Source: Dehalococcoidia bacterium (GTDB taxonomy: Bacteria; Chloroflexota; Dehalococcoidia; Dehalococcoidales; Fen-1064). Taken from it: a DNA stretch of 54,378 nucleotides. The notes under the pieces were generated by a model. It did not search any database and was not told the origin of the DNA. It was given only the letters and a program-made list of their open reading frames with translations. Positions 1 to 54,378 of this stretch are shown here, piece by piece (position 1 is the stretch's first letter; the number at the start of each line of letters is the position of its first letter). The position numbers and the translations under genes are program-made. The stretch is taken from contig JAUYDN010000102.1 of NCBI GenBank assembly GCA_030691775.1, forward strand, positions 1 to 54,378. The letters are read 5' to 3'.

Positions 1-399
1 CACGTCGAGGTGGTGACCAACATCATCCCCACGATGAATGATGATGACATTCAGCTCGAGGGCATCGCCCGCTGGATTCATGATAAACTCGGTGAGCTGA
101 CGCCGTGGCACGTGACCCGTTTCCATCCGGCTTACAATATCTCGCAATTAGCGCCCACGCCGCTTGCAACGCTGGAAAAAGCATATAGAATCGGCAAAAA
201 AGTCGGGCTAAAGTTTGTTTACCTGGGCAATGTGCCGGGTCACGCCAGCGAGACCACTACCTGTCCCGGGTGTGCCAAACTCGTGGTGGAGCGGCGCGGC
301 TACGAGACGTGGGTAACCGGCCTGGCAGGCTCGTGTTGCCGGCACTGCGGCGCCAATCTCAATTTCAGAACTGCCGCGCAGGGAGGTGAGAAGCGATGA
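1..399 (+). CDS. AmmeMemoRadiSam-system radical SAM enzyme, C-terminal part (5' end lies outside the window)
   Basis: Frame 1 is open from base 1 to TGA 397-399. The tail ([37 protein letters not shown]) looks like the C-terminal region of PflA-like radical SAM activases found beside Memo/AMMECR1 genes. The stop overlaps the next ATG (ATGA at 396-399). Confidence 0.7.
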
Positions 400-1709
400 T
401 ACGTCAGCCATCGGTTGCCGGGCGGTTTTATCCGGGTTCGGCGCGGGAACTGCGCGCGCTTATCAAGAAAATGGTGGATGAAAAAGCGGAAAAAGAGGAC
501 GTCACCGGCTACTATGCTCCCCACGCCGGCTATCCCTATTCGGGACCGGTTGCCGGGGCAGTAGTCTCGCGGGTGAAGCTGACAGATACTATCGTCATCA
601 TGGGACCCACTCACACGGGGATGGGAGAACCTTTCAGCATCATGACAGAAGGCTCGTGGCGGACGCCGCTGGGTGACGTGGAAATCGATAGCGCGCTGGC
701 GGAGAAAATACTCGCCGGTTCATCTTATCTGAAATCGGACGTCGCGGCGCATATCGAGGAACACGCCATCGAGGTGCAACTGCCGTTTATCCAGTACTTC
801 AAGCCGGATTTTAAACTTGTCCCTATCGTCCTCTCACATGCCACCGCCGAGGTCTATAAAAGCATCGGGAAAAGCATTGCCAGGGCGATTAAGCAATCAG
901 GTAAGCCTGTGCTTATTGTTGCTTCGGGGGACATGACGCACTACGAACCACAGAAGACAGCGCGTGCCAAGGACATGAAAGCCGTAGAGGCGATGCTGAA
1001 GCTGGATGCCGTGGAACTGCTTTCACGGGTACAGAAGCTCGGCATCACGATGTGCGGCTATGCACCGGCGGCAGTGCTCATTTTCGCTGCCAAAGAGCTC
1101 GGCGCCAATACTGCTGAGCTCGTGAAGTACCAGACCAGCGGCGACACCACCGGCGATTATTCTGCCGTGGTCGGATATGCGGGTGTAGTCTTCAAACAAC
1201 GTCGGGAATCGCCGCAGGTCAGGCTGGCACGGGAAACCGTGGAAAGCTATACCCGGACACGTAAAGCTCCCGTTCTGAAATCGGTGATACCGGAAATGAG
1301 CGGACAGGCGGGCGTTTTCGTCTCTATCCACAAGGGAGAAGAACTGCGTGGTTGTATCGGCACGATTGGTGCGACGCAAGCAAACATTGCCGGGGAGATT
1401 ATCCAGAATGCCATCAGCGCGGCGACCCACGACCCGCGTTTCCCGCCGGTCTCCCCGGACGAGTTGCCGGAACTCAACTACAAGGTGGATGTGCTCACCG
1501 AGCCGGAGCCTGTTAAAGATGCGAGTCAACTCGACCCGAAGCGTTACGGGGCGATTGTGGAAGCGGGGTGGCGGCGGGGTCTACTCCTGCCGGACCTGGA
1601 AGGTGTCGATTCGGTGGAGCGCCAGCTCGAAATCTGCCGCGCCAAGGCGGGTATCGGGTACAATGAGCCGGTGAGACTATATCGATTTGAAGTGAAAAGA
1701 TATGTTTAA
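396..1709 (+). CDS. Fusion of Memo-like protein (AmmeMemoRadiSam protein B) and AMMECR1 domain (protein A), 437 aa
   Basis: The N-terminal half ([29 protein letters not shown]) is Memo/dioxygenase-like. The C-terminal half ([31 protein letters not shown]) is AMMECR1-like. It is one uninterrupted ORF, translationally coupled to the radical SAM gene. Confidence 0.8.
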
Positions 1710-1723
1710 ACATATCTTTTCAC
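1692..1723 (+). terminator. Perfect 32-nt palindrome spanning the stop codon (putative terminator or structured 3' end)
   Basis: GTGAAAAGATATGTTT|AAACATATCTTTTCAC has 16-nt perfect arms centred on the TAA at 1707-1709. The stem is AT-rich and has no classic U-tract. Confidence 0.4.
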
Positions 1724-1754
1724 TCTTATGAAAAATAACAGCCAATCGCATTCT

Positions 1755-1860
1755 GTCATCCTGGAGGAGTCCGTCCCGCCAATACTCCCGAAGAGCCTGC
1801 CCCGTACTTGATACGGGGACGACGAAGGATCTCAGGGTGGGGCGAGGAAGTCATTACCCC
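1755..1860 (+). repeat. Intergenic hairpin-repeat unit (GTCATYCTGGAGGAGTCC ... GACGACGAAGRATCTCAGGGTGGGG), forward copy
   Basis: It shares both end motifs with 3600-3680 (inverted), 35546-35685, 40048-40232, 48585-48632 and 54179-54228. It contains the inner hairpin CCCCGTACTTGATACGGGG. Confidence 0.7.
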
Positions 1861-2188
1861 TGGAAATACCATTAGCATTAGAGAGATAGGTTATTCGTGG
1901 CAGGTAGAACGATGGATTCCCGCTCAGAAACTGCCCCGTATGAGCGACTTCATCGCCATCCCGATTCAGTCGGGACTGGATACGGTGTCGGGAATGACAA
2001 GGGGGGCGAAGTTTTCATACTTCGTGGTGTCTCTGGCAAGAGACATGTAAGATTCTGAACGCTAAGAGTCATGAACCTGTTCGAATATCACAATGCGCGC
2101 AAAGAATCGACCCAGCTCAACCGGCGTATACGTTTGTTGAGGGCTGACCCCGGGTGGAACAGGAATCAGGGGAACATGGAGGATAAAA

Positions 2189-2770
2189 ATGCTGAAAGAC
2201 CTCGTGCTGAAGTGCCGCAGTTACCGCCGGTTTCATGAAGAAATCCACATCGATATGGCGGTACTGGAAGAACTGGTTGATGTGGCACGCGTCGTCGCCT
2301 CTGCTACCAATCGCCAGCCGCTCAAATACATCCTTTCCACCTCGCGAGAGCACAACGCACATGTATTTTCCTGTCTGCACTGGGCGGCGCTTCTCAAAGA
2401 CTGGCCCGGTCCGGCTGAAGGAGAACATCCTGCGGCTTACATCATTGTATTGGGAGATACAGAGGTAGTGCCTTCCTTCGGTGTCGACCATGGCATTGCG
2501 GCGCAGACGATTCTATTGGGGGCGGTAGAGAAGGGTTACGGTGGTTGCATGCTTGCGGCAGTCGACCGGGACGAACTGCGAAAACTTCTGGATATCTCCG
2601 CCCGGTTCAATATTCTGCTTGTCCTCGCGCTCGGCAAACCGAAAGAAACCGTTGTCATCGATACTCTCGAGCCAGGCGCGAGTACCAGTTACTGGCGGGA
2701 TGATGAGAGCGTCCACCACGTTCCCAAGCGACGGCTTGTTGACATAATAGTCGCCGAGTATAAAGAGTGA
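2189..2770 (+). CDS. Nitroreductase family protein, 193 aa
   Basis: GGAGGA lies 6 nt upstream of the ATG. The protein (RSYRRF..A..ASATNRQPL..ILLGAVEKGYGGCML) has the nitroreductase fold signature. Confidence 0.75.
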   Translation: MLKDLVLKCRSYRRFHEEIHIDMAVLEELVDVARVVASATNRQPLKYILSTSREHNAHVFSCLHWAALLKDWPGPAEGEHPAAYIIVLGDTEVVPSFGVDHGIAAQTILLGAVEKGYGGCMLAAVDRDELRKLLDISARFNILLVLALGKPKETVVIDTLEPGASTSYWRDDESVHHVPKRRLVDIIVAEYKE

Positions 2771-3599
2771 GCTCGGTGCTCCCTAGCGTGGTGTCCCATA
2801 AATTCGTTGAACAATAAGGCTGTCCTGAAAATGCCGGATTTACATAAATTGTCATTCTCCGCGAAGCCTGTCCCGTACTGCGATACGGGAGCGGGGAATC
2901 CAATAACACTTGATGGCGCGTTTGTTTAACTTGAGGATAATAATGTAACATATTTCCGAGACAGGACACTGGTGTAGTGTCTCGGAAATAACTTGACAAT
3001 TACACATGGAGTGTGGTGCCACGGACGAAATATGAAAATGATGGTTGCAAAGGGTGGGAAAGCAAGATGACTGCCAACTTGTACAAGGGAGTTGAGAGGG
3101 GCGTCAGCCCCTCTCAAAATAGTTCTTCCCCTTCTCTGCGGAGAAGGGGCAAGGGGATGAGGCGCTGTGTAAGAACTGGCATCTTTTACCTGTACTTGGC
3201 CAGGTACAAGTATTAAGAATTGTAAAGCTGTTATTGAGACACTCCACTAGCAATATTGACGAAAGTTTCGGGGGGTTGGGCTAAAGCCCGCCCCCCCCGC
3301 TCATGTTGTGTAACACAGATAATGAGAGCGTCTAGCAATGCACTATCGGCCAGCTTGTATACATTCAAAACTTGTCACTCCGGCCCCGATGAAAATCGGA
3401 GGAAGAGTCTTGCGATTACAAAGAGATTAAATTCATGCGGTTCGTCCTGATGTCTGACTTGTTCAGAATCGCTCATCCCGATTGAATCGAGACCACGTTG
3501 TAACGAAAAGCCTCACACAACTTGTCATTCCCGCCCCCGAGCGGGAATCCTTCTACCTACCACTGATAACCTATCTCTCTAATTCTAATGGAATTTCTT

Positions 3600-3680
3600 G
3601 GGGTAATGACTTCCTCGCCCCACCCTGAGATCCTTCGTCGTCCTTCGAAGTATTGGAGAGACGGACCCCTCCAGGATGAC
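3600..3680 (-). repeat. Intergenic hairpin-repeat unit, inverted copy of 1755-1860 (lacks the inner hairpin)
   Basis: GGGGTAATGACTTCCTCGCCCCACCCTGAGATCCTTCGTCGTCC...CTCCAGGATGAC is the reverse complement of the 1755-1860 element ends. Confidence 0.7.
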
Positions 3681-3797
3681 AAGCAAGGATATTCTCATAG
3701 TGGTGGTGATAATAATAAAAACCCTCAGGCAATATCTTTTGACTCCAGATACACACAATTGGTAAGATGCAGGAGATTAACACCTGGAGGAGATGAA

Positions 3798-4586
3798 ATG
3801 GAATACAAAACGATTCTGTTCGAAATCCGCGATAATGTCGCCCGCATTACCCTGAACCGTACGGACGCCGCCAACAGCCTGAATTCCGAGATGAGCAAAG
3901 ACCTGTTCTATGCATCCATCGAATGCAGTGAGAACCCGGCAGTCCGCGCCGTCCTGATAACCGGTAACGGGCGTTTCTTCTGTTCCGGTGGAGACCTCAA
4001 GTCGTTCAGTCAGCAGGGAGATGCATTACCAGCGCATCTTAAGGAGATGACCACCTATCTCCACGCCGCCATATCACGCTTTGTCCGCATGGATTCCCCC
4101 GTGATTGCCGCTGTCAACGGTACCGCCGCTGGCGCCGGGCTTTCAATTGTTTGCGCCTGCGACCTCGCGATTGCCGCCGAAAACGCCAGTTTCACCATGG
4201 CATACACGCGGGTGGGACTGGTACCGGACGGCTCGTCTACCTACTTTTTACCGCGCATTGTGGGAATCAAACGAGCGCTGGACCTGGCGTTGACGAACCG
4301 CGTGTTTACGGCACGGGAAGCGCTGGAGTGGGGGATAGTGAACAGGGTCGTGCCCGCCGAAAGATTGATGCCAGAAGCAGATTCACTTGCCGCCCAGTTT
4401 GTCAGTGGACCTAAAGAGGCACTGGGCAAAGCAAAGAAATTACTGTACTTGGGTATAAACAACTCGCTGGAGACCCAGATGGAGCTGGAAAGTCAGGAAA
4501 TCTCGGCAATAGTGCGTACAACAGACGCAAAGGAAGGGGTTAAAGCTTTCCTGGAGAAACGCCTCCCGAAGTACGGTGGGATTTAG
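3798..4586 (+). CDS. Enoyl-CoA hydratase/isomerase (crotonase) family protein, 262 aa
   Basis: The ATG at 3798 is preceded by GGAGGA (3786-3791). The protein reads MEYKTILFEIRDNVARITLNR..FCSGGDL..AAVNGTAAGAGL, a crotonase fold. The ORF-track start at 3588 runs through a repeat element and is not credible. Confidence 0.85.
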   Translation: MEYKTILFEIRDNVARITLNRTDAANSLNSEMSKDLFYASIECSENPAVRAVLITGNGRFFCSGGDLKSFSQQGDALPAHLKEMTTYLHAAISRFVRMDSPVIAAVNGTAAGAGLSIVCACDLAIAAENASFTMAYTRVGLVPDGSSTYFLPRIVGIKRALDLALTNRVFTAREALEWGIVNRVVPAERLMPEADSLAAQFVSGPKEALGKAKKLLYLGINNSLETQMELESQEISAIVRTTDAKEGVKAFLEKRLPKYGGI

Positions 4587-4634
4587 CCACCTTTCACCCT
4601 AAAATGGAGCTTTTTCACGGTCTATTTTCGATGC

Positions 4635-4663
4635 TTGACATGGTCGGTAAACTTGCTTATTAT
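4635..4663 (+). promoter_or_regulatory. Sigma70-like promoter for higBA
   Basis: TTGACA (4635-4640), a 17-nt spacer, then TATTAT (4658-4663), about 20 nt upstream of the GTG start at 4682. Confidence 0.5.
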
Positions 4664-4681
4664 AATCCATAAGGTGTAAGG

Positions 4682-4978
4682 GTGGATATTGAGTTCTCAT
4701 CCAATCGCCTGTTCAATTCAAGCATGAGCATTTCAGATGCCACCCGACTTTTCGGTGCACAAATTGGCCGAAAGTACATCCAACGTCTGGCAGTTTTGAG
4801 AGCGACGGAAAAATTCGCTCATCTATACGGACACCGGGCGTTGCGGTTACACCCGTTGAAAGGTAACCGTGCCGGACAGTATTCGATAGCTCTTACCGGT
4901 AACTACCGGCTTATTATCGAAAAGAGCCAAGAAGACAGTATACGTATTATGGATGTGGAGGATTATCATGGTGACTAA
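4682..4978 (+). CDS. higB: HigB-type toxin (plasmid maintenance system killer, RelE/ParE superfamily), 98 aa
   Basis: GTG start. LRLHPLKGNRAGQYSIALTGNYRLII..DVEDYH is the typical HigB/killer-protein signature. It overlaps the antitoxin gene. Confidence 0.85.
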   Translation: MDIEFSSNRLFNSSMSISDATRLFGAQIGRKYIQRLAVLRATEKFAHLYGHRALRLHPLKGNRAGQYSIALTGNYRLIIEKSQEDSIRIMDVEDYHGD

Positions 4979-5255
4979 GACTTCTGCTTATCCCGATATC
5001 GCTATACCTCCCGGTGAATACTTGGCAGAGGAAATCGAGGCGAGAGGGATTTCTCAAAAGGAACTGGCAAGGCGTATGGGACGACCTTTGAATGCTATTA
5101 ATGAGATTATTAACGGGAAGAAGTCCATCACCGCCGAAACTGCCCTGCAACTTGAAGCAGTTATGCCACAGATACCAGCACGGTTCTGGCTGAATCTGGA
5201 GATTGATTACCAGCTTACCAGGGCATTGATTAGCAAGCGTGTCAAAGCTGCTTAA
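4968..5255 (+). CDS. higA: HigA-type antitoxin, XRE-family HTH, 95 aa
   Basis: The ATG at 4968 overlaps the higB stop (4976-4978). PPGEYLAEEIEARGISQKELARRMGRPLNAINEIINGKKSITAETALQLE..FWLNLE matches HigA antidote proteins. Confidence 0.85.
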   Translation: MVTKTSAYPDIAIPPGEYLAEEIEARGISQKELARRMGRPLNAINEIINGKKSITAETALQLEAVMPQIPARFWLNLEIDYQLTRALISKRVKAA

Positions 5256-5338
5256 CAAGAGGGGCGAGACTGGAACGCCATCCGAAATTGGGCTAAACAG
5301 CTAGCGGCGTGAGTCTGGGTTTGGTGGCCACGGGAAGG

Positions 5339-6847
5339 TTATTGAGATGACGTGAACACAATAGTACTATCTTCCGGGCTTATCATGCCGGTTATTTCCA
5401 CATTCTCACCATCAAGCCAAACCTTAATTCCCATGCTTTCAATAAAGTCCCGCTTCGTGGCAAAGTCCGGGTCTTTAAGCTGCCGGCGCAGCAGTTCTAC
5501 GGTATGCTCTAGTTTCGGTACGTTGATAACAGCGTCATGGCTCGCCTTAATCTGTGCCCCAAGCTCGGTCTTTTGTGCCTTGAGCGTTTCCTTTGCCTTA
5601 TTCAGCCGCCTGTTTTCCGCCTCTACCTGGTCTTCCGGGAAGTCCTTTAGTGCCCACTGTAAAAGCTGGTGCTGCTCACGGTCTACCGCCTTCATCTGGC
5701 GCTCCACCCGCTCTAGTTCCGTCTCGAATACGCCTAGTTGGTTAGCGTCCTGACGCTGCTTTTCAAGCACACTAATTATCAGGTCACGGTCACTCAGATA
5801 GCGTTCAAGTTCGGTCCAAACCATGCCCTCTAGCTTATTGGCGTTCCAACTCTTATTCTTGCACCGTTCAACCGGCGCGGACATTTTGAGTTTACCCATA
5901 CAAGCATAGCGTTCCCCCGAACTGCCTACGAAAGCCTGCCCGCATTGACGGCAGCGTAAATGGCCTCGTAACAAGTATTCATGTTTACAATTTCGGATGC
6001 ACTTGTCTTGATTTACCTTTAATTGCTTTTGAGTAGCGTCATATAGTTCCCAGGGTATAATCGCTGGGGTTACGCCCGGTATTTCAATCCATTCTGATTT
6101 AGGCTTTCCGTATAACTTACCGTCCTTAGCGGTAAAGGCATAGGTTCGGCCGATATAGGCTTCATTCGTAAGTATGGCATGGACTGCCCGCTTGCTCCAT
6201 ATCTTCCCACACTTAGTAGGCGCGTCCAAAGCCCTCAAGCGGTAGGTGATTGCAGTGGTAGACAGCCCCTCATTAACTAGCCACTGATATATCTGCCTAA
6301 CCCATGACGTCTCAATTTTATTTATTACACGTCGCCCGCCATTCTCTTGTGATACCTTGATATAATCATAGCCATAGAGACCAAACCCATTACCAGCTAC
6401 AATCCGCCCCGCCTTTGCCCTGGCCCGCTTGCCACGTATGCAGCGCTCACGTATCTTCTCAGCCTCTACCTTTGAGGCATAACCGCGTATGTAGCTTATC
6501 AGTTTGCCAAGCTCTGAATTGTCCACGTCCTCGGTGACGGTTTCCAGTTTGACGCCATGCTTTTCAAGTTCCTGTGTGATTATGACGCCATGACCTGGGT
6601 CACGCGATAGTCGGTCAAGGGAATAGCAGACAACAACGTCTATTTGCTCATTCCTTACCAGTTCCCGCAGCTTGTCCAACTCCGGGCGCTCCAGTGAAAG
6701 TCCGGAATATGCCTCATGATAGCGGTAAGCCACTTCATAGCCCTTTTCGTGGCAGTATTTAAGGCATGCTTCTAGCTGTGTCTGTAAAGACGTGCCCTCA
6801 CGCTCTTGATTGTCTGTACTTACCCTGCAATAGATAGCGCCTTTCAT
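5339..6847 (-). CDS. Large serine recombinase/integrase, 502 aa
   Basis: It has the resolvase catalytic N-terminus MKGAIYCRVSTDNQ, a recombinase domain, a zinc-ribbon (CRQCGQAF..YAC) and a C-terminal coiled coil. GGAG lies upstream of the ATG. Confidence 0.9.
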   Translation of the reverse strand: MKGAIYCRVSTDNQEREGTSLQTQLEACLKYCHEKGYEVAYRYHEAYSGLSLERPELDKLRELVRNEQIDVVVCYSLDRLSRDPGHGVIITQELEKHGVKLETVTEDVDNSELGKLISYIRGYASKVEAEKIRERCIRGKRARAKAGRIVAGNGFGLYGYDYIKVSQENGGRRVINKIETSWVRQIYQWLVNEGLSTTAITYRLRALDAPTKCGKIWSKRAVHAILTNEAYIGRTYAFTAKDGKLYGKPKSEWIEIPGVTPAIIPWELYDATQKQLKVNQDKCIRNCKHEYLLRGHLRCRQCGQAFVGSSGERYACMGKLKMSAPVERCKNKSWNANKLEGMVWTELERYLSDRDLIISVLEKQRQDANQLGVFETELERVERQMKAVDREQHQLLQWALKDFPEDQVEAENRRLNKAKETLKAQKTELGAQIKASHDAVINVPKLEHTVELLRRQLKDPDFATKRDFIESMGIKVWLDGENVEITGMISPEDSTIVFTSSQ

Positions 6848-6921
6848 ATTAGCTCTCCTTTCAATTCAGCAAGTCCCGCCACAAGACCGCTTGATACTCA
6901 GCCTCGGATTTTGCCTCAGCC

Positions 6922-7029
6922 CTTGCCCTGGCAGTGGTTACGGCAACAAACCTCAAGCTGCGTCTGTAGGCTCGTGCCTTCCCTTTCCTGGTTGTCTGTG
7001 CTTACCCGGCAATAGATAGCCGCTTTCAT
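6922..7029 (-). pseudogene. 5' remnant of a second, diverged serine recombinase gene (first 26 codons, then out-of-family sequence and a stop)
   Basis: Reverse strand: GGAGAC-N8-ATG AAA GCG GCT ATC TAT TGC CGG GTA AGC ACA GAC AAC CAG... encodes MKAAIYCRVSTDNQEREGTSLQTQLE. It is 25/26 identical to the intact recombinase, but about 12 codons differ synonymously. Confidence 0.6.
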
Positions 7030-7099
7030 TTATTTAGTCTCCTCACTCTTCAATTTCTGACTGGGTATAGCCTAGAAGATGTTTCTCTGTAGATGAAAT

Positions 7100-7405
7100 C
7101 TAGGCGGGTGGGTTAAATCTGCTTTTGCCTTGGTATTGCCAGAGATAAGCCTGTAGCACACTCTTGATGTAAAAGAGTCGAAAACCCACGGTGCATGGAC
7201 GTACTCCGTTGAGCACTTCTATAAGGAGGTCGGCATTGTAGTCGTCATAAAGCACGTACCCTCTACGGCTAACAGCCTCTTTTGCCACCTCAAGAATCCG
7301 TTGTGGACTGAGCCCGTAGTTGCTCGTCTCATTTTTCAAAAATGCCTCGACTAGTGCCCTAGCCTGTTGAGCCCAAACTGTGTCTTTTGATTTCGCATCT
7401 GCCAT
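7100..7405 (-). CDS. Hypothetical protein, 101 aa
   Basis: It is an intact ORF with AAGGAG upstream and its own promoter-like element. I recognised no family. Confidence 0.5.
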   Translation of the reverse strand: MADAKSKDTVWAQQARALVEAFLKNETSNYGLSPQRILEVAKEAVSRRGYVLYDDYNADLLIEVLNGVRPCTVGFRLFYIKSVLQAYLWQYQGKSRFNPPA

Positions 7406-7449
7406 TAGTATGTCGTCTCCTTATTCAGTATTTTAATGCTATGCATTGT

Positions 7450-7478
7450 ATCGTAAAGCATTGCATTGTAATTGTCAA
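7450..7478 (-). promoter_or_regulatory. Sigma70-like promoter with a 9-bp direct-repeat operator candidate
   Basis: Minus strand: TTGACA (7478-7473), a 17-nt spacer, then TACGAT (7455-7450). TGCATTGTA occurs twice (7442-7450 and 7462-7470), 20 bp apart, overlapping the -10 and the spacer. Confidence 0.45.
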
Positions 7479-7680
7479 GCTTTTTCAAATGCTTTGCCCT
7501 AAATAATTGACTGCTTATTTTTAGCTTCAGGTTTTAATCTCATACCCCTTCAGAGTAATAATTGCCCGGAAGTTTATTTGTTCCGTATCCTCTCACTTGT
7601 AATAGCCTCTGCTAAAATCGTTCCTTTATTTGTTTATCGCTTCCAAGCCTGCGACTTCAGGCGTATTCTTGACCGATGGT

Positions 7681-8250
7681 TTATTTAGTCTCAATGGCGT
7701 TCCTCAAGTCCGCCTCTGACGGCTGGTAATATTGCAGTGTGATTCCTAATGAACTGTGTCCCATGAGTTTCGATAGCACGTACGGATGTACGCCCTTTCC
7801 TGCCTTATCGTAGACAAAGCCGTGGCGGAAGCTGTGCGGATGTATCTTCTGCCAGTTCTCAATGCCGGCTTTTCGCGCCAGTTCGCGCACCTGATATCGG
7901 TATGCGTTCTCATGGCCGGGGAATAACAGCGCCGATGGTTTCAGGTCCGCCGACTGTACGTAGTCGTCGAGGGACTGGCCCAATTCCCGCGGGACCGGCA
8001 ATAGTTCCGGCTGGGCTCTTCGCCTTTTGCTTCTAGTGATGCTCAGTGAGTAGTCCAGTCCCACTCGGCGAACATCCCGCGCCGTGAGCCTTAAGACTTC
8101 CGATATCCGTAGCCCCGTGAACCAGAGCACCTTGATAAAGCATCGAATACGCGGCGTCTTGGCTTCCGTCCAGATTGCCATAGCCTCACGTTCATTGACG
8201 TGGGGATACTCTTTTATCTGTGTCCCTGGTAGAGCTGGTAAGTAGGACAT
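7681..8250 (-). CDS. Tyrosine recombinase (phage-integrase catalytic domain only), 189 aa
   Basis: It has TGLRISE (Arg), HPHSFRHGF (H-x-x-R) and LMGHSSLGITLQYY (His and the Tyr nucleophile). No N-terminal core-binding domain is present. Confidence 0.85.
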   Translation of the reverse strand: MSYLPALPGTQIKEYPHVNEREAMAIWTEAKTPRIRCFIKVLWFTGLRISEVLRLTARDVRRVGLDYSLSITRSKRRRAQPELLPVPRELGQSLDDYVQSADLKPSALLFPGHENAYRYQVRELARKAGIENWQKIHPHSFRHGFVYDKAGKGVHPYVLSKLMGHSSLGITLQYYQPSEADLRNAIETK

Positions 8251-9173
8251 TAAATTCTCCCTTGTATTTTGATTAGTTCGCCGTTGTTGTAAATAAAAAA
8301 TGGTATAATACCACCAATATCTATGAAACTTAGAAGATTATTATTCAAAATACCTATAGGTTTGATATTTCTCGGTCTGTTGTTCTTTCTGTTAATAGTA
8401 ATAGCCATCGTAATAGACCTGACCAGGGAAACTAACTCATTTTCAGCATGGGTTTTTAGTTTCGTGACTAATTGGAGTGGAGTCTTAAGTGCAGCAGCCG
8501 CTTTAATCATGGCGATAGCCGCATTCGCAGCCATTCGTGAAAACCGCCGTTCCAGGGCATTGGATAATATACATACTTGGGCACGGGAGACATTAAGGGT
8601 GCTCATGGCTTTGCCTAAAGAAGTAAACGGTTCAAAACAGGCATCTGAAATCATAGGAAAGATAATTATTGACACTACACCAATGGTTAAGGATGCGGTT
8701 AAGCTTGGGTTAGGAAACCAATTTGATTCGGTAAGTAAGGAATTAATTAGACTTAATGCAGCGCTCGAAGATGAATCTTTACCTATAATCGAATTAATGG
8801 AACCATATGGCTTACTAATAGCCCATCTCATGATTCTAAAGACAGTAGAATAAGAAATAAACTGTCTTTGTCCCTTATTGCTATTTTCTACAAATCCCGC
8901 CCGTTGCATAAGAGACGACAGGCGTGCTACGTCTGCTGCCAACGTTGGCTGAAGGTTTGTTTTTGGAGCGTTGAGAAGTAAACTACAAACCGTCATAGTC
9001 TCTTGTCCTTCCCGTTCCACCGTTGGAGCCAATCGACCTCCGGCCTGGGGAGGGACATAGTCGGCGGCTCCTACTTCCGGCCGTTGAATTGCGGACACTT
9101 GAGAAGTTTTGTTGCGTAAAGCGGTATTGTTCGCCCTTACCGTCAAGGCTGTCTCATTCTTACCGTCCGTCAT
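8250..9173 (-). CDS. Hypothetical protein, 307 aa (alternative reading of the same DNA)
   Basis: This is a 924-nt stop-free frame in AT-rich DNA with GGGGGA 5 nt upstream of the ATG. Its start overlaps the upstream gene by 14 nt and its stop overlaps the integrase ATG (TAATG). The C-terminal third is N/K/R-rich and could be an antisense shadow of the TM protein. Confidence 0.35.
   Translation of the reverse strand: MTDGKNETALTVRANNTALRNKTSQVSAIQRPEVGAADYVPPQAGGRLAPTVEREGQETMTVCSLLLNAPKTNLQPTLAADVARLSSLMQRAGFVENSNKGQRQFISYSTVFRIMRWAISKPYGSINSIIGKDSSSSAALSLINSLLTESNWFPNPSLTASLTIGVVSIIIFPMISDACFEPFTSLGKAMSTLNVSRAQVCILSNALERRFSRMAANAAIAMIKAAAALKTPLQLVTKLKTHAENELVSLVRSITMAITINRKNNRPRNIKPIGILNNNLLSFIDIGGIIPFFIYNNGELIKIQGRI
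8323..8853 (+). CDS. Hypothetical two-TM membrane protein, 176 aa (mutually exclusive or overlapping with 8250-9173 minus)
   Basis: Two clean hydrophobic helices (IPIGLIFLGLLFFLLIVIAIVI and WSGVLSAAAALIMAIAAFAAI) are followed by a basic RENRRSR stretch and a helical soluble tail. There is no clear RBS. Confidence 0.45.
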   Translation: MKLRRLLFKIPIGLIFLGLLFFLLIVIAIVIDLTRETNSFSAWVFSFVTNWSGVLSAAAALIMAIAAFAAIRENRRSRALDNIHTWARETLRVLMALPKEVNGSKQASEIIGKIIIDTTPMVKDAVKLGLGNQFDSVSKELIRLNAALEDESLPIIELMEPYGLLIAHLMILKTVE

Positions 9174-9429
9174 TCAATCCCCCGTTCTGCAACAAAGTGG
9201 TATCTTTTGTTGCTAATCCGTTGATAACGCCCGCCACTGTCAAACCATTAGCTTTCAGTATCTTATAGACTAGCCCTCGGCTACACCCTAGCTTTTCCGC
9301 TGCCAGTGGTACACTACGGCAAAGCCGCAAGGCGTCACAAATATCAGTGACAACGATGTTTGTCGCCGCCCGACCAATTCCTAGTGTCGCCGCCACTTTG
9401 CCACAATGCGGACACGTTATTACCTTCAC
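9160..9429 (-). CDS. Small DNA-binding protein with an N-terminal CxxC and a Hin/resolvase-type HTH, 89 aa
   Basis: It has a GTG start with AAGAGG upstream, then CPHCG and PLAAEKLGCSRGLVYKILKANGL (helix-turn-helix). It could be an excision or recombination directionality factor. Confidence 0.55.
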   Translation of the reverse strand: MKVITCPHCGKVAATLGIGRAATNIVVTDICDALRLCRSVPLAAEKLGCSRGLVYKILKANGLTVAGVINGLATKDTTLLQNGGLNDGR

Positions 9430-9596
9430 TGGTAACCTCTTGCTGTTATCCGGCGCTCTTCATATTTGACGTTCAGTTTGTTTTTTATTCGTGTACTTCT
9501 TCTACAGGTTGGCCGCCGGAGCCAGTACGGGGGACGAAGCCCGAACCAGCTTTTAACGCCGTTGACGAGACGGCAACCGGCGGCACACGACCTGAA

Positions 9597-11384
9597 TTAG
9601 TCATTATTTTCACGTCTCCATAGGTTGTCGGAAATTATCTTGCCGTGCCTCCCACCAGTGTAATAATTGCAGTACAACCCCACTGGATTCATCTCTCCCC
9701 AATCTTTAGACTTGACTATCTTACATTTACCCATCATGCTAGTTTTACCTTGACTTACCGTGTCCAACGAGAGGTACAGATTAGATAGCTTCGCGCTGTA
9801 TACACCGCCATAACCCATGTCTTTATCTTTCTGTTTCTGCAAAGCGAATATGACTAGCCCCTTGCCCAGTTTTCGTTGTAGCTTCTTAATTACCGCGCCA
9901 ATCATGTAAACCTGCTGATTTTCTCCCTCTCCATCCAAATCAAGGTAGTCAATTACGTTTATACCGTCCGGGTCTATAACATCGTAAAATTCAAAGTCTG
10001 TCTGCTTTATAGCCTTGAACTGTTTACCTAACTCATTTACTAAGTTGGGGTAATCTTCCAGTCTCAATAACATCCTGTCCTCTGACATTTCGTTAAACCA
10101 GTAGTAGACAGGCATATCTTGAGTACCTACGTTGAGCTCACATACTTCGAGTAAAAACGCTGTCTTTCCGGCTGATGTATACCCCGCGACTCCTATCACA
10201 CTTCCAGGGGGGACATTGACGTATTGATTGAGTCCCAGGGGGAACTTGATTGATAAATTAGACTGTTTTCTGTAATCTGCCAGTGTTAGGAATTTATAAT
10301 CTTTGTTGACCCACTCTAATATGTCGTGCCTTCCCTGCCAGGGTCTTATCTGTGTTTCATCCAAACGCCTCTTTACTATCTGCCGGAAGGTGTCACTGGT
10401 TGGTTGAAGTCCAATTGAAAGGGCAATGTCACGGCGTGACATTTTCCCGGCATCTTTTAGAACACTGTCAAAGCTAGCGGAGTAGTTTTGCCGCTTTTTG
10501 TTGTCCGTACTTTGAAAGGAATCTGTCACGGTTTTGTCACGGTTTTGAAAGGTTTTAGAATCGTTTAGTGTATCTTCAGTGGCATTAAATATAATAGAAT
10601 TATTATATCCAGTGTTTTTACGCTCTTGGTACTTTGAATAGAAACGGCTAATCTTCTCTAAAATTACACTTTCTTCTAATGGAGGCTGATTTTTCTTGTT
10701 CCAGTCCAGCATGATATGCTCTGTTACATCAGCCGGTAGATTGTTGCGGAAGTAGCCAATTAGACGTTTGGCGCTGTCGTCGCGCTCCCCTTGTTTAACA
10801 CCCTGTAATAGAGAGCTAACCCACCCAGGTTGATTGCCAGAGGTTTTATTTTCCTCTGGTTTATGATTAGTATATATCCCTATATCTGCCAAACTGTCTA
10901 TCGTTCTAATTGGCACATCGGGATTGATTATTTCGTATGGTGTGCCGGACGGATGTATTGAAGGCCATGCAATGACATAACCGCCTTCAGCTTTAAGGTC
11001 AATTTTGGGGAATTTCTGAGACTTGATGGTTTGGGGAAGTCTTACGTATACGTGTATACCCCTGCTAGTGCGGACTAATCGTGTGAATGTAAACAAGTCT
11101 AACTTGAGACTGTCTTTTGTATAATCAAGGTACCGATACCATGTTTCGTGGTCGTCAAAGTCAAGCACTACCAAGTTACCCGACACGGCACCACACACAA
11201 TAGCAATGCTTGCGGTCCCGTTAGATTTCCAATGTGCAATCTCGTCTTCAGTCGGCTGCCGTTCTTGATAAACTTTCCAGGGAGCGGCAGCCTCTTTACT
11301 TCTCGCTGGAATAGGAAAGAATGAAAGCCCTTCGCTATGGTATTGGTCTATAGCTCGTTGTATAGATTCGGTCGTCATCGTCAT
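9597..11384 (-). CDS. Bifunctional primase-polymerase (Prim-Pol) fused to a P-loop helicase/RepA-like domain, 595 aa
   Basis: The N-terminus GLSFFPIPARSKEAAAPWKVYQ..IAIVCGAVSGNLVVLDFDD is the Prim-Pol signature. The C-terminus has Walker A GYTSAGKT and a DnaB/RecA-like core. Confidence 0.85.
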   Translation of the reverse strand: MTMTTESIQRAIDQYHSEGLSFFPIPARSKEAAAPWKVYQERQPTEDEIAHWKSNGTASIAIVCGAVSGNLVVLDFDDHETWYRYLDYTKDSLKLDLFTFTRLVRTSRGIHVYVRLPQTIKSQKFPKIDLKAEGGYVIAWPSIHPSGTPYEIINPDVPIRTIDSLADIGIYTNHKPEENKTSGNQPGWVSSLLQGVKQGERDDSAKRLIGYFRNNLPADVTEHIMLDWNKKNQPPLEESVILEKISRFYSKYQERKNTGYNNSIIFNATEDTLNDSKTFQNRDKTVTDSFQSTDNKKRQNYSASFDSVLKDAGKMSRRDIALSIGLQPTSDTFRQIVKRRLDETQIRPWQGRHDILEWVNKDYKFLTLADYRKQSNLSIKFPLGLNQYVNVPPGSVIGVAGYTSAGKTAFLLEVCELNVGTQDMPVYYWFNEMSEDRMLLRLEDYPNLVNELGKQFKAIKQTDFEFYDVIDPDGINVIDYLDLDGEGENQQVYMIGAVIKKLQRKLGKGLVIFALQKQKDKDMGYGGVYSAKLSNLYLSLDTVSQGKTSMMGKCKIVKSKDWGEMNPVGLYCNYYTGGRHGKIISDNLWRRENND

Positions 11385-11603
11385 ACCTGCATACCCTCGT
11401 CCATTTTGAAGCCGTTACGGTGGTCATCTCTGCTCCTCTTGCGCTCTCTGCAATAGCCGTGCCCAGGCTCGCCGCCACTGTTCCCGCATCGCCGGGGACA
11501 CTTTCCCCGGTTCAATTCGGACGGTGACCATAGGCTCCGGCTTCTGTGACTTGGTATCCGATTTAGGCACTTTTGGTCTCCGGTATGTCCTCGGTCTCAG
11601 GCA

Positions 11604-11780
11604 TTATTTCGGTTGACTCCCACCTTTTCGTTTCGGGCGCACTCTCAAGATGCCGTTGGCTATTACTTCCACTTTATCCCCAGGTCTAAGGCTGTAATAC
11701 TCAGCCCACGATTTCGGTATGGTTATCACTAAGCCACCATCGCCCATACGAATTAGACTTCGCTCTGTGATACTTGGCAT
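11604..11780 (-). CDS. AbrB/MazE/SpoVT-type DNA-binding protein, 58 aa (below the ORF-track length cutoff)
   Basis: The reverse strand encodes MPSITERSLIRMGDGGLVITIPKSWAEYYSLRPGDKVEVIANGILRVRPKRKGGSQPK. The looped-hinge-helix motif (ITIPK..GD.V) is typical. It heads the replication/recombination gene string. Confidence 0.7.
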   Translation of the reverse strand: MPSITERSLIRMGDGGLVITIPKSWAEYYSLRPGDKVEVIANGILRVRPKRKGGSQPK

Positions 11781-11865
11781 TGCACTTATCCTCCCTATAA
11801 GATATTCTAGAAGCCATGCGAAGTTTATGGTGCTGAAAAACTGCTGAATTTTTGATGATTTTAAG

Positions 11866-13188
11866 GTGAAACAGGTGGAGCAAAAGATAGTTAATCCAAA
11901 AATCCGCGACTGGGAAGTGAAAGTGAAGGTATGGCAACGTCAAGCTATCGGTGACAAAAAGAGTGCCATACGTAGGTATTTTGAACTTCACGCTGGCAAG
12001 GATGGTTATCCGGAGCTTACCCCTGATAGAGCTACCATAGCTAAAATATGTGATGAATTGCGCACGTTATCACCAGAGTTAGTCCTGAAACTGCCATCAG
12101 AAGTCCAAGCATACGCAAAAAAACTCAACCCACACCTAAAAGAAAGTCTGGGACTACAACCCAGAAATAGTCGTAAAACCTTAACTGTTGAAGAAATCGT
12201 AATTGGAGAAGAGCGGAAACAAGCAATTCTCAAACACCGAGATGCCCTTCGCGACGTGGCAAGTCAGTGGAAATCTCAAATATGGCTTCCGCCTCCTTGG
12301 CGATGGGATATGGCAAACCTCAGGTATGTGTTCTATGTAGATACCAAGAATCAAGGAGCGGGAAATAAATATAAATTGCCAGAAGAATTGGTTAGAGGAG
12401 AGGAGTCTAGAGGTCACGTAAGGGCCTTTATAGAAAGTCAACGTTCTGTAACCTGGGATGTACTAGAGGACGAGTCAATTGTGGTAAAAGCCCCGGTCGA
12501 AGACGAGCCTCTTTTTGACCACTTAAAAGTACACACTGAGGGGGCGCCAGCCTGGAGGCTGTTCACCGAATGGAATAAGAAGGGTGGCACCTACCTACGG
12601 CTTTGTTCGTCGCTGCTCGCTAGAATTGAACAGGATACAAAAAGTTCGATGGGGGCAAAATCTGAGCTTTCTTGGTGGAGTATATATCACGATGCTTTTT
12701 GCACTGAAGATACGCTGCTCTGTTGCGAGAGATGCGGAACCGAGAACCCTTACGCCTTCACTTGTCCTATTTGCGGTGGCAAGTTCTCACAGGAGGAAGA
12801 AATTACACGGCACATAGGGAATAATCATCCCAAAGCTGACCCCAAAGCGTGGCGTTTGCCGTCCTGCCAGAATTGTTTTATGTCTTTGGGCTGGCTGAGA
12901 CCTCGTGTCAAAGGATATGAGCGTGTCATCAACAATCCGCAATCTGTGGCGATTGCCATTGACCGCGGGACTATTATTGAGGAATCGGTAGAAATCGAGC
13001 GTTACGAAAGTTACATCCGAGGACACGCAGGCTTGAGAGACAAATATCTAGGTTGCGACTTGGTCAAGACTATATTGCAAAGGGAAAAGGAAGTTAGGCA
13101 AGTCCAGGAACGGCTTATCGGTGAACTTACATCCCTATCAGAGCAAAAGGTTTTTTATGGTAAATACCCGGCTTGTCCAGATTACTAA
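11866..13188 (+). CDS. Hypothetical protein with a classical C2H2 zinc finger, 440 aa
   Basis: CERCG followed by FTCPICGGKFSQEEEITRHIGNNH (C-x2-C-x12-H-x5-H). I recognised no other family. The start may be GTG 11866 or GTG 11875 (AAGGTG upstream). It is divergent from the AbrB gene and convergent with the methyltransferase. Confidence 0.6.
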   Translation: MKQVEQKIVNPKIRDWEVKVKVWQRQAIGDKKSAIRRYFELHAGKDGYPELTPDRATIAKICDELRTLSPELVLKLPSEVQAYAKKLNPHLKESLGLQPRNSRKTLTVEEIVIGEERKQAILKHRDALRDVASQWKSQIWLPPPWRWDMANLRYVFYVDTKNQGAGNKYKLPEELVRGEESRGHVRAFIESQRSVTWDVLEDESIVVKAPVEDEPLFDHLKVHTEGAPAWRLFTEWNKKGGTYLRLCSSLLARIEQDTKSSMGAKSELSWWSIYHDAFCTEDTLLCCERCGTENPYAFTCPICGGKFSQEEEITRHIGNNHPKADPKAWRLPSCQNCFMSLGWLRPRVKGYERVINNPQSVAIAIDRGTIIEESVEIERYESYIRGHAGLRDKYLGCDLVKTILQREKEVRQVQERLIGELTSLSEQKVFYGKYPACPDY

Positions 13189-13280
13189 GTCAAGGTGACA
13201 CTAAATCTGGCAACTTTTGAGAGGAATTTGGCTTTTTTACGTGGGAAGCGTCACAAACCGCTACATTGTTACCTGCTGGG

Positions 13281-16200
13281 CTAGCTTCTTCCCTCCACCA
13301 CCGCTATCTCCTCCGGTGTGAGTTCATAAAGCTGGTAAACCAACTGGTCTATTTGTGCTTCCAGTTCTTTAACTTGAGCTTGCTTGGCTGGGTTGGAAAG
13401 GTAGTCTTCATCTTTAGTAATGGTGAGGATTTGGTCAACCAATTGTATGATCGGTTTTTGGTTGATTTTCCGGAAATCTGGACATGGGACTTTGCCTATA
13501 TACTGTTCATCGTATCTTGTGCTTCGTATGGCGTTACTATACACGAACTTATACAATAGCCACGCAAAGAGTTTTGAATTGTTAATGGCTAAAAGGAATT
13601 TGATGTCAACAGAATTCTCTCTAACAAAAGTGCAAGAAATGGTCTCAAAAACTAACCTGTTCTCCAAATCAAGAGCAGCCTGCAAGAAGAAATGTGGATA
13701 AGGATTCTGAACGTGAGCTGGCGCAAGCTGATTGAGGATTTTTGGTTTTTGCTCGTATTGGTATTCATTTCGATTAAATTTCCTGAGGTCTATGAAATCC
13801 GTAGCCTTGTCTAAGAAGTACGGCGAAAGCTGAGCACCTCTATGAATTGGTGTAGTCCCTAGTTTTTTGTTAGCTTGACTCTGCCAATTCAAACCTCGTT
13901 CTATGGAGACATAATCTACCCACCTTTTGCCAAGTCTGCCAATGATATTCTTTATGATTTTCATTTCGTCGACAGTCTGCCCTGTCAAGAGAACATTACT
14001 TTCCGCAAAAACTTGCTTTGATACTTCAGTTAGCTCTCTTACTTCGTACCCGTCATATACTCCATTAATATAAGATAAACACCCGTGTCCTACGACTTTG
14101 ATAAAAATGACTTGCTCCAGCTTCACTTCTTCAAATGCTTTCCCTGTATCGATGAGCTTCTGCAATCCCTGAACAACAACACTGGCACATTTATTCCAAC
14201 CCATGGAATAGCAAAGGGATTTCGGCACTATGAATGTGTGTACTCCTCCTGTGCGCAATAGTTCCATTGCTCGGTAAATGAAATATATGGCGGAGTTCTT
14301 TACCTGCGACTTTAGCTTGATATATCGACTATCTAAGAACGTCCTCTCAATTTCACTCAGTTCCGCGCCGTATGGTGGATTTGCAATCACCACATCAAAG
14401 CCATTCGGCTCGTGAAAAACCTCAGAAAAGTAAATCTCAAAGTCAAAGGTTTTCTTGTTATCGGTTAACTGCATAATTAGCTGGTCAATTTGCTGTTTAT
14501 ATTCCTGCTTTTTCTTGGCGTTAGTTTCTTCAAAATGTAACGGCTTCAATCTTTCAAGCTCAGCAAACAATGGCCAGTTCTCAATCCTGCGCTCTACTCC
14601 CAACAAGGAATTCCCGCAAACAATCTTGTAGTCCAGGTTGGGCAAAGGCTGAATCTGCTTGATATCGTCTTCGTCCACCACCAGTGAAAGCCATAGTCTG
14701 AGCTTGGCAATCTCCACCGCTCCGGGGTCAATATCTACACCATACAGGCAGTTCTGGATAGCATGCCGTTTAAAGTGGTAATTTGTTCTCCCCGTTTTAT
14801 CCGGCATGTAAGTGGTGAGCGTGTTTCTTGCGCGGACGATTTCCGTCATTAAGCCTACTGGGAAAGCTCCGGAACCAATGGCAGGGTCGCACACTCTGAT
14901 ATTAGCTAATGCGTCATCAATCATAGCGGCATTAAAGCGGATACTCGGTGGCAACTTATAGGAATAATCACGGGTCTCTTTGCCCTGACTTTCCACATGA
15001 GTATCGTGCTCAATCGTAAGCTCGCCCATCCGCACCAGGGCTTCAATGTCTTCACGTGGCACGCGGTTAGTATGACCTTCGGTCTTCAAGGCTTGCTGTT
15101 GCACGGCGGGGGCGCCAAATAGTTTTAAATTAACCGGCTTTTCTTTGGCCAATGGCACCTCGCCGGTGTTTACCGCTGTATCCAGATAATTGATAAGACT
15201 CTCCTGGCACATATAATGGACAATTTCACGCGGGGTGTAATAAGTGCCTTTGGACTTGCGGTCTTTGACTTCCAGCAGGTTTTCAAATACCTTGCCCAGC
15301 ATCTCCGGGTCAACGGCGACCTCTTTATCCAGCGGCTCATCCTCTTTGACGGTAAAGTTGTAGCGGTCAAAAACATCCAGGATGCCGGTGCCGGTATCTC
15401 CTTCTTTTGTTTTTTTGGTATTGGAGAAGAGTTCATTGGGCAAAAGCATATCGGTATGGTCCCAACTATAACCATTGATCGGGTCAAAGAGACCGCCGTT
15501 CAGGAAAGGAATTTTACAGTTGAAACGCGGATAATAAGCTGGGTCAATGGTGCCACGTTCCTGTTTAGCAAGCGCGTCATAAAACAGGTATTCCAGATAA
15601 CCGTTGAAAAAATTGGCTTTACTATTGCTGGCTCTATCAAACAAAGTGCGTAAAAAACGTCTATCTCCATCACCCCATTTTCTATCTTCAGGCACTCCTA
15701 GCCAGCCTTTTTTCTGTAGAAAGTAGAGGAAGACAATCTGCCCTAATAGCTTCTTGGCAAAGTTGATGCTATCCAGTTGTTTATCAATAAACTCCTTGTG
15801 AACGGACTCATTATCGGCGGCAAGAGTATCGAGAGATTCCTTAACACTAATATAAAGTTGCTTATATTTTTCGAAGAACTCTCTGGTGACAACCTCAACA
15901 CTGAACGCCTTTTCAAGCTCAGCAAGAGATGGCGTTTTAACATCATTCTCAAGGATATCAATGAGTTGCCGTTGGGCGGTATGGCTGCTCTCGTTTTCCC
16001 CTACCAGAAACGAATAGCGGCGCGCTGGTGTCAATACGGTCTCGATTTTTGTTTTCCCAGTAAGTGTGCTGGCAAGTTCATAATCCATTTTCACTAGGGA
16101 AAAACGCCAGTCATTATCGTCCGGCGAGACAAAAGCAACAAGCGCGGCCTCCTTATTATCTCTGCCCTTTAAGTACCGGGCGATGTAGTTACGCTGCATG

Positions 16201-16466
16201 ACGCGGGCGCGTTCCAGTGAGCCTTCTTTTTTTAGGCGCACGACAAGTATATCTATCTTGTTATGGTTTTCATCCTCATATTTACCGATACGCTTTAGGC
16301 TCTGGATGCCTTCATCGTAAGCCTGGGCGACAGTATTGCCGCGATAATGCAGAACATCAGGGTCAAGGTGTTTGACCAAATTCCGGCTGAAATTGGTGAA
16401 GTTGGCTTCGTTAAATTGATTTTCGAAGGTATCCCGGATAAGCCTAGTAGCCGCCTGTCTTTCCAT
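13281..16466 (-). CDS. N6-adenine DNA methyltransferase, Eco57I/PglX-like (gamma class) with a large N-terminal region and a C-terminal TRD-like region, 1061 aa
   Basis: It has motif I VCDPAIGSGAFPVG, motif IV VVIANPPYG and a C-terminal coiled tail (AKQAQVKELEAQIDQLVYQLYELTPEEI). The ATG lies 1 nt after the helicase stop (TAAGATG), with GGAGAG inside the helicase 3' end. Confidence 0.9.
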   Translation of the reverse strand: MERQAATRLIRDTFENQFNEANFTNFSRNLVKHLDPDVLHYRGNTVAQAYDEGIQSLKRIGKYEDENHNKIDILVVRLKKEGSLERARVMQRNYIARYLKGRDNKEAALVAFVSPDDNDWRFSLVKMDYELASTLTGKTKIETVLTPARRYSFLVGENESSHTAQRQLIDILENDVKTPSLAELEKAFSVEVVTREFFEKYKQLYISVKESLDTLAADNESVHKEFIDKQLDSINFAKKLLGQIVFLYFLQKKGWLGVPEDRKWGDGDRRFLRTLFDRASNSKANFFNGYLEYLFYDALAKQERGTIDPAYYPRFNCKIPFLNGGLFDPINGYSWDHTDMLLPNELFSNTKKTKEGDTGTGILDVFDRYNFTVKEDEPLDKEVAVDPEMLGKVFENLLEVKDRKSKGTYYTPREIVHYMCQESLINYLDTAVNTGEVPLAKEKPVNLKLFGAPAVQQQALKTEGHTNRVPREDIEALVRMGELTIEHDTHVESQGKETRDYSYKLPPSIRFNAAMIDDALANIRVCDPAIGSGAFPVGLMTEIVRARNTLTTYMPDKTGRTNYHFKRHAIQNCLYGVDIDPGAVEIAKLRLWLSLVVDEDDIKQIQPLPNLDYKIVCGNSLLGVERRIENWPLFAELERLKPLHFEETNAKKKQEYKQQIDQLIMQLTDNKKTFDFEIYFSEVFHEPNGFDVVIANPPYGAELSEIERTFLDSRYIKLKSQVKNSAIYFIYRAMELLRTGGVHTFIVPKSLCYSMGWNKCASVVVQGLQKLIDTGKAFEEVKLEQVIFIKVVGHGCLSYINGVYDGYEVRELTEVSKQVFAESNVLLTGQTVDEMKIIKNIIGRLGKRWVDYVSIERGLNWQSQANKKLGTTPIHRGAQLSPYFLDKATDFIDLRKFNRNEYQYEQKPKILNQLAPAHVQNPYPHFFLQAALDLENRLVFETISCTFVRENSVDIKFLLAINNSKLFAWLLYKFVYSNAIRSTRYDEQYIGKVPCPDFRKINQKPIIQLVDQILTITKDEDYLSNPAKQAQVKELEAQIDQLVYQLYELTPEEIAVVEGRS

Positions 16467-16467
16467 C

Positions 16468-19400
16468 TTACTCTCCTACAAAATATTCAGAGAGGATTAC
16501 TTCCCTTGGGCCTGAAATTTGTGCCGAGCTTTCAGCCGGAGTTTCTTTGAAAAACTCGTCGGCGATGTTCGTTCTTAGAATACCTAAAATCTTAAGCGGG
16601 TTCTTTTCTTTACTTAGCTCCTTAACAAGGGTTTTGGTTGTCTGTTTTGGGAGTCCGCCTTCTTCAATGAGTTTGATTAAATTGATAATATAGAGTTCAT
16701 CGTCTTCTGTATAACCTTTGAATTGTCTAACGTCTTTTGATTTAAGAATCTTGAGCACAAAAGTGGCACTATCCCGGCCACCTTTTAGTTTTACTTCAGG
16801 CATTTCTTCTCTTGTGGCTACCTGAAATTCCTTTTTGTTTTTCCCTAACAGGTCATAATAGTCCTTTCCAATTAGCTCACGCTTGGTTTCTCGCTCAGTT
16901 TCAAGTAATTTAGCTGCCGCAAAGAAGTCTTGTTCTTTGGACGATTCATTGTTGGCTAGGTAGAATTTTTGCAGTTTGCCCTTACGAAAATAAGTTAACA
17001 GATTATCTTTGTTCTCCGGTTGTTTTCTGGCGGTACGGGCTTTCTTCGGCAAACGTTTTATCTTTTCGAATAAGTCAGGCTGTTCATCCCGGATACTCCT
17101 GATAATTTGGAGATACTTGAGTTCACTTTCTTCAGCTTCATCCTCCCCGGTTATCGTTTTCTTTGAAGTCAAACGAGTGAACAAATCATGGGATTTGATT
17201 TCTTCGCCCTCGGTCAGGAGTCTGCCGTCGGCTCCCAGCATTTCAATAAATGCCTCTATTTTATATTCTGCGGCCTCTTTTAGCTTTATTTGGTCATTGG
17301 ACTGAACGGTTGGGAAAAGGTTAAAGGTATAGATTTTATCAAATTTCGTATTAACACGATTTATACGGCCAGCTCTTTGCATCATTCGAGTTGGGTTCCA
17401 GGGAATATCATAGTTCATGACTACGTTAGACTGATGAAGGTTTACACCCTCCGATAGGACTTCAGTGGAAATTAAGATGCGGTAATCATCCTTTTTAACC
17501 CTCGCATTAGCATCGAAGTTTGCAATCACTTCGGCTCTGGCGGCAGCACCGGAGGCCCCTGTGTATAAGAACACTTTATTTGGGAATACTTTGTCCAGAT
17601 GACTATGCAGATATTCAGCAGTTTCTTTGGATTCAGTAAACACAATGATTTTATTCTTCTTCAGAATCTCTTTATGTGATAGTACGTTAACAAACTCAAG
17701 TAGTTTGGGGTCTCGTTTTATTGCCTCCCAGAGCTTGGCAACTTCCCTTAATACAACTAAATCATTTTGCAGGTCTTTCTTGAAATCGTCACTGAAATCT
17801 GATGCCTTATACTCTTTAGCCTTGTCTTCGTCAATGAGACGCTGAATCGCTTCATCATCATCATTTTCAAGTAATTCGAAGAGCTTATTGGCATAACCTT
17901 TGCTTACATAAACCTTTCCATTGTCCAGTTCAGCCAGAAACTGCTCATATGTTCTAGTGAATCTATTAATAGAATTTCTGAAGGCGTAAAAACTACTCTC
18001 AAGTCTCTTTACAAGTAATATCTTCATGAACTTTCTCATGTTCTTTTGAGCCAGTTCTTCCGGCTGCAAAACAGTCCGCGCTTTGAAATACTCCGGGAGC
18101 ATTGGCGTGTACCGCGCGTATTTAAATCTCTTGGTTACTAACTCGATTGTTTTATTAAAAATACGGTCTTCTTCCTCATTTAATTGATAGAAGATTGCTT
18201 CGGGGTCGGCCACATCAGGAAACTTGATTTTACCCTCTGCTAAATCTTGATTATAGTATTTAACAATCTCCGAGCGGGTTCTTCTTACCATCAAGTATTT
18301 CAGCACTCGTTCTCTAATTTCCTTAGCATTGCTTCTAACCTGTTTGATGTATTGCTCATAATCTTTCTGCCTGTCCAGGCCATTAAGTTTCTTGTCAAGG
18401 TTGTCAAAGAACTGTTCCAAATTGGGCTGGTTAGGAATAGTGCTCCTCCTTCCTTTTTGGAACAGCTTTATTTGACTGAGAATATCACCGGGTGTGTTAT
18501 TCAAAGGGGTTGCTGAAACGAGGATAATGCGTTTGCCACGACATATTTGAGCGAGCTTTTCATAAGTCTGAGTCGTTTCTGTCCTGAATCGATGTGCTTC
18601 ATCAATAAATATATTTTTATATTTATCTGTTCCTTTTGCGATTAGATGGTCAAGCTTACCCAGTGATTCACAATCGTACGGAACCCTGAAGTCAGAGAGT
18701 ACATTAGGCCAGGAACCAGGATTATCCCTATCAAGAAGAACCGGAGGGGCAATAACAAGATTTCTCCCATCCAGCTGATTAGCCAGCATGGCTGCAATGT
18801 ATGTCTTGCCTAAACCAACAACATCAGCGAGGAAGACGCCACCATATTCTTCAAGTTTACTCTTAGCATCCGTAACGGCATCGTTCTGGTATTTTAGGTC
18901 TAGAAAGTTCTCCGGGACGTACTCTTTTTCAATTGGATTCTGGTCAAGATTTATCTTCTCTTTGAAATACTCATATAGGAATTTTAAGTAAAGTTCATAA
19001 GGCGTAATGTTATCGTTGAGCCATGTTCTGGGGATGGTCTCAATGTATTTATCGCTGACATCTACCGCATCTTTCCAAAGTTCATTAAACTTGGACATGG
19101 CAAAATCATAATCAGCCCTATCTTTAAGTTCAACATTAAACTCAAGATTATCAATCAGGCCAGATTCGGTGAAATTGCTGGAACCGGTTATAACTCTGCC
19201 AGTATCCTTATCCCCCTCTTTAAAAGTCATAATATACAATTTGGCGTGAATATGGGCAGAAGGATATACTCTGATTTCCAGTTTGTCGCTTTTCAGCCAT
19301 TCAATAAACTTGGTTACACCTTCTTCTACGCTGTCACTATCATCCGAGTCGTCCATCTCGTCCACGACCCGGCCTGCAAATTCTTGTTTAGCCTCCGCGT

Positions 19401-19656
19401 GAGAAACTTCAAATACTCCCGGAAGTGGGTTTTGGGCTTTTTGTATCAGGTCAAGAGTCTCGATACCGGTCTTTAATCCGATGAGAATTCGTATTTTCTC
19501 TGAGCTTTCCAGAGATTTGTAAAGCGCATAGAAACCGCTTGTATAGAAATAACCGACCAAAACATCAAAAAAACGGGTGTCTTTTATCAGCACCCGAAAT
19601 CTTTCACGGAGATTTTTCTCATCCTCATTGGTGATAAATTTAGTATCGCTACTCAT
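16468..19656 (-). CDS. PLD-family (single HKD) nuclease domain fused to an SNF2-family helicase, 1062 aa
   Basis: The N-terminal HAKLYIM..GSSNFTESG is an HKD/PLD motif. The SNF2 motifs are VVGLGKTY (I), IFIDEAHRFR (II), LVSATPLNN (III) and MQRAGRINR (VI). Confidence 0.9.
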   Translation of the reverse strand: MSSDTKFITNEDEKNLRERFRVLIKDTRFFDVLVGYFYTSGFYALYKSLESSEKIRILIGLKTGIETLDLIQKAQNPLPGVFEVSHAEAKQEFAGRVVDEMDDSDDSDSVEEGVTKFIEWLKSDKLEIRVYPSAHIHAKLYIMTFKEGDKDTGRVITGSSNFTESGLIDNLEFNVELKDRADYDFAMSKFNELWKDAVDVSDKYIETIPRTWLNDNITPYELYLKFLYEYFKEKINLDQNPIEKEYVPENFLDLKYQNDAVTDAKSKLEEYGGVFLADVVGLGKTYIAAMLANQLDGRNLVIAPPVLLDRDNPGSWPNVLSDFRVPYDCESLGKLDHLIAKGTDKYKNIFIDEAHRFRTETTQTYEKLAQICRGKRIILVSATPLNNTPGDILSQIKLFQKGRRSTIPNQPNLEQFFDNLDKKLNGLDRQKDYEQYIKQVRSNAKEIRERVLKYLMVRRTRSEIVKYYNQDLAEGKIKFPDVADPEAIFYQLNEEEDRIFNKTIELVTKRFKYARYTPMLPEYFKARTVLQPEELAQKNMRKFMKILLVKRLESSFYAFRNSINRFTRTYEQFLAELDNGKVYVSKGYANKLFELLENDDDEAIQRLIDEDKAKEYKASDFSDDFKKDLQNDLVVLREVAKLWEAIKRDPKLLEFVNVLSHKEILKKNKIIVFTESKETAEYLHSHLDKVFPNKVFLYTGASGAAARAEVIANFDANARVKKDDYRILISTEVLSEGVNLHQSNVVMNYDIPWNPTRMMQRAGRINRVNTKFDKIYTFNLFPTVQSNDQIKLKEAAEYKIEAFIEMLGADGRLLTEGEEIKSHDLFTRLTSKKTITGEDEAEESELKYLQIIRSIRDEQPDLFEKIKRLPKKARTARKQPENKDNLLTYFRKGKLQKFYLANNESSKEQDFFAAAKLLETERETKRELIGKDYYDLLGKNKKEFQVATREEMPEVKLKGGRDSATFVLKILKSKDVRQFKGYTEDDELYIINLIKLIEEGGLPKQTTKTLVKELSKEKNPLKILGILRTNIADEFFKETPAESSAQISGPREVILSEYFVGE

Positions 19657-19688
19657 TGCTGTGCCCTCTCCAAATCCGCTGGCTGGTC

Positions 19689-19943
19689 TTACTCCTGCCC
19701 AAAAGCTTTGAGGAATGTTTTAGGAACCTTAGGCACCTTGCTATCTACCCACGCTTGAAGACAGGTAAGGGAACAAAAGTCGTAGTGGTCAACGGCTCCC
19801 ATTCCTTTCCAATGGGAAACTGATAACCAACCGCTCAGAACGGAGCAACGGGCATCTTCAGGCGGAGCACATCCATCAGAGCACTCAGTGTACTCCGCTT
19901 TTTTTCCACATCCCTGGCAAATAGCATAACTCCGTTTCCCCAT
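19689..19943 (-). CDS. Small Cys-rich protein with an FCS/TRASH-like zinc motif, 84 aa
   Basis: The preferred start is ATG 19943, with GGAGGA 4 nt upstream (the ORF track starts further up at 20030). It reads MGKRSYAICQGCGKK...DFCSLTCLQAW and lies 32 nt upstream of the helicase gene. Confidence 0.55.
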   Translation of the reverse strand: MGKRSYAICQGCGKKAEYTECSDGCAPPEDARCSVLSGWLSVSHWKGMGAVDHYDFCSLTCLQAWVDSKVPKVPKTFLKAFGQE

Positions 19944-20058
19944 TGATTCCTCCAAATCCGCTGGTTGGGCCATCCTTCTCGTGACAGCGATTATGTCTCC
20001 AGCGATGCTTCTTCCAGATGTCTTATGCAAACTTTGACACTATTCTACCACTTAGTGT

Positions 20059-20199
20059 TTACCGTTGGAATAGCAAATTGAAGAATTGACAGCCCTCGGC
20101 GATAACGTCTCGGAGCTGGTTCTGCAACCACAGGTCTTCGGTCTCATCCTCTTCATCATCATCCGGCTGGCAGACACTATCAGTCGGAAATTGCCACAT
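20059..20199 (-). CDS. Possible tiny acidic protein, 46 aa (below the ORF-track cutoff)
   Basis: The reverse strand encodes MWQFPTDSVCQPDDDEEDETEDLWLQNQLRDVIAEGCQFFNLLFQR. Its ATG starts 2 nt after the stop of the upstream RHH gene (TAACCATG). There is no independent RBS. Confidence 0.3.
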   Translation of the reverse strand: MWQFPTDSVCQPDDDEEDETEDLWLQNQLRDVIAEGCQFFNLLFQR

Positions 20200-20201
20200 G
20201 G

Positions 20202-20969
20202 TTACTTATCAGGCTCAGATAAATCCACCCAGTACCCATCACCTAGAAATTCGTCCTTATGATGCGGCCTCGTCAAACCCAAGCTACTCTTATATATCCG
20301 GAAAATGTGCTCTTTACCATCAGTAAGTCCAAGCCTCATCGTCTCACCGGTAGGCTGCCGCCTGGCTACATTAGCCAAATACTCAACCTTAGACTGCACA
20401 GTGCCGAGTACCCCCTCAAGGTTGGCTACTTTCGTAACCAGTGCGGGTATAGGCTTCAGGTCATCATGTCCATGTGTGGTTAGCTTTGTTTTAACCTCAT
20501 TTTGACCTTCGCTAAGACCTTCAATCATCTTTTGAATTTTTTCAATCTCAGACCGGTGAACCTTGGCATTAGTGTCAACCGTCTTGGTTAAATTGAGCAA
20601 GCCCTTCAATTGACTCTCATGCAAATCATTCACCATTCGAACTATGGAACTAGTATCGGTATTACGCAGACCATCAAGTTTATCTAAACGCTCCCCTAGA
20701 GTTTTAATGCCCTTTTGAAGCGCAGCAATGTCCGAATAATTTTCCTTAATATTGGCCTCGTGACCCTGTAGTTGCTCATACAAGTCAGATAAAGTTACGT
20801 CGTCACCATCCTCATCTTTCAGAGTAGCAGCAGACTTTGACGGGTAAAGTGCATCGTCAACCAGCTTTCTTAGAAACTCGGCAGTAGTCTGGCCACGCTC
20901 GTCACTCACCCTTTCAAGCTCTTCAGCTAAATCATCCGGCACTCGAAAACCTACTACCCTACTTCCCAT
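20202..20969 (-). CDS. Ribbon-helix-helix (CopG/Arc-like) N-terminal domain plus long coiled coil, 255 aa
   Basis: MGSRVVGFRVPDDLAEELERVSDERGQTTAEFLRKLVDDAL is a typical RHH. The remainder is heptad-rich (LQKGIKTLGERLDKLD...), followed by a small C-terminal domain. Confidence 0.65.
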   Translation of the reverse strand: MGSRVVGFRVPDDLAEELERVSDERGQTTAEFLRKLVDDALYPSKSAATLKDEDGDDVTLSDLYEQLQGHEANIKENYSDIAALQKGIKTLGERLDKLDGLRNTDTSSIVRMVNDLHESQLKGLLNLTKTVDTNAKVHRSEIEKIQKMIEGLSEGQNEVKTKLTTHGHDDLKPIPALVTKVANLEGVLGTVQSKVEYLANVARRQPTGETMRLGLTDGKEHIFRIYKSSLGLTRPHHKDEFLGDGYWVDLSEPDK

Positions 20970-20977
20970 ATTAGCCC

Positions 20978-21064
20978 CCTGTTTTCACCTGTTAATTTCT
21001 GTAAACACCTTGATTGTTAACAACCTGTTTTCTATATGTTAACAAAAACCGTAAACACTGTCAA
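20978..21064 (-). promoter_or_regulatory. Promoter/operator region of the RHH gene with two about 35-nt imperfect direct repeat units
   Basis: The units are CCTGTTTT..GTTAA..GTAAACAC at 20978-21008 and 21024-21058. GTAAACAC occurs at 21001-21008 and 21051-21058, and GTTAACAA at 21016-21023 and 21038-21045. On the minus strand, TTGACA (21064-21059), 17 nt, then TAACAT (21041-21036). Confidence 0.45.
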
Positions 21065-21230
21065 ATTTCAACATCAAGAACATAGATATAGAGCTTGATA
21101 AAGTTTGCCCAAGAATATGCAAAAACTGAGTAGAGAACTGTTTGTGCTAATCATGTTTATTCTTTTTTCCTGCCACCAACGTCAATATTGCCCTAAATAT
21201 TGGCATCAGTCATTGACAATCGCATACATT

Positions 21231-21256
21231 GGCTATATCATCGGGCTATATCATCG
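21231..21256 (+). repeat. Perfect 13-bp tandem duplication GGCTATATCATCG x2
   Basis: Read directly: 21231-21243 and 21244-21256 are identical. The site is in non-coding DNA between the island and the TetR cluster. Confidence 0.9.
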
Positions 21257-21357
21257 ATGTCAAAACCAAGAAACGAGGTCGGCTCACTACGAGTTGATAT
21301 GGGAAATCCCGGCTGAGGGCCCAGAGACTGGACTTGAAACTATCGTTATTTGCAGTA

Positions 21358-21386
21358 TTGACAAACTTGTAGTTTCTTAATATAAT
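21358..21386 (+). promoter_or_regulatory. Consensus sigma70 promoter upstream of the TetR gene
   Basis: TTGACA (21358-21363), exactly 17 nt, then TATAAT (21381-21386). Confidence 0.6.
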
Positions 21387-21388
21387 TT

Positions 21389-21416
21389 TAGAACTTCTAT
21401 TCTAGAACGAAGGTTC
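21389..21416 (+). promoter_or_regulatory. Candidate TetR operator
   Basis: TAGAACTTCTATTCTAGAACGAAGGTTC lies immediately downstream of the -10. It has TAGAAC twice, the palindrome TTCTAGAA (21400-21407), and GAACTTC / GAAGGTTC as imperfect inverted arms. Confidence 0.4.
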
Positions 21417-21437
21417 GGCAAATTTGAGGTTGCAGCA

Positions 21438-22097
21438 ATGTCGTTTATTGGAGTTTTGCGTACTTTCAGCCGGAATGAACTTTTAGTCTCCAGGAGAAGA
21501 AAACACATCGCAACCTGCGCAAGCAGAGTTTTCGCGAAGCGCGGATATGAGAAGACGACGATGCGTGATGTCGCTAAGGCGTGTGACATGGGAATCGGCA
21601 GCCTGTATTATTACGTCGGATCGAAAAAAGAACTCGTCTTTTTAATTCTGAAGCTCTCGGTGCTTGCTGAATCAGACACGCTGGCTGAGCGAGTAAATGA
21701 GTTCGCCGGGCTGAGTCCGTATGCTTCACTAAAACAATACATTCGCCTGTATCTGAAGCACGTCGATGAGTTGCAGGAGTTGTATATTTTCCTGAACCAC
21801 ATCGTTTTAAGCCTCGATAAAGATGAGCGACGTATCTTTCTTCAAGCGGGGACGAGGAACTGGAAGATATTCCGTGACCTTCTCATCAAAGGCAAGGAGT
21901 CTGGTGAATTTAATGTAGACGATCCCGGTTTCACAGCAAGGAGCATTCTCGCGACAGCCGATGCCTGGGCGCTTTTCCGCTGGGCGATCAGGGGACAATA
22001 TACTCTTGAAGAATACACCAACCTGCTTATTGATATCAGCGAGAAGATGATAGCACTCCAGCCAGCTTTACCAGAAGACAAAGGGGGCAGTGTATGA
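21438..22097 (+). CDS. TetR/AcrR family transcriptional regulator, 219 aa
   Basis: The N-terminal HTH is RRKHIATCASRVFAKRGYEKTTMRDVAKACDMGIGSLYYYVGSKKEL. The stop overlaps the permease ATG (ATGA at 22094-22097). Confidence 0.85.
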   Translation: MSFIGVLRTFSRNELLVSRRRKHIATCASRVFAKRGYEKTTMRDVAKACDMGIGSLYYYVGSKKELVFLILKLSVLAESDTLAERVNEFAGLSPYASLKQYIRLYLKHVDELQELYIFLNHIVLSLDKDERRIFLQAGTRNWKIFRDLLIKGKESGEFNVDDPGFTARSILATADAWALFRWAIRGQYTLEEYTNLLIDISEKMIALQPALPEDKGGSV

Positions 22098-23059
22098 CCG
22101 CTTACATCGTGAGACGGTTGCTGCTCATCATACCTGCCTTGTTCGTGGTAACCCTGATCGTCTTTCTGCTTGTGCGCTTGCTCCCCGGCGACGTCATCGA
22201 GCTGATGGTTTCATCACAGGAATTTGGAAGCAAGGATGCTTTACCGTTGACCATTGATTCACTGAAACATCAACTCGGTCTGGATGTCCCGGTCTACGTT
22301 CAATATGGACGCTGGCTGACGAATATCGCCCTTCATGGTAGCCTAGGCAAGTCGTTGTGGATGGGCACTCCGGTAGCCGATGACATTGCTGCCGGGCTAC
22401 CGATAACGTTCGAGCTCGGGCTCTTGGCTATATTGACATCGCTGCTGATAGCGGTCCCGATCGGGGTGTACTCAGCTATACGGCAGGACACTTTGGGTGA
22501 TTATCTGGGTCGGAGTTTCGCCATCTTTTGCATCGCCGTCCCCAGTTTCTGGCTCGGGACGATGGTTATAGTGTTCCCTTCGATCTGGTGGCACTGGACG
22601 CCGCCATTGCAATATGTCGCCTTTGGCGATAACCCTCTGAAAAACCTGGCAAACTTCATCATACCGGGAGTAATTCTTGGTATGGTAATTTCCGGTACAA
22701 CGATGAGAATGACGCGCACCATGATGCTGGAAGTACTGAGGCAAGACTACATCAGGACTGCGTGGGCAAAAGGGCTCGCAGAGCGGACGATAGTTATCAG
22801 GCACGCGGCCAAGAATGCGCTCATCCCGATCATTACGGTAGTCGGACTCCAGTTGCCTCTGCTAGTCGGTGGTTCGGTGATAATCGAGCAGATCTTCAAC
22901 CTGCCGGGAATAGGGCGTCTCCTGCTGCAGGCTATCCAATCCAGAGACTACACTCTCGTCTCGGGTATAAACCTAGTTATCGCTTCGTTCGTGCTACTCG
23001 CCAATTTTATGGTCGACCTCACCTACGGGTTCCTCGACCCGAGGATCAAGACCAGGTAA
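22094..23059 (+). CDS. ABC transporter permease, DppB/OppB-like, 321 aa
   Basis: MTAYIVRRLLLIIPALFVVTLIVFLLVRLLPGD is the typical N-terminus. It has the EAA-like loop (YIRTAWAKGL..R.I..HA.KNALIP) and multiple TM segments. Confidence 0.9.
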   Translation: MTAYIVRRLLLIIPALFVVTLIVFLLVRLLPGDVIELMVSSQEFGSKDALPLTIDSLKHQLGLDVPVYVQYGRWLTNIALHGSLGKSLWMGTPVADDIAAGLPITFELGLLAILTSLLIAVPIGVYSAIRQDTLGDYLGRSFAIFCIAVPSFWLGTMVIVFPSIWWHWTPPLQYVAFGDNPLKNLANFIIPGVILGMVISGTTMRMTRTMMLEVLRQDYIRTAWAKGLAERTIVIRHAAKNALIPIITVVGLQLPLLVGGSVIIEQIFNLPGIGRLLLQAIQSRDYTLVSGINLVIASFVLLANFMVDLTYGFLDPRIKTR

Positions 23060-23087
23060 CTGGTGTGAGCAGAAAGGGGTTTTCGGG

Positions 23088-24053
23088 TTGAACAGGCATT
23101 CAGTTGCATCGAGTCTACCGATGAAACGAAGAAGAGTCTCATTGACCGCGAATCCGGTAGTCAGGTTCGTCAAGGACAAGCCGCTAGGCGCGATTGGCGG
23201 TTTCATAGTCTTGATTTTGCTCCTAGCTGGAGTCTTTGCCAATCTGCTAGCTCCCTTTTCTCCGTACCAGAGCCTGCCAGGTCAGTTCTTCAAGCCTCCC
23301 TCCAACCAACACCTGATGGGCACGGATAACCTTGGTCGGGACATTTTCAGCCGAATTATCTTCGGAGCGCGAATCTCGATGGTCGTGGGCATATGTGGAA
23401 TGCTGATATCTACATCCATCTCGACAACCATAGGCATTACTTCTGGGTTCGCCGGGGGAAAATTCGACCTCATCGTGCAGAGATTCGTTGATGGCTGGAT
23501 GGCGTTTCCACTTCTGGTAATACTCATAAGCGTTATGTCCGTTGTCAAGCCGGGTATATTCCAGATCATCCTCGTACTCGGTATCGCAAATGGCATCTCA
23601 GGATCTAGGGTTGTACGCAGCACCGTGATCGCCATGAAAGAGAACGTGTACATAGAAGCAAGCCGAGCCATTGGTTGTTCAAACACGAAGATACTGATAC
23701 GGCACATCGTGCCGAATGTTCTCGCCGCCATCATCATCCTGTTCACCATTGGCATGCCCGGTTTAATCCTTACGGAAGCCAGCCTTAGCTTCCTGGGATA
23801 TGGCATTCCACCGCCCACACCCAGCTGGGGAGGTATGCTCAGCGGAGCCGGTCGCGCCTACATGTACACCGCGCCTTGGATGGCACTGTGGCCTGGCCTT
23901 GCTTTGAGCATTGCAGTCTATGGAATAAACGTATTTGGTGATGCGCTGAGAGATGTTCTGGATCCAAGGTTGAAGGGTATCCGGGTAAGCTACAGAAGAG
24001 CCGCACCACGCATAAAGGCGAAGCGGCAGCAAGTTTCAAATTCGAAATCTTGA
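23088..24053 (+). CDS. ABC transporter permease, DppC/OppC-like, about 321 aa
   Basis: It reads HLMGTDNLGRDIFSRIIFGARIS with a binding-protein-dependent transport inner-membrane domain. The start is uncertain (TTG 23088 or ATG 23121). Confidence 0.9.
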   Translation: MNRHSVASSLPMKRRRVSLTANPVVRFVKDKPLGAIGGFIVLILLLAGVFANLLAPFSPYQSLPGQFFKPPSNQHLMGTDNLGRDIFSRIIFGARISMVVGICGMLISTSISTTIGITSGFAGGKFDLIVQRFVDGWMAFPLLVILISVMSVVKPGIFQIILVLGIANGISGSRVVRSTVIAMKENVYIEASRAIGCSNTKILIRHIVPNVLAAIIILFTIGMPGLILTEASLSFLGYGIPPPTPSWGGMLSGAGRAYMYTAPWMALWPGLALSIAVYGINVFGDALRDVLDPRLKGIRVSYRRAAPRIKAKRQQVSNSKS

Positions 24054-24167
24054 TCGTCGCTAGAAATGGCCAGTGCGCTGTTCAAAGGGGTGAATGAAAA
24101 TGTAAGTGTTAAGACGAAGCTTCCGTCAACGGGGGACAGGTGATCGACATTCAATAAGGAGAGAAAG

Positions 24168-26009
24168 ATGAAGAGCAAGCCAACGCTGTTAGCCATAAGT
24201 CTGGTGATGGTGACGGCTCTGATCCTGAGTTCATGTTCCAAGCCATCAGCGACTTCTACGCCGCCGGCCACAACCACGACGGCAACTGCCTCTAAGACAA
24301 CGACGCCAACAACCGGCGCCACGACGACCGCACCAATCACCGGCACCACTTCGCCAGCTATTACCGGCATGATAACGCCTCCAACGAATAGAGCGTCTGA
24401 AAAGCCGCAATATGGTGGCACACTCCGCCTTGCGTCTTTGGTTACGCCGCTGGATTTTGACCATGCTTACACGAGAGCCGCCACTTCGTACACGATGGAT
24501 CTCACTCACGACCAGCTACTCTTGAGCGATTGGGCTACGGGTCCAAGCGGCACGAACGAGCCGGAAAACAACATGTCCGCACTGCAGTTTCCCAGCGACA
24601 AATACTTGCGGGGGCAGCTACTAGAAAGCTGGGAGTTAACCGACCCGACGCATTGGATCTTCCGTGTCCGGAAAGGCGTCTACTTCCACAACAAGTCACC
24701 AGTCAATGGCAGAGAGCTGACCGCCCAGGACATTATGTTCACCATTAACAGGTATCTACAACAACCGGCCAGCGCCTATGTCAACATGCCGTTCCAGAAG
24801 AACTTGACCATGACAACCCCTGACAAGTACACGCTCAATTTAACGTGGGCAGGGTTCAATGCAATGCAGTTCATTCAGGTGACATGGTACCCCTACATCA
24901 TCGCCCCGGAATCCGTAGCCTCCAATCCGGAAGCGTTGAGGGACTGGCGCAACGAAGCTGGCACGGGTCCCTACACTCTGACAGACTACGTTAAGGGCTC
25001 TAACATGTACTTTACGAAGTTCGCCAACTACTGGGCTATGGACCCTCTCCATCCAGACAACAAGTTGCCGTACCTGGATAATATCAACTTAACGATCGTA
25101 CCTGACAGGGCTACCCTGGTCGCTCTAGTCCGGACGAGAAAAATTGACCAATCATCCGCGCTGGTCTATTCCGAAGTAGTGAGCCTGAAGCAGACAAACC
25201 CTGATCTGCGCGTGGCGGAAAGCAGGAGTCTTACCGTCTCGCTCAGACCCAGGGCTGACATCCCGCCTTTCAATGACATAAGGGTTCGCAAGGCAGCTTC
25301 CATGGCCTTTGATCGTGCACGATTCCTGCCGGACTTCTTCCAGGGAAGTGGTGGTTTCCAAGGCTGGAGCATCACCATTCCTTCATGGCCTGAAACCACC
25401 CCGTTCGATCAGTTGCCGTCCTCCACGCAGGAGATCTACACTTACAACCCAGTAAAAGCGAAACAGCTTTTGGCCGAGGCTGGATACCCCAATGGTTTTG
25501 ACACCGCCATTCTGTGCACGCAGAACGGCTCGGCTGGTCTGGCAACCAGCGCCGATTTCGTGACTTACCTGAAGACCTTCTGGGATGCGGTCGGAATCAG
25601 GACAGCGGTGACAGTCATGGATCCTGCTGCGGAATCGGCCCTGCGATTCAATCATCAGTTCAACGGCGTGTACATCTACGTACACGGGGTACCGAACATG
25701 ATGATTATTCTGGACAACTTCATTTCGGTCAACGCTAATGCCAACGCTGGAGCCGTCAACGACCCCAAGTTCGACTCAGCTCTTCTGGAAGCGGAACAGA
25801 CCTTCGATCCGGTCCAGCGGAGCCAGAAATTCAAGGACTTGTTCAACTACGTAGAATCGATGGTGTGGACGATACCCGTCCCGTCTCCTTACGCTTATGT
25901 GGTCTGGCAGCCCTGGCTGAAGGGTTACGATGGCGAAGCGCAAATGCTACTCTCCGCGAGCCTTAAATTTTTCGAATACACCTGGATCGACCAGAGTCTG
26001 AAGAAGTAG
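24168..26009 (+). CDS. ABC transporter substrate-binding lipoprotein, family 5 (peptide/nickel/opine type), 613 aa
   Basis: The signal peptide with lipobox LILSSC is followed by a Thr/Pro-rich linker of about 50 aa, then an SBP_bac_5-like body (KPQYGGTLRLA..). Confidence 0.9.
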   Translation: MKSKPTLLAISLVMVTALILSSCSKPSATSTPPATTTTATASKTTTPTTGATTTAPITGTTSPAITGMITPPTNRASEKPQYGGTLRLASLVTPLDFDHAYTRAATSYTMDLTHDQLLLSDWATGPSGTNEPENNMSALQFPSDKYLRGQLLESWELTDPTHWIFRVRKGVYFHNKSPVNGRELTAQDIMFTINRYLQQPASAYVNMPFQKNLTMTTPDKYTLNLTWAGFNAMQFIQVTWYPYIIAPESVASNPEALRDWRNEAGTGPYTLTDYVKGSNMYFTKFANYWAMDPLHPDNKLPYLDNINLTIVPDRATLVALVRTRKIDQSSALVYSEVVSLKQTNPDLRVAESRSLTVSLRPRADIPPFNDIRVRKAASMAFDRARFLPDFFQGSGGFQGWSITIPSWPETTPFDQLPSSTQEIYTYNPVKAKQLLAEAGYPNGFDTAILCTQNGSAGLATSADFVTYLKTFWDAVGIRTAVTVMDPAAESALRFNHQFNGVYIYVHGVPNMMIILDNFISVNANANAGAVNDPKFDSALLEAEQTFDPVQRSQKFKDLFNYVESMVWTIPVPSPYAYVVWQPWLKGYDGEAQMLLSASLKFFEYTWIDQSLKK

Positions 26010-26024
26010 CCGTTCAGCATAAGA

Positions 26025-26062
26025 GCGCCGAGGGACGACGGGAACCTGCCCTCCCTCGGCGC
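26025..26062 (+). terminator. GC-rich hairpin downstream of the SBP gene (terminator or attenuator candidate)
   Basis: GCGCCGAGGGA (26025-26035) pairs with TCCCTCGGCGC (26052-26062) across a 16-nt loop. No U-tract follows. Confidence 0.4.
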
Positions 26063-26094
26063 CCACCTTCCGACTACGCAACACGGAGGAAACC

Positions 26095-26424
26095 GTGGCA
26101 GAACAAGCATTAGGCAACCTGAAGGTTATTAACCTGAGTCACCTCTTTGCTGGGCCATACAGCACACACCTGCCAGCGGGCTTTGGTGTCAGCGTGGTCA
26201 AAGTGGAAAAGCCGCCAGATGGCGACTTGGCGAGAAGGATCGACCCTTTCCAGGATGACGTGCCGGGTGCAGAGCGGAGCCTGCTCTTTCTGTGTCTCAA
26301 CAGCAGTAAGAAGAGCGTCACCCTCAACCTCAAAACCACTGCCGGCCGCAAGATTATGAGGGAACTTCTGAAATTCGCGGCCATGCTTGTAGAGAGCTTC
26401 AAGCTTGGCTTTGTGCAATGTTGA
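26095..26424 (+). pseudogene. Truncated family III (CaiB/BaiF) CoA-transferase: N-terminal about 105 aa only
   Basis: It has a GTG start with GGAGGA upstream. By my manual count, about 72 of the first 105 residues are identical to the intact paralog at 28084. Similarity ends after VESFKLG and a stop follows 4 codons later. Confidence 0.7.
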
Positions 26425-26449
26425 TTTGAATATTATGTTGGAGCGAATT

Positions 26450-28018
26450 ATGGTATGGGAACCGGAAATTGAGGAACTCAAGTATCGTAAGAGACTAGCG
26501 GAGCAGTTAGGCGGTCCGGAAGGAATCGATAGACAGCATAGATCAGGCAAACTCACTGTTCGTGAGCGTATCGCTAAACTCGCAGACGCAAACTCATTTC
26601 AGGAAATCGGTGAGTTAGCAGGTACCGCTCAGTATAAGGATAATGAACTTCAAGACTTCAAGCCATCTCCATACGTGATGGGCTTATGCACTATCAACGG
26701 TCGTTCTGTAGTAGTCGGAGGTGGTGACTTTACAGTACGCGGTGGCGCGGGCGGGATTCATGATCCCGCAGTACAAAAGGGATGGTATTCTCAAAACTTG
26801 GCGCTCGAGTGGCGGTTACCATATGTTCGCTTACTGGATGCGGCTGGCGGTAGTGTCAAGAGCTTTGAGGAGATAGGCCGTACATACGTGCCGGACAACG
26901 CGGGAGCGGCTGTGGGCTATACCCTGCTAAACTATGTGCCTGTGGTTTCGGCTGTGGTGGGTTCCGTGGCTGGTATGCCCGCGGTGGAAGCCTGCATGGC
27001 GCACTTCACCCTAATGGTAAAAGGTACCAGCCAGGTCTTCCCTGGTGGACCTCCAGTTGTTAAGGCAGCGCTGGGGTATGATATCAATAAAGAAGATCTG
27101 GGCGGAGCGAAGGTGTCAGAACAAAGCGGGGTGATCGATCGCCTAGCTAAAGACGAAGACGAAGCATTCGATCTCATCAAACGGTTTCTCAGGTATTTGC
27201 CGGACAACGTCTGGGAGTTGCCACCGCGTGGGGAAGTTATAGATCCGCCAACCCAGCGAGCAGAAGGTCTACTTTCGATAGTCCCGCGCGAAACCAACAA
27301 ACCCTACAATCCCCGTGCTTTACTTGAAATGGTCTTCGACCATGATTCGTTGTTTGAGATCGCACCATCTTATGGTCGTTCACGCATCACGGCTCTGGCA
27401 CGCGCTAACGGTTACACCGTGGGCGTCATGATCAACAACCCTAACTTTCAAGGCGGCTCTATGGACATGGCATCCGGAGAAAAAGTGATCCGTTTCCTGC
27501 AACTATGCGATCTTTTCCACATACCCTTGGTCGGTTTTGTTGACGAACCCGGTTTCATGGTCGGTCTTGAAGCACAGAAGCAGGGGGTAGTACGAGCCGG
27601 GGCACAGGTTGTGTGTGCCACCGCCTCGACAAAGGTCCCCTGGATTACCTTCATCGTCCGCCAGGTCTATGGAGTTGCCGGGATGGTCTCTGCTGGACTT
27701 TCTCGTCCACCTGGAAATATGGTCAAACGTTACGCCTGGCCTTCGGCCAATTGGGGTTCAATGCACATCGAAGGTGGCGCCATGGCCGCATATCGTCGAG
27801 AGATTGAAGCTGCCGAAGACCCTACTTCCAAACGGCTGGAAATAGAGAACAGACTAAAAGCGTTGGCTTCGCCATTTCGAACAGCTGAGGCATTCAATAT
27901 CGAAGACATCATTGATCCCAGGGACACGCGCCCTCTCTTGTGCGATTTCGTGGAAAAAGCCCAACGCTTGTTGCAGGCTCAGCTCGGTCCCCGGACAGGT
28001 CCAGGATATATGCCATAA
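26450..28018 (+). CDS. Carboxyltransferase-domain protein (acyl-CoA carboxylase beta / methylmalonyl-CoA decarboxylase alpha family), 522 aa
   Basis: The start is chosen by alignment with the paralog (MVWEPEIEELKYRKRLAEQLGGPEGIDRQHRSGKLTVRERI). It has two crotonase-like carboxyltransferase halves. Confidence 0.85.
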   Translation: MVWEPEIEELKYRKRLAEQLGGPEGIDRQHRSGKLTVRERIAKLADANSFQEIGELAGTAQYKDNELQDFKPSPYVMGLCTINGRSVVVGGGDFTVRGGAGGIHDPAVQKGWYSQNLALEWRLPYVRLLDAAGGSVKSFEEIGRTYVPDNAGAAVGYTLLNYVPVVSAVVGSVAGMPAVEACMAHFTLMVKGTSQVFPGGPPVVKAALGYDINKEDLGGAKVSEQSGVIDRLAKDEDEAFDLIKRFLRYLPDNVWELPPRGEVIDPPTQRAEGLLSIVPRETNKPYNPRALLEMVFDHDSLFEIAPSYGRSRITALARANGYTVGVMINNPNFQGGSMDMASGEKVIRFLQLCDLFHIPLVGFVDEPGFMVGLEAQKQGVVRAGAQVVCATASTKVPWITFIVRQVYGVAGMVSAGLSRPPGNMVKRYAWPSANWGSMHIEGGAMAAYRREIEAAEDPTSKRLEIENRLKALASPFRTAEAFNIEDIIDPRDTRPLLCDFVEKAQRLLQAQLGPRTGPGYMP

Positions 28019-28083
28019 TTGCGCATCCACTTGGTGTGACAAAGGATACCATCAACGAATGCACTACGATAAGAAGGACAAAG

Positions 28084-29274
28084 ATGGCCGATAAAGCTTT
28101 AGCAAACCTCAAGGTGTTAGATCTCAGCCATTACGTCGCCGGACCATATTGTACGAGGATACTCGCTGGATTTGGTGCGAATGTGATTAAAGTGGAGAAA
28201 CCGCCCGGCGGTGACCCTGCCAGGAGAATCGGCCCATTCCTGGGTGACGAGCCGGGTCCGGAAAGGAGTGTCCTTTTCCTGTACCTCAACAGTACCAAGA
28301 AGAGCATCACTCTCAATCTGAAATCGCCCGCCGGCCTGAAAATAATGCGTGACCTGCTCAAGGACGCCGATGTGCTGGTGGAGAGTTTCAAACCAGGCAC
28401 CATGAGCCGGCTTGGCCTTAGCTACGAAGCCGTGCGCACGCTCAATCCAAGACTCGTGATGACCTCAGTCTCCAATTTCGGACAAACGGGACCATACCGG
28501 GACTACAAGACGAGTCACCTTGTCACCTGGGGCATGGGGATCGGCCTATACACGCCTGATGGCTATGGGGCAAGGCCGCTCCAGATGGGCGGCTGGGTGA
28601 CCCATTACGTTGCAGGCTTGTTTGCTGCGGCGGCGACTGCAGCGGCTGTATTTCAGCGTAATAAAACCGACAATGGACAGCACGTGGACACATCGATGCA
28701 GGAGAGCATCATGATGATGACCACGTTCCCTTCCGTGGTCTATTCCTACACCGGTCTCGTTCACCACGACATCGGCGGAAAAGGGCTTGGGGTCATGACC
28801 ACAAAGGACGGTGGTTACATTGGACCGAATGCTTGGACCCGGCCTCAAATCGAACGTATGTTTGCCCTTCTCGGCGTACCTGAAATGGCACAGGATCCCA
28901 GATTCCAGGAGTCCACATGGGTCGCTAACCGTGAGGAGGCGAAAGAAATACTCAAAAACAGGATAAAGGAGTGGAATTCAAGGGAGCTTTTTGAGAAAGC
29001 GGTCGAATGGAATGTCCCGATAGCAATGCTACCGACCACGAAAGATATCCTCGAGTCACCACAGCACCAAGCCAGGGGATTCTTTGAAGAGGTTGAACAC
29101 CCTGTAATCGGTAAAGCTACGATGCCTGGCGCTCCGTTCAAGATGATGCTTACGCCATGGAAGACGGAAAGCCCCGCACCGTTGTTGGGTCAGCACAACA
29201 CTGAAGTGATCTGCAATGGCTTGGGGTACACACGCGACGACCTGGAGCGATTGAGGGAGCAAGGCGTGATATGA
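28084..29274 (+). CDS. Family III CoA-transferase (CaiB/BaiF), 396 aa
   Basis: The ATG at 28084 gives MADKALANLKVLDLSHYVAGPYCTRILAGFGANVIKVEKPPGGD, the typical N-terminus. The ORF-track extension to 27940 overlaps the previous gene. Confidence 0.85.
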   Translation: MADKALANLKVLDLSHYVAGPYCTRILAGFGANVIKVEKPPGGDPARRIGPFLGDEPGPERSVLFLYLNSTKKSITLNLKSPAGLKIMRDLLKDADVLVESFKPGTMSRLGLSYEAVRTLNPRLVMTSVSNFGQTGPYRDYKTSHLVTWGMGIGLYTPDGYGARPLQMGGWVTHYVAGLFAAAATAAAVFQRNKTDNGQHVDTSMQESIMMMTTFPSVVYSYTGLVHHDIGGKGLGVMTTKDGGYIGPNAWTRPQIERMFALLGVPEMAQDPRFQESTWVANREEAKEILKNRIKEWNSRELFEKAVEWNVPIAMLPTTKDILESPQHQARGFFEEVEHPVIGKATMPGAPFKMMLTPWKTESPAPLLGQHNTEVICNGLGYTRDDLERLREQGVI

Positions 29275-30542
29275 GGACAGACGAAGGAGAGGCACCGATG
29301 GTAGTACTACCGATGGAAGGTCTGAGAGTAATTGACGCGACTACAAGCTGGGCAGGGGCATACCTGACCAATATGATGGGAACCTTCGGGGCGCAAGTAA
29401 TAAAGATCGAAGCCATCCAGCGTCTCGACTTGTGGCGCGCCGCGGGAACTTTTCTTCTCAGTCCCCGAGAAAAGCTGTGGGAATGGTCTCCCGCGTGGAA
29501 TGCTGTCAACACTAATAAGCTCGAATTGACTATAAATCTCACGAATCCAAAGGGGGTGGATATATTTAAGAAACTTGCGAAGATAAGTGACGTCATCGCC
29601 GAGAATTTCACCCCCAGAGTGATGGATAATTTTGGGTTAGGTTACAACACATTACAGCAGGATAACACTGGTCTAGTCATGATCTCCCTTCCGGCACATG
29701 GAGGCACAGGACCATGGAAAGACTTACCGGGATTCGCGCACCCGATAGAGATGATGTCCGGTCTGGCACAACTTATGGGTTACCCTGACGGGCCACCCAG
29801 GATCTGTGGAACGGGCATTACTGATCCCATCGCAGGCACGAATGGGTTTATCGCCGTTTTGTTTGCCTTGTTATATAGACAGACGATGGGGATGGGGCAA
29901 CACATTGACCTCTCGCAAGTAGAAGCAGCCACCTGCCTGATTGGCGATGCCATCGCTGATTACTCTGTAAACAAACGGGTCCAACAAAGGCAGGCAAATG
30001 ATCACCGGTTTATGGCTCCGCACGGCTACTACCGCTGCAAAGGTGATGAGATGTGGGTAGGCATAGCTGTCGCGACAGATAGTGAATGGGATGGTTTCTG
30101 CAGAGCCATCGGTAGTCCCTCGTGGACCAGTGACGAGCGGTTCTCCACCAGCCTTGCCCGCTGGAATCACCGACGTGAGTTGGATGTGCTAGTTGAGGGG
30201 TGGACCGTTGGCCATGATCACTATCATGTGATGAATATGATGCAGAAGGTCGGGGTGGCAGCTGGCCCTTACCTGACGAGTGCCGAACTCCTGACTGATC
30301 CGCACGTCAATGCACGAGGAGTATTTCAGCGAGTGGATCGTGCGTTGGTGGGCACCCACCCGTATCCAGTGCCAACGACTCCAATGAGACTCTCAAATGC
30401 TCCGGCAAGCATAATGCGTCCAGCACCGCTCCTTGGAGAGCACAACAACTATGTTCTGGGAGAGTTACTAGGACTATCATCTACCGAGATCAAACTGCTG
30501 GAAGATGAGCGTGTTATCGGTACGGTTCCCATTGGTGCCTGA
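29271..30542 (+). CDS. Family III CoA-transferase (CaiB/BaiF), second and more divergent paralog, 423 aa
   Basis: It overlaps the previous gene by ATGA. The protein reads GLRVIDATTSWAGAYLTNMMGTFGAQVIKIE. Confidence 0.85.
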   Translation: MRTDEGEAPMVVLPMEGLRVIDATTSWAGAYLTNMMGTFGAQVIKIEAIQRLDLWRAAGTFLLSPREKLWEWSPAWNAVNTNKLELTINLTNPKGVDIFKKLAKISDVIAENFTPRVMDNFGLGYNTLQQDNTGLVMISLPAHGGTGPWKDLPGFAHPIEMMSGLAQLMGYPDGPPRICGTGITDPIAGTNGFIAVLFALLYRQTMGMGQHIDLSQVEAATCLIGDAIADYSVNKRVQQRQANDHRFMAPHGYYRCKGDEMWVGIAVATDSEWDGFCRAIGSPSWTSDERFSTSLARWNHRRELDVLVEGWTVGHDHYHVMNMMQKVGVAAGPYLTSAELLTDPHVNARGVFQRVDRALVGTHPYPVPTTPMRLSNAPASIMRPAPLLGEHNNYVLGELLGLSSTEIKLLEDERVIGTVPIGA

Positions 30543-30579
30543 CGCCCTAATTCACAGTGATACTCGAAAAGGAGTGGAT

Positions 30580-32136
30580 ATGGTTTGGCAGTCGGAGATC
30601 GATGAACTGAAACATAGAGAACATCTGGCAGAGCAGATGGGCGGACCGGAGGGAGTCACTCGTCAGCATGAGAGAGGAAAGCTGACCATACGGGAAAGAA
30701 TTGCCGCTCTGGTTGATCCCGGATCATTCAGACAATATGGGAAGCTGGCAGGTAGCGCCACCTACGAGAATGGGAAGTTGAAGTCGTTCATCCCGTCTAA
30801 TCATGTGGCAGGACTCTGCCGGTTGGATGGACGGGAGGTTTTCATCGATGGTGGCGATTTCACAGTTAGAGGGGGGGCGTCCGAATCGGACACAGCGGGC
30901 ATCGACGTTGGGCATGGTAATCCTAAGCCAGTCGACTGGCGGTTGCCCATTGTCCACCTTTTAGATGCGACAGGTGGAAGTGTTGTCACATTTGAAAAAC
31001 TGGGCCGTACCTACATTCCAGATGGTGATTTCTGGCTTCCAGCTGCACGTGCCCTGAACATGGTTCCCGTGGTTGCTGCCTCACTTGGCTCGGCAGCTGG
31101 TGGAGCGGCTGTCATGGCTTGTATTGCGCATTTTAGCGTGATGGTTAAGGGCATCAGTCAGATATTCCCCGGAGGCCCGCCGGTAGTGAAAGCAGCTCTT
31201 GGTTACGGCATTACAAAGGAGGACCTTGGAGACTATCGGATTCATACAAGGATAAGCGGCGTGTGCGACAATGTTGCTAACACCGAGGAAGACGCGTTTA
31301 AAATCATCAAATGCTTTCTGAGCTATCTCCCATCTAATGTTTGGGAAATGCCCCCACACGTTGACATTGGTGATGACCCCAATCGCAAAGACGAAAAGTT
31401 ACTCTCCGTTATACCCAGATCTAGCCGCCGTGGGTATGATCCTTATTCCATCCTCCGAGGCGTCTTGGACCGGGATTCAATCTTTGAAATTGCTCCAGAC
31501 TATGGTAAATCGCGTATCACGGTGCTTGCACGCGTCGGTGGCTATCCGGTAGGTGCCATGATCAACAATCCCGGACACTTGGGAGGGTCTATGGATGTGG
31601 CGGCAGGAGACAAGGTAATAAGATTGTTGTTACTGTGCAATACCTTCCACCTGCCCATTGTATGCTTCACTGACGAACCTGGATTTCTCGTCGGTATCGA
31701 TTCTGAGAAGAGTGGCATTGAGCGCGCGGGGGCTAGACTAGTCTGTACCACCTGCGAAACAACCGTTCCGTGGATCACTTTCATCATTCGCCAAGCTTAC
31801 GGAGTTGCAGGTAGTCTCCAATATCGTCCGGGTAATGGTATTTATAGACGATATTCATGGCCGTCTGGGAACTGGGGTTCGATCCATATCGAAGGTGGAG
31901 CTTCGGCAGCTTTCCGTCGCGTTATTGAATCCTCGGCTGATCCGGAGGCGAAACGCTTGGAAATTGAAACCCGGTTGAAGGAGCTGGCATCTCCCTTCAA
32001 AACGGCTGAGGCTATCGGTCTTGATATCATAGATCCAAGGGAAACCAGACCACTATTGTTCGAATTCATCGAGCTATCACAGAGGATCACGCGGACACAA
32101 TTGGGACCAGGGTCCGGACCTACTTATCGTCCGTAA
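30580..32136 (+). CDS. Carboxyltransferase-domain protein, paralog of 26450-28018, 518 aa
   Basis: AAGGAG lies 6 nt upstream of ATG 30580. MVWQSEIDELKHREHLAEQMGGPEGVTRQHERGKLTIRERI is collinear with the first copy throughout. Confidence 0.85.
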   Translation: MVWQSEIDELKHREHLAEQMGGPEGVTRQHERGKLTIRERIAALVDPGSFRQYGKLAGSATYENGKLKSFIPSNHVAGLCRLDGREVFIDGGDFTVRGGASESDTAGIDVGHGNPKPVDWRLPIVHLLDATGGSVVTFEKLGRTYIPDGDFWLPAARALNMVPVVAASLGSAAGGAAVMACIAHFSVMVKGISQIFPGGPPVVKAALGYGITKEDLGDYRIHTRISGVCDNVANTEEDAFKIIKCFLSYLPSNVWEMPPHVDIGDDPNRKDEKLLSVIPRSSRRGYDPYSILRGVLDRDSIFEIAPDYGKSRITVLARVGGYPVGAMINNPGHLGGSMDVAAGDKVIRLLLLCNTFHLPIVCFTDEPGFLVGIDSEKSGIERAGARLVCTTCETTVPWITFIIRQAYGVAGSLQYRPGNGIYRRYSWPSGNWGSIHIEGGASAAFRRVIESSADPEAKRLEIETRLKELASPFKTAEAIGLDIIDPRETRPLLFEFIELSQRITRTQLGPGSGPTYRP

Positions 32137-32165
32137 ATCCGAAGGCGTGAAGATGAGGGGAGAAT

Positions 32166-32636
32166 ATGGCGAGAAGAAACAGTATGGCAAGAGGCTGGAG
32201 ACTTCACCATGTGGGTGTCGTGGTGAGTGACCTGGATCGAGCTATTAGCTATTATAAATCCCTCGGAATAGTGGATAGAATTTCAACGCTAATGACATCC
32301 GAAGGCAAAAAGGCCAAGCTAATCGGAAGGATGGTTGGCATAGGCAACTTGAATCTCGAATTCTGGCAACCCATAAGAGGAGATACAGTCCAACAGGAGT
32401 TTCTGGACAGCAACGGTGAGGGCATAAACCATCTAGCCTTCTCGGTGGACAATTATGATGAAGCGTATAACTTATGGTTTGCCGAAAAAGGAATCCGATT
32501 CATATTTGGTTCAAGACCACCACCTACGCCCCAACCTGGCGGTGGAGGCTACTTCGACCTCCGCAAGGGGCACAATACTATATTTGAGCTAATACACCTA
32601 CCCCCTGGCCATGACGTGGTAGAATGGGAGCTATAA
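32166..32636 (+). CDS. VOC (glyoxalase/bleomycin-resistance/methylmalonyl-CoA epimerase-like) family protein, 156 aa
   Basis: It has WRLHHVGVVVSDLDRAISYYKSLGI and INHLAFSV, metal-binding beta-alpha-beta-beta-beta module signatures. Confidence 0.7.
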   Translation: MARRNSMARGWRLHHVGVVVSDLDRAISYYKSLGIVDRISTLMTSEGKKAKLIGRMVGIGNLNLEFWQPIRGDTVQQEFLDSNGEGINHLAFSVDNYDEAYNLWFAEKGIRFIFGSRPPPTPQPGGGGYFDLRKGHNTIFELIHLPPGHDVVEWEL

Positions 32637-32810
32637 GTTGCAACGAGTGTGAAACGGTCCGCAGCAACTCCATAGGACGCGGAGACTTATCATATGGAAG
32701 CGGATTACACTTTTCATCGGAATGTGACTGCGGACAGGGGTTAATTCCTACCCGCATTTACTCGTGGTGGTTGTTTGCTCTTTGTTCAAGTGAATATAGC
32801 AGGTTCTAAC

Positions 32811-33026
32811 TTATTGGCTGGCGGAATTGCCACTACTTGCTTTAGCCCTCTTTTCAAGGTTATCAAGGAACTGCGTCACAGCAAGCTCTACGGCCCTCTC
32901 AATTGCGCGGTAAGCGGTCTCCTTAGTGTTTCGGAAAAGAAAGGCCGGGTCCGGAACAATTCTATAGAGTCTTTCGTGCAGGTTATCCGATATTTCTACT
33001 TCTAACGTCTTCTTTCCCATGATCAT
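32811..33026 (-). CDS. Small hypothetical protein, possibly RHH-like, 71 aa
   Basis: AGGAG lies upstream. The N-terminal KKTLEVEISDNLHERL resembles an RHH beta-strand plus helix. There is no partner gene. Confidence 0.35.
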   Translation of the reverse strand: MIMGKKTLEVEISDNLHERLYRIVPDPAFLFRNTKETAYRAIERAVELAVTQFLDNLEKRAKASSGNSASQ

Positions 33027-33133
33027 CTCCTAAATCATTTCATTAATAGAGGTTTAACAGTTAGATTTAAGGACTTCCCGCAGAAAGTTACTGCGGAAAC
33101 GATAGCCTTGGTGAATTCAGGCTTAATAAGGTA

Positions 33134-33538
33134 ATGATTATTGGCAATGTTGGCAAAGAGCCAGAAATGCGTTTCATACAGAGTGGTAAACCAGTGACTA
33201 CATTTAGTGTGGCGACGAACCGTGTGTATTCCAGTGCCGATGGTGAACGTAAGGAAGAAACGGAATGGTTCAACGTTGTTGTTTGGAACAAACTAGCCGA
33301 ACTCTGTAATCAATTTTTAGGTAAAGGGCGACTGGTCTACGTCGAAGGTAGACTGCGAACTCGTTCATGGGATGGACAGGACGGACAAAAACACTACCGC
33401 ACAGAGCTAATTGCGGAACAGGTAACTTTCCTTGATAAAAGTGGACAGCCTTTAGATAGGGACGCACAACCGACGGCAGAGAATGGACAGCCGGGGGAGA
33501 AGTCTGACGCTATTGAACCAGACGACATACCGTTCTAA
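33134..33538 (+). CDS. ssb: Single-stranded DNA-binding protein, 134 aa
   Basis: It has an OB fold (IIGNVGKEPEMRF..G..V..FSVATN..EWFNVVVWNKLAE..YVEGRL..R.W), a Gly/Gln/Pro-rich linker and the canonical acidic tip EPDDIPF. Confidence 0.9.
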   Translation: MIIGNVGKEPEMRFIQSGKPVTTFSVATNRVYSSADGERKEETEWFNVVVWNKLAELCNQFLGKGRLVYVEGRLRTRSWDGQDGQKHYRTELIAEQVTFLDKSGQPLDRDAQPTAENGQPGEKSDAIEPDDIPF

Positions 33539-33634
33539 AAAAGTGGCTATGGGAGAGACCCAATTCATGGACTTTAGATAATCCACTGGCCTCAGATTAG
33601 AAGATATAATGTTAAGAAAGCAGGTAATGAGTAA

Positions 33635-33790
33635 ATGGAATTTATTCTGATAAAAGAAAAGGAAACTCCAGGCACTTGGAGATTCAAAGAAAACAAAGAA
33701 GACCGTCCGATGACCATCTACCTATCTAAGGATCAGGTCAAGGAATTGGGTAACCCTAAGTCAATCAAAGTTACAATAACAGCGGCGTAG
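33635..33790 (+). CDS. Possible small protein, 51 aa (below the ORF-track cutoff)
   Basis: It encodes MEFILIKEKETPGTWRFKENKEDRPMTIYLSKDQVKELGNPKSIKVTITAA. No family was recognised and the RBS (GGTAATGAG) is weak. Confidence 0.3.
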   Translation: MEFILIKEKETPGTWRFKENKEDRPMTIYLSKDQVKELGNPKSIKVTITAA

Positions 33791-33986
33791 CTAACGTAGT
33801 AGTAAAGGTAAGCCCTTCCAGCGTTGTTTCCGGTATTGATTGACTCCCCCGTCCCCACCAGAAAAGCATTATTCCCTCAAATCGTAGCAGTGTTAATTCT
33901 GAGGCTAAACGGGATGTATGTATTGTGTTCATGTCTTTGAAAAGACTCTCCCCGGCGAAGACCGAAGAGCTCCAGGTATCGTCCCC

Positions 33987-34082
33987 TTTGGTGGGCATGG
34001 GGGGACAGTTCCCGAACTTCTGTTTGAGAAAAAAGGGCTGATTCCGGACTTGCAGCAGCTGCTTATCACATATGAATGCTAA
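33987..34082 (+). repeat. Copy 1 of a protein-level conserved direct repeat (3' end of a 55-codon ORF, 33918-34082)
   Basis: It encodes ..FGGHGGTVPELLFEKKGLIPDLQQLLITYEC*. Copy 2 at 35200-35304 encodes the same peptide core using different synonymous codons. Confidence 0.6.
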
Positions 34083-34226
34083 GTAACATAAGCCTATCAT
34101 ACAATGTGGCGCTGGTTAGGCACACATTAGTAAGTATAAGTTGACGGGAGCAATGCTTTAATTTAAGATTTGAGCAAGGTTAATTCATCTGAAGCTACTG
34201 AAGTACCGAATGCGGAGGGCTGAGTA

Positions 34227-34982
34227 ATGTCTGAGAAAATGTTCTGCCATCGCTGTAACGCATTGATTGAGGAACCGTCTGTCAATTCTCCAGGGCCGGA
34301 GTGGGTTAGATTCCATACCGGGCGTTGCCCAAAATGTGAGACTCCTCTGGAACACGCTGCTCCTTCCGGTGGGAAGTATACTGCTGGTAAATCAAGATTC
34401 GTGTCGGAACCTGATATGACATCTAAAGGTCCGAAACAAAATGGTGGATTTTTCGGTAAGTTGTTTGGTGGTGTAAGCAAAACCGAAGGAGAAACTAATA
34501 TCGTTACCGGTGGACATAAATTTGGACCGATTGGGGAAAAGAGGTTAAATATCGCCGCCAATCATGTTTGTCAGCAGTTACAACAGCATTTTGGGAAAGC
34601 TGTGAAACGGTTATCTGTGAGCGCAAGCCGCGACGTAGGGTTATGCCTTATTACCATAACTACTCGGAAGGGTACAGATGCAGGCATGTGCAAGCAAATC
34701 GGGGATACCGCAAATGCACTTCTTGATACCGAGGCTGCGCTTCAGCACTACGTTGATGATTTGGTTTTAGTGATTGGCAACCATAATTTGGTGGGCAGCA
34801 ATCAAGGATTCTTGGGGAGTGCACGTGAGGATGCCCGCACCATTGGTCAAAACATCTACAATCACTTCGGTCTGGCAGGGATGACGTATGTTTGCTCTAT
34901 CTTGGGAGAACTGTGGCCACATACTGGACTGATGCGTAGCCTTGAGGTCGCGTGGAATAGAATAGGAGGCTGGGCTTCTTAA
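34227..34982 (+). CDS. Hypothetical protein with an N-terminal zinc ribbon, 251 aa
   Basis: It has CHRCNALI..(23 aa)..CPKCETPL. The rest has no recognisable family. Confidence 0.5.
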   Translation: MSEKMFCHRCNALIEEPSVNSPGPEWVRFHTGRCPKCETPLEHAAPSGGKYTAGKSRFVSEPDMTSKGPKQNGGFFGKLFGGVSKTEGETNIVTGGHKFGPIGEKRLNIAANHVCQQLQQHFGKAVKRLSVSASRDVGLCLITITTRKGTDAGMCKQIGDTANALLDTEAALQHYVDDLVLVIGNHNLVGSNQGFLGSAREDARTIGQNIYNHFGLAGMTYVCSILGELWPHTGLMRSLEVAWNRIGGWAS

Positions 34983-35199
34983 TTCTAGAATTCTTCCTTC
35001 TGGTTCCTAAACGGGTAATCTGGTATGTTTGAGCCCAACTTAAGCAAGCTTGAAGCAAAAATTGGATCCCGTTGTTTACTCAAAAGCAAAGTGGTTTATT
35101 GATGAAATTATAAACCATGCTAGTGAAATCTGGAGAGCCAATTAGCAGTCTCATAATCTGTGCAAGCAGCTAGCTAACTTCTGCTAATTTTTGCAAGTG

Positions 35200-35304
35200 G
35201 TTGGTGGGCCATTCGGAACAGTCCCCGAACTTCTGTTTGAGAAGAAGCAATTAATACCGGCTTTGCAACAATTACTGATCGCAAGCCCTGATCCAACAGA
35301 GTAA
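35200..35304 (+). repeat. Copy 2 of the protein-level conserved direct repeat (no ATG; stop codon at 35185-35187 just upstream)
   Basis: It encodes VGGPFGTVPELLFEKKQLIPALQQLLIASPDPTE*, which aligns with 33987-34082. Confidence 0.6.
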
Positions 35305-35545
35305 CGTTTTGGCTGAGATCGGTTTAACCATAGTTCCAGTCCAGCAGAGTGGGAGGTACTGAGTCGCGAATGATTGGTCGGATTTGCGAAGGCGACCTTC
35401 CCAGTCCGAGCATCCTCACATTATCTTTGAGAATAATGCCGTAGATACTTTTCAATCGGAAACAATTACAAAAAACACAATATCAGATAGCTATCCAATC
35501 TAACATGGCGCCGTGGCGCCACCCACGAACAATGAAAATGGAGGT

Positions 35546-35685
35546 GTCATTCTGGAGCGAAGCGAAGAATCTCAGGGAGGTGCGATTTTCCCCCGCCACC
35601 AGATTCTTCGTCGTCCCGATAAAGTACAGGAGAATCGGGACTCCTCCAGAATGACAAGATAGACCATTTTCTAGGTAATTTCTAG
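35546..35685 (+). repeat. Palindromic composite repeat (short forward unit plus long reverse unit), copy A
   Basis: GTCATTCTGGAG..GAAGAATCTCAGGGAGG..CCACCAGATTCTTCGTCGTCC..GGGACTCCTCCAGAATGAC, followed by AAGATAGACCATTTTCTAGGTAA. The outer 12-nt arms are perfectly complementary. It lies 133 nt downstream of the 1377-aa gene. Confidence 0.8.
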
Positions 35686-35817
35686 GTAATCAGAACGCAT
35701 GCTTTTCGCCTCTGAAATTAATCATACCCCTGATAACTATGGTTGACAATATTATCAAATTAGGGCAAAACAAATAGCGCGCGTGAGAAATAAAGCCAGG
35801 AAGTCAGTTGGCACGGT

Positions 35818-38800
35818 TTAACGGTGGACTTCTTCGACCCTGTTGTGACTAAACCTGATTAGTTCCGCCAGGTCGCTGAGGCGGGCGGCGTTGTTCGATT
35901 CCAGAAAACCATCATAAGTGAGACTAATCCAGGGTTTCTGGTACACAGCACTGAACTTGTCTGCCATCGCCGCCACGATGCCACCGGGCATACAACCGTG
36001 AGGCATCACCGAAATGACACCGGCAAAACGCGAGTGCTCCATCCAGTGGATACCGGTACCGATACTGAGGACGGCCTCACTGCCACACCTCGGCGACAGG
36101 TAATGTGCCGACTTCTCCAGAATCTCCCCAGTAGTAAGTTCTTCGCCGTCCAGCATCATGCGGAAGGGTTGTGTAACCCGCCTTGCATCGTGCTCCTGGA
36201 CGAACTTCTTGATATAGCTCTTCAATACCTTTTTTAAGTCCCGGTTCTTGATGGCATCTTCGAGGTTACGGTAGGACGTGTACTCTATCCACTCGCTGAT
36301 GGGTGCTACCATGACTTCGAGACCGGCACCCTCGCACGCTTTCACCAGGTCGCTGTTCGCGAAGCGGTTACTGCGCAGGAAGATTTCACCGTTTATCCCG
36401 ACCAGCGGCCTGCGAGGCTGGTCAGTGTCGACAAGCGCATCGAAGTCGTTACCTGCCTGCCGTAAAACCTCTTCCCAGTTTTCTTTCCGGCGGATTGAAT
36501 CGCAAATCCTGGTGAGGTATCCATCGAAGAGTGCCTCTGCTGAACCAATACTTTTTTCGTAAGGACGCGTACGCCACAGCAATCTCTGTAAGCGGTCGAC
36601 GGCAACGATGCCGCTCCAGATAAGGCGCTCGAACCGGACACCCAGGTTAAAATCACGGTAGGCGTTGTTGGAAACCGTCGTGCGGATGGGCAGGTCGAAG
36701 CCGATTCCCCGCAGTATTCTGCCCTGCTCCACCGGGTACTTACCCAGACGGCATGGACCGTAACTGCCGGTCATCAGTCCCTCGACGTTTATCGTGTCGG
36801 TGCCGTGGTCATAATAGTACCGCATAAAATCTCCGAGCGTGATACGGTAAGGGAGACACTCCGTTCCAGACGTTACCTGGTTAGCATAAAGTAGATTCCT
36901 TTCGTCAGCTTCGGGGAGCACCCGGGCTTTCGCTCCCAGCGCCTGCATTGCCGCCCCCATGATTTCGGCGTGGGGAGCCATACGCGGTATCAACAGCGTT
37001 TTCTGCGATTTGCCGAGCGGCGATGCCACCCGGTAAATGTCCTGCAAGCGTATCTCCGGTGCTCTGGTAGAGCGGGAATAGCCGGTAATCGTATCGACAA
37101 ATGCCTCCAACCGTGTCACAATGCCGGCTTCGGCGGCGTGTTCATCGATTTCCAGTTGTCCCATTGGTTTCTGACCCATGATGTCTTCCAGCATCTTCAG
37201 GATGAATGAATTGGGACCACAGCCGAAGTTGGTCAGCACCAGTCCGTACAATCCAGAGGTGTGTGCAATTAGCGAAGCGGCGGCGATGAATTTACTCTCG
37301 CACGACCAGTACGGGCGGTCGGAGTATTTTAAGGGGTCCTCATCAGCCAGAGGTAAGAAATCAATCGGTATAGGGACCACACCCAACTGCGCCAGTTTTT
37401 CCGCCACACCCAGATTGGCGCCCGGGTCCTGTGACATGTACGAACGGGAGATGATGACCACACCGGTCTTGCCATTTTCCCGTAACTCGTTCAGTCTCTG
37501 TTTACCAAGTTTAGCCACATCACTTTCAAACCGCCGCTGTGCTTCAAGCCCTGCAAGTGCGGCCGCTTTTCCCCGGGCACGGTTGAATCCCATTTTCACG
37601 GCGGCTTGAGCAAAGCTTTCCAGCATCTCTGCTTCACCGCGACTGAAATCGATAACCGGGATAATGACCTTATCATCCAGGCCGAGAACCTGCCGGATAA
37701 TGTACGGGGATGCCTGCACGAGAGGACAGGAATATTTCTGATTCATTTCGCTCTCCGTCACACCAAGCCGGATGGCGGAAGGATAAAGGATGAAGTCGGC
37801 ATTTTTGAGTGTGGCGGTATGGCCATGCAGGAGCTTGAGGGGGAAACAACTATCGCTGTAACCCAGCTCGATTGAGCGCGCGATTGTCTCCGCGGTAGTC
37901 CTTCCAGAAAGCACTACTTTAACGCCGAGGGAATTCAAAAACCCAATGAGTAGAGGAGCGTAATCGTGCGCAAAAAGCGCGTAAGGGACGCCGACTGCCA
38001 GGTCCGTCCCCACGTCTTCTCTGTAATCCTGCAGGAGCAACTGCTCCCGTTCATCGAAGAGCGTCTGCATCTTCGCGTGGCTGAGCGTGCCGTCATAACG
38101 GTCGCAACGGCTTCCATAATACGTAGATTGCTCACCTGGAATGCGCATACGGGCAATGGTACAGTTGTTGTCACACCCCTGGCAGATAAACGTGGACATA
38201 GCGCATTCACTATCGACGAGGTACTGGAAACCCTTGAACGTCGATGTTTTTCCAGCCATGGTCTCCCGGGCAAGTAGTGCCGCTCCGATGGCTCCGCTGA
38301 CCTCCCTGTGCTCGGCTACCGTAAGCTTCTTGCCCCTCAGCTCTTGCTGAAATGCAGAAACAACCGCCTCGTTATAAAACACCGCCCCGGTGAGAATAAT
38401 CTTATTTCCGAGCTTACGCGTTCCCACGACCTTGGAAAGATAGTTCTTGGTTACGGAGCGTGCCAGGCTGGCAGTGATTACTTCAAGAGGTACACCCTCC
38501 TGCTGGGCGGATGCGACGGCTTGCCCCATAAACGCCGCGCACCTCGTGCCCAGGTCGATGGTATGGGGTGCTTTAAAAGCCAGCTTCGCGAAGTCGCCGT
38601 TATTCGTGGAAACCCCCAGCATCTCCCCGAGTTCATCCAGGAAACTACCCGTGCCCGCAGCGCAGGCTTTGTTCATATGGTAATCAACCACCACGCTCTT
38701 GCGCTTGATGACCAGCTTGGCGTCCTGCCCGCCGATTTCAATAATGTCCGCCTCCGGGTCGAGCTCTTCGGCCGCCCGCGTTTGCGCTGTTATCTCGTTC

Positions 38801-39951
38801 TTTATCAGGTCGGCGCCGATGAAACTGCCCACCAGGTATCTTCCCGAACCCGTGACCCCAGCCCCCGCGATTTTCACTTTGCCCGCGCCCGCATCGAGCA
38901 GATTCTGAAGGACGCGTTTTACGGCTTCGATGGGTTTGCCCGCTGTCATGATGTAGCTTTTTGCGAGCAGTTTTTTGCCGGATACATCCATCAGCACCGC
39001 TTTGGTGCTCGTTGAGCCGATGTCCACGCCCAGATATGCCGTGCAGGATGCCTCGATTCTCAAGCTGGCTCCATTATGTGAAACATTTACGCGCTCCAGT
39101 CGAGGCATTTCAAAGTAGCATTTTGCCGTAGCTTCTGCTGTTGTTTGATGCTTCACGGTTTTTTTGCTTTGTGCCAGCACCGCCGCACCGATTGCCTGGA
39201 TATGAAGGGCGTTTTCAGGGACTACAACTTCGACCGTATGCCCGTTCCTTTCTGAAATAGCATCGCTGAGCGCTTTGACAATGGCACGGTTGACCGCCAC
39301 GCCCCCGACGAGGTACACCGGTTCGGCGAATTCTCCGCGGTGAAGAGAGATAACCATCCGCGCGATGCTTTCACACAGGGCATATAACATTGCCACCACC
39401 GGCACGCCTTTCTGCTGAAGGTGAATGAGGTCGCTTTTAGCGAAGACGCTACAGCGTGCCGCAATGCGTGGCGGCCGTCCCTCGCATTTCATTGCCAGTT
39501 CGGCAAAATCTGCGAGGCTGATACCCAGGCGGTACGCCTGTTGCTCGAGGAACCGGCCGGTACCGGCGGCGCAGAGCGGGTTGGAAGTAACTTTCCACGG
39601 TTTTTTCAGCCCGTCTTCCAGCCTGATGACGAGTGATGTCTGCCCGCCAATCTGCAGTATCGTCTTCGCTTCAGGATGAAAATGGAGCAGACCCGCCGAA
39701 ATTGCCAGCGCGCTACTGTACTCAGCCCAGTTAAACCCGTTTGCAGCTGACTTACCGGAACCGGAGATACCGGTGCTCGTGATAGCACTGAGGTCGAATT
39801 CTATCCCTGAGCGAGATATGAGCGAATCGACGGCAGTTTTCGAGTCGGATACTATCTTCTCTGTATCGAGACGGATGATACATCCAGCCCCATCGAGGAG
39901 TGCTAGTTTGACACTGGTAGAACCGGCATCGATACCCAGAGAATATGGCAT
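35818..39951 (-). CDS. Acyl-CoA dehydratase activase-related fusion protein: two BcrAD/BadFG-type ATPase (activase) modules plus HgdA/B-like and DUF2229-like regions, 1377 aa
   Basis: There are two actin-fold ATPase starts (LGIDAGSTSVKLAL and YLGVDIGSTSTKAVL), each with a C..GTG pattern typical of 2-hydroxyacyl-CoA dehydratase activators. A long C-terminal region is dehydratase-component-like. Confidence 0.8.
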   Translation of the reverse strand: MPYSLGIDAGSTSVKLALLDGAGCIIRLDTEKIVSDSKTAVDSLISRSGIEFDLSAITSTGISGSGKSAANGFNWAEYSSALAISAGLLHFHPEAKTILQIGGQTSLVIRLEDGLKKPWKVTSNPLCAAGTGRFLEQQAYRLGISLADFAELAMKCEGRPPRIAARCSVFAKSDLIHLQQKGVPVVAMLYALCESIARMVISLHRGEFAEPVYLVGGVAVNRAIVKALSDAISERNGHTVEVVVPENALHIQAIGAAVLAQSKKTVKHQTTAEATAKCYFEMPRLERVNVSHNGASLRIEASCTAYLGVDIGSTSTKAVLMDVSGKKLLAKSYIMTAGKPIEAVKRVLQNLLDAGAGKVKIAGAGVTGSGRYLVGSFIGADLIKNEITAQTRAAEELDPEADIIEIGGQDAKLVIKRKSVVVDYHMNKACAAGTGSFLDELGEMLGVSTNNGDFAKLAFKAPHTIDLGTRCAAFMGQAVASAQQEGVPLEVITASLARSVTKNYLSKVVGTRKLGNKIILTGAVFYNEAVVSAFQQELRGKKLTVAEHREVSGAIGAALLARETMAGKTSTFKGFQYLVDSECAMSTFICQGCDNNCTIARMRIPGEQSTYYGSRCDRYDGTLSHAKMQTLFDEREQLLLQDYREDVGTDLAVGVPYALFAHDYAPLLIGFLNSLGVKVVLSGRTTAETIARSIELGYSDSCFPLKLLHGHTATLKNADFILYPSAIRLGVTESEMNQKYSCPLVQASPYIIRQVLGLDDKVIIPVIDFSRGEAEMLESFAQAAVKMGFNRARGKAAALAGLEAQRRFESDVAKLGKQRLNELRENGKTGVVIISRSYMSQDPGANLGVAEKLAQLGVVPIPIDFLPLADEDPLKYSDRPYWSCESKFIAAASLIAHTSGLYGLVLTNFGCGPNSFILKMLEDIMGQKPMGQLEIDEHAAEAGIVTRLEAFVDTITGYSRSTRAPEIRLQDIYRVASPLGKSQKTLLIPRMAPHAEIMGAAMQALGAKARVLPEADERNLLYANQVTSGTECLPYRITLGDFMRYYYDHGTDTINVEGLMTGSYGPCRLGKYPVEQGRILRGIGFDLPIRTTVSNNAYRDFNLGVRFERLIWSGIVAVDRLQRLLWRTRPYEKSIGSAEALFDGYLTRICDSIRRKENWEEVLRQAGNDFDALVDTDQPRRPLVGINGEIFLRSNRFANSDLVKACEGAGLEVMVAPISEWIEYTSYRNLEDAIKNRDLKKVLKSYIKKFVQEHDARRVTQPFRMMLDGEELTTGEILEKSAHYLSPRCGSEAVLSIGTGIHWMEHSRFAGVISVMPHGCMPGGIVAAMADKFSAVYQKPWISLTYDGFLESNNAARLSDLAELIRFSHNRVEEVHR

Positions 39952-40047
39952 ACTAAAATTGTAACAGAATACGCGAGTATAGAGAAATCCATGCTTAGAG
40001 TGGGGTTAGTAATGTTATTTGTCATTACCCTGAAAATACCGGTTATT

Positions 40048-40232
40048 GTCATTCTGGAGCCCTTCATAATCGCTCAGGGTAAACTCCGCGAAGAATCTCA
40101 GGGAGGGGCGATTTTCCCCCGCCACCAGATTCTTCCCTTCGGCTTCGCTCAGGGCAAGCTGTCATCCCGATAAAGTATGGGAGAATCGGGACTCCTCCAG
40201 AATGACAAGATAGAGTCCATTTTCTAAGTAAA
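40048..40232 (+). repeat. Palindromic composite repeat, copy B (same orientation as copy A, with two internal insertions)
   Basis: It has the same ends and core as 35546-35685, including the trailing AAGATAGAGTCCATTTTCTAAGTAA. It lies 96 nt upstream of the 1377-aa gene start. Confidence 0.8.
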
Positions 40233-40371
40233 TTCCAAAAAATCATAACCAAACCTGGCGAAGTGTCTTGTTACTCTAATTTCCCTTGTTTTTCTGGTTA
40301 TTCGAATTTTGTTGGTTATTGTATCCTGAATCGAGTTCAGGACAAGCCTTGTGATTTGGTATCTTGACCGG

Positions 40372-41085
40372 TTATAACCCGCCGAACCGCCGGTTTCTCT
40401 TACCGTAGGCGGTAAGCGCCAGGTCGATATCCTGCTTGCCGAAGTCGGGCCAGAGCACATCCGTAAAATAGTATTCACTGTAAGCGGTCTGCCAGATAAG
40501 GAAGTTACTCAGACGGGTCTCGTCACCGGTGCGGATAAGCAGGTCGACATCCGGCATGCCGGCGGTGTAAAGATAGCTGGCGAAAGTCTTTTCATCGAGC
40601 GCTCCCGGTTTAATTTTACTGGTCATCAACTGCGCCGCCGCATTCACAATCTCCGTCCGCCCGCCATAGTTCCAGGCAATGCCGAGTACCATACCGGTAT
40701 TGCTCCTGGTGTGCTCCACGGACTTTTTGATAGCGGATTGTAACACCGCCGGTAGCCCCTGTAGTCTTCCGATATGCCGGATTTTGATGTTACGCTCGTG
40801 GATTTCTTCCAGGTGTTCTTCCACAAACTTCTCTACGAGACCGAAGAGTCCTTTCACTTCGGTCTGCGGACGGGTCCAGTTCTCCGTGGAAAAACCGTAG
40901 AAGGTCACAAACGGGATGGGGTATTCGTTGATATACTGTATCATCTTGAGCATGTTCAGTATGCCCGCCCGGTGTCCCAGCATGCGGGGGAGACCACGCT
41001 TTTGCGCCCAGCGGCCATTGCCATCAGGCACAATGGCAACGTGAGCAGGTAAGCTCTTGAATTTCTCGGTGGAGGACTTCATCAC
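40372..41085 (-). CDS. uppS: Isoprenyl transferase (undecaprenyl-diphosphate synthase), 237 aa
   Basis: It has HVAIVPDGNGRWA, GHRAG and FSTENW..RP..EV, with a C-terminal RRFGG. Confidence 0.9.
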   Translation of the reverse strand: MMKSSTEKFKSLPAHVAIVPDGNGRWAQKRGLPRMLGHRAGILNMLKMIQYINEYPIPFVTFYGFSTENWTRPQTEVKGLFGLVEKFVEEHLEEIHERNIKIRHIGRLQGLPAVLQSAIKKSVEHTRSNTGMVLGIAWNYGGRTEIVNAAAQLMTSKIKPGALDEKTFASYLYTAGMPDVDLLIRTGDETRLSNFLIWQTAYSEYYFTDVLWPDFGKQDIDLALTAYGKRNRRFGGL

Positions 41086-41107
41086 GGTTTAGAAATCGGA
41101 GGGGAGG

Positions 41108-41668
41108 CTACACCTCCATAACCTCTTTTTCTTTATCCTTACCCGCTTGCTCCATGCGGGCGATACAGGCATCCGTCAGTTTCTGAAGCTGGTTCAGGAG
41201 TTGTTTCCCCTCGTCCTGGGAGATTTCTTTATTCTTCTCCTCTGCCTTCAATTCCTCATGAGCATCGCGCCGGATGTTGCGCAGGGCTATTTTACCCTCC
41301 TCGATACGCCGCCGCACTACTTTCAATAGTTCCTGGCGGCGCTCTTCACTGAGCGGTGGGATATTGATACGTATCATGCGGCCATCGTTAACCGGCGTGA
41401 GGCTGAGGTCAGATTTCAGGATGGCTTTTTCAATAGAGTTCATAACCGATTTGTCCCAGGGAGTGACGGCGAGCATACTGGCGGACGGTGTGGTGATGGT
41501 CGCGAGCTGATTGAGCGGCAAAACCGTGCCGGAGTAGTCCACCCGGAGGTGTTCGATAAGCGCTGGTGAGGCTCGCCCGGTACGTATGGTGGTAAGTTCA
41601 CGCTGGATTGCGTCCAATGACTTACGCATCCTCTGCTCGGCGGCATTTATCGTTGGATTGTCAGCCAT
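41108..41668 (-). CDS. frr: Ribosome recycling factor, 186 aa
   Basis: The protein reads RTGRASPALIEHLRVDYSGT..PLNQLA.I..P..R...I.PWD, a conserved family signature, and the gene sits in the conserved operon position. Confidence 0.95.
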   Translation of the reverse strand: MADNPTINAAEQRMRKSLDAIQRELTTIRTGRASPALIEHLRVDYSGTVLPLNQLATITTPSASMLAVTPWDKSVMNSIEKAILKSDLSLTPVNDGRMIRINIPPLSEERRQELLKVVRRRIEEGKIALRNIRRDAHEELKAEEKNKEISQDEGKQLLNQLQKLTDACIARMEQAGKDKEKEVMEV

Positions 41669-41672
41669 TATC

Positions 41673-42395
41673 TTAACCCCCGGTTACAATAGTACCAATG
41701 GGTTCGCCCATCACCACGCGCACAATGCTATTCTCTCCCTGGAAATCAAAAACGATGATGGGTAATTTGTTTTCCATGCAAAGAGAAAGCGTGGTAGTGT
41801 CCATAACTGCCAGCCTGAGATTGATAGCTTCCAGATAGGTGAGATGGTCGAATTTCTTAGCATTAGGGTCTTTACGCGGGTCGGCGTTATAAATGCCGTC
41901 AACATTGTTTTTACTCATTAAGAGTGCATCGGCCTCAATTTCGATGGCACGCAATGCGGATGCAGTGTCTGTTGTCATATAAGGGTTCCCGGTACCCGCC
42001 GCTAAGATGACAACCCTGCCTTTTTCCAGGTGACGGATAGCGCGGCGGCGGATATATGGTTCGGCAACCTTCTGCACGTCGATGGCGGTCTGGGTACGGG
42101 TGACAACGCCAATCTTCTCCAGTGCATCCTGTAGAATCAGCGCATTGATAATGGTACCCAGCATACCAGCGTAATCCGCGGTGACTCTATCAACGCCCAG
42201 TTTCGCCGCTTCAGCGCCGCGCAGGATATTACCACTTCCCACAACAATGCCTACCTGCACGCCCATTGCGACGACTTGTTTTATCTGGAGGGAAATCGTA
42301 CTTACAGTGGCGGGGTCGATAACATGAGTAGAATTGCCTTTGAAGGCTTCACCACTAAGTTTAAGCACGATACGCTTGTACTTGGGCGTTGTCAT
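41673..42395 (-). CDS. pyrH: UMP kinase, 240 aa
   Basis: It has [29 protein letters not shown] and [19 protein letters not shown]. Confidence 0.95.
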
Positions 42396-42438
42396 CGGGA
42401 GCCACCTTCTGAAGCGTCGGTATGAAAAAGAAGGACTG

Positions 42439-42966
42439 CTAGACTCCTGCTATCCTGGCTTCTACCGCGCCCAGCTCAAACCGGGCAAAACGGTTGACCT
42501 TGATATTCTCGCCGGTCCTGGCAATTACCTCGTTAATCAGGTCCTGGATTGTCATCGTGGGATTTTTAATGAATGGCTGGAGTAGAAGGCAGGCAACTTC
42601 CGGTGGGACATCGCTGTCCTTGTGCATTTTGTCCTGGGAAATGCACAGGGGTTCCTGTGCCGCTACTTGCATCGCGATGTTATGGGCAAGTTCTTTAAAG
42701 ACATCGGTACGCGCAACAAAGTCGGTCTCACAATTTAACTCGACCATAGCGCCAATTCTACCACCGGTATGTATATAGTTCTCAATGACGCCCTGTTTGA
42801 CAACACGTTCCGCCTTCTTCTGTGCGTGGTACAGGGCTTGTTTCTTCAGAAACTCAACAGCTTTTGCAATATCGCCACTCGTTTCAAGGAGAGCGCGGCG
42901 GCAGTCCATTACACCTGCGCCGGATATTTCTCTGAGTTCTTTGATTTGTACGGCTGTTACATCCAT
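42439..42966 (-). CDS. tsf: Elongation factor Ts (short form), 175 aa
   Basis: It has the N-terminal UBA-like [30 protein letters not shown] and [20 protein letters not shown]. The ATG directly follows the rpsB stop (TAGATG). Confidence 0.9.
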
Positions 42967-43782
42967 CTACTGCTTATTATCAGGGGTAAAGACCACCGGT
43001 TCTTTTCCCGGGGTAGTTTCAGTCGTTGTTAGCGCCGGGGTTGTTACCTCTTCTCCTTCTTCTGTTTTGATTGGAGTTTGAAGAGCTTTGCCATCGAGCA
43101 CCGCATCCGCCATCCGGTGGCAAATAAGCTTGATAGCACGGATGGCGTCATCATTTGCGGGAACCGGGTAATCAATATCCTCCGGATTGGAGTTGGTATC
43201 CACAACCGCAACAATGGGAATATCAACCCGTCGAGCTTCGGCGATGGCGATACCTTCTTTTACGGTATCGATGATGAACAGCGCCGATGGTAACCGCGTC
43301 ATTTCCTTAATGCCACCGAGCTGTTTGTTCATCCGGGCAATTTCTTCCTCCATATCCAGCGCCTCTTTCTTGGGCAAGCGGGAGAATTCGCCCTTGTCGC
43401 GCTGGTCCTCGAGGCGTACCATGTAATCGATACGCGCCTGGATGGTGGTGAAGTTGGTAAGCGTTCCGCCAATCCAGCGGTTGTTGACGTAAAACATGCC
43501 GCACCGTTTGGCTTCTTCCTCGATAGAGTCGTGGGCTTGTTTCTTGGTGCCGACAAACAGGATGGTGCCACCTTCCGCTACTAGCTCCCGTACGAATTTA
43601 CAGGCTTTATCCAGCATTGTAGCGGTAATCTCAAGATTGATAATGTGGATGCCATCACGCTTGGTATAGATGAAATTTTTCATGCGCGGGTGCCAATGAC
43701 TGGTCTGGTGACCAAAATGGGCACCCGATTCAAGCAGTTCTTTAATAGTCGTTGACGATGGTTGCATTGTGCTTTCTGGCAA
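42967..43782 (-). CDS. rpsB: 30S ribosomal protein S2, 271 aa
   Basis: It has LLESGAHFGHQTSHWHPRM, GIHIINL, FVGTKKQA and a C-terminal acidic extension. The likely start is TTG, 8 nt after GGGAGG. Confidence 0.95.
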   Translation of the reverse strand: MPESTMQPSSTTIKELLESGAHFGHQTSHWHPRMKNFIYTKRDGIHIINLEITATMLDKACKFVRELVAEGGTILFVGTKKQAHDSIEEEAKRCGMFYVNNRWIGGTLTNFTTIQARIDYMVRLEDQRDKGEFSRLPKKEALDMEEEIARMNKQLGGIKEMTRLPSALFIIDTVKEGIAIAEARRVDIPIVAVVDTNSNPEDIDYPVPANDDAIRAIKLICHRMADAVLDGKALQTPIKTEEGEEVTTPALTTTETTPGKEPVVFTPDNKQ

Positions 43783-44297
43783 AAAAGACCTCCCCTGTTT
43801 AACTACAACAAACTATATGATACAGGGAATTAAAGGGGAATTGCAAGCACAACGCACATCACACTCACTCCCCCCACCTCCACAACCCCACCCCGCAAAT
43901 CCGAATATCGAATCACACTTGTCCAAGATAGGTTTTCGGATAGGCGATAGAGGAGAGAACCCACAATATTCACCATTCCGTTGAAGAACGGAATCCAGGA
44001 AGACGTCGGAGCATTCGTGGGCAAGGGCCTCTGGATACCAGCCTTCGCTGGTATGACAAGGTGGGGATGTTCTGTCAGGAGATACGGTAATAGTCCGAGA
44101 GACTTGTTGAGTAAAATTAATGTCTTTTAGTGACCAATACCCCGCCGCTTGCGGCGCGTAAAGCCCCAACGGCGACGTGATACCCCGACGCTTGCGTCGG
44201 GGAGAGTCATTTTGGACAAGACTGATCTCGAAATCCGAAACAACTATTAATTCCGAATATTCAAAACCCCGAATAATTGGAGATTTGGCATTAGACA

Positions 44298-45419
44298 TTA
44301 GATATTATTTTTGAGTATTTCTGCCACGTATTTTGCTATTGCGGGGGAGGAAGTGAGTCCCGGGGATTCGATGCCGATGAGGTCGATAAAGCCGGGTAAA
44401 CCTTTATCCGCTTCGTCCCGGATGATGAAGTCGCGGAAGCCTTCTCCCGGCGCCTGGAGCTTGGGGCGGATGCCGGCGAAGTCCGGGGAAAGGTGCTCGA
44501 GCTGGATAGCAGGCAAATACTTGTGCGCGGCTGTGTAGAAGTTGATTTTGTCCGCTTCATCGACGCTGTAATCGATTGCATCCACGTATTTCACATTCGG
44601 TCCCAGCTTCATATGCCCTTCCAGGTTGACACTGATATGGATGCCCTTGCCCGCCTGCTCCGGCACCGGGTAAATGAGGCGGTCTACCAGGTGCCCCACA
44701 CGCGGGTCGATGGCAAAATATTCGCCTTTCGCAAAGTAGATGCGATAACCTGCCTTTTCGACATCGATGCCTGCCAGCGCCGCGATTTTATCACAATACA
44801 GCCCGGCTGAGTTGATTACTATGGTCGCCGTAAATGAGCTGGCACCGGTTTGCTCTTTCAGGCTGACTTTATAACCACCCGCAACCTTTTCGATACCGGT
44901 CACCTCGGTGTGAGAGACGAATTCGGCGCCGTTTTCCCGGGCACGCCCCAGGTACGACCGCATCAACCCCCACGAATCGAGGATGCCGGTAGAGGGAGAA
45001 AGGAGTCCGGCAACCGCTTCAACTTTCGGCTCCAGCCGTTTAATTTCCGCACGCGTAATCAGTTTCAGGTCGGTAAGACCGTTCCTGACCCCCTGATGAA
45101 ACAAACGCTCGACCTCTTTTGTTTCTTCGTCGTCCGCCGCCACGATGATTTTGCCCAGACGTTTGTAGCCAATCTGGTACTTTTCACAGACCCCATAGAG
45201 CATCGGGTTGCCTTCGACACAGAAACGGGCTTTGAGTGAGTTTTCAGGGTAATATATACCGGTGTGGATGACTTCGCTGTTGTGACTGCTGGTCTCCAGT
45301 CCGAAGGTGCGGTTGCGCTCGATGATGTAAACTCGTCTATCGGGATTGGCAAGTTCGGCAGCGATTGCCAGACCCACCACCCCCGCCCCGATGATGCAGA
45401 TATCTATTTCATTGGGCAA
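44298..45419 (-). CDS. FAD-dependent oxidoreductase (DAO family, L-2-hydroxyglutarate oxidase-like), 373 aa
   Basis: It has the N-terminal dinucleotide fold ICIIGAGVVGLAIAAELA and SSHNSEVIHTGIYYP. Confidence 0.8.
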   Translation of the reverse strand: MPNEIDICIIGAGVVGLAIAAELANPDRRVYIIERNRTFGLETSSHNSEVIHTGIYYPENSLKARFCVEGNPMLYGVCEKYQIGYKRLGKIIVAADDEETKEVERLFHQGVRNGLTDLKLITRAEIKRLEPKVEAVAGLLSPSTGILDSWGLMRSYLGRARENGAEFVSHTEVTGIEKVAGGYKVSLKEQTGASSFTATIVINSAGLYCDKIAALAGIDVEKAGYRIYFAKGEYFAIDPRVGHLVDRLIYPVPEQAGKGIHISVNLEGHMKLGPNVKYVDAIDYSVDEADKINFYTAAHKYLPAIQLEHLSPDFAGIRPKLQAPGEGFRDFIIRDEADKGLPGFIDLIGIESPGLTSSPAIAKYVAEILKNNI

Positions 45420-45453
45420 AGTTTTGTTCCCGATACCAACGACAGTCTACCCC

Positions 45454-45538
45454 GTCGTTGCGAGTCCCGATTCCATTCGGACGCGGCAATCCGACTCGTT
45501 GTCGTTGCGAGTCCCGATTCCATTGGGACGTGGCAATC
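45454..45538 (+). repeat. Two tandem copies (period 47) of a 38-nt hairpin-type repeat
   Basis: GTCGTTGCGAGTCCCGATTCCATT(C/G)GGACG(C/T)GGCAATC occurs at 45454-45491 and 45501-45538. Confidence 0.85.
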
Positions 45539-45662
45539 TCCGGGTGGGGTGAAACGCCAGATTCCCGCCGGAGTTTACCCCGTTCACGGTGAACCGTTCA
45601 GGGTGAACCCGTGCCACGACACGGGGCGGGAATGATAAAAAGGTGATAATATACAAGAACTG

Positions 45663-46310
45663 TTATTTCGCTTCTATCAGGTTCTTGGCCAGCAAAGTTC
45701 CTACCGGGCATCTCTCCACACATTTAAGGCAGGTCTCGCACTTTTTTTCATCGCCGTAAAAAGCCACTTTTGTCTCATGTCCGCGCCCGATGTAATAGAG
45801 CAAACTCTCTCCATGAATCGCCTCGCAGGTGCGGATGCAGATGCCGCACAGAATGCAACGGTTCGGGTCGTAATCGAAGCACCGGTTCATCACATCGATA
45901 GGACGTTTCGCCGGCGGCGGGCGGAGGCGGCGTACCCGTTTCCTATCGATTTTCAGGTGGCTCATTACCGTCTGCAGTTCGCAATGACCGCTCGCCGGAC
46001 AGCCAGCACAACGTTCGTGGTGGTACTTAATAAGCAGTTCCACGGTCGGTCGTACGGCGCGGTCGATTGCTGGACTTTTCGTCTTAATGACCATTCCCCG
46101 AACAACAGGCACACGGCAGGAGGTTATTAATTCCCCATCCGCCATCTCTACCAGGCAAAGCCGGCAGAGTGCCTCCGGTTTCAACCCGGGGCAGTAACAG
46201 AGGTGGGGAATGTATTTGCCGGCGGCGAGGGCGGTTTCAAGAATGGTGTCCCCGCTTTTGGCTTGCACTTCTTTTCCGTCAATATTAATGGTTAATTTAC
46301 TCATTTTCAC
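45663..46310 (-). CDS. Fe-S protein with an N-terminal 2Fe-2S ferredoxin fold and 4Fe-4S motifs (NuoG/HydA N-terminal-like, no catalytic domain), 215 aa
   Basis: It has IPHLCYCPGLKPEALCRLCLVE (2Fe-2S), HHERCAGCPASGHCELQ, and CILCGICIRTCE plus CETCLKCVERCP (4Fe-4S). Confidence 0.8.
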   Translation of the reverse strand: MKMSKLTINIDGKEVQAKSGDTILETALAAGKYIPHLCYCPGLKPEALCRLCLVEMADGELITSCRVPVVRGMVIKTKSPAIDRAVRPTVELLIKYHHERCAGCPASGHCELQTVMSHLKIDRKRVRRLRPPPAKRPIDVMNRCFDYDPNRCILCGICIRTCEAIHGESLLYYIGRGHETKVAFYGDEKKCETCLKCVERCPVGTLLAKNLIEAK

Positions 46311-46316
46311 TCGTAA

Positions 46317-47939
46317 TTACAGGCAATGAGTACACACACCCGCGGGGCAGTGCCCCTCGAAAATGTGGGCTTCGTATTCGTCACGGAAATAACGGATGGT
46401 GCTTAGAACCGGGTTCGGAGCACTCTGACCGAGGGCGCATAGAGAGCTCTCCTTGATTGAGTGCCCCAGTTCCAGCAAAAGGTCGATGTCTCCAGGCTTG
46501 CCCCGCCCCTTGATGATGCTGTCCAGAATATCGAACATCTGCTTGGTGCCGATACGGCAGGGAATGCACTGCCCGCAGGACTCGCGCTGGGTGAAATCGA
46601 GGAAATAGCGGGCGATATCCACCATGCAGGTATCCTGGTCCATCACCACCATCCCGCCCGACCCCATCATCGAGCCGGCAGATGTGAGCGAATCGAAATC
46701 GACGGGCATATTCAGCATCTCAGCCGGCAAACAACCGCCGGAAGGACCCCCGGTCTGTACCGCCTTGAATGCGCGCCCGCCCGGAATTCCCCCGCCGATG
46801 TCAAAGATGATTTCCCGCAGGCGTGTACCCATCACCACTTCGATGAGACCGCTGTTCACGACCTTGCCAGTGAGGGAGAAAATAGCAGTGCCCTTGCTCT
46901 TCTCCGTACCGCGGGATGCGAACCATGCGGCGCCATTATTGATTATCAGGGGAATATTGGCGTAGGTTTTTACGTTGTTGAGCACCGTGGGTTTGCCCCA
47001 TAGCCCGACTTCAGTAGTGCGGGGGCGGGGTAAAGAACGCGGCATGCCGCGCTTGCCTTCAATCGAGAGTACAAGTGCCGTGGACTCCCCACACACGAAC
47101 GCGCCTGCCCCCTGGAAAATCTCCACGTCGAAATTGAATTTGCTCCCGAGGATATTCTTGCCCAGGTAGCCGCGTTGACGCGCCTGCTCGATGGCGACGC
47201 CAAGCCGGTGGACTGCGAACGGATATTCGTTACGCACGTAAGCATAGCCATGGTGCGCGCCGATAGCATACCCGGCAATAATCATCCCCTCGATGACGGA
47301 GTGGGGGTCGCCTTCGAGCACACTGCGGTCCTGGAATGCGCCCGGGTCGCCTTCATCCCCGTTGCAGATAATATACTTCACATTGCCGGGCGACTGTGAG
47401 GCAGCCTCCCATTTACGGCCGGTGGGGAAACCGGCGCCGCCCAGCCCGCGCAGACCGGAATCTTTCACTTCCTTGATAATTTCTTCAGGTTTCATCGCGA
47501 GTGCCTTGCGCAACGCCTTATAGCCACCGGCATCCAGGTAGTCATCGATATTCTCAGGATTGATGACGCCGCAATTACGTAGAACGAGCCGCTGTTGCTT
47601 GTAATAGAACGGTACATCGTGAAAGCTCTTGATGGGTTGGTTGATGACCGTATCGTAATAGAGCAGGCGCTCCACCAACGGTGCTCCTGGTCGAAGCGAA
47701 TGAAGTATATCCGGCACGTCGTTTTGCGTTACTTTTGTGTAAAAGATGCCTTCCGGCTCGATGACCACGAGGGGACCGCGCTGACAAAAACCATGACAGC
47801 CAGTGTGCTTTATTTCTGCGACTGCATTCAGTTTCTGAAGGGTGAGCTCGGCGGATAAAGCTTCCTGTAACTGCCCGGCGCCACCGGAGATACAACCCGT
47901 GCCTTGGCAAACGAGAATCGTGCGGAGTTTTTCAGGCAT
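46317..47939 (-). CDS. NuoF/HydB-like NAD(H)-binding FMN flavoprotein with an N-terminal thioredoxin-like 2Fe-2S domain, 540 aa
   Basis: It has GLRGLGGAGFPTGRKW, NGDEGDPGAF and SCGQCIPCR. ATG 47939 has GGAG upstream and overlaps the NuoE-like stop by 8 nt (ATGCCTGA). Confidence 0.9.
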   Translation of the reverse strand: MPEKLRTILVCQGTGCISGGAGQLQEALSAELTLQKLNAVAEIKHTGCHGFCQRGPLVVIEPEGIFYTKVTQNDVPDILHSLRPGAPLVERLLYYDTVINQPIKSFHDVPFYYKQQRLVLRNCGVINPENIDDYLDAGGYKALRKALAMKPEEIIKEVKDSGLRGLGGAGFPTGRKWEAASQSPGNVKYIICNGDEGDPGAFQDRSVLEGDPHSVIEGMIIAGYAIGAHHGYAYVRNEYPFAVHRLGVAIEQARQRGYLGKNILGSKFNFDVEIFQGAGAFVCGESTALVLSIEGKRGMPRSLPRPRTTEVGLWGKPTVLNNVKTYANIPLIINNGAAWFASRGTEKSKGTAIFSLTGKVVNSGLIEVVMGTRLREIIFDIGGGIPGGRAFKAVQTGGPSGGCLPAEMLNMPVDFDSLTSAGSMMGSGGMVVMDQDTCMVDIARYFLDFTQRESCGQCIPCRIGTKQMFDILDSIIKGRGKPGDIDLLLELGHSIKESSLCALGQSAPNPVLSTIRYFRDEYEAHIFEGHCPAGVCTHCL

Positions 47940-48414
47940 TTTTATCTCCGCGGGAGGAGTCATTGAACAGTTCTTTTGCTGTACGTGGCGTCATCGCACC
48001 ATACACGGCTTTATTGACCGTGATAACCGGCGCCAGCGCACAGCACCCGATGCAGGCGACCGTCTCCAGTGTGTACTCGAGGTCGGCAGAGGTCTCACCT
48101 TCTTTAAGATGAATCGTGTTTTCAATTTCGGTGACAATCTGGGGAGCGCCGCGGATATGGCAGGCAGTGCCACGGCAGACTGTGACCCGCCGTTTGCCGA
48201 TGGGTGTAAGTTGAAAGCGTTTGTAAAAAGAAGCTACCGAATATACCTGTCCGATACGTACATTCAAGAAATCACTCACTTGCCGGACGGAGTTCTCCGG
48301 CAGGTAGCCAAAGCTCTCCTGTATATCCAGCAGGATTGGTACCAGTTTATTGTGTCCTTTACCGTGAGTGGAAAGGATTTCTTTTGTCCCTGTCTCAATC
48401 AGGTTGGCGTCCAT
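47932..48414 (-). CDS. NuoE/HydC-like 2Fe-2S thioredoxin-fold subunit, 160 aa
   Basis: It has LVPILLDIQESFGYLP, VCRGTACHIRG and ETVACIGCCALAPV. Confidence 0.9.
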   Translation of the reverse strand: MDANLIETGTKEILSTHGKGHNKLVPILLDIQESFGYLPENSVRQVSDFLNVRIGQVYSVASFYKRFQLTPIGKRRVTVCRGTACHIRGAPQIVTEIENTIHLKEGETSADLEYTLETVACIGCCALAPVITVNKAVYGAMTPRTAKELFNDSSRGDKNA

Positions 48415-48584
48415 TATGCATCCGCAGATAGCTTGTTTCCGTTATAAACAACATCATACACAGGGAACGGGTTTGAGTGCAAGCGCACGGGAGCTTTCAG
48501 CATTTGGCTTATAGCTTTGATAGCTGACCGTTGAAAGTTAAAATGGGGAAGTCCCCTCCCCCACGCTGGGGCGTTGCCCTAAAT

Positions 48585-48632
48585 GTCATTCTGAGGAGTC
48601 CGACGGAGTCGGACGAACGAAGAATCTCCGAC
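48585..48632 (+). repeat. Member of the GTCATTCTG..GAAGAATCT hairpin-repeat family, inside a larger G/C-armed structured segment (about 48544-48740)
   Basis: The core reads GTCATTCTGAGGAGTCCGACGGAGTCGGACGAACGAAGAATCTCCGAC. The flanking arms both contain CCCCACGCTGG and a GGGGA..TCCCC near-palindrome. Confidence 0.6.
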
Positions 48633-48764
48633 ACTACTCAGTAGGCAGGGAGACCCTTCCCCCGATTTTCATCGGGGGAAGGGTGACAAGGTCACTCGAC
48701 TTTTGAGGCAAAGCCCCACGCTGGAGGAAGGGGACTCCCATTCGCCTTGATTGAGTGTTAAAGG

Positions 48765-50357
48765 TTAGCTGTCAAGGACGGCGAGTGCTTCTTCCCTGTA
48801 AGCATCCATCACGTACGGGATGCTGGTGACCTTGGCGCACTCTTCGGTAAGGGACATCAGCTCTTTGCGGGAGATTGCTGGCACGTTGAAACAGCGGGAG
48901 CCAGCCATCAACTGCTGTAACCCGACCTTGATTTTCTGGCTGTAGCTATAGATACCCACCGCGCCAAGCGGAATGTTCTTCATCTCGTCGGCGCCGACCA
49001 GGTTCTTGACCTCTTCGTAGTTGACAAATATTTCTTCCGGCGTAGAGCCGAACTGGCTGACGGTATTCGGCAGTTTGCCATCCGCAATCCACTGCGCGAT
49101 GTTCTTACCGACCATCCCCGGAATCATCAGCGCGCGGCCCATGCAGATAGCCTTGACGAACGGCGCACCGAGAGCAAGCGCTTTGTAGACGCCGTCTTCA
49201 CTGGAGAAGCCACCGGCGAAAGCCAGGTCGGGTGGACGCTCACCTTTGTCTGCCAGCCGGCGGGCGAAATCATACGCCGCGGCATGAAGGTAAATGGACG
49301 GGATGCCCCACTCCACCATCATGCGCCAGGGACTCATACCCGTGCCCCCGGATGCGCCATCGACGGTGAGCAGGTCGATCTTTGCCCGTGAACCCCACTT
49401 AATCGCCATGGCAAGTTCGCGGAGGCTGTATGCCCCGGTCTTGAGCGTGATGCGCTTGAACCCAATATCCCTGAGTTCCTTGCACCGTGCGTAGAACCCT
49501 TCCTCGTCGATAAAACCAAGGCGGCTGTGGCGTTCGAATTCTTTAATTGCGCCGGCTTTGAAAGACGTCTGGCTGATGGGATTGGACGGGTCCGGGGTCA
49601 CGATGTAGCCACGTTTTTTCAGCTCCAGCGCGCGGTCCAGACTGCCGACTTTGATTTCGCCGCCGATGCTCTTGGCGCCCTGGCCCCATTTCAGCTCGAT
49701 GGTATCCAGCTTATGCTTGCGGAGAACGTACTCGGCGACACCGAGCCGGGAGTCTTCCACGTTGCACTGCACCAGGATTTCACCCATACCGCGGTGATGG
49801 CGGCGGTAAGTCTCGATTCTACGGTCCATATCCGGGGAAGACGTCACTTTTCCCTTTGAATCACGCTCCAATTTGGGGTCGATACCGCAGACGTTCTCGC
49901 CGCAGACCAGCGTGACGCCGCTGATTGCCGCGCCGACGGCGAAGTGCTCCCAGTTCTTGCGGGCAATTTCAGTGGAACCGAGTGCGCCGGTGAAAATGGG
50001 CACACTCATCTTGACTTTTTTGGTCCAGCCGTATTCGGTCTCGGTATTGACGCCGGGGAAAGTAGCGGTATCCGGGTCGCCGACCACGCCGGGGGGTAAG
50101 CCGCGGGCGCCAAGCGCGTAGCCCTGGATATTGAGATGTGAGTAATCGACCGGGTAATCTTTGTCCGCGCCGGCGGTGATTTCACCAAAAGGACCGGGGT
50201 AGATGAGCTCGCGGCCGCGGAAGGTCGCCTTGAACACCTCGCAGTTACCGGTACAGCCGTCAAGACAGCGACTGCACAGGCCGCTCATCGGCACAACACT
50301 GCGCGAGCGGTTGGCGGTCCGGGTTGCATCATTGGCATTGGGTCGTTGCAGATTCAT
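48765..50357 (-). CDS. Glutamate synthase-related protein (GltB FMN/central-domain type) with an N-terminal Cys cluster, 530 aa
   Basis: It has CSRCLDGCTGNCEVF, then a TIM-barrel FMN domain with VDGASGGTGMSPW. GGAGAGGAG lies upstream. Confidence 0.85.
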   Translation of the reverse strand: MNLQRPNANDATRTANRSRSVVPMSGLCSRCLDGCTGNCEVFKATFRGRELIYPGPFGEITAGADKDYPVDYSHLNIQGYALGARGLPPGVVGDPDTATFPGVNTETEYGWTKKVKMSVPIFTGALGSTEIARKNWEHFAVGAAISGVTLVCGENVCGIDPKLERDSKGKVTSSPDMDRRIETYRRHHRGMGEILVQCNVEDSRLGVAEYVLRKHKLDTIELKWGQGAKSIGGEIKVGSLDRALELKKRGYIVTPDPSNPISQTSFKAGAIKEFERHSRLGFIDEEGFYARCKELRDIGFKRITLKTGAYSLRELAMAIKWGSRAKIDLLTVDGASGGTGMSPWRMMVEWGIPSIYLHAAAYDFARRLADKGERPPDLAFAGGFSSEDGVYKALALGAPFVKAICMGRALMIPGMVGKNIAQWIADGKLPNTVSQFGSTPEEIFVNYEEVKNLVGADEMKNIPLGAVGIYSYSQKIKVGLQQLMAGSRCFNVPAISRKELMSLTEECAKVTSIPYVMDAYREEALAVLDS

Positions 50358-50416
50358 ACGTAGTTACTCCTCTCCTGTTGGTTTGTTCTGATATTGTCAG
50401 GGACTGCAAAGCTCCC

Positions 50417-51187
50417 TTATATCCGTACGGGAATGCCTTTTGATTTCAGGTACTGTTTCGCCTGCGGGATGGTGATTTCGCCGAAGTGGAATACGGAGGC
50501 ACAAAGGACAGCGGAGGCTTTAGCGATGGCGATAGCATCGTAGAGGTGTTCCAGCTTGCCCGCGCCGCCGGATGCCGTGACCGGGATACTTACGGCTTCG
50601 GCAACGGCTCCGGTCATCTCCAGGTCATAGCCTGCCTTTGTACCATCGGCATCTTTACTCGTGAGCAATATTTCCGCTGCGCCGAGAGACTCGACTTTCT
50701 TTGCCCAGGCAACGATATCGAGCCCGGTCCCCTCCTCGCCACTCCTCACCACGACCTCAAGTCGCGGCAAACGGTTTCCTACGGGGTTCTTTTTGCCGTC
50801 GATTGCCACCACCAGGTGTTCTCGCCCGAAAGTTTTCACTGCCTGTGAGATGAGTTCCGGGTTCCTGACTGCCGCGGTGTTTATGGAAACCTTATCCACG
50901 CCCATATCGAGCAAGGCTTTCATATCTTCGAGACTGCCGATACCACCACCGACGGCAAACGGAACAGTAGTGACGGCACGGACCCTTTTTACCCACTCCA
51001 GCCGTGTTTTGCGGTTCTGAACGGTAGCGAAAATATCGAGGAATACAAGCTCATCGGCGCCCTGTTTGCAGTAGGCTTGTGCCGCTTCGACCGGGTCGCG
51101 GGCGTCCCTCAGGTTAACGAATTTAATCCCCTTGACCACCCGCCCTTCCCGGATATCCAGGCATGGAATGACCTTGATTTCTTTCAT
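50417..51187 (-). CDS. hisF: Imidazole glycerol phosphate synthase cyclase subunit, 256 aa
   Basis: It has VIPCLDIREGRVVKG, GADELVFLDI, VGGGI, DKVSINTAA, LLTSKDADGTKAGYDL and ASGGAG. It is collinear with HisF, but no hisH or other his genes are adjacent. Confidence 0.9.
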   Translation of the reverse strand: MKEIKVIPCLDIREGRVVKGIKFVNLRDARDPVEAAQAYCKQGADELVFLDIFATVQNRKTRLEWVKRVRAVTTVPFAVGGGIGSLEDMKALLDMGVDKVSINTAAVRNPELISQAVKTFGREHLVVAIDGKKNPVGNRLPRLEVVVRSGEEGTGLDIVAWAKKVESLGAAEILLTSKDADGTKAGYDLEMTGAVAEAVSIPVTASGGAGKLEHLYDAIAIAKASAVLCASVFHFGEITIPQAKQYLKSKGIPVRI

Positions 51188-51206
51188 TGTTGCTCCTTAC
51201 CGGGTG

Positions 51207-52208
51207 TCAAATAAGGTCGCTTATCTTTATCAAGCCCTGGTAGTCCATTACGGTGCTCATCGCGTGGCTCTCAGCTTCGATGCCGCCTTCCTCCGCGGCC
51301 GCCACTGGATTAAGACCGCCGACGAGGATGGCTCCTATCCGGTTGAGTTCGACAGGAATCTCACAAACCGGTTCACTGGCATTACCGAGCAGTAATAATC
51401 CACCCAGTCCTGCCTCCCTGAGTTTAGCGGCAACGTCCTCGACAATCGGACGGCAGAGGGCTGGAATTTCCCGGTAGTTCGCCAGGATTTTACCTTCACC
51501 CCGCCGCGCTACCTCGCCTACGGATGTCATGCGGGCGCGGATGAACACCTCGGAAGGGTCCATTGACGAACCGTTATAATGAATCAACTCCACGAAACGG
51601 GTGGGCTTGTTATCCCTTATCTCCAGAATGCCGCCGAAGCGGGAATCCGTGGGCACGCCGGCTTTAAGAAGTGTGCCGTTGATGACGATACTGCAAACGG
51701 TTGCCAGCGCCACCTTGCCTCGCGGTACAATCGCATCGCCGAAACGCTCACCTTCCCGGGCGGTCGCCACCAGGTCGCTGACACACCAGCCTTTCTCGAA
51801 AGCGGGTTTCATCAGGCGGAGTGCTTCCGCGAATTTTTCTTTGGGGAAATAGGAAATATTGACGGGTATGAGTCCGGTGCGCTTCTCGAGGTCGAAGTTG
51901 GTGCGGAAAGCGAGTAGCTCGATGCGGGAGATGGCAAAACCGACTTTATCCCTGACGAGGGCGCTCTGCAGCTCTTCGATGCCCTGCGCGGTGATGAGAC
52001 GCCCGTCCCTGCCGACGAGTTCCGTCAGACCACGCTCGTCCATCAGCTTCAGGTGGTAGCGGACGGCGCGTTCGCCTAACTCGACGCCGTGGGCTTTTAG
52101 TTTCTGGGCGATAACACGGGCGCCAAGCGGGTCCCTGGAATCACGCAGGATTTTGAGGATGGCGATGACTTTACGTTTGACTTCCTGGGTTTCTGTACCA
52201 ATACTCAT
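51207..52208 (-). CDS. NrpR-like regulator (winged helix plus DUF128 regulatory domains), 333 aa
   Basis: The N-terminal KVIAILKILRDSRDPLGARVIAQKLKAHGVELGERAVRYHLKLMDERGL resembles archaeal nitrogen repressor NrpR. The preferred start is ATG 52208 rather than the TTG at 52226. Confidence 0.65.
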   Translation of the reverse strand: MSIGTETQEVKRKVIAILKILRDSRDPLGARVIAQKLKAHGVELGERAVRYHLKLMDERGLTELVGRDGRLITAQGIEELQSALVRDKVGFAISRIELLAFRTNFDLEKRTGLIPVNISYFPKEKFAEALRLMKPAFEKGWCVSDLVATAREGERFGDAIVPRGKVALATVCSIVINGTLLKAGVPTDSRFGGILEIRDNKPTRFVELIHYNGSSMDPSEVFIRARMTSVGEVARRGEGKILANYREIPALCRPIVEDVAAKLREAGLGGLLLLGNASEPVCEIPVELNRIGAILVGGLNPVAAAEEGGIEAESHAMSTVMDYQGLIKISDLI

Positions 52209-52223
52209 ACTTAAATTATGACA

Positions 52224-52240
52224 CAAACGGCAACCGTTTG
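52224..52240. promoter_or_regulatory. Perfect 7-3-7 palindrome upstream of the NrpR-like gene (operator candidate)
   Basis: CAAACGG-CAA-CCGTTTG lies 16-32 nt upstream of ATG 52208, with AT-rich -10-like sequence just beyond it. Confidence 0.4.
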
Positions 52241-52432
52241 CCGATTACCAGCCATAAATAATAAACAATAAACAGTGAAATGTCAATAGTCGTGCGCAAA
52301 TATATTTTTCAGAAAAGTATATGATAGGAAAATAGATGGGCTGTTTTTCCGCATGGTCGGTGCGTGGGCAGTTGATGTTGAGCGTGGTGAAACGGAAAAG
52401 GCGGAAGATTATTTGCCTGTAAGGGATAACAG

Positions 52433-54070
52433 TTACGGGGTCGTTGCCGGCGGCTGTACCGTCTCTACCATTTTCTGTTTCTTCGGGTAGACAAAAGAGA
52501 CTACCAGCAAGACGATGCCGATGATGGCGCAGGCGAGAGTGAAGGTAAAGAGCGGCTGGGTAAGTTTGAGCATAATTGAAGACACTAATTGCTGTAACGA
52601 TGCCGGGGTTTCTCCACCCGTCATCATACCCTGTAAAAACTCGGGGCGGGTAATAATGCTTCTAATAATGAACACCCCCGCAAACTCTATAGCTCCGTAA
52701 GACAGGAACGTAATACCCAGGTCGCGGCTGGTGCCGCGCACCGACCGGTGGATGAGCACAATCAGGCCGATGATAACCAGCATCCCGATAATCAAACCCC
52801 AGTACACCATGCGGAAAAACTTGATTACCGTAATTAGCATAGCCAACTGTTCCACGAGCGTCTGTTGACCATTTTCGCCTAACTGTGTGATTGACATCGT
52901 GTTGGCTCTGGACCTGGCATCCCGAAAAGCGACGTCCACCTCGTTGATGTTGCCACGCATGTCCCTGAGACTATCCTGCATTGAACCGAGTGCCTTGGTA
53001 ATTGTTTGTGGAATACCCGTGCCGAACATACTGGAATCGATACTGAAGCTGGCAGGAATGCTACCCGCGGCAGACGCCCAGAAAGTCTCAAATGCTTGGT
53101 CGACCAGTGCCTGTGGTGCGCTGACAAGTTCAGGTGGTAACTGGCGCATAAAAGCCTGCCTGATGATGGTCTTGACCTGGGGCATCGCCGGCGATAGTGA
53201 GATGTTGACACTGAAACTCGGGCGGATACCGAGTAACCAGTCCGCCATCGGGTCCGCCGCCGAAACTAACCCCTGCTTGAATGCCGGTTCCAGTGCTGTG
53301 ATTATCTGGTCGATTTCTGTGCGTGCCAACCCCACCCCCGCCGGTAACTGGATATCCAGCTGGTCGGTGAGCATATCGCGGGCTAAAGTCTTGATATCCA
53401 GCGCATCGATAAGTGCGGTCACGAAATCACGGTTGAGGACGGTCTGCCGCATCGTGGTCTTTAAGTCAATCGTCTGTGTTTTCCCCAGCAGATAATTGAA
53501 AACGGGACCGGAGGCAGTCACCACCTGTTTCTTGATGGTCGGCTCCAGTTTATCCACGGTTGCGAATAACGACTTTGTAAGCGCGTCACCTTCACCGCCT
53601 GGCGACTGCTCCTGCATTAACTGGTTGATTATTTGTGAAAGGTCGATGCTGTTCAGGACGGACTCGATGAAAGGCGGATTCATAAAAGTATCGCCCAGGG
53701 TCTTCTTGAAATCGGGCGCATTTGATTTGCCCAGCAGATAGGCATAGGCATCTTTAATCGCCAGGTTGATTTTCTCCTTCAATACCGGCTCGATTTTATC
53801 AAGCGCGGAGATGACGGCATTCACCAATTCCGGTGGAGGACCTTCGTCTTGAGACTGCTGTTTCAGCATTTCTTGCGCCAGGTCCGAGAAATCAATTTCG
53901 TTGATGACACCGGTGATGAAGTTGGGGTTGAGCGCGATTTGATTGACAGTGAACGCAATTCCAAACACGGTGAGCAGGATGAAAAGAATGAAGCTGAGCA
54001 GACCGATGGCAAGACCTTTGAGGAATCCCATATTGAGTGCGATTATAGGCGAACCAGTGATGAAAGTCAA
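52433..54070 (-). CDS. Hypothetical integral membrane protein, 545 aa
   Basis: An N-terminal TM (LAIGLLSFILFILLTVFGIAF) is followed by a soluble region of about 380 aa with internally repetitive helical segments. Three C-terminal TMs close the protein. No family was recognised. Confidence 0.6.
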   Translation of the reverse strand: MTFITGSPIIALNMGFLKGLAIGLLSFILFILLTVFGIAFTVNQIALNPNFITGVINEIDFSDLAQEMLKQQSQDEGPPPELVNAVISALDKIEPVLKEKINLAIKDAYAYLLGKSNAPDFKKTLGDTFMNPPFIESVLNSIDLSQIINQLMQEQSPGGEGDALTKSLFATVDKLEPTIKKQVVTASGPVFNYLLGKTQTIDLKTTMRQTVLNRDFVTALIDALDIKTLARDMLTDQLDIQLPAGVGLARTEIDQIITALEPAFKQGLVSAADPMADWLLGIRPSFSVNISLSPAMPQVKTIIRQAFMRQLPPELVSAPQALVDQAFETFWASAAGSIPASFSIDSSMFGTGIPQTITKALGSMQDSLRDMRGNINEVDVAFRDARSRANTMSITQLGENGQQTLVEQLAMLITVIKFFRMVYWGLIIGMLVIIGLIVLIHRSVRGTSRDLGITFLSYGAIEFAGVFIIRSIITRPEFLQGMMTGGETPASLQQLVSSIMLKLTQPLFTFTLACAIIGIVLLVVSFVYPKKQKMVETVQPPATTP

Positions 54071-54178
54071 TAGCTTTCCCCACCCCCGACTGCCCTCCTC
54101 CCAAATTCTAATATCTAAATTCTAAACTCTAAATGATTGCCCGCGATATGAGGCACCACCGAACAGTGAGAGCGGTTT

Positions 54179-54228
54179 GTCATTCTGGAGTCCCGATGAA
54201 ATCGGGCGAAGAATCTCAGGGTGGGGTG
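54179..54228 (+). repeat. Short forward unit of the hairpin-repeat family
   Basis: GTCATTCTGGAG-TCCCGATGAAATCGGG-CGAAGAATCTCAGGGTGGGGTG. Confidence 0.7.
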
Positions 54229-54261
54229 TCAATGATAAACGATGATATAATTGAGCTGTAA

Positions 54262-54378
54262 ATGAAAGACTACTACCTGATTCTCGCCGTATCTGAAAAC
54301 GCCACCCCTGAGGAAATTAAAACTGCCTATCGTAAGCTCGCTTTCCAGTACCATCCGGATGTCAACCCCGGCAACGAG
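54262..54378 (+). CDS. J-domain (DnaJ/CbpA-type) protein, N-terminal 39 codons (3' end outside the window)
   Basis: [39 protein letters not shown] contains the HPD motif. The frame is open to the window edge. Confidence 0.8.

Follow-up and report, generated by a model that had tools for sequence, protein, structure and literature searches.

The window that we analysed (the whole stretch of 54,378 nt from a Dehalococcoidia bacterium) contains five closely packed minus-strand ORFs, and the question that it raises is which of them belong to a common defence system. The first-pass annotation considered all five as one candidate defence operon, in which a PLD-SNF2 nuclease-helicase and an adenine methyltransferase are accompanied by an RHH/coiled-coil protein, a small acidic ORF and a zinc protein. 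In the ORF list all five are located where that annotation had placed them, and the gaps that it gave were recovered from coordinates and sequence, i.e. 2 nt between the RHH stop codon and the acidic-ORF ATG (TAAccATG), 32 nt between the zinc-protein stop codon and the helicase ATG, and 1 nt (from the coordinates) between the helicase stop codon and the methyltransferase ATG. The gap between the acidic and the zinc ORF, on which it was silent, is 115 nt long. For the zinc ORF we considered its own ATG as the start; the mechanical ORF list reaches further, to a TTG at 20030. On the evidence given below, we consider it likely that the region is a mosaic, in which a two-gene R-M-like module that depends on ATP is the cargo of a ~16-kb integrative element and the small genes are not partners of that cargo.

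Table 1. Features of the analysed region, with positions in the window (aa, residues of the encoded protein).
Feature	Position	Strand	Basis
Low-GC integrative element, ~16 kb	5339..21100		GC profile and gene content (serine recombinase, fragment of a tyrosine recombinase, PrimPol, the cargo and the RHH gene)
Gamma-class N6-adenine methyltransferase of Type IIG architecture, 1061 aa, including a recognition domain	13281..16466	-	Pfam, PADLOC, gene order
Hypervariable target-recognition domain, aa ~713-1061	13284..14330	-	Column identity, sub-threshold TaqI_C match
Methyltransferase catalytic domain, aa ~381-712 (DPAIGSGAF, NPPY)	14331..15326	-	Motifs, Pfam, PDB profile
Methyltransferase conserved N-terminal alpha/beta domain, aa 1-175	15942..16466	-	Conserved residues, AF2 model
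PLD(HKD)-SNF2 nuclease-motor protein, 1062 aa, putative restriction subunit	16468..19656	-	ORF, Pfam, homologues, Foldseek
Helicase conserved C-terminal region, aa ~801-1062	16471..17256	-	Many invariant columns
SNF2-type ATPase motor, aa ~255-800	17257..18894	-	Pfam, motif conservation, Foldseek
Single-HKD PLD nuclease domain, aa 30-194	19075..19569	-	PLDc_2 E = 6.5e-11, RE_NgoFVII E = 3.4e-5
19-nt direct repeat (18/19 identical) bracketing the zinc ORF	19668-19686 and 19950-19968		Repeat family D2
CxxC...FCSxxC zinc-ribbon protein, 84 aa	19689..19943	-	Family alignment, locus census
Acidic ORF, 46 aa	20059..20199	-	ORF open in the window; DNA conserved in element relatives
RHH and coiled-coil protein, 255 aa, integrative-element backbone gene	20202..20969	-	RHH_5/RHH_1, contexts, synteny
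Conserved sigma-70-type promoter (TTGACA-17-TAACAT)	20995..21064	-	Upstream of the RHH gene

The motifs that had been listed for the two large proteins are all present in the translations, namely HAKLYIM...GSSNFT, GLGKT, DEAH, SATPLNN and QRAGRINR in the 1062-aa protein, and DPAIGSGAF and NPPYG in the 1061-aa protein. Their description as a single-HKD PLD nuclease joined to an SNF2 motor and as a gamma-class N6A methyltransferase, respectively, is backed by Pfam matches above the cut-offs (PLDc_2 42.6 bits, SNF2-rel_dom 35.5 and Helicase_C 73.1 for the former; Eco57I 105.4 bits and N6_Mtase 43.1 for the latter). Homologues of the PLD-SNF2 protein number at least 8000, with 66-75% identity for the best 120, and its relatives are encoded in at least 560 species. 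The PLD residues H137, K139 and G158-S-S-N161 do not vary across 48 homologues, and the four motor motifs, from GLGKT to QRAGRINR, are invariant or nearly so in the homologue alignment. The best Foldseek matches are mainly SWI2/SNF2 motors, including RapA and ZorD, together with some RIG-I-like helicases. [quoted passage not shown] The structure model of this region is poor.

The methyltransferase is matched by PADLOC PDLC03596 (REase_MTase_IIG), a REBASE-derived Type IIG model, with E = 1e-249 across aa 1-750. Its catalytic motifs are invariant in the homologue alignment, and the PDB profile matches of the catalytic domain are CamA, M.BseCI, PglX/BrxX and TaqI. As regards the C-terminus, which had been called TRD-like, its hypervariability agrees with that reading (mean pairwise identity 0.25, vs 0.61 for aa 1-700; column identity 0.09-0.46, vs 0.54-0.83 upstream, with a single variable stretch at aa ~450-500 as the exception), while its match to TaqI_C, at 21.7 bits, stays under the cut-off of 26.5. 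The N-terminal domain occupies the place where Type IIG enzymes have their nuclease, and its conserved residues are E58, D65, D72, K80, R88, R92, D119, R121, E159 and H162; at position 58 the window's copy has K, the residue being E in 47/56 homologues. The AF2 model suggests that the conserved acidic and basic residues lie in a beta-hairpin/helix domain. Neither Pfam nor the PDB sequence profile nor Foldseek gave a PD-(D/E)XK or MmeI_N match for this domain, and in the PDB nothing resembled it in fold or in sequence.

Across homologous loci, these two genes travel together. In 73/80 retrieved loci, the helicase gene is followed directly downstream by the methyltransferase gene in the same orientation, and five of the seven loci without it have a contig end within ~600 nt of the helicase gene. 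Overlaps or gaps of at most 10 nt were found for 32/57 pairs. The helicase and aa 1-700 of the methyltransferase co-vary (Mantel r = 0.57, a value reached by 0/500 permutations), whereas the recognition domain is uncoupled from the helicase (r = 0.14). In Parabacteroides and Thermus, plasmid homologues of ~31% identity likewise adjoin a large DNA methyltransferase gene. Beyond the pair, no gene family is common to more than 11/80 loci. The genes found between or beside the pair at other loci include R-M hitch-hikers with the Pfam domains AlbA_2/HATPase_c_4, NYN and Bro-N and, judged by eye, a PrrC/RloC-like ATPase. The PLD-SNF2 protein and the methyltransferase are hence a conserved, co-inherited unit, the only one among the five genes, and the unit looks like a methylation-based R-M-like system with PLD-SNF2 as effector.

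The three small proteins have other associations. Homologues of the zinc, the acidic and the RHH protein were each found at 0/80 helicase loci. The RHH protein, whose residues 6-41 match RHH_5 and RHH_1 over the Pfam cut-offs, has 31 homologues. Such homologues border PrimPol/serine-recombinase elements, where the adjacent cargo differs, being a type I R-M system in some cases and unrelated genes in others; helicase and methyltransferase are present at 0/12 RHH loci. The element of the window is of the same kind, its recombinase and PrimPol content being taken from Pfam domain matches. Its GC is 0.40-0.49, vs 0.51-0.56 in the nearest flanks, with the first kb on the recombinase side, at 0.505, as the exception. 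Compared with three related elements (L083-L085), the PrimPol is 66% identical, the serine recombinase 71%, and a small ORF at 9160-9429 87%. DNA homology with four element relatives reaches beyond the stop codon of the RHH gene as far as 20135-20160, so that backbone DNA extends into the acidic ORF. The ATG of this ORF is unique to the window, though the DNA is kept in the element relatives, and the ORF is probably neither a gene nor translated. The zinc-ribbon protein belongs to a real family (47 representative clusters) and is no partner of the pair: helicase and methyltransferase are present at 0/82 zinc-protein loci, where none of the other island genes was found either and the adjacent genes are usually of the cold-shock, Lrp-like, QueF-like and GYD kinds. 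The 19-nt repeat around the zinc ORF is absent upstream of other helicase homologues. The cargo occupies intergenic space, with the element's RHH/coiled-coil gene on one side and the convergent gene at 11866-13188 on the other.

These counts bear directly on the reading of the locus as a five-gene DISARM-like operon with the RHH, acidic and zinc proteins as dedicated accessory or regulatory parts, which we consider very improbable and which the locus evidence has already largely refuted. In its favour, the ORFs share a strand with small gaps, and the scan showed neither a terminator-like site nor a passing promoter from the RHH gene to the helicase; the operator-like RHH promoter motif recurs as an exact 13-nt copy at 20054-20066, just upstream of the zinc ORF; and some MANTIS operons have an Arc/CopG repressor, MtsR. 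Since no terminator or promoter was seen there, read-through from the RHH promoter into the pair, hence an incidental RHH control, is possible. However, the co-occurrence of the small genes with the pair, which the first-pass annotation had proposed to check, was not found: their relatives live without the pair (RHH in 12 loci, zinc in 82), relatives lack a start codon for the acidic ORF, and DrmA and DrmB are absent. The R-M-like reading is supported for the two large genes and not for the small ones, which are not conserved neighbours. Of the working model, methylation-marked self DNA and a PLD-SNF2 effector unit are retained, while control of the system by the RHH protein finds no support.

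The analogy with a DISARM system collapsed into two large proteins is loose. Class 1 DISARM (DrmD SNF2, DrmMI adenine methylase, DrmA, DrmB and DrmC PLD) shares with the pair an SNF2 motor, a PLD nuclease and a large adenine methyltransferase, but in the window PLD and SNF2 are fused in one protein, the defining DrmA and DrmB (DUF1998) are missing, and the DrmD and DrmC models score far under their cut-offs. MANTIS (Gao_RL, BREX-related type 2, MtsA-D; bioRxiv 10.64898/2026.09.23.753747; Rakesh & Krishnan, NAR 2026, PMC12839542) is similar in that an N6A methyltransferase marks self, the MtsD effector combines HKD/PLD with an SF2 motor and dimerises into a single PLD site, and its Arc/CopG repressor is optional; its DUF499 ATPase (MtsA) and DUF3780 protein (MtsB), on which its methyltransferase depends, are absent here and at homologous loci. 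Partial PADLOC/NCBIfam matches to DrmD, DrmMI, PglX, BrxHII, HmaA and a phospholipase D anti-phage equivalog could suggest a system of BREX, DISARM or MANTIS type, which would block phage replication by other means than a simple cut, or need ATPase/scaffold partners encoded elsewhere. The scores are far under the cut-offs (DrmD 135 vs 610, PglX 57 vs 500, NF042964, the equivalog compared for MANTIS, 156 vs 1100, the last match spanning only the helicase C-lobe), no third family is shared by more than 11/80 loci, and, as had been noted, DrmA/DrmB, PglZ, BrxC, BrxL, HsdS and Res-type PD-(D/E)XK have no match in any island ORF with Pfam, PADLOC or NCBIfam models, nor have DUF499 and DUF3780 in the island. 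We give this reading hardly any credence, and membership of DISARM, BREX or MANTIS was rejected because the partner genes are absent.

The closest likeness is to Type IIG/IIL enzymes (Cj0031-like, Eco57I, MmeI), which have the same N-terminal domain, helical linker, gamma-class N6A methyltransferase and single variable recognition domain, with the motif order FxGxG then NPPY and a hypervariable recognition domain. Of the two large proteins, the methyltransferase alone has a clean match to a known family model, that of Type IIG. It might be an autonomous, Cj0031-like Type IIG enzyme with its own N-terminal nuclease, the PLD-SNF2 protein being not the sole nuclease but either an auxiliary or back-up degradation enhancer or a separate restriction activity. 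The PADLOC match includes the N-terminal domain, conserved acidic and basic residues are found at the position of Type IIG nucleases, Cj0031 restricts phage alone with no helicase partner reported, and among the Cj0031 homologues listed by Milman et al. (PMC9881135) some have a PLD-SNF neighbour and others have none. Yet no nuclease signature was detectable in the domain, K replaces the otherwise conserved E58 in the window, and in this subfamily the helicase, directly upstream, is essentially always present and apparently obligatory, and co-varies with the methyltransferase, which is unexpected of an optional helper. We therefore consider autonomy unlikely and prefer a two-gene R-M-like unit. 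The caution that such pairs may already be filed as R-M-like was well placed, given the PADLOC match and Table 3 of Milman et al. (NAR 2023), in which Cj0031-homologous Type II R-M genes adjoin a phospholipase D + SNF helicase gene. The pairing, the domain content and the position of PLD-SNF immediately upstream are the same, as compared by description; the pairs are reported there only as genomic context of programmed inversions. The pair of the window is most likely a further, experimentally uncharacterised example of this known kind, and neither methylome nor cleavage data for such a pair were found in the literature searched.

Type III (Mod/Res) and Type ISP enzymes and the PLD-motor restriction enzymes (SauUSI, CglI/NgoAVII) have in common with the pair the logic of a specificity/methylation component and an NTP-driven motor-nuclease, and likely hemimethylation of an asymmetric site; the nuclease of Type III and Type ISP is PD-(D/E)XK, whereas the pair has a PLD nuclease and an SNF2-type motor. 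From family knowledge, the 1061-aa protein would use its hypervariable C-terminal domain to recognise a DNA site that is short and probably asymmetric, and would methylate one adenine (N6), so marking host DNA as self. The 1062-aa protein would be the restriction subunit, its SNF2 motor translocating on double-stranded DNA with ATP, and would act as a dimer, since one PLD active site requires the single HKD motifs of two copies, and then cut DNA bearing unmethylated sites. The N-terminal domain of the methyltransferase may be either a docking site for the motor-nuclease or a divergent nuclease itself. That a PLD-motor protein can restrict through one PLD site formed by a dimer has precedents in MANTIS MtsC/MtsD and in SauUSI, the latter, unlike the pair, targeting modified DNA without a partner methyltransferase. 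The zinc-ribbon gene would be an unrelated small gene that landed beside the module and is bracketed by the direct repeat. For the RHH/coiled-coil protein, autoregulation at its own conserved promoter, as part of the element, is most likely. The operator-like motifs TGTTTAC and TGTTAACA lie with this promoter upstream of the RHH gene, and the same layout recurs at three other loci (L081, L086 and L090).

The five minus-strand ORFs that the first-pass annotation had assembled into one DISARM-like defence operon were all confirmed, together with the gaps quoted for them (2 nt between the RHH gene and the acidic ORF, 32 nt between the zinc ORF and the helicase gene, and 1 nt between the helicase and methyltransferase genes). 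The motifs reported for the two large proteins were all readable in the translations.

Position, strand and product of the five ORFs
Feature	Position	Strand	Product
Methyltransferase	13281-16466	-	1061 aa
Helicase	16468-19656	-	1062 aa
Zinc ORF	19689-19943, counted from ATG	-	ORF
Acidic ORF	20059-20199	-	46 aa
RHH/coiled-coil protein	20202-20969	-	255 aa

The helicase showed PLDc_2, SNF2-rel_dom and Helicase_C domains in Pfam, the first with 42.6 bits against a cut-off of 27. Residues H137, K139 and GSSN 158-161, corresponding to the HxK...GSxN pattern within the PLDc_2 domain, were invariant in 48 homologues; the protein falls in the PLD/HKD family and is a predicted nuclease. The SNF2-related N-lobe and Helicase_C were both above the Pfam cut-offs, and motifs I, II, III and VI were present and invariant in the same number of homologues; on these sequence features, the protein is classed as a SWI2/SNF2 ATPase. 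For the methyltransferase, Eco57I and N6_Mtase were above the Pfam cut-offs and TaqI_C was below. Its single polypeptide carries DPAIGSGAF, then NPPY and then a C-terminal recognition domain, which is the order characteristic of Type IIG enzymes. The PADLOC model PDLC03596 (REase_MTase_IIG) matched it with E = 1e-249 and 829.8 bits, amino acids 1-750 being aligned to model positions 1-775 of 1148, and the protein is assigned by this match to the curated Type IIG family. The catalytic motifs of the PLD nuclease, of the SNF2 motor and of the gamma-class N6A methyltransferase were conserved across homologues. In the 255-aa protein, RHH_5 (26.4 bits, cut-off 26) and RHH_1 (23.4 bits, cut-off 20.5) were found at amino acids 6-41, and we considered it as a predicted RHH (CopG/Arc) protein.

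The helicase and the methyltransferase form an R-M-like module carried as cargo by an integrative element. This part of the earlier interpretation, that the core pair is a real R-M-like unit, stands on the linkage of the two genes, on their co-variation and on the Type IIG model match. At least 8000 relatives of the helicase are present in the databases; the best 120 share a length of about 1060 aa and show 66-75% identity to it. A scan with one genome per species gave at least 560 helicase loci from many phyla, including CPR, Nitrospirota, Omnitrophota, Bacteroidales, Thermodesulfobacteriota and one Methanoperedens archaeon; the two-gene module was also found in Dehalococcoidia. Among 80 helicase loci retrieved for comparison, 73 had a methyltransferase homologue downstream on the same strand, and in five of the other seven the contig broke off about 600 nt or less from the helicase gene. 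The two genes overlapped or were separated by at most 10 nt in 32 of the 57 complete pairs. Pairwise identities of the helicases were correlated with those of methyltransferase amino acids 1-700 (r = 0.57, a value reached in 0 of 500 permutations). Plasmid homologues from Parabacteroides and Thermus, about 31% identical, likewise had a gene for a large DNA methyltransferase as neighbour. The C-terminal 350 amino acids or so of the methyltransferase were hypervariable (mean pairwise identity 0.25 versus 0.61 for amino acids 1-700) and this recognition domain was uncoupled from the helicase (r = 0.14), which is the signature of a specificity domain diversifying under selection.

This module family is widespread and has been noticed before without characterisation, and the copy in the window is a further member. 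Cj0031-like Type II R-M genes adjoining a gene for a phospholipase D and SNF helicase were listed by Milman et al. 2023 (PMC9881135); in the literature searched we found no experimental study of the exact PLD-SNF2/methyltransferase pair, and a search for Dehalococcoides methylomes returned nothing. Of the two genes, standard tools label just the methyltransferase, as Type IIG; its obligatory partner, the motor-nuclease, escapes them.

The rest of the earlier interpretation, in which the three small genes were conserved partners and the novelty of the locus rested on them and on the architecture, is not supported. The co-occurrence check gave homologues of the RHH, zinc and acidic proteins in none of the 80 helicase loci and, since the accessory genes are not conserved partners, the architecture-based claim fails. 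The five-gene operon splits instead into a mobile-element backbone, a stray small gene and cargo, and the novelty as it had been formulated is gone.

The RHH gene belongs to the backbone. Its family is small (31 matches), and in every informative context the gene lay at one border of a small integrative element that also encoded a large serine recombinase and a replication protein of PrimPol or DnaB type. The window is a metagenome-assembled contig of Dehalococcoidia, and its island (5339-21100) is similar: besides a large serine recombinase it encodes a PrimPol/DnaB-like protein and a fragment of a tyrosine recombinase, and it has a GC content of 0.40-0.49 versus 0.51-0.56 in the nearest flanks. 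Three element relatives (L083-L085) share with it the PrimPol (66% identity), the small ORF 9160-9429 (87%) and the serine recombinase (71%), and have unrelated genes between the RHH gene and the PrimPol gene. In two others (L086 and L087) a complete type I R-M system lies just upstream of the RHH gene, with divergent transcription, and several relatives have a convergent gene of 360-420 aa at the position of ORF 11866-13188 of the window. The locus exemplifies small serine-recombinase/PrimPol elements, a family in which defence cargo is exchanged at one fixed position. A comparison of the two island ends gave no att-like repeat, direct or inverted, of at least 11 nt.

The RHH protein had been proposed as the controller of the defence system; its homologues are absent from all 80 helicase loci compared and lie beside other cargo, which speaks against a system-specific role. 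The RHH promoter (TTGACA, 17 nt, TAACAT), with its TGTTTAC and GTTAACA motifs, was conserved in the element relatives L081, L086 and L090, and this points to a predicted autoregulation of an element gene rather than to control of the R-M module. The exact 13-mer AGTGTTTACSGTT occurs twice in inverted orientation, at 20054-20066 (+) and 21047-21059 (-), on either side of the RHH gene and the acidic ORF. One of the copies overlaps the spacer of the RHH promoter, and the other is situated about 110 nt upstream of the zinc ORF. The repeated 13-mer may represent an additional RHH operator, or else the promoter region may have been partly duplicated in inverted orientation.

DNA homology with four independent relatives extends beyond the RHH stop codon to 20135-20160, and the aligned relatives have no start codon at the position of the acidic-ORF ATG; the acidic ORF is therefore most likely accidental. 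About 40-65 nt directly 3′ of the RHH gene (about 20135-20200, GGCAATTTCC..TGATAGTGTCTGCC.GCCGGATGATGA) are conserved at the DNA level, and the same stretch is found just after the RHH stop codon in L081, L083, L088 and L092, where it is non-coding.

The zinc protein is a genuine family of about 84 aa, with the pattern CxxC...W...FCSxxCL..W..P.IP..F and 47 representative clusters. In a scan for its loci with a 6-sequence alignment, none of the 82 zinc-family loci had the helicase, the methyltransferase, the RHH gene or the PrimPol, the usual neighbours being cold-shock-domain, Lrp-like, QueF-like and GYD genes. At these loci (L093-L174), which come from sediment and groundwater metagenomes, the zinc-ribbon gene of about 84 aa usually lies within a few tens of nt of the cold-shock-domain gene. 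In the window, a 19-nt direct repeat (19668-19686 and 19950-19968; 18 of 19 positions identical, 282 nt apart) brackets exactly the zinc ORF and gives this ORF and the helicase gene one common CCAGCGGATTTGGAG ribosome-binding region. The repeat was absent upstream of the other helicase homologues examined, and we consequently rejected it as a conserved translation-initiation region of the helicase family; this absence, together with the position of the repeat around the zinc ORF, suggests a local insertion or duplication event.

We then considered whether the core pair belongs to a system already defined. For Class 1 DISARM, no island ORF matched DrmB or full DrmA (the sole DrmA match was a partial helicase C-lobe inside the PLD-SNF2 protein itself), both families were absent from the shared neighbours at the 80 helicase loci, and the equivalogs of DrmD (NF038317, 135.3 bits, cut-off 610) and DrmC (NF038319, 18.6 bits, cut-off 133) were below their cut-offs. 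MANTIS (Gao_RL, BREX-related type 2) is defined by the DUF499 AAA+ ATPase MtsA and the DUF3780 protein MtsB (bioRxiv 10.64898/2026.09.23.753747; PMC12839542). Neither domain had a Pfam or PADLOC match in the island or occurred among the conserved neighbours of the helicase loci, and the MtsD-type equivalog NF042964 reached 155.7 bits against a cut-off of 1100, aligned only to helicase amino acids 538-790. As regards BREX, PADLOC gave no PglZ or BrxC match in the island, and the PglX equivalog NF033452 scored 56.8 bits against a cut-off of 500. Membership in DISARM, MANTIS and BREX thus fails: the partner genes are missing, and the equivalog scores fall far short of the cut-offs. Type III R-M membership was rejected too, as was the PADLOC entry 'C3a139 HKD+Snf2' as a defined system, this entry denoting only a gene cluster from the neighbourhood of type III CRISPR loci (Shah et al. 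2018).

By analogy, the module would resemble a MANTIS system reduced to a minimum, or an enzyme in the style of Type III/ISP in which a PLD-SNF2 protein serves as Res subunit. The methyltransferase would read an asymmetric site and methylate one strand, like MmeI-type enzymes, PglX and MANTIS MtsC. The single-HKD helicase would dimerise to build one PLD site, as reported for MtsD and SauUSI, and would then cut DNA with unmethylated sites by ATP-driven translocation. The motor fold matched mostly SWI2/SNF2 translocases, the top Foldseek matches including Chd1, CSB, RapA and the defence protein ZorD; these usable matches came from the motor only, as the full-length AF2 model of the helicase was poor (pLDDT 60.9, below 50 in the PLD domain). 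PDB profile matches related the methyltransferase and recognition-domain half to CamA, M.BseCI, PglX/BrxX and TaqI.

The N-terminal alpha/beta domain of the methyltransferase (amino acids 1-175) is conserved and occupies the position of the Type IIG nuclease, as would be expected if the protein were an autonomous Type IIG enzyme with the PLD-SNF2 protein as an auxiliary, a rival reading of low probability. The domain may be a docking module for the motor-nuclease or a divergent nuclease; it had no Pfam nuclease match, PDB sequence and profile searches gave no match for methyltransferase amino acids 1-380 or helicase amino acids 800-1062, and the AF2 model of methyltransferase amino acids 1-400 (pLDDT 70.8) gave nothing better than E = 0.039 in Foldseek against the PDB. 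With a probability somewhat below even, the pair could be a distinct, unclassified and minimal two-subunit class of NTP-dependent R-M systems, with at least 560 species-level loci, in which the SNF2-PLD fusion would have the Res role and the N-terminal domain of the methyltransferase would be a coupling module, with no homologue of solved structure, rather than a nuclease. The biochemistry of such a minimal pair bears on how self and non-self are told apart without the extra ATPases needed by MANTIS, BREX and DISARM. Residue 58 of the methyltransferase, within the conserved N-terminal domain, is K in the window (codon 16293-16295) and E in 47 of 56 homologues; if this domain were catalytic, the K58 copy might be impaired.

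Other copies of the module contain inserted genes. Between the two core genes we found AlbA_2/HATPase_c_4 (about 445 aa) in about 10 loci, NYN (about 160 aa) in 5 and Bro-N (about 275 aa) in 3-4, while a 750-aa ATPase, judged by eye to be PrrC/RloC-like, was downstream of the methyltransferase in 3 loci. Genes of these kinds are inserted in classical Type I R-M operons. The insert-bearing loci are L021, L027, L038, L048, L055, L059 and L065 (between the core genes); L001, L005, L006 and L071; L052 and L070; and L024, L066 and L071. About 6 loci, and also Dehalococcoides mccartyi, have a gene for an HTH_17 protein of about 60 aa upstream of the helicase. In a complete genome of the latter (AP024514; L177 9748-22722) the HTH_17 gene preceding the pair codes for 60 aa, and a second, solitary Eco57I/MmeI-type methyltransferase of 952 aa lies about 3.5 kb downstream of the pair on the opposite strand.

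Further genes were observed in and around the island. The 440-aa ORF 11866-13188 (+), convergent to the cargo, had no Pfam, PADLOC or NCBIfam match; over 89 aa it shares 31% identity with the convergent gene of L090/L091, and it adjoins a 58-aa MazE-like antitoxin gene (11604-11780, -; PF04014), which L090 has as well. At 4682-5255 (+), immediately outside the island at its serine-recombinase end, a HigB-like toxin gene (PF05015, E = 4.6e-6) overlaps an HTH_3 antitoxin-like gene, the two probably being a HigBA toxin-antitoxin pair. The tyrosine-recombinase catalytic fragment (189 aa, 7681-8250, -) directly follows a 307-aa ORF without matches (8250-9173, -). Part of it (amino acids 56-134) is 73% identical to a region of L081/L082 overlapping a short called ORF, and it may be a decayed or split integrase.
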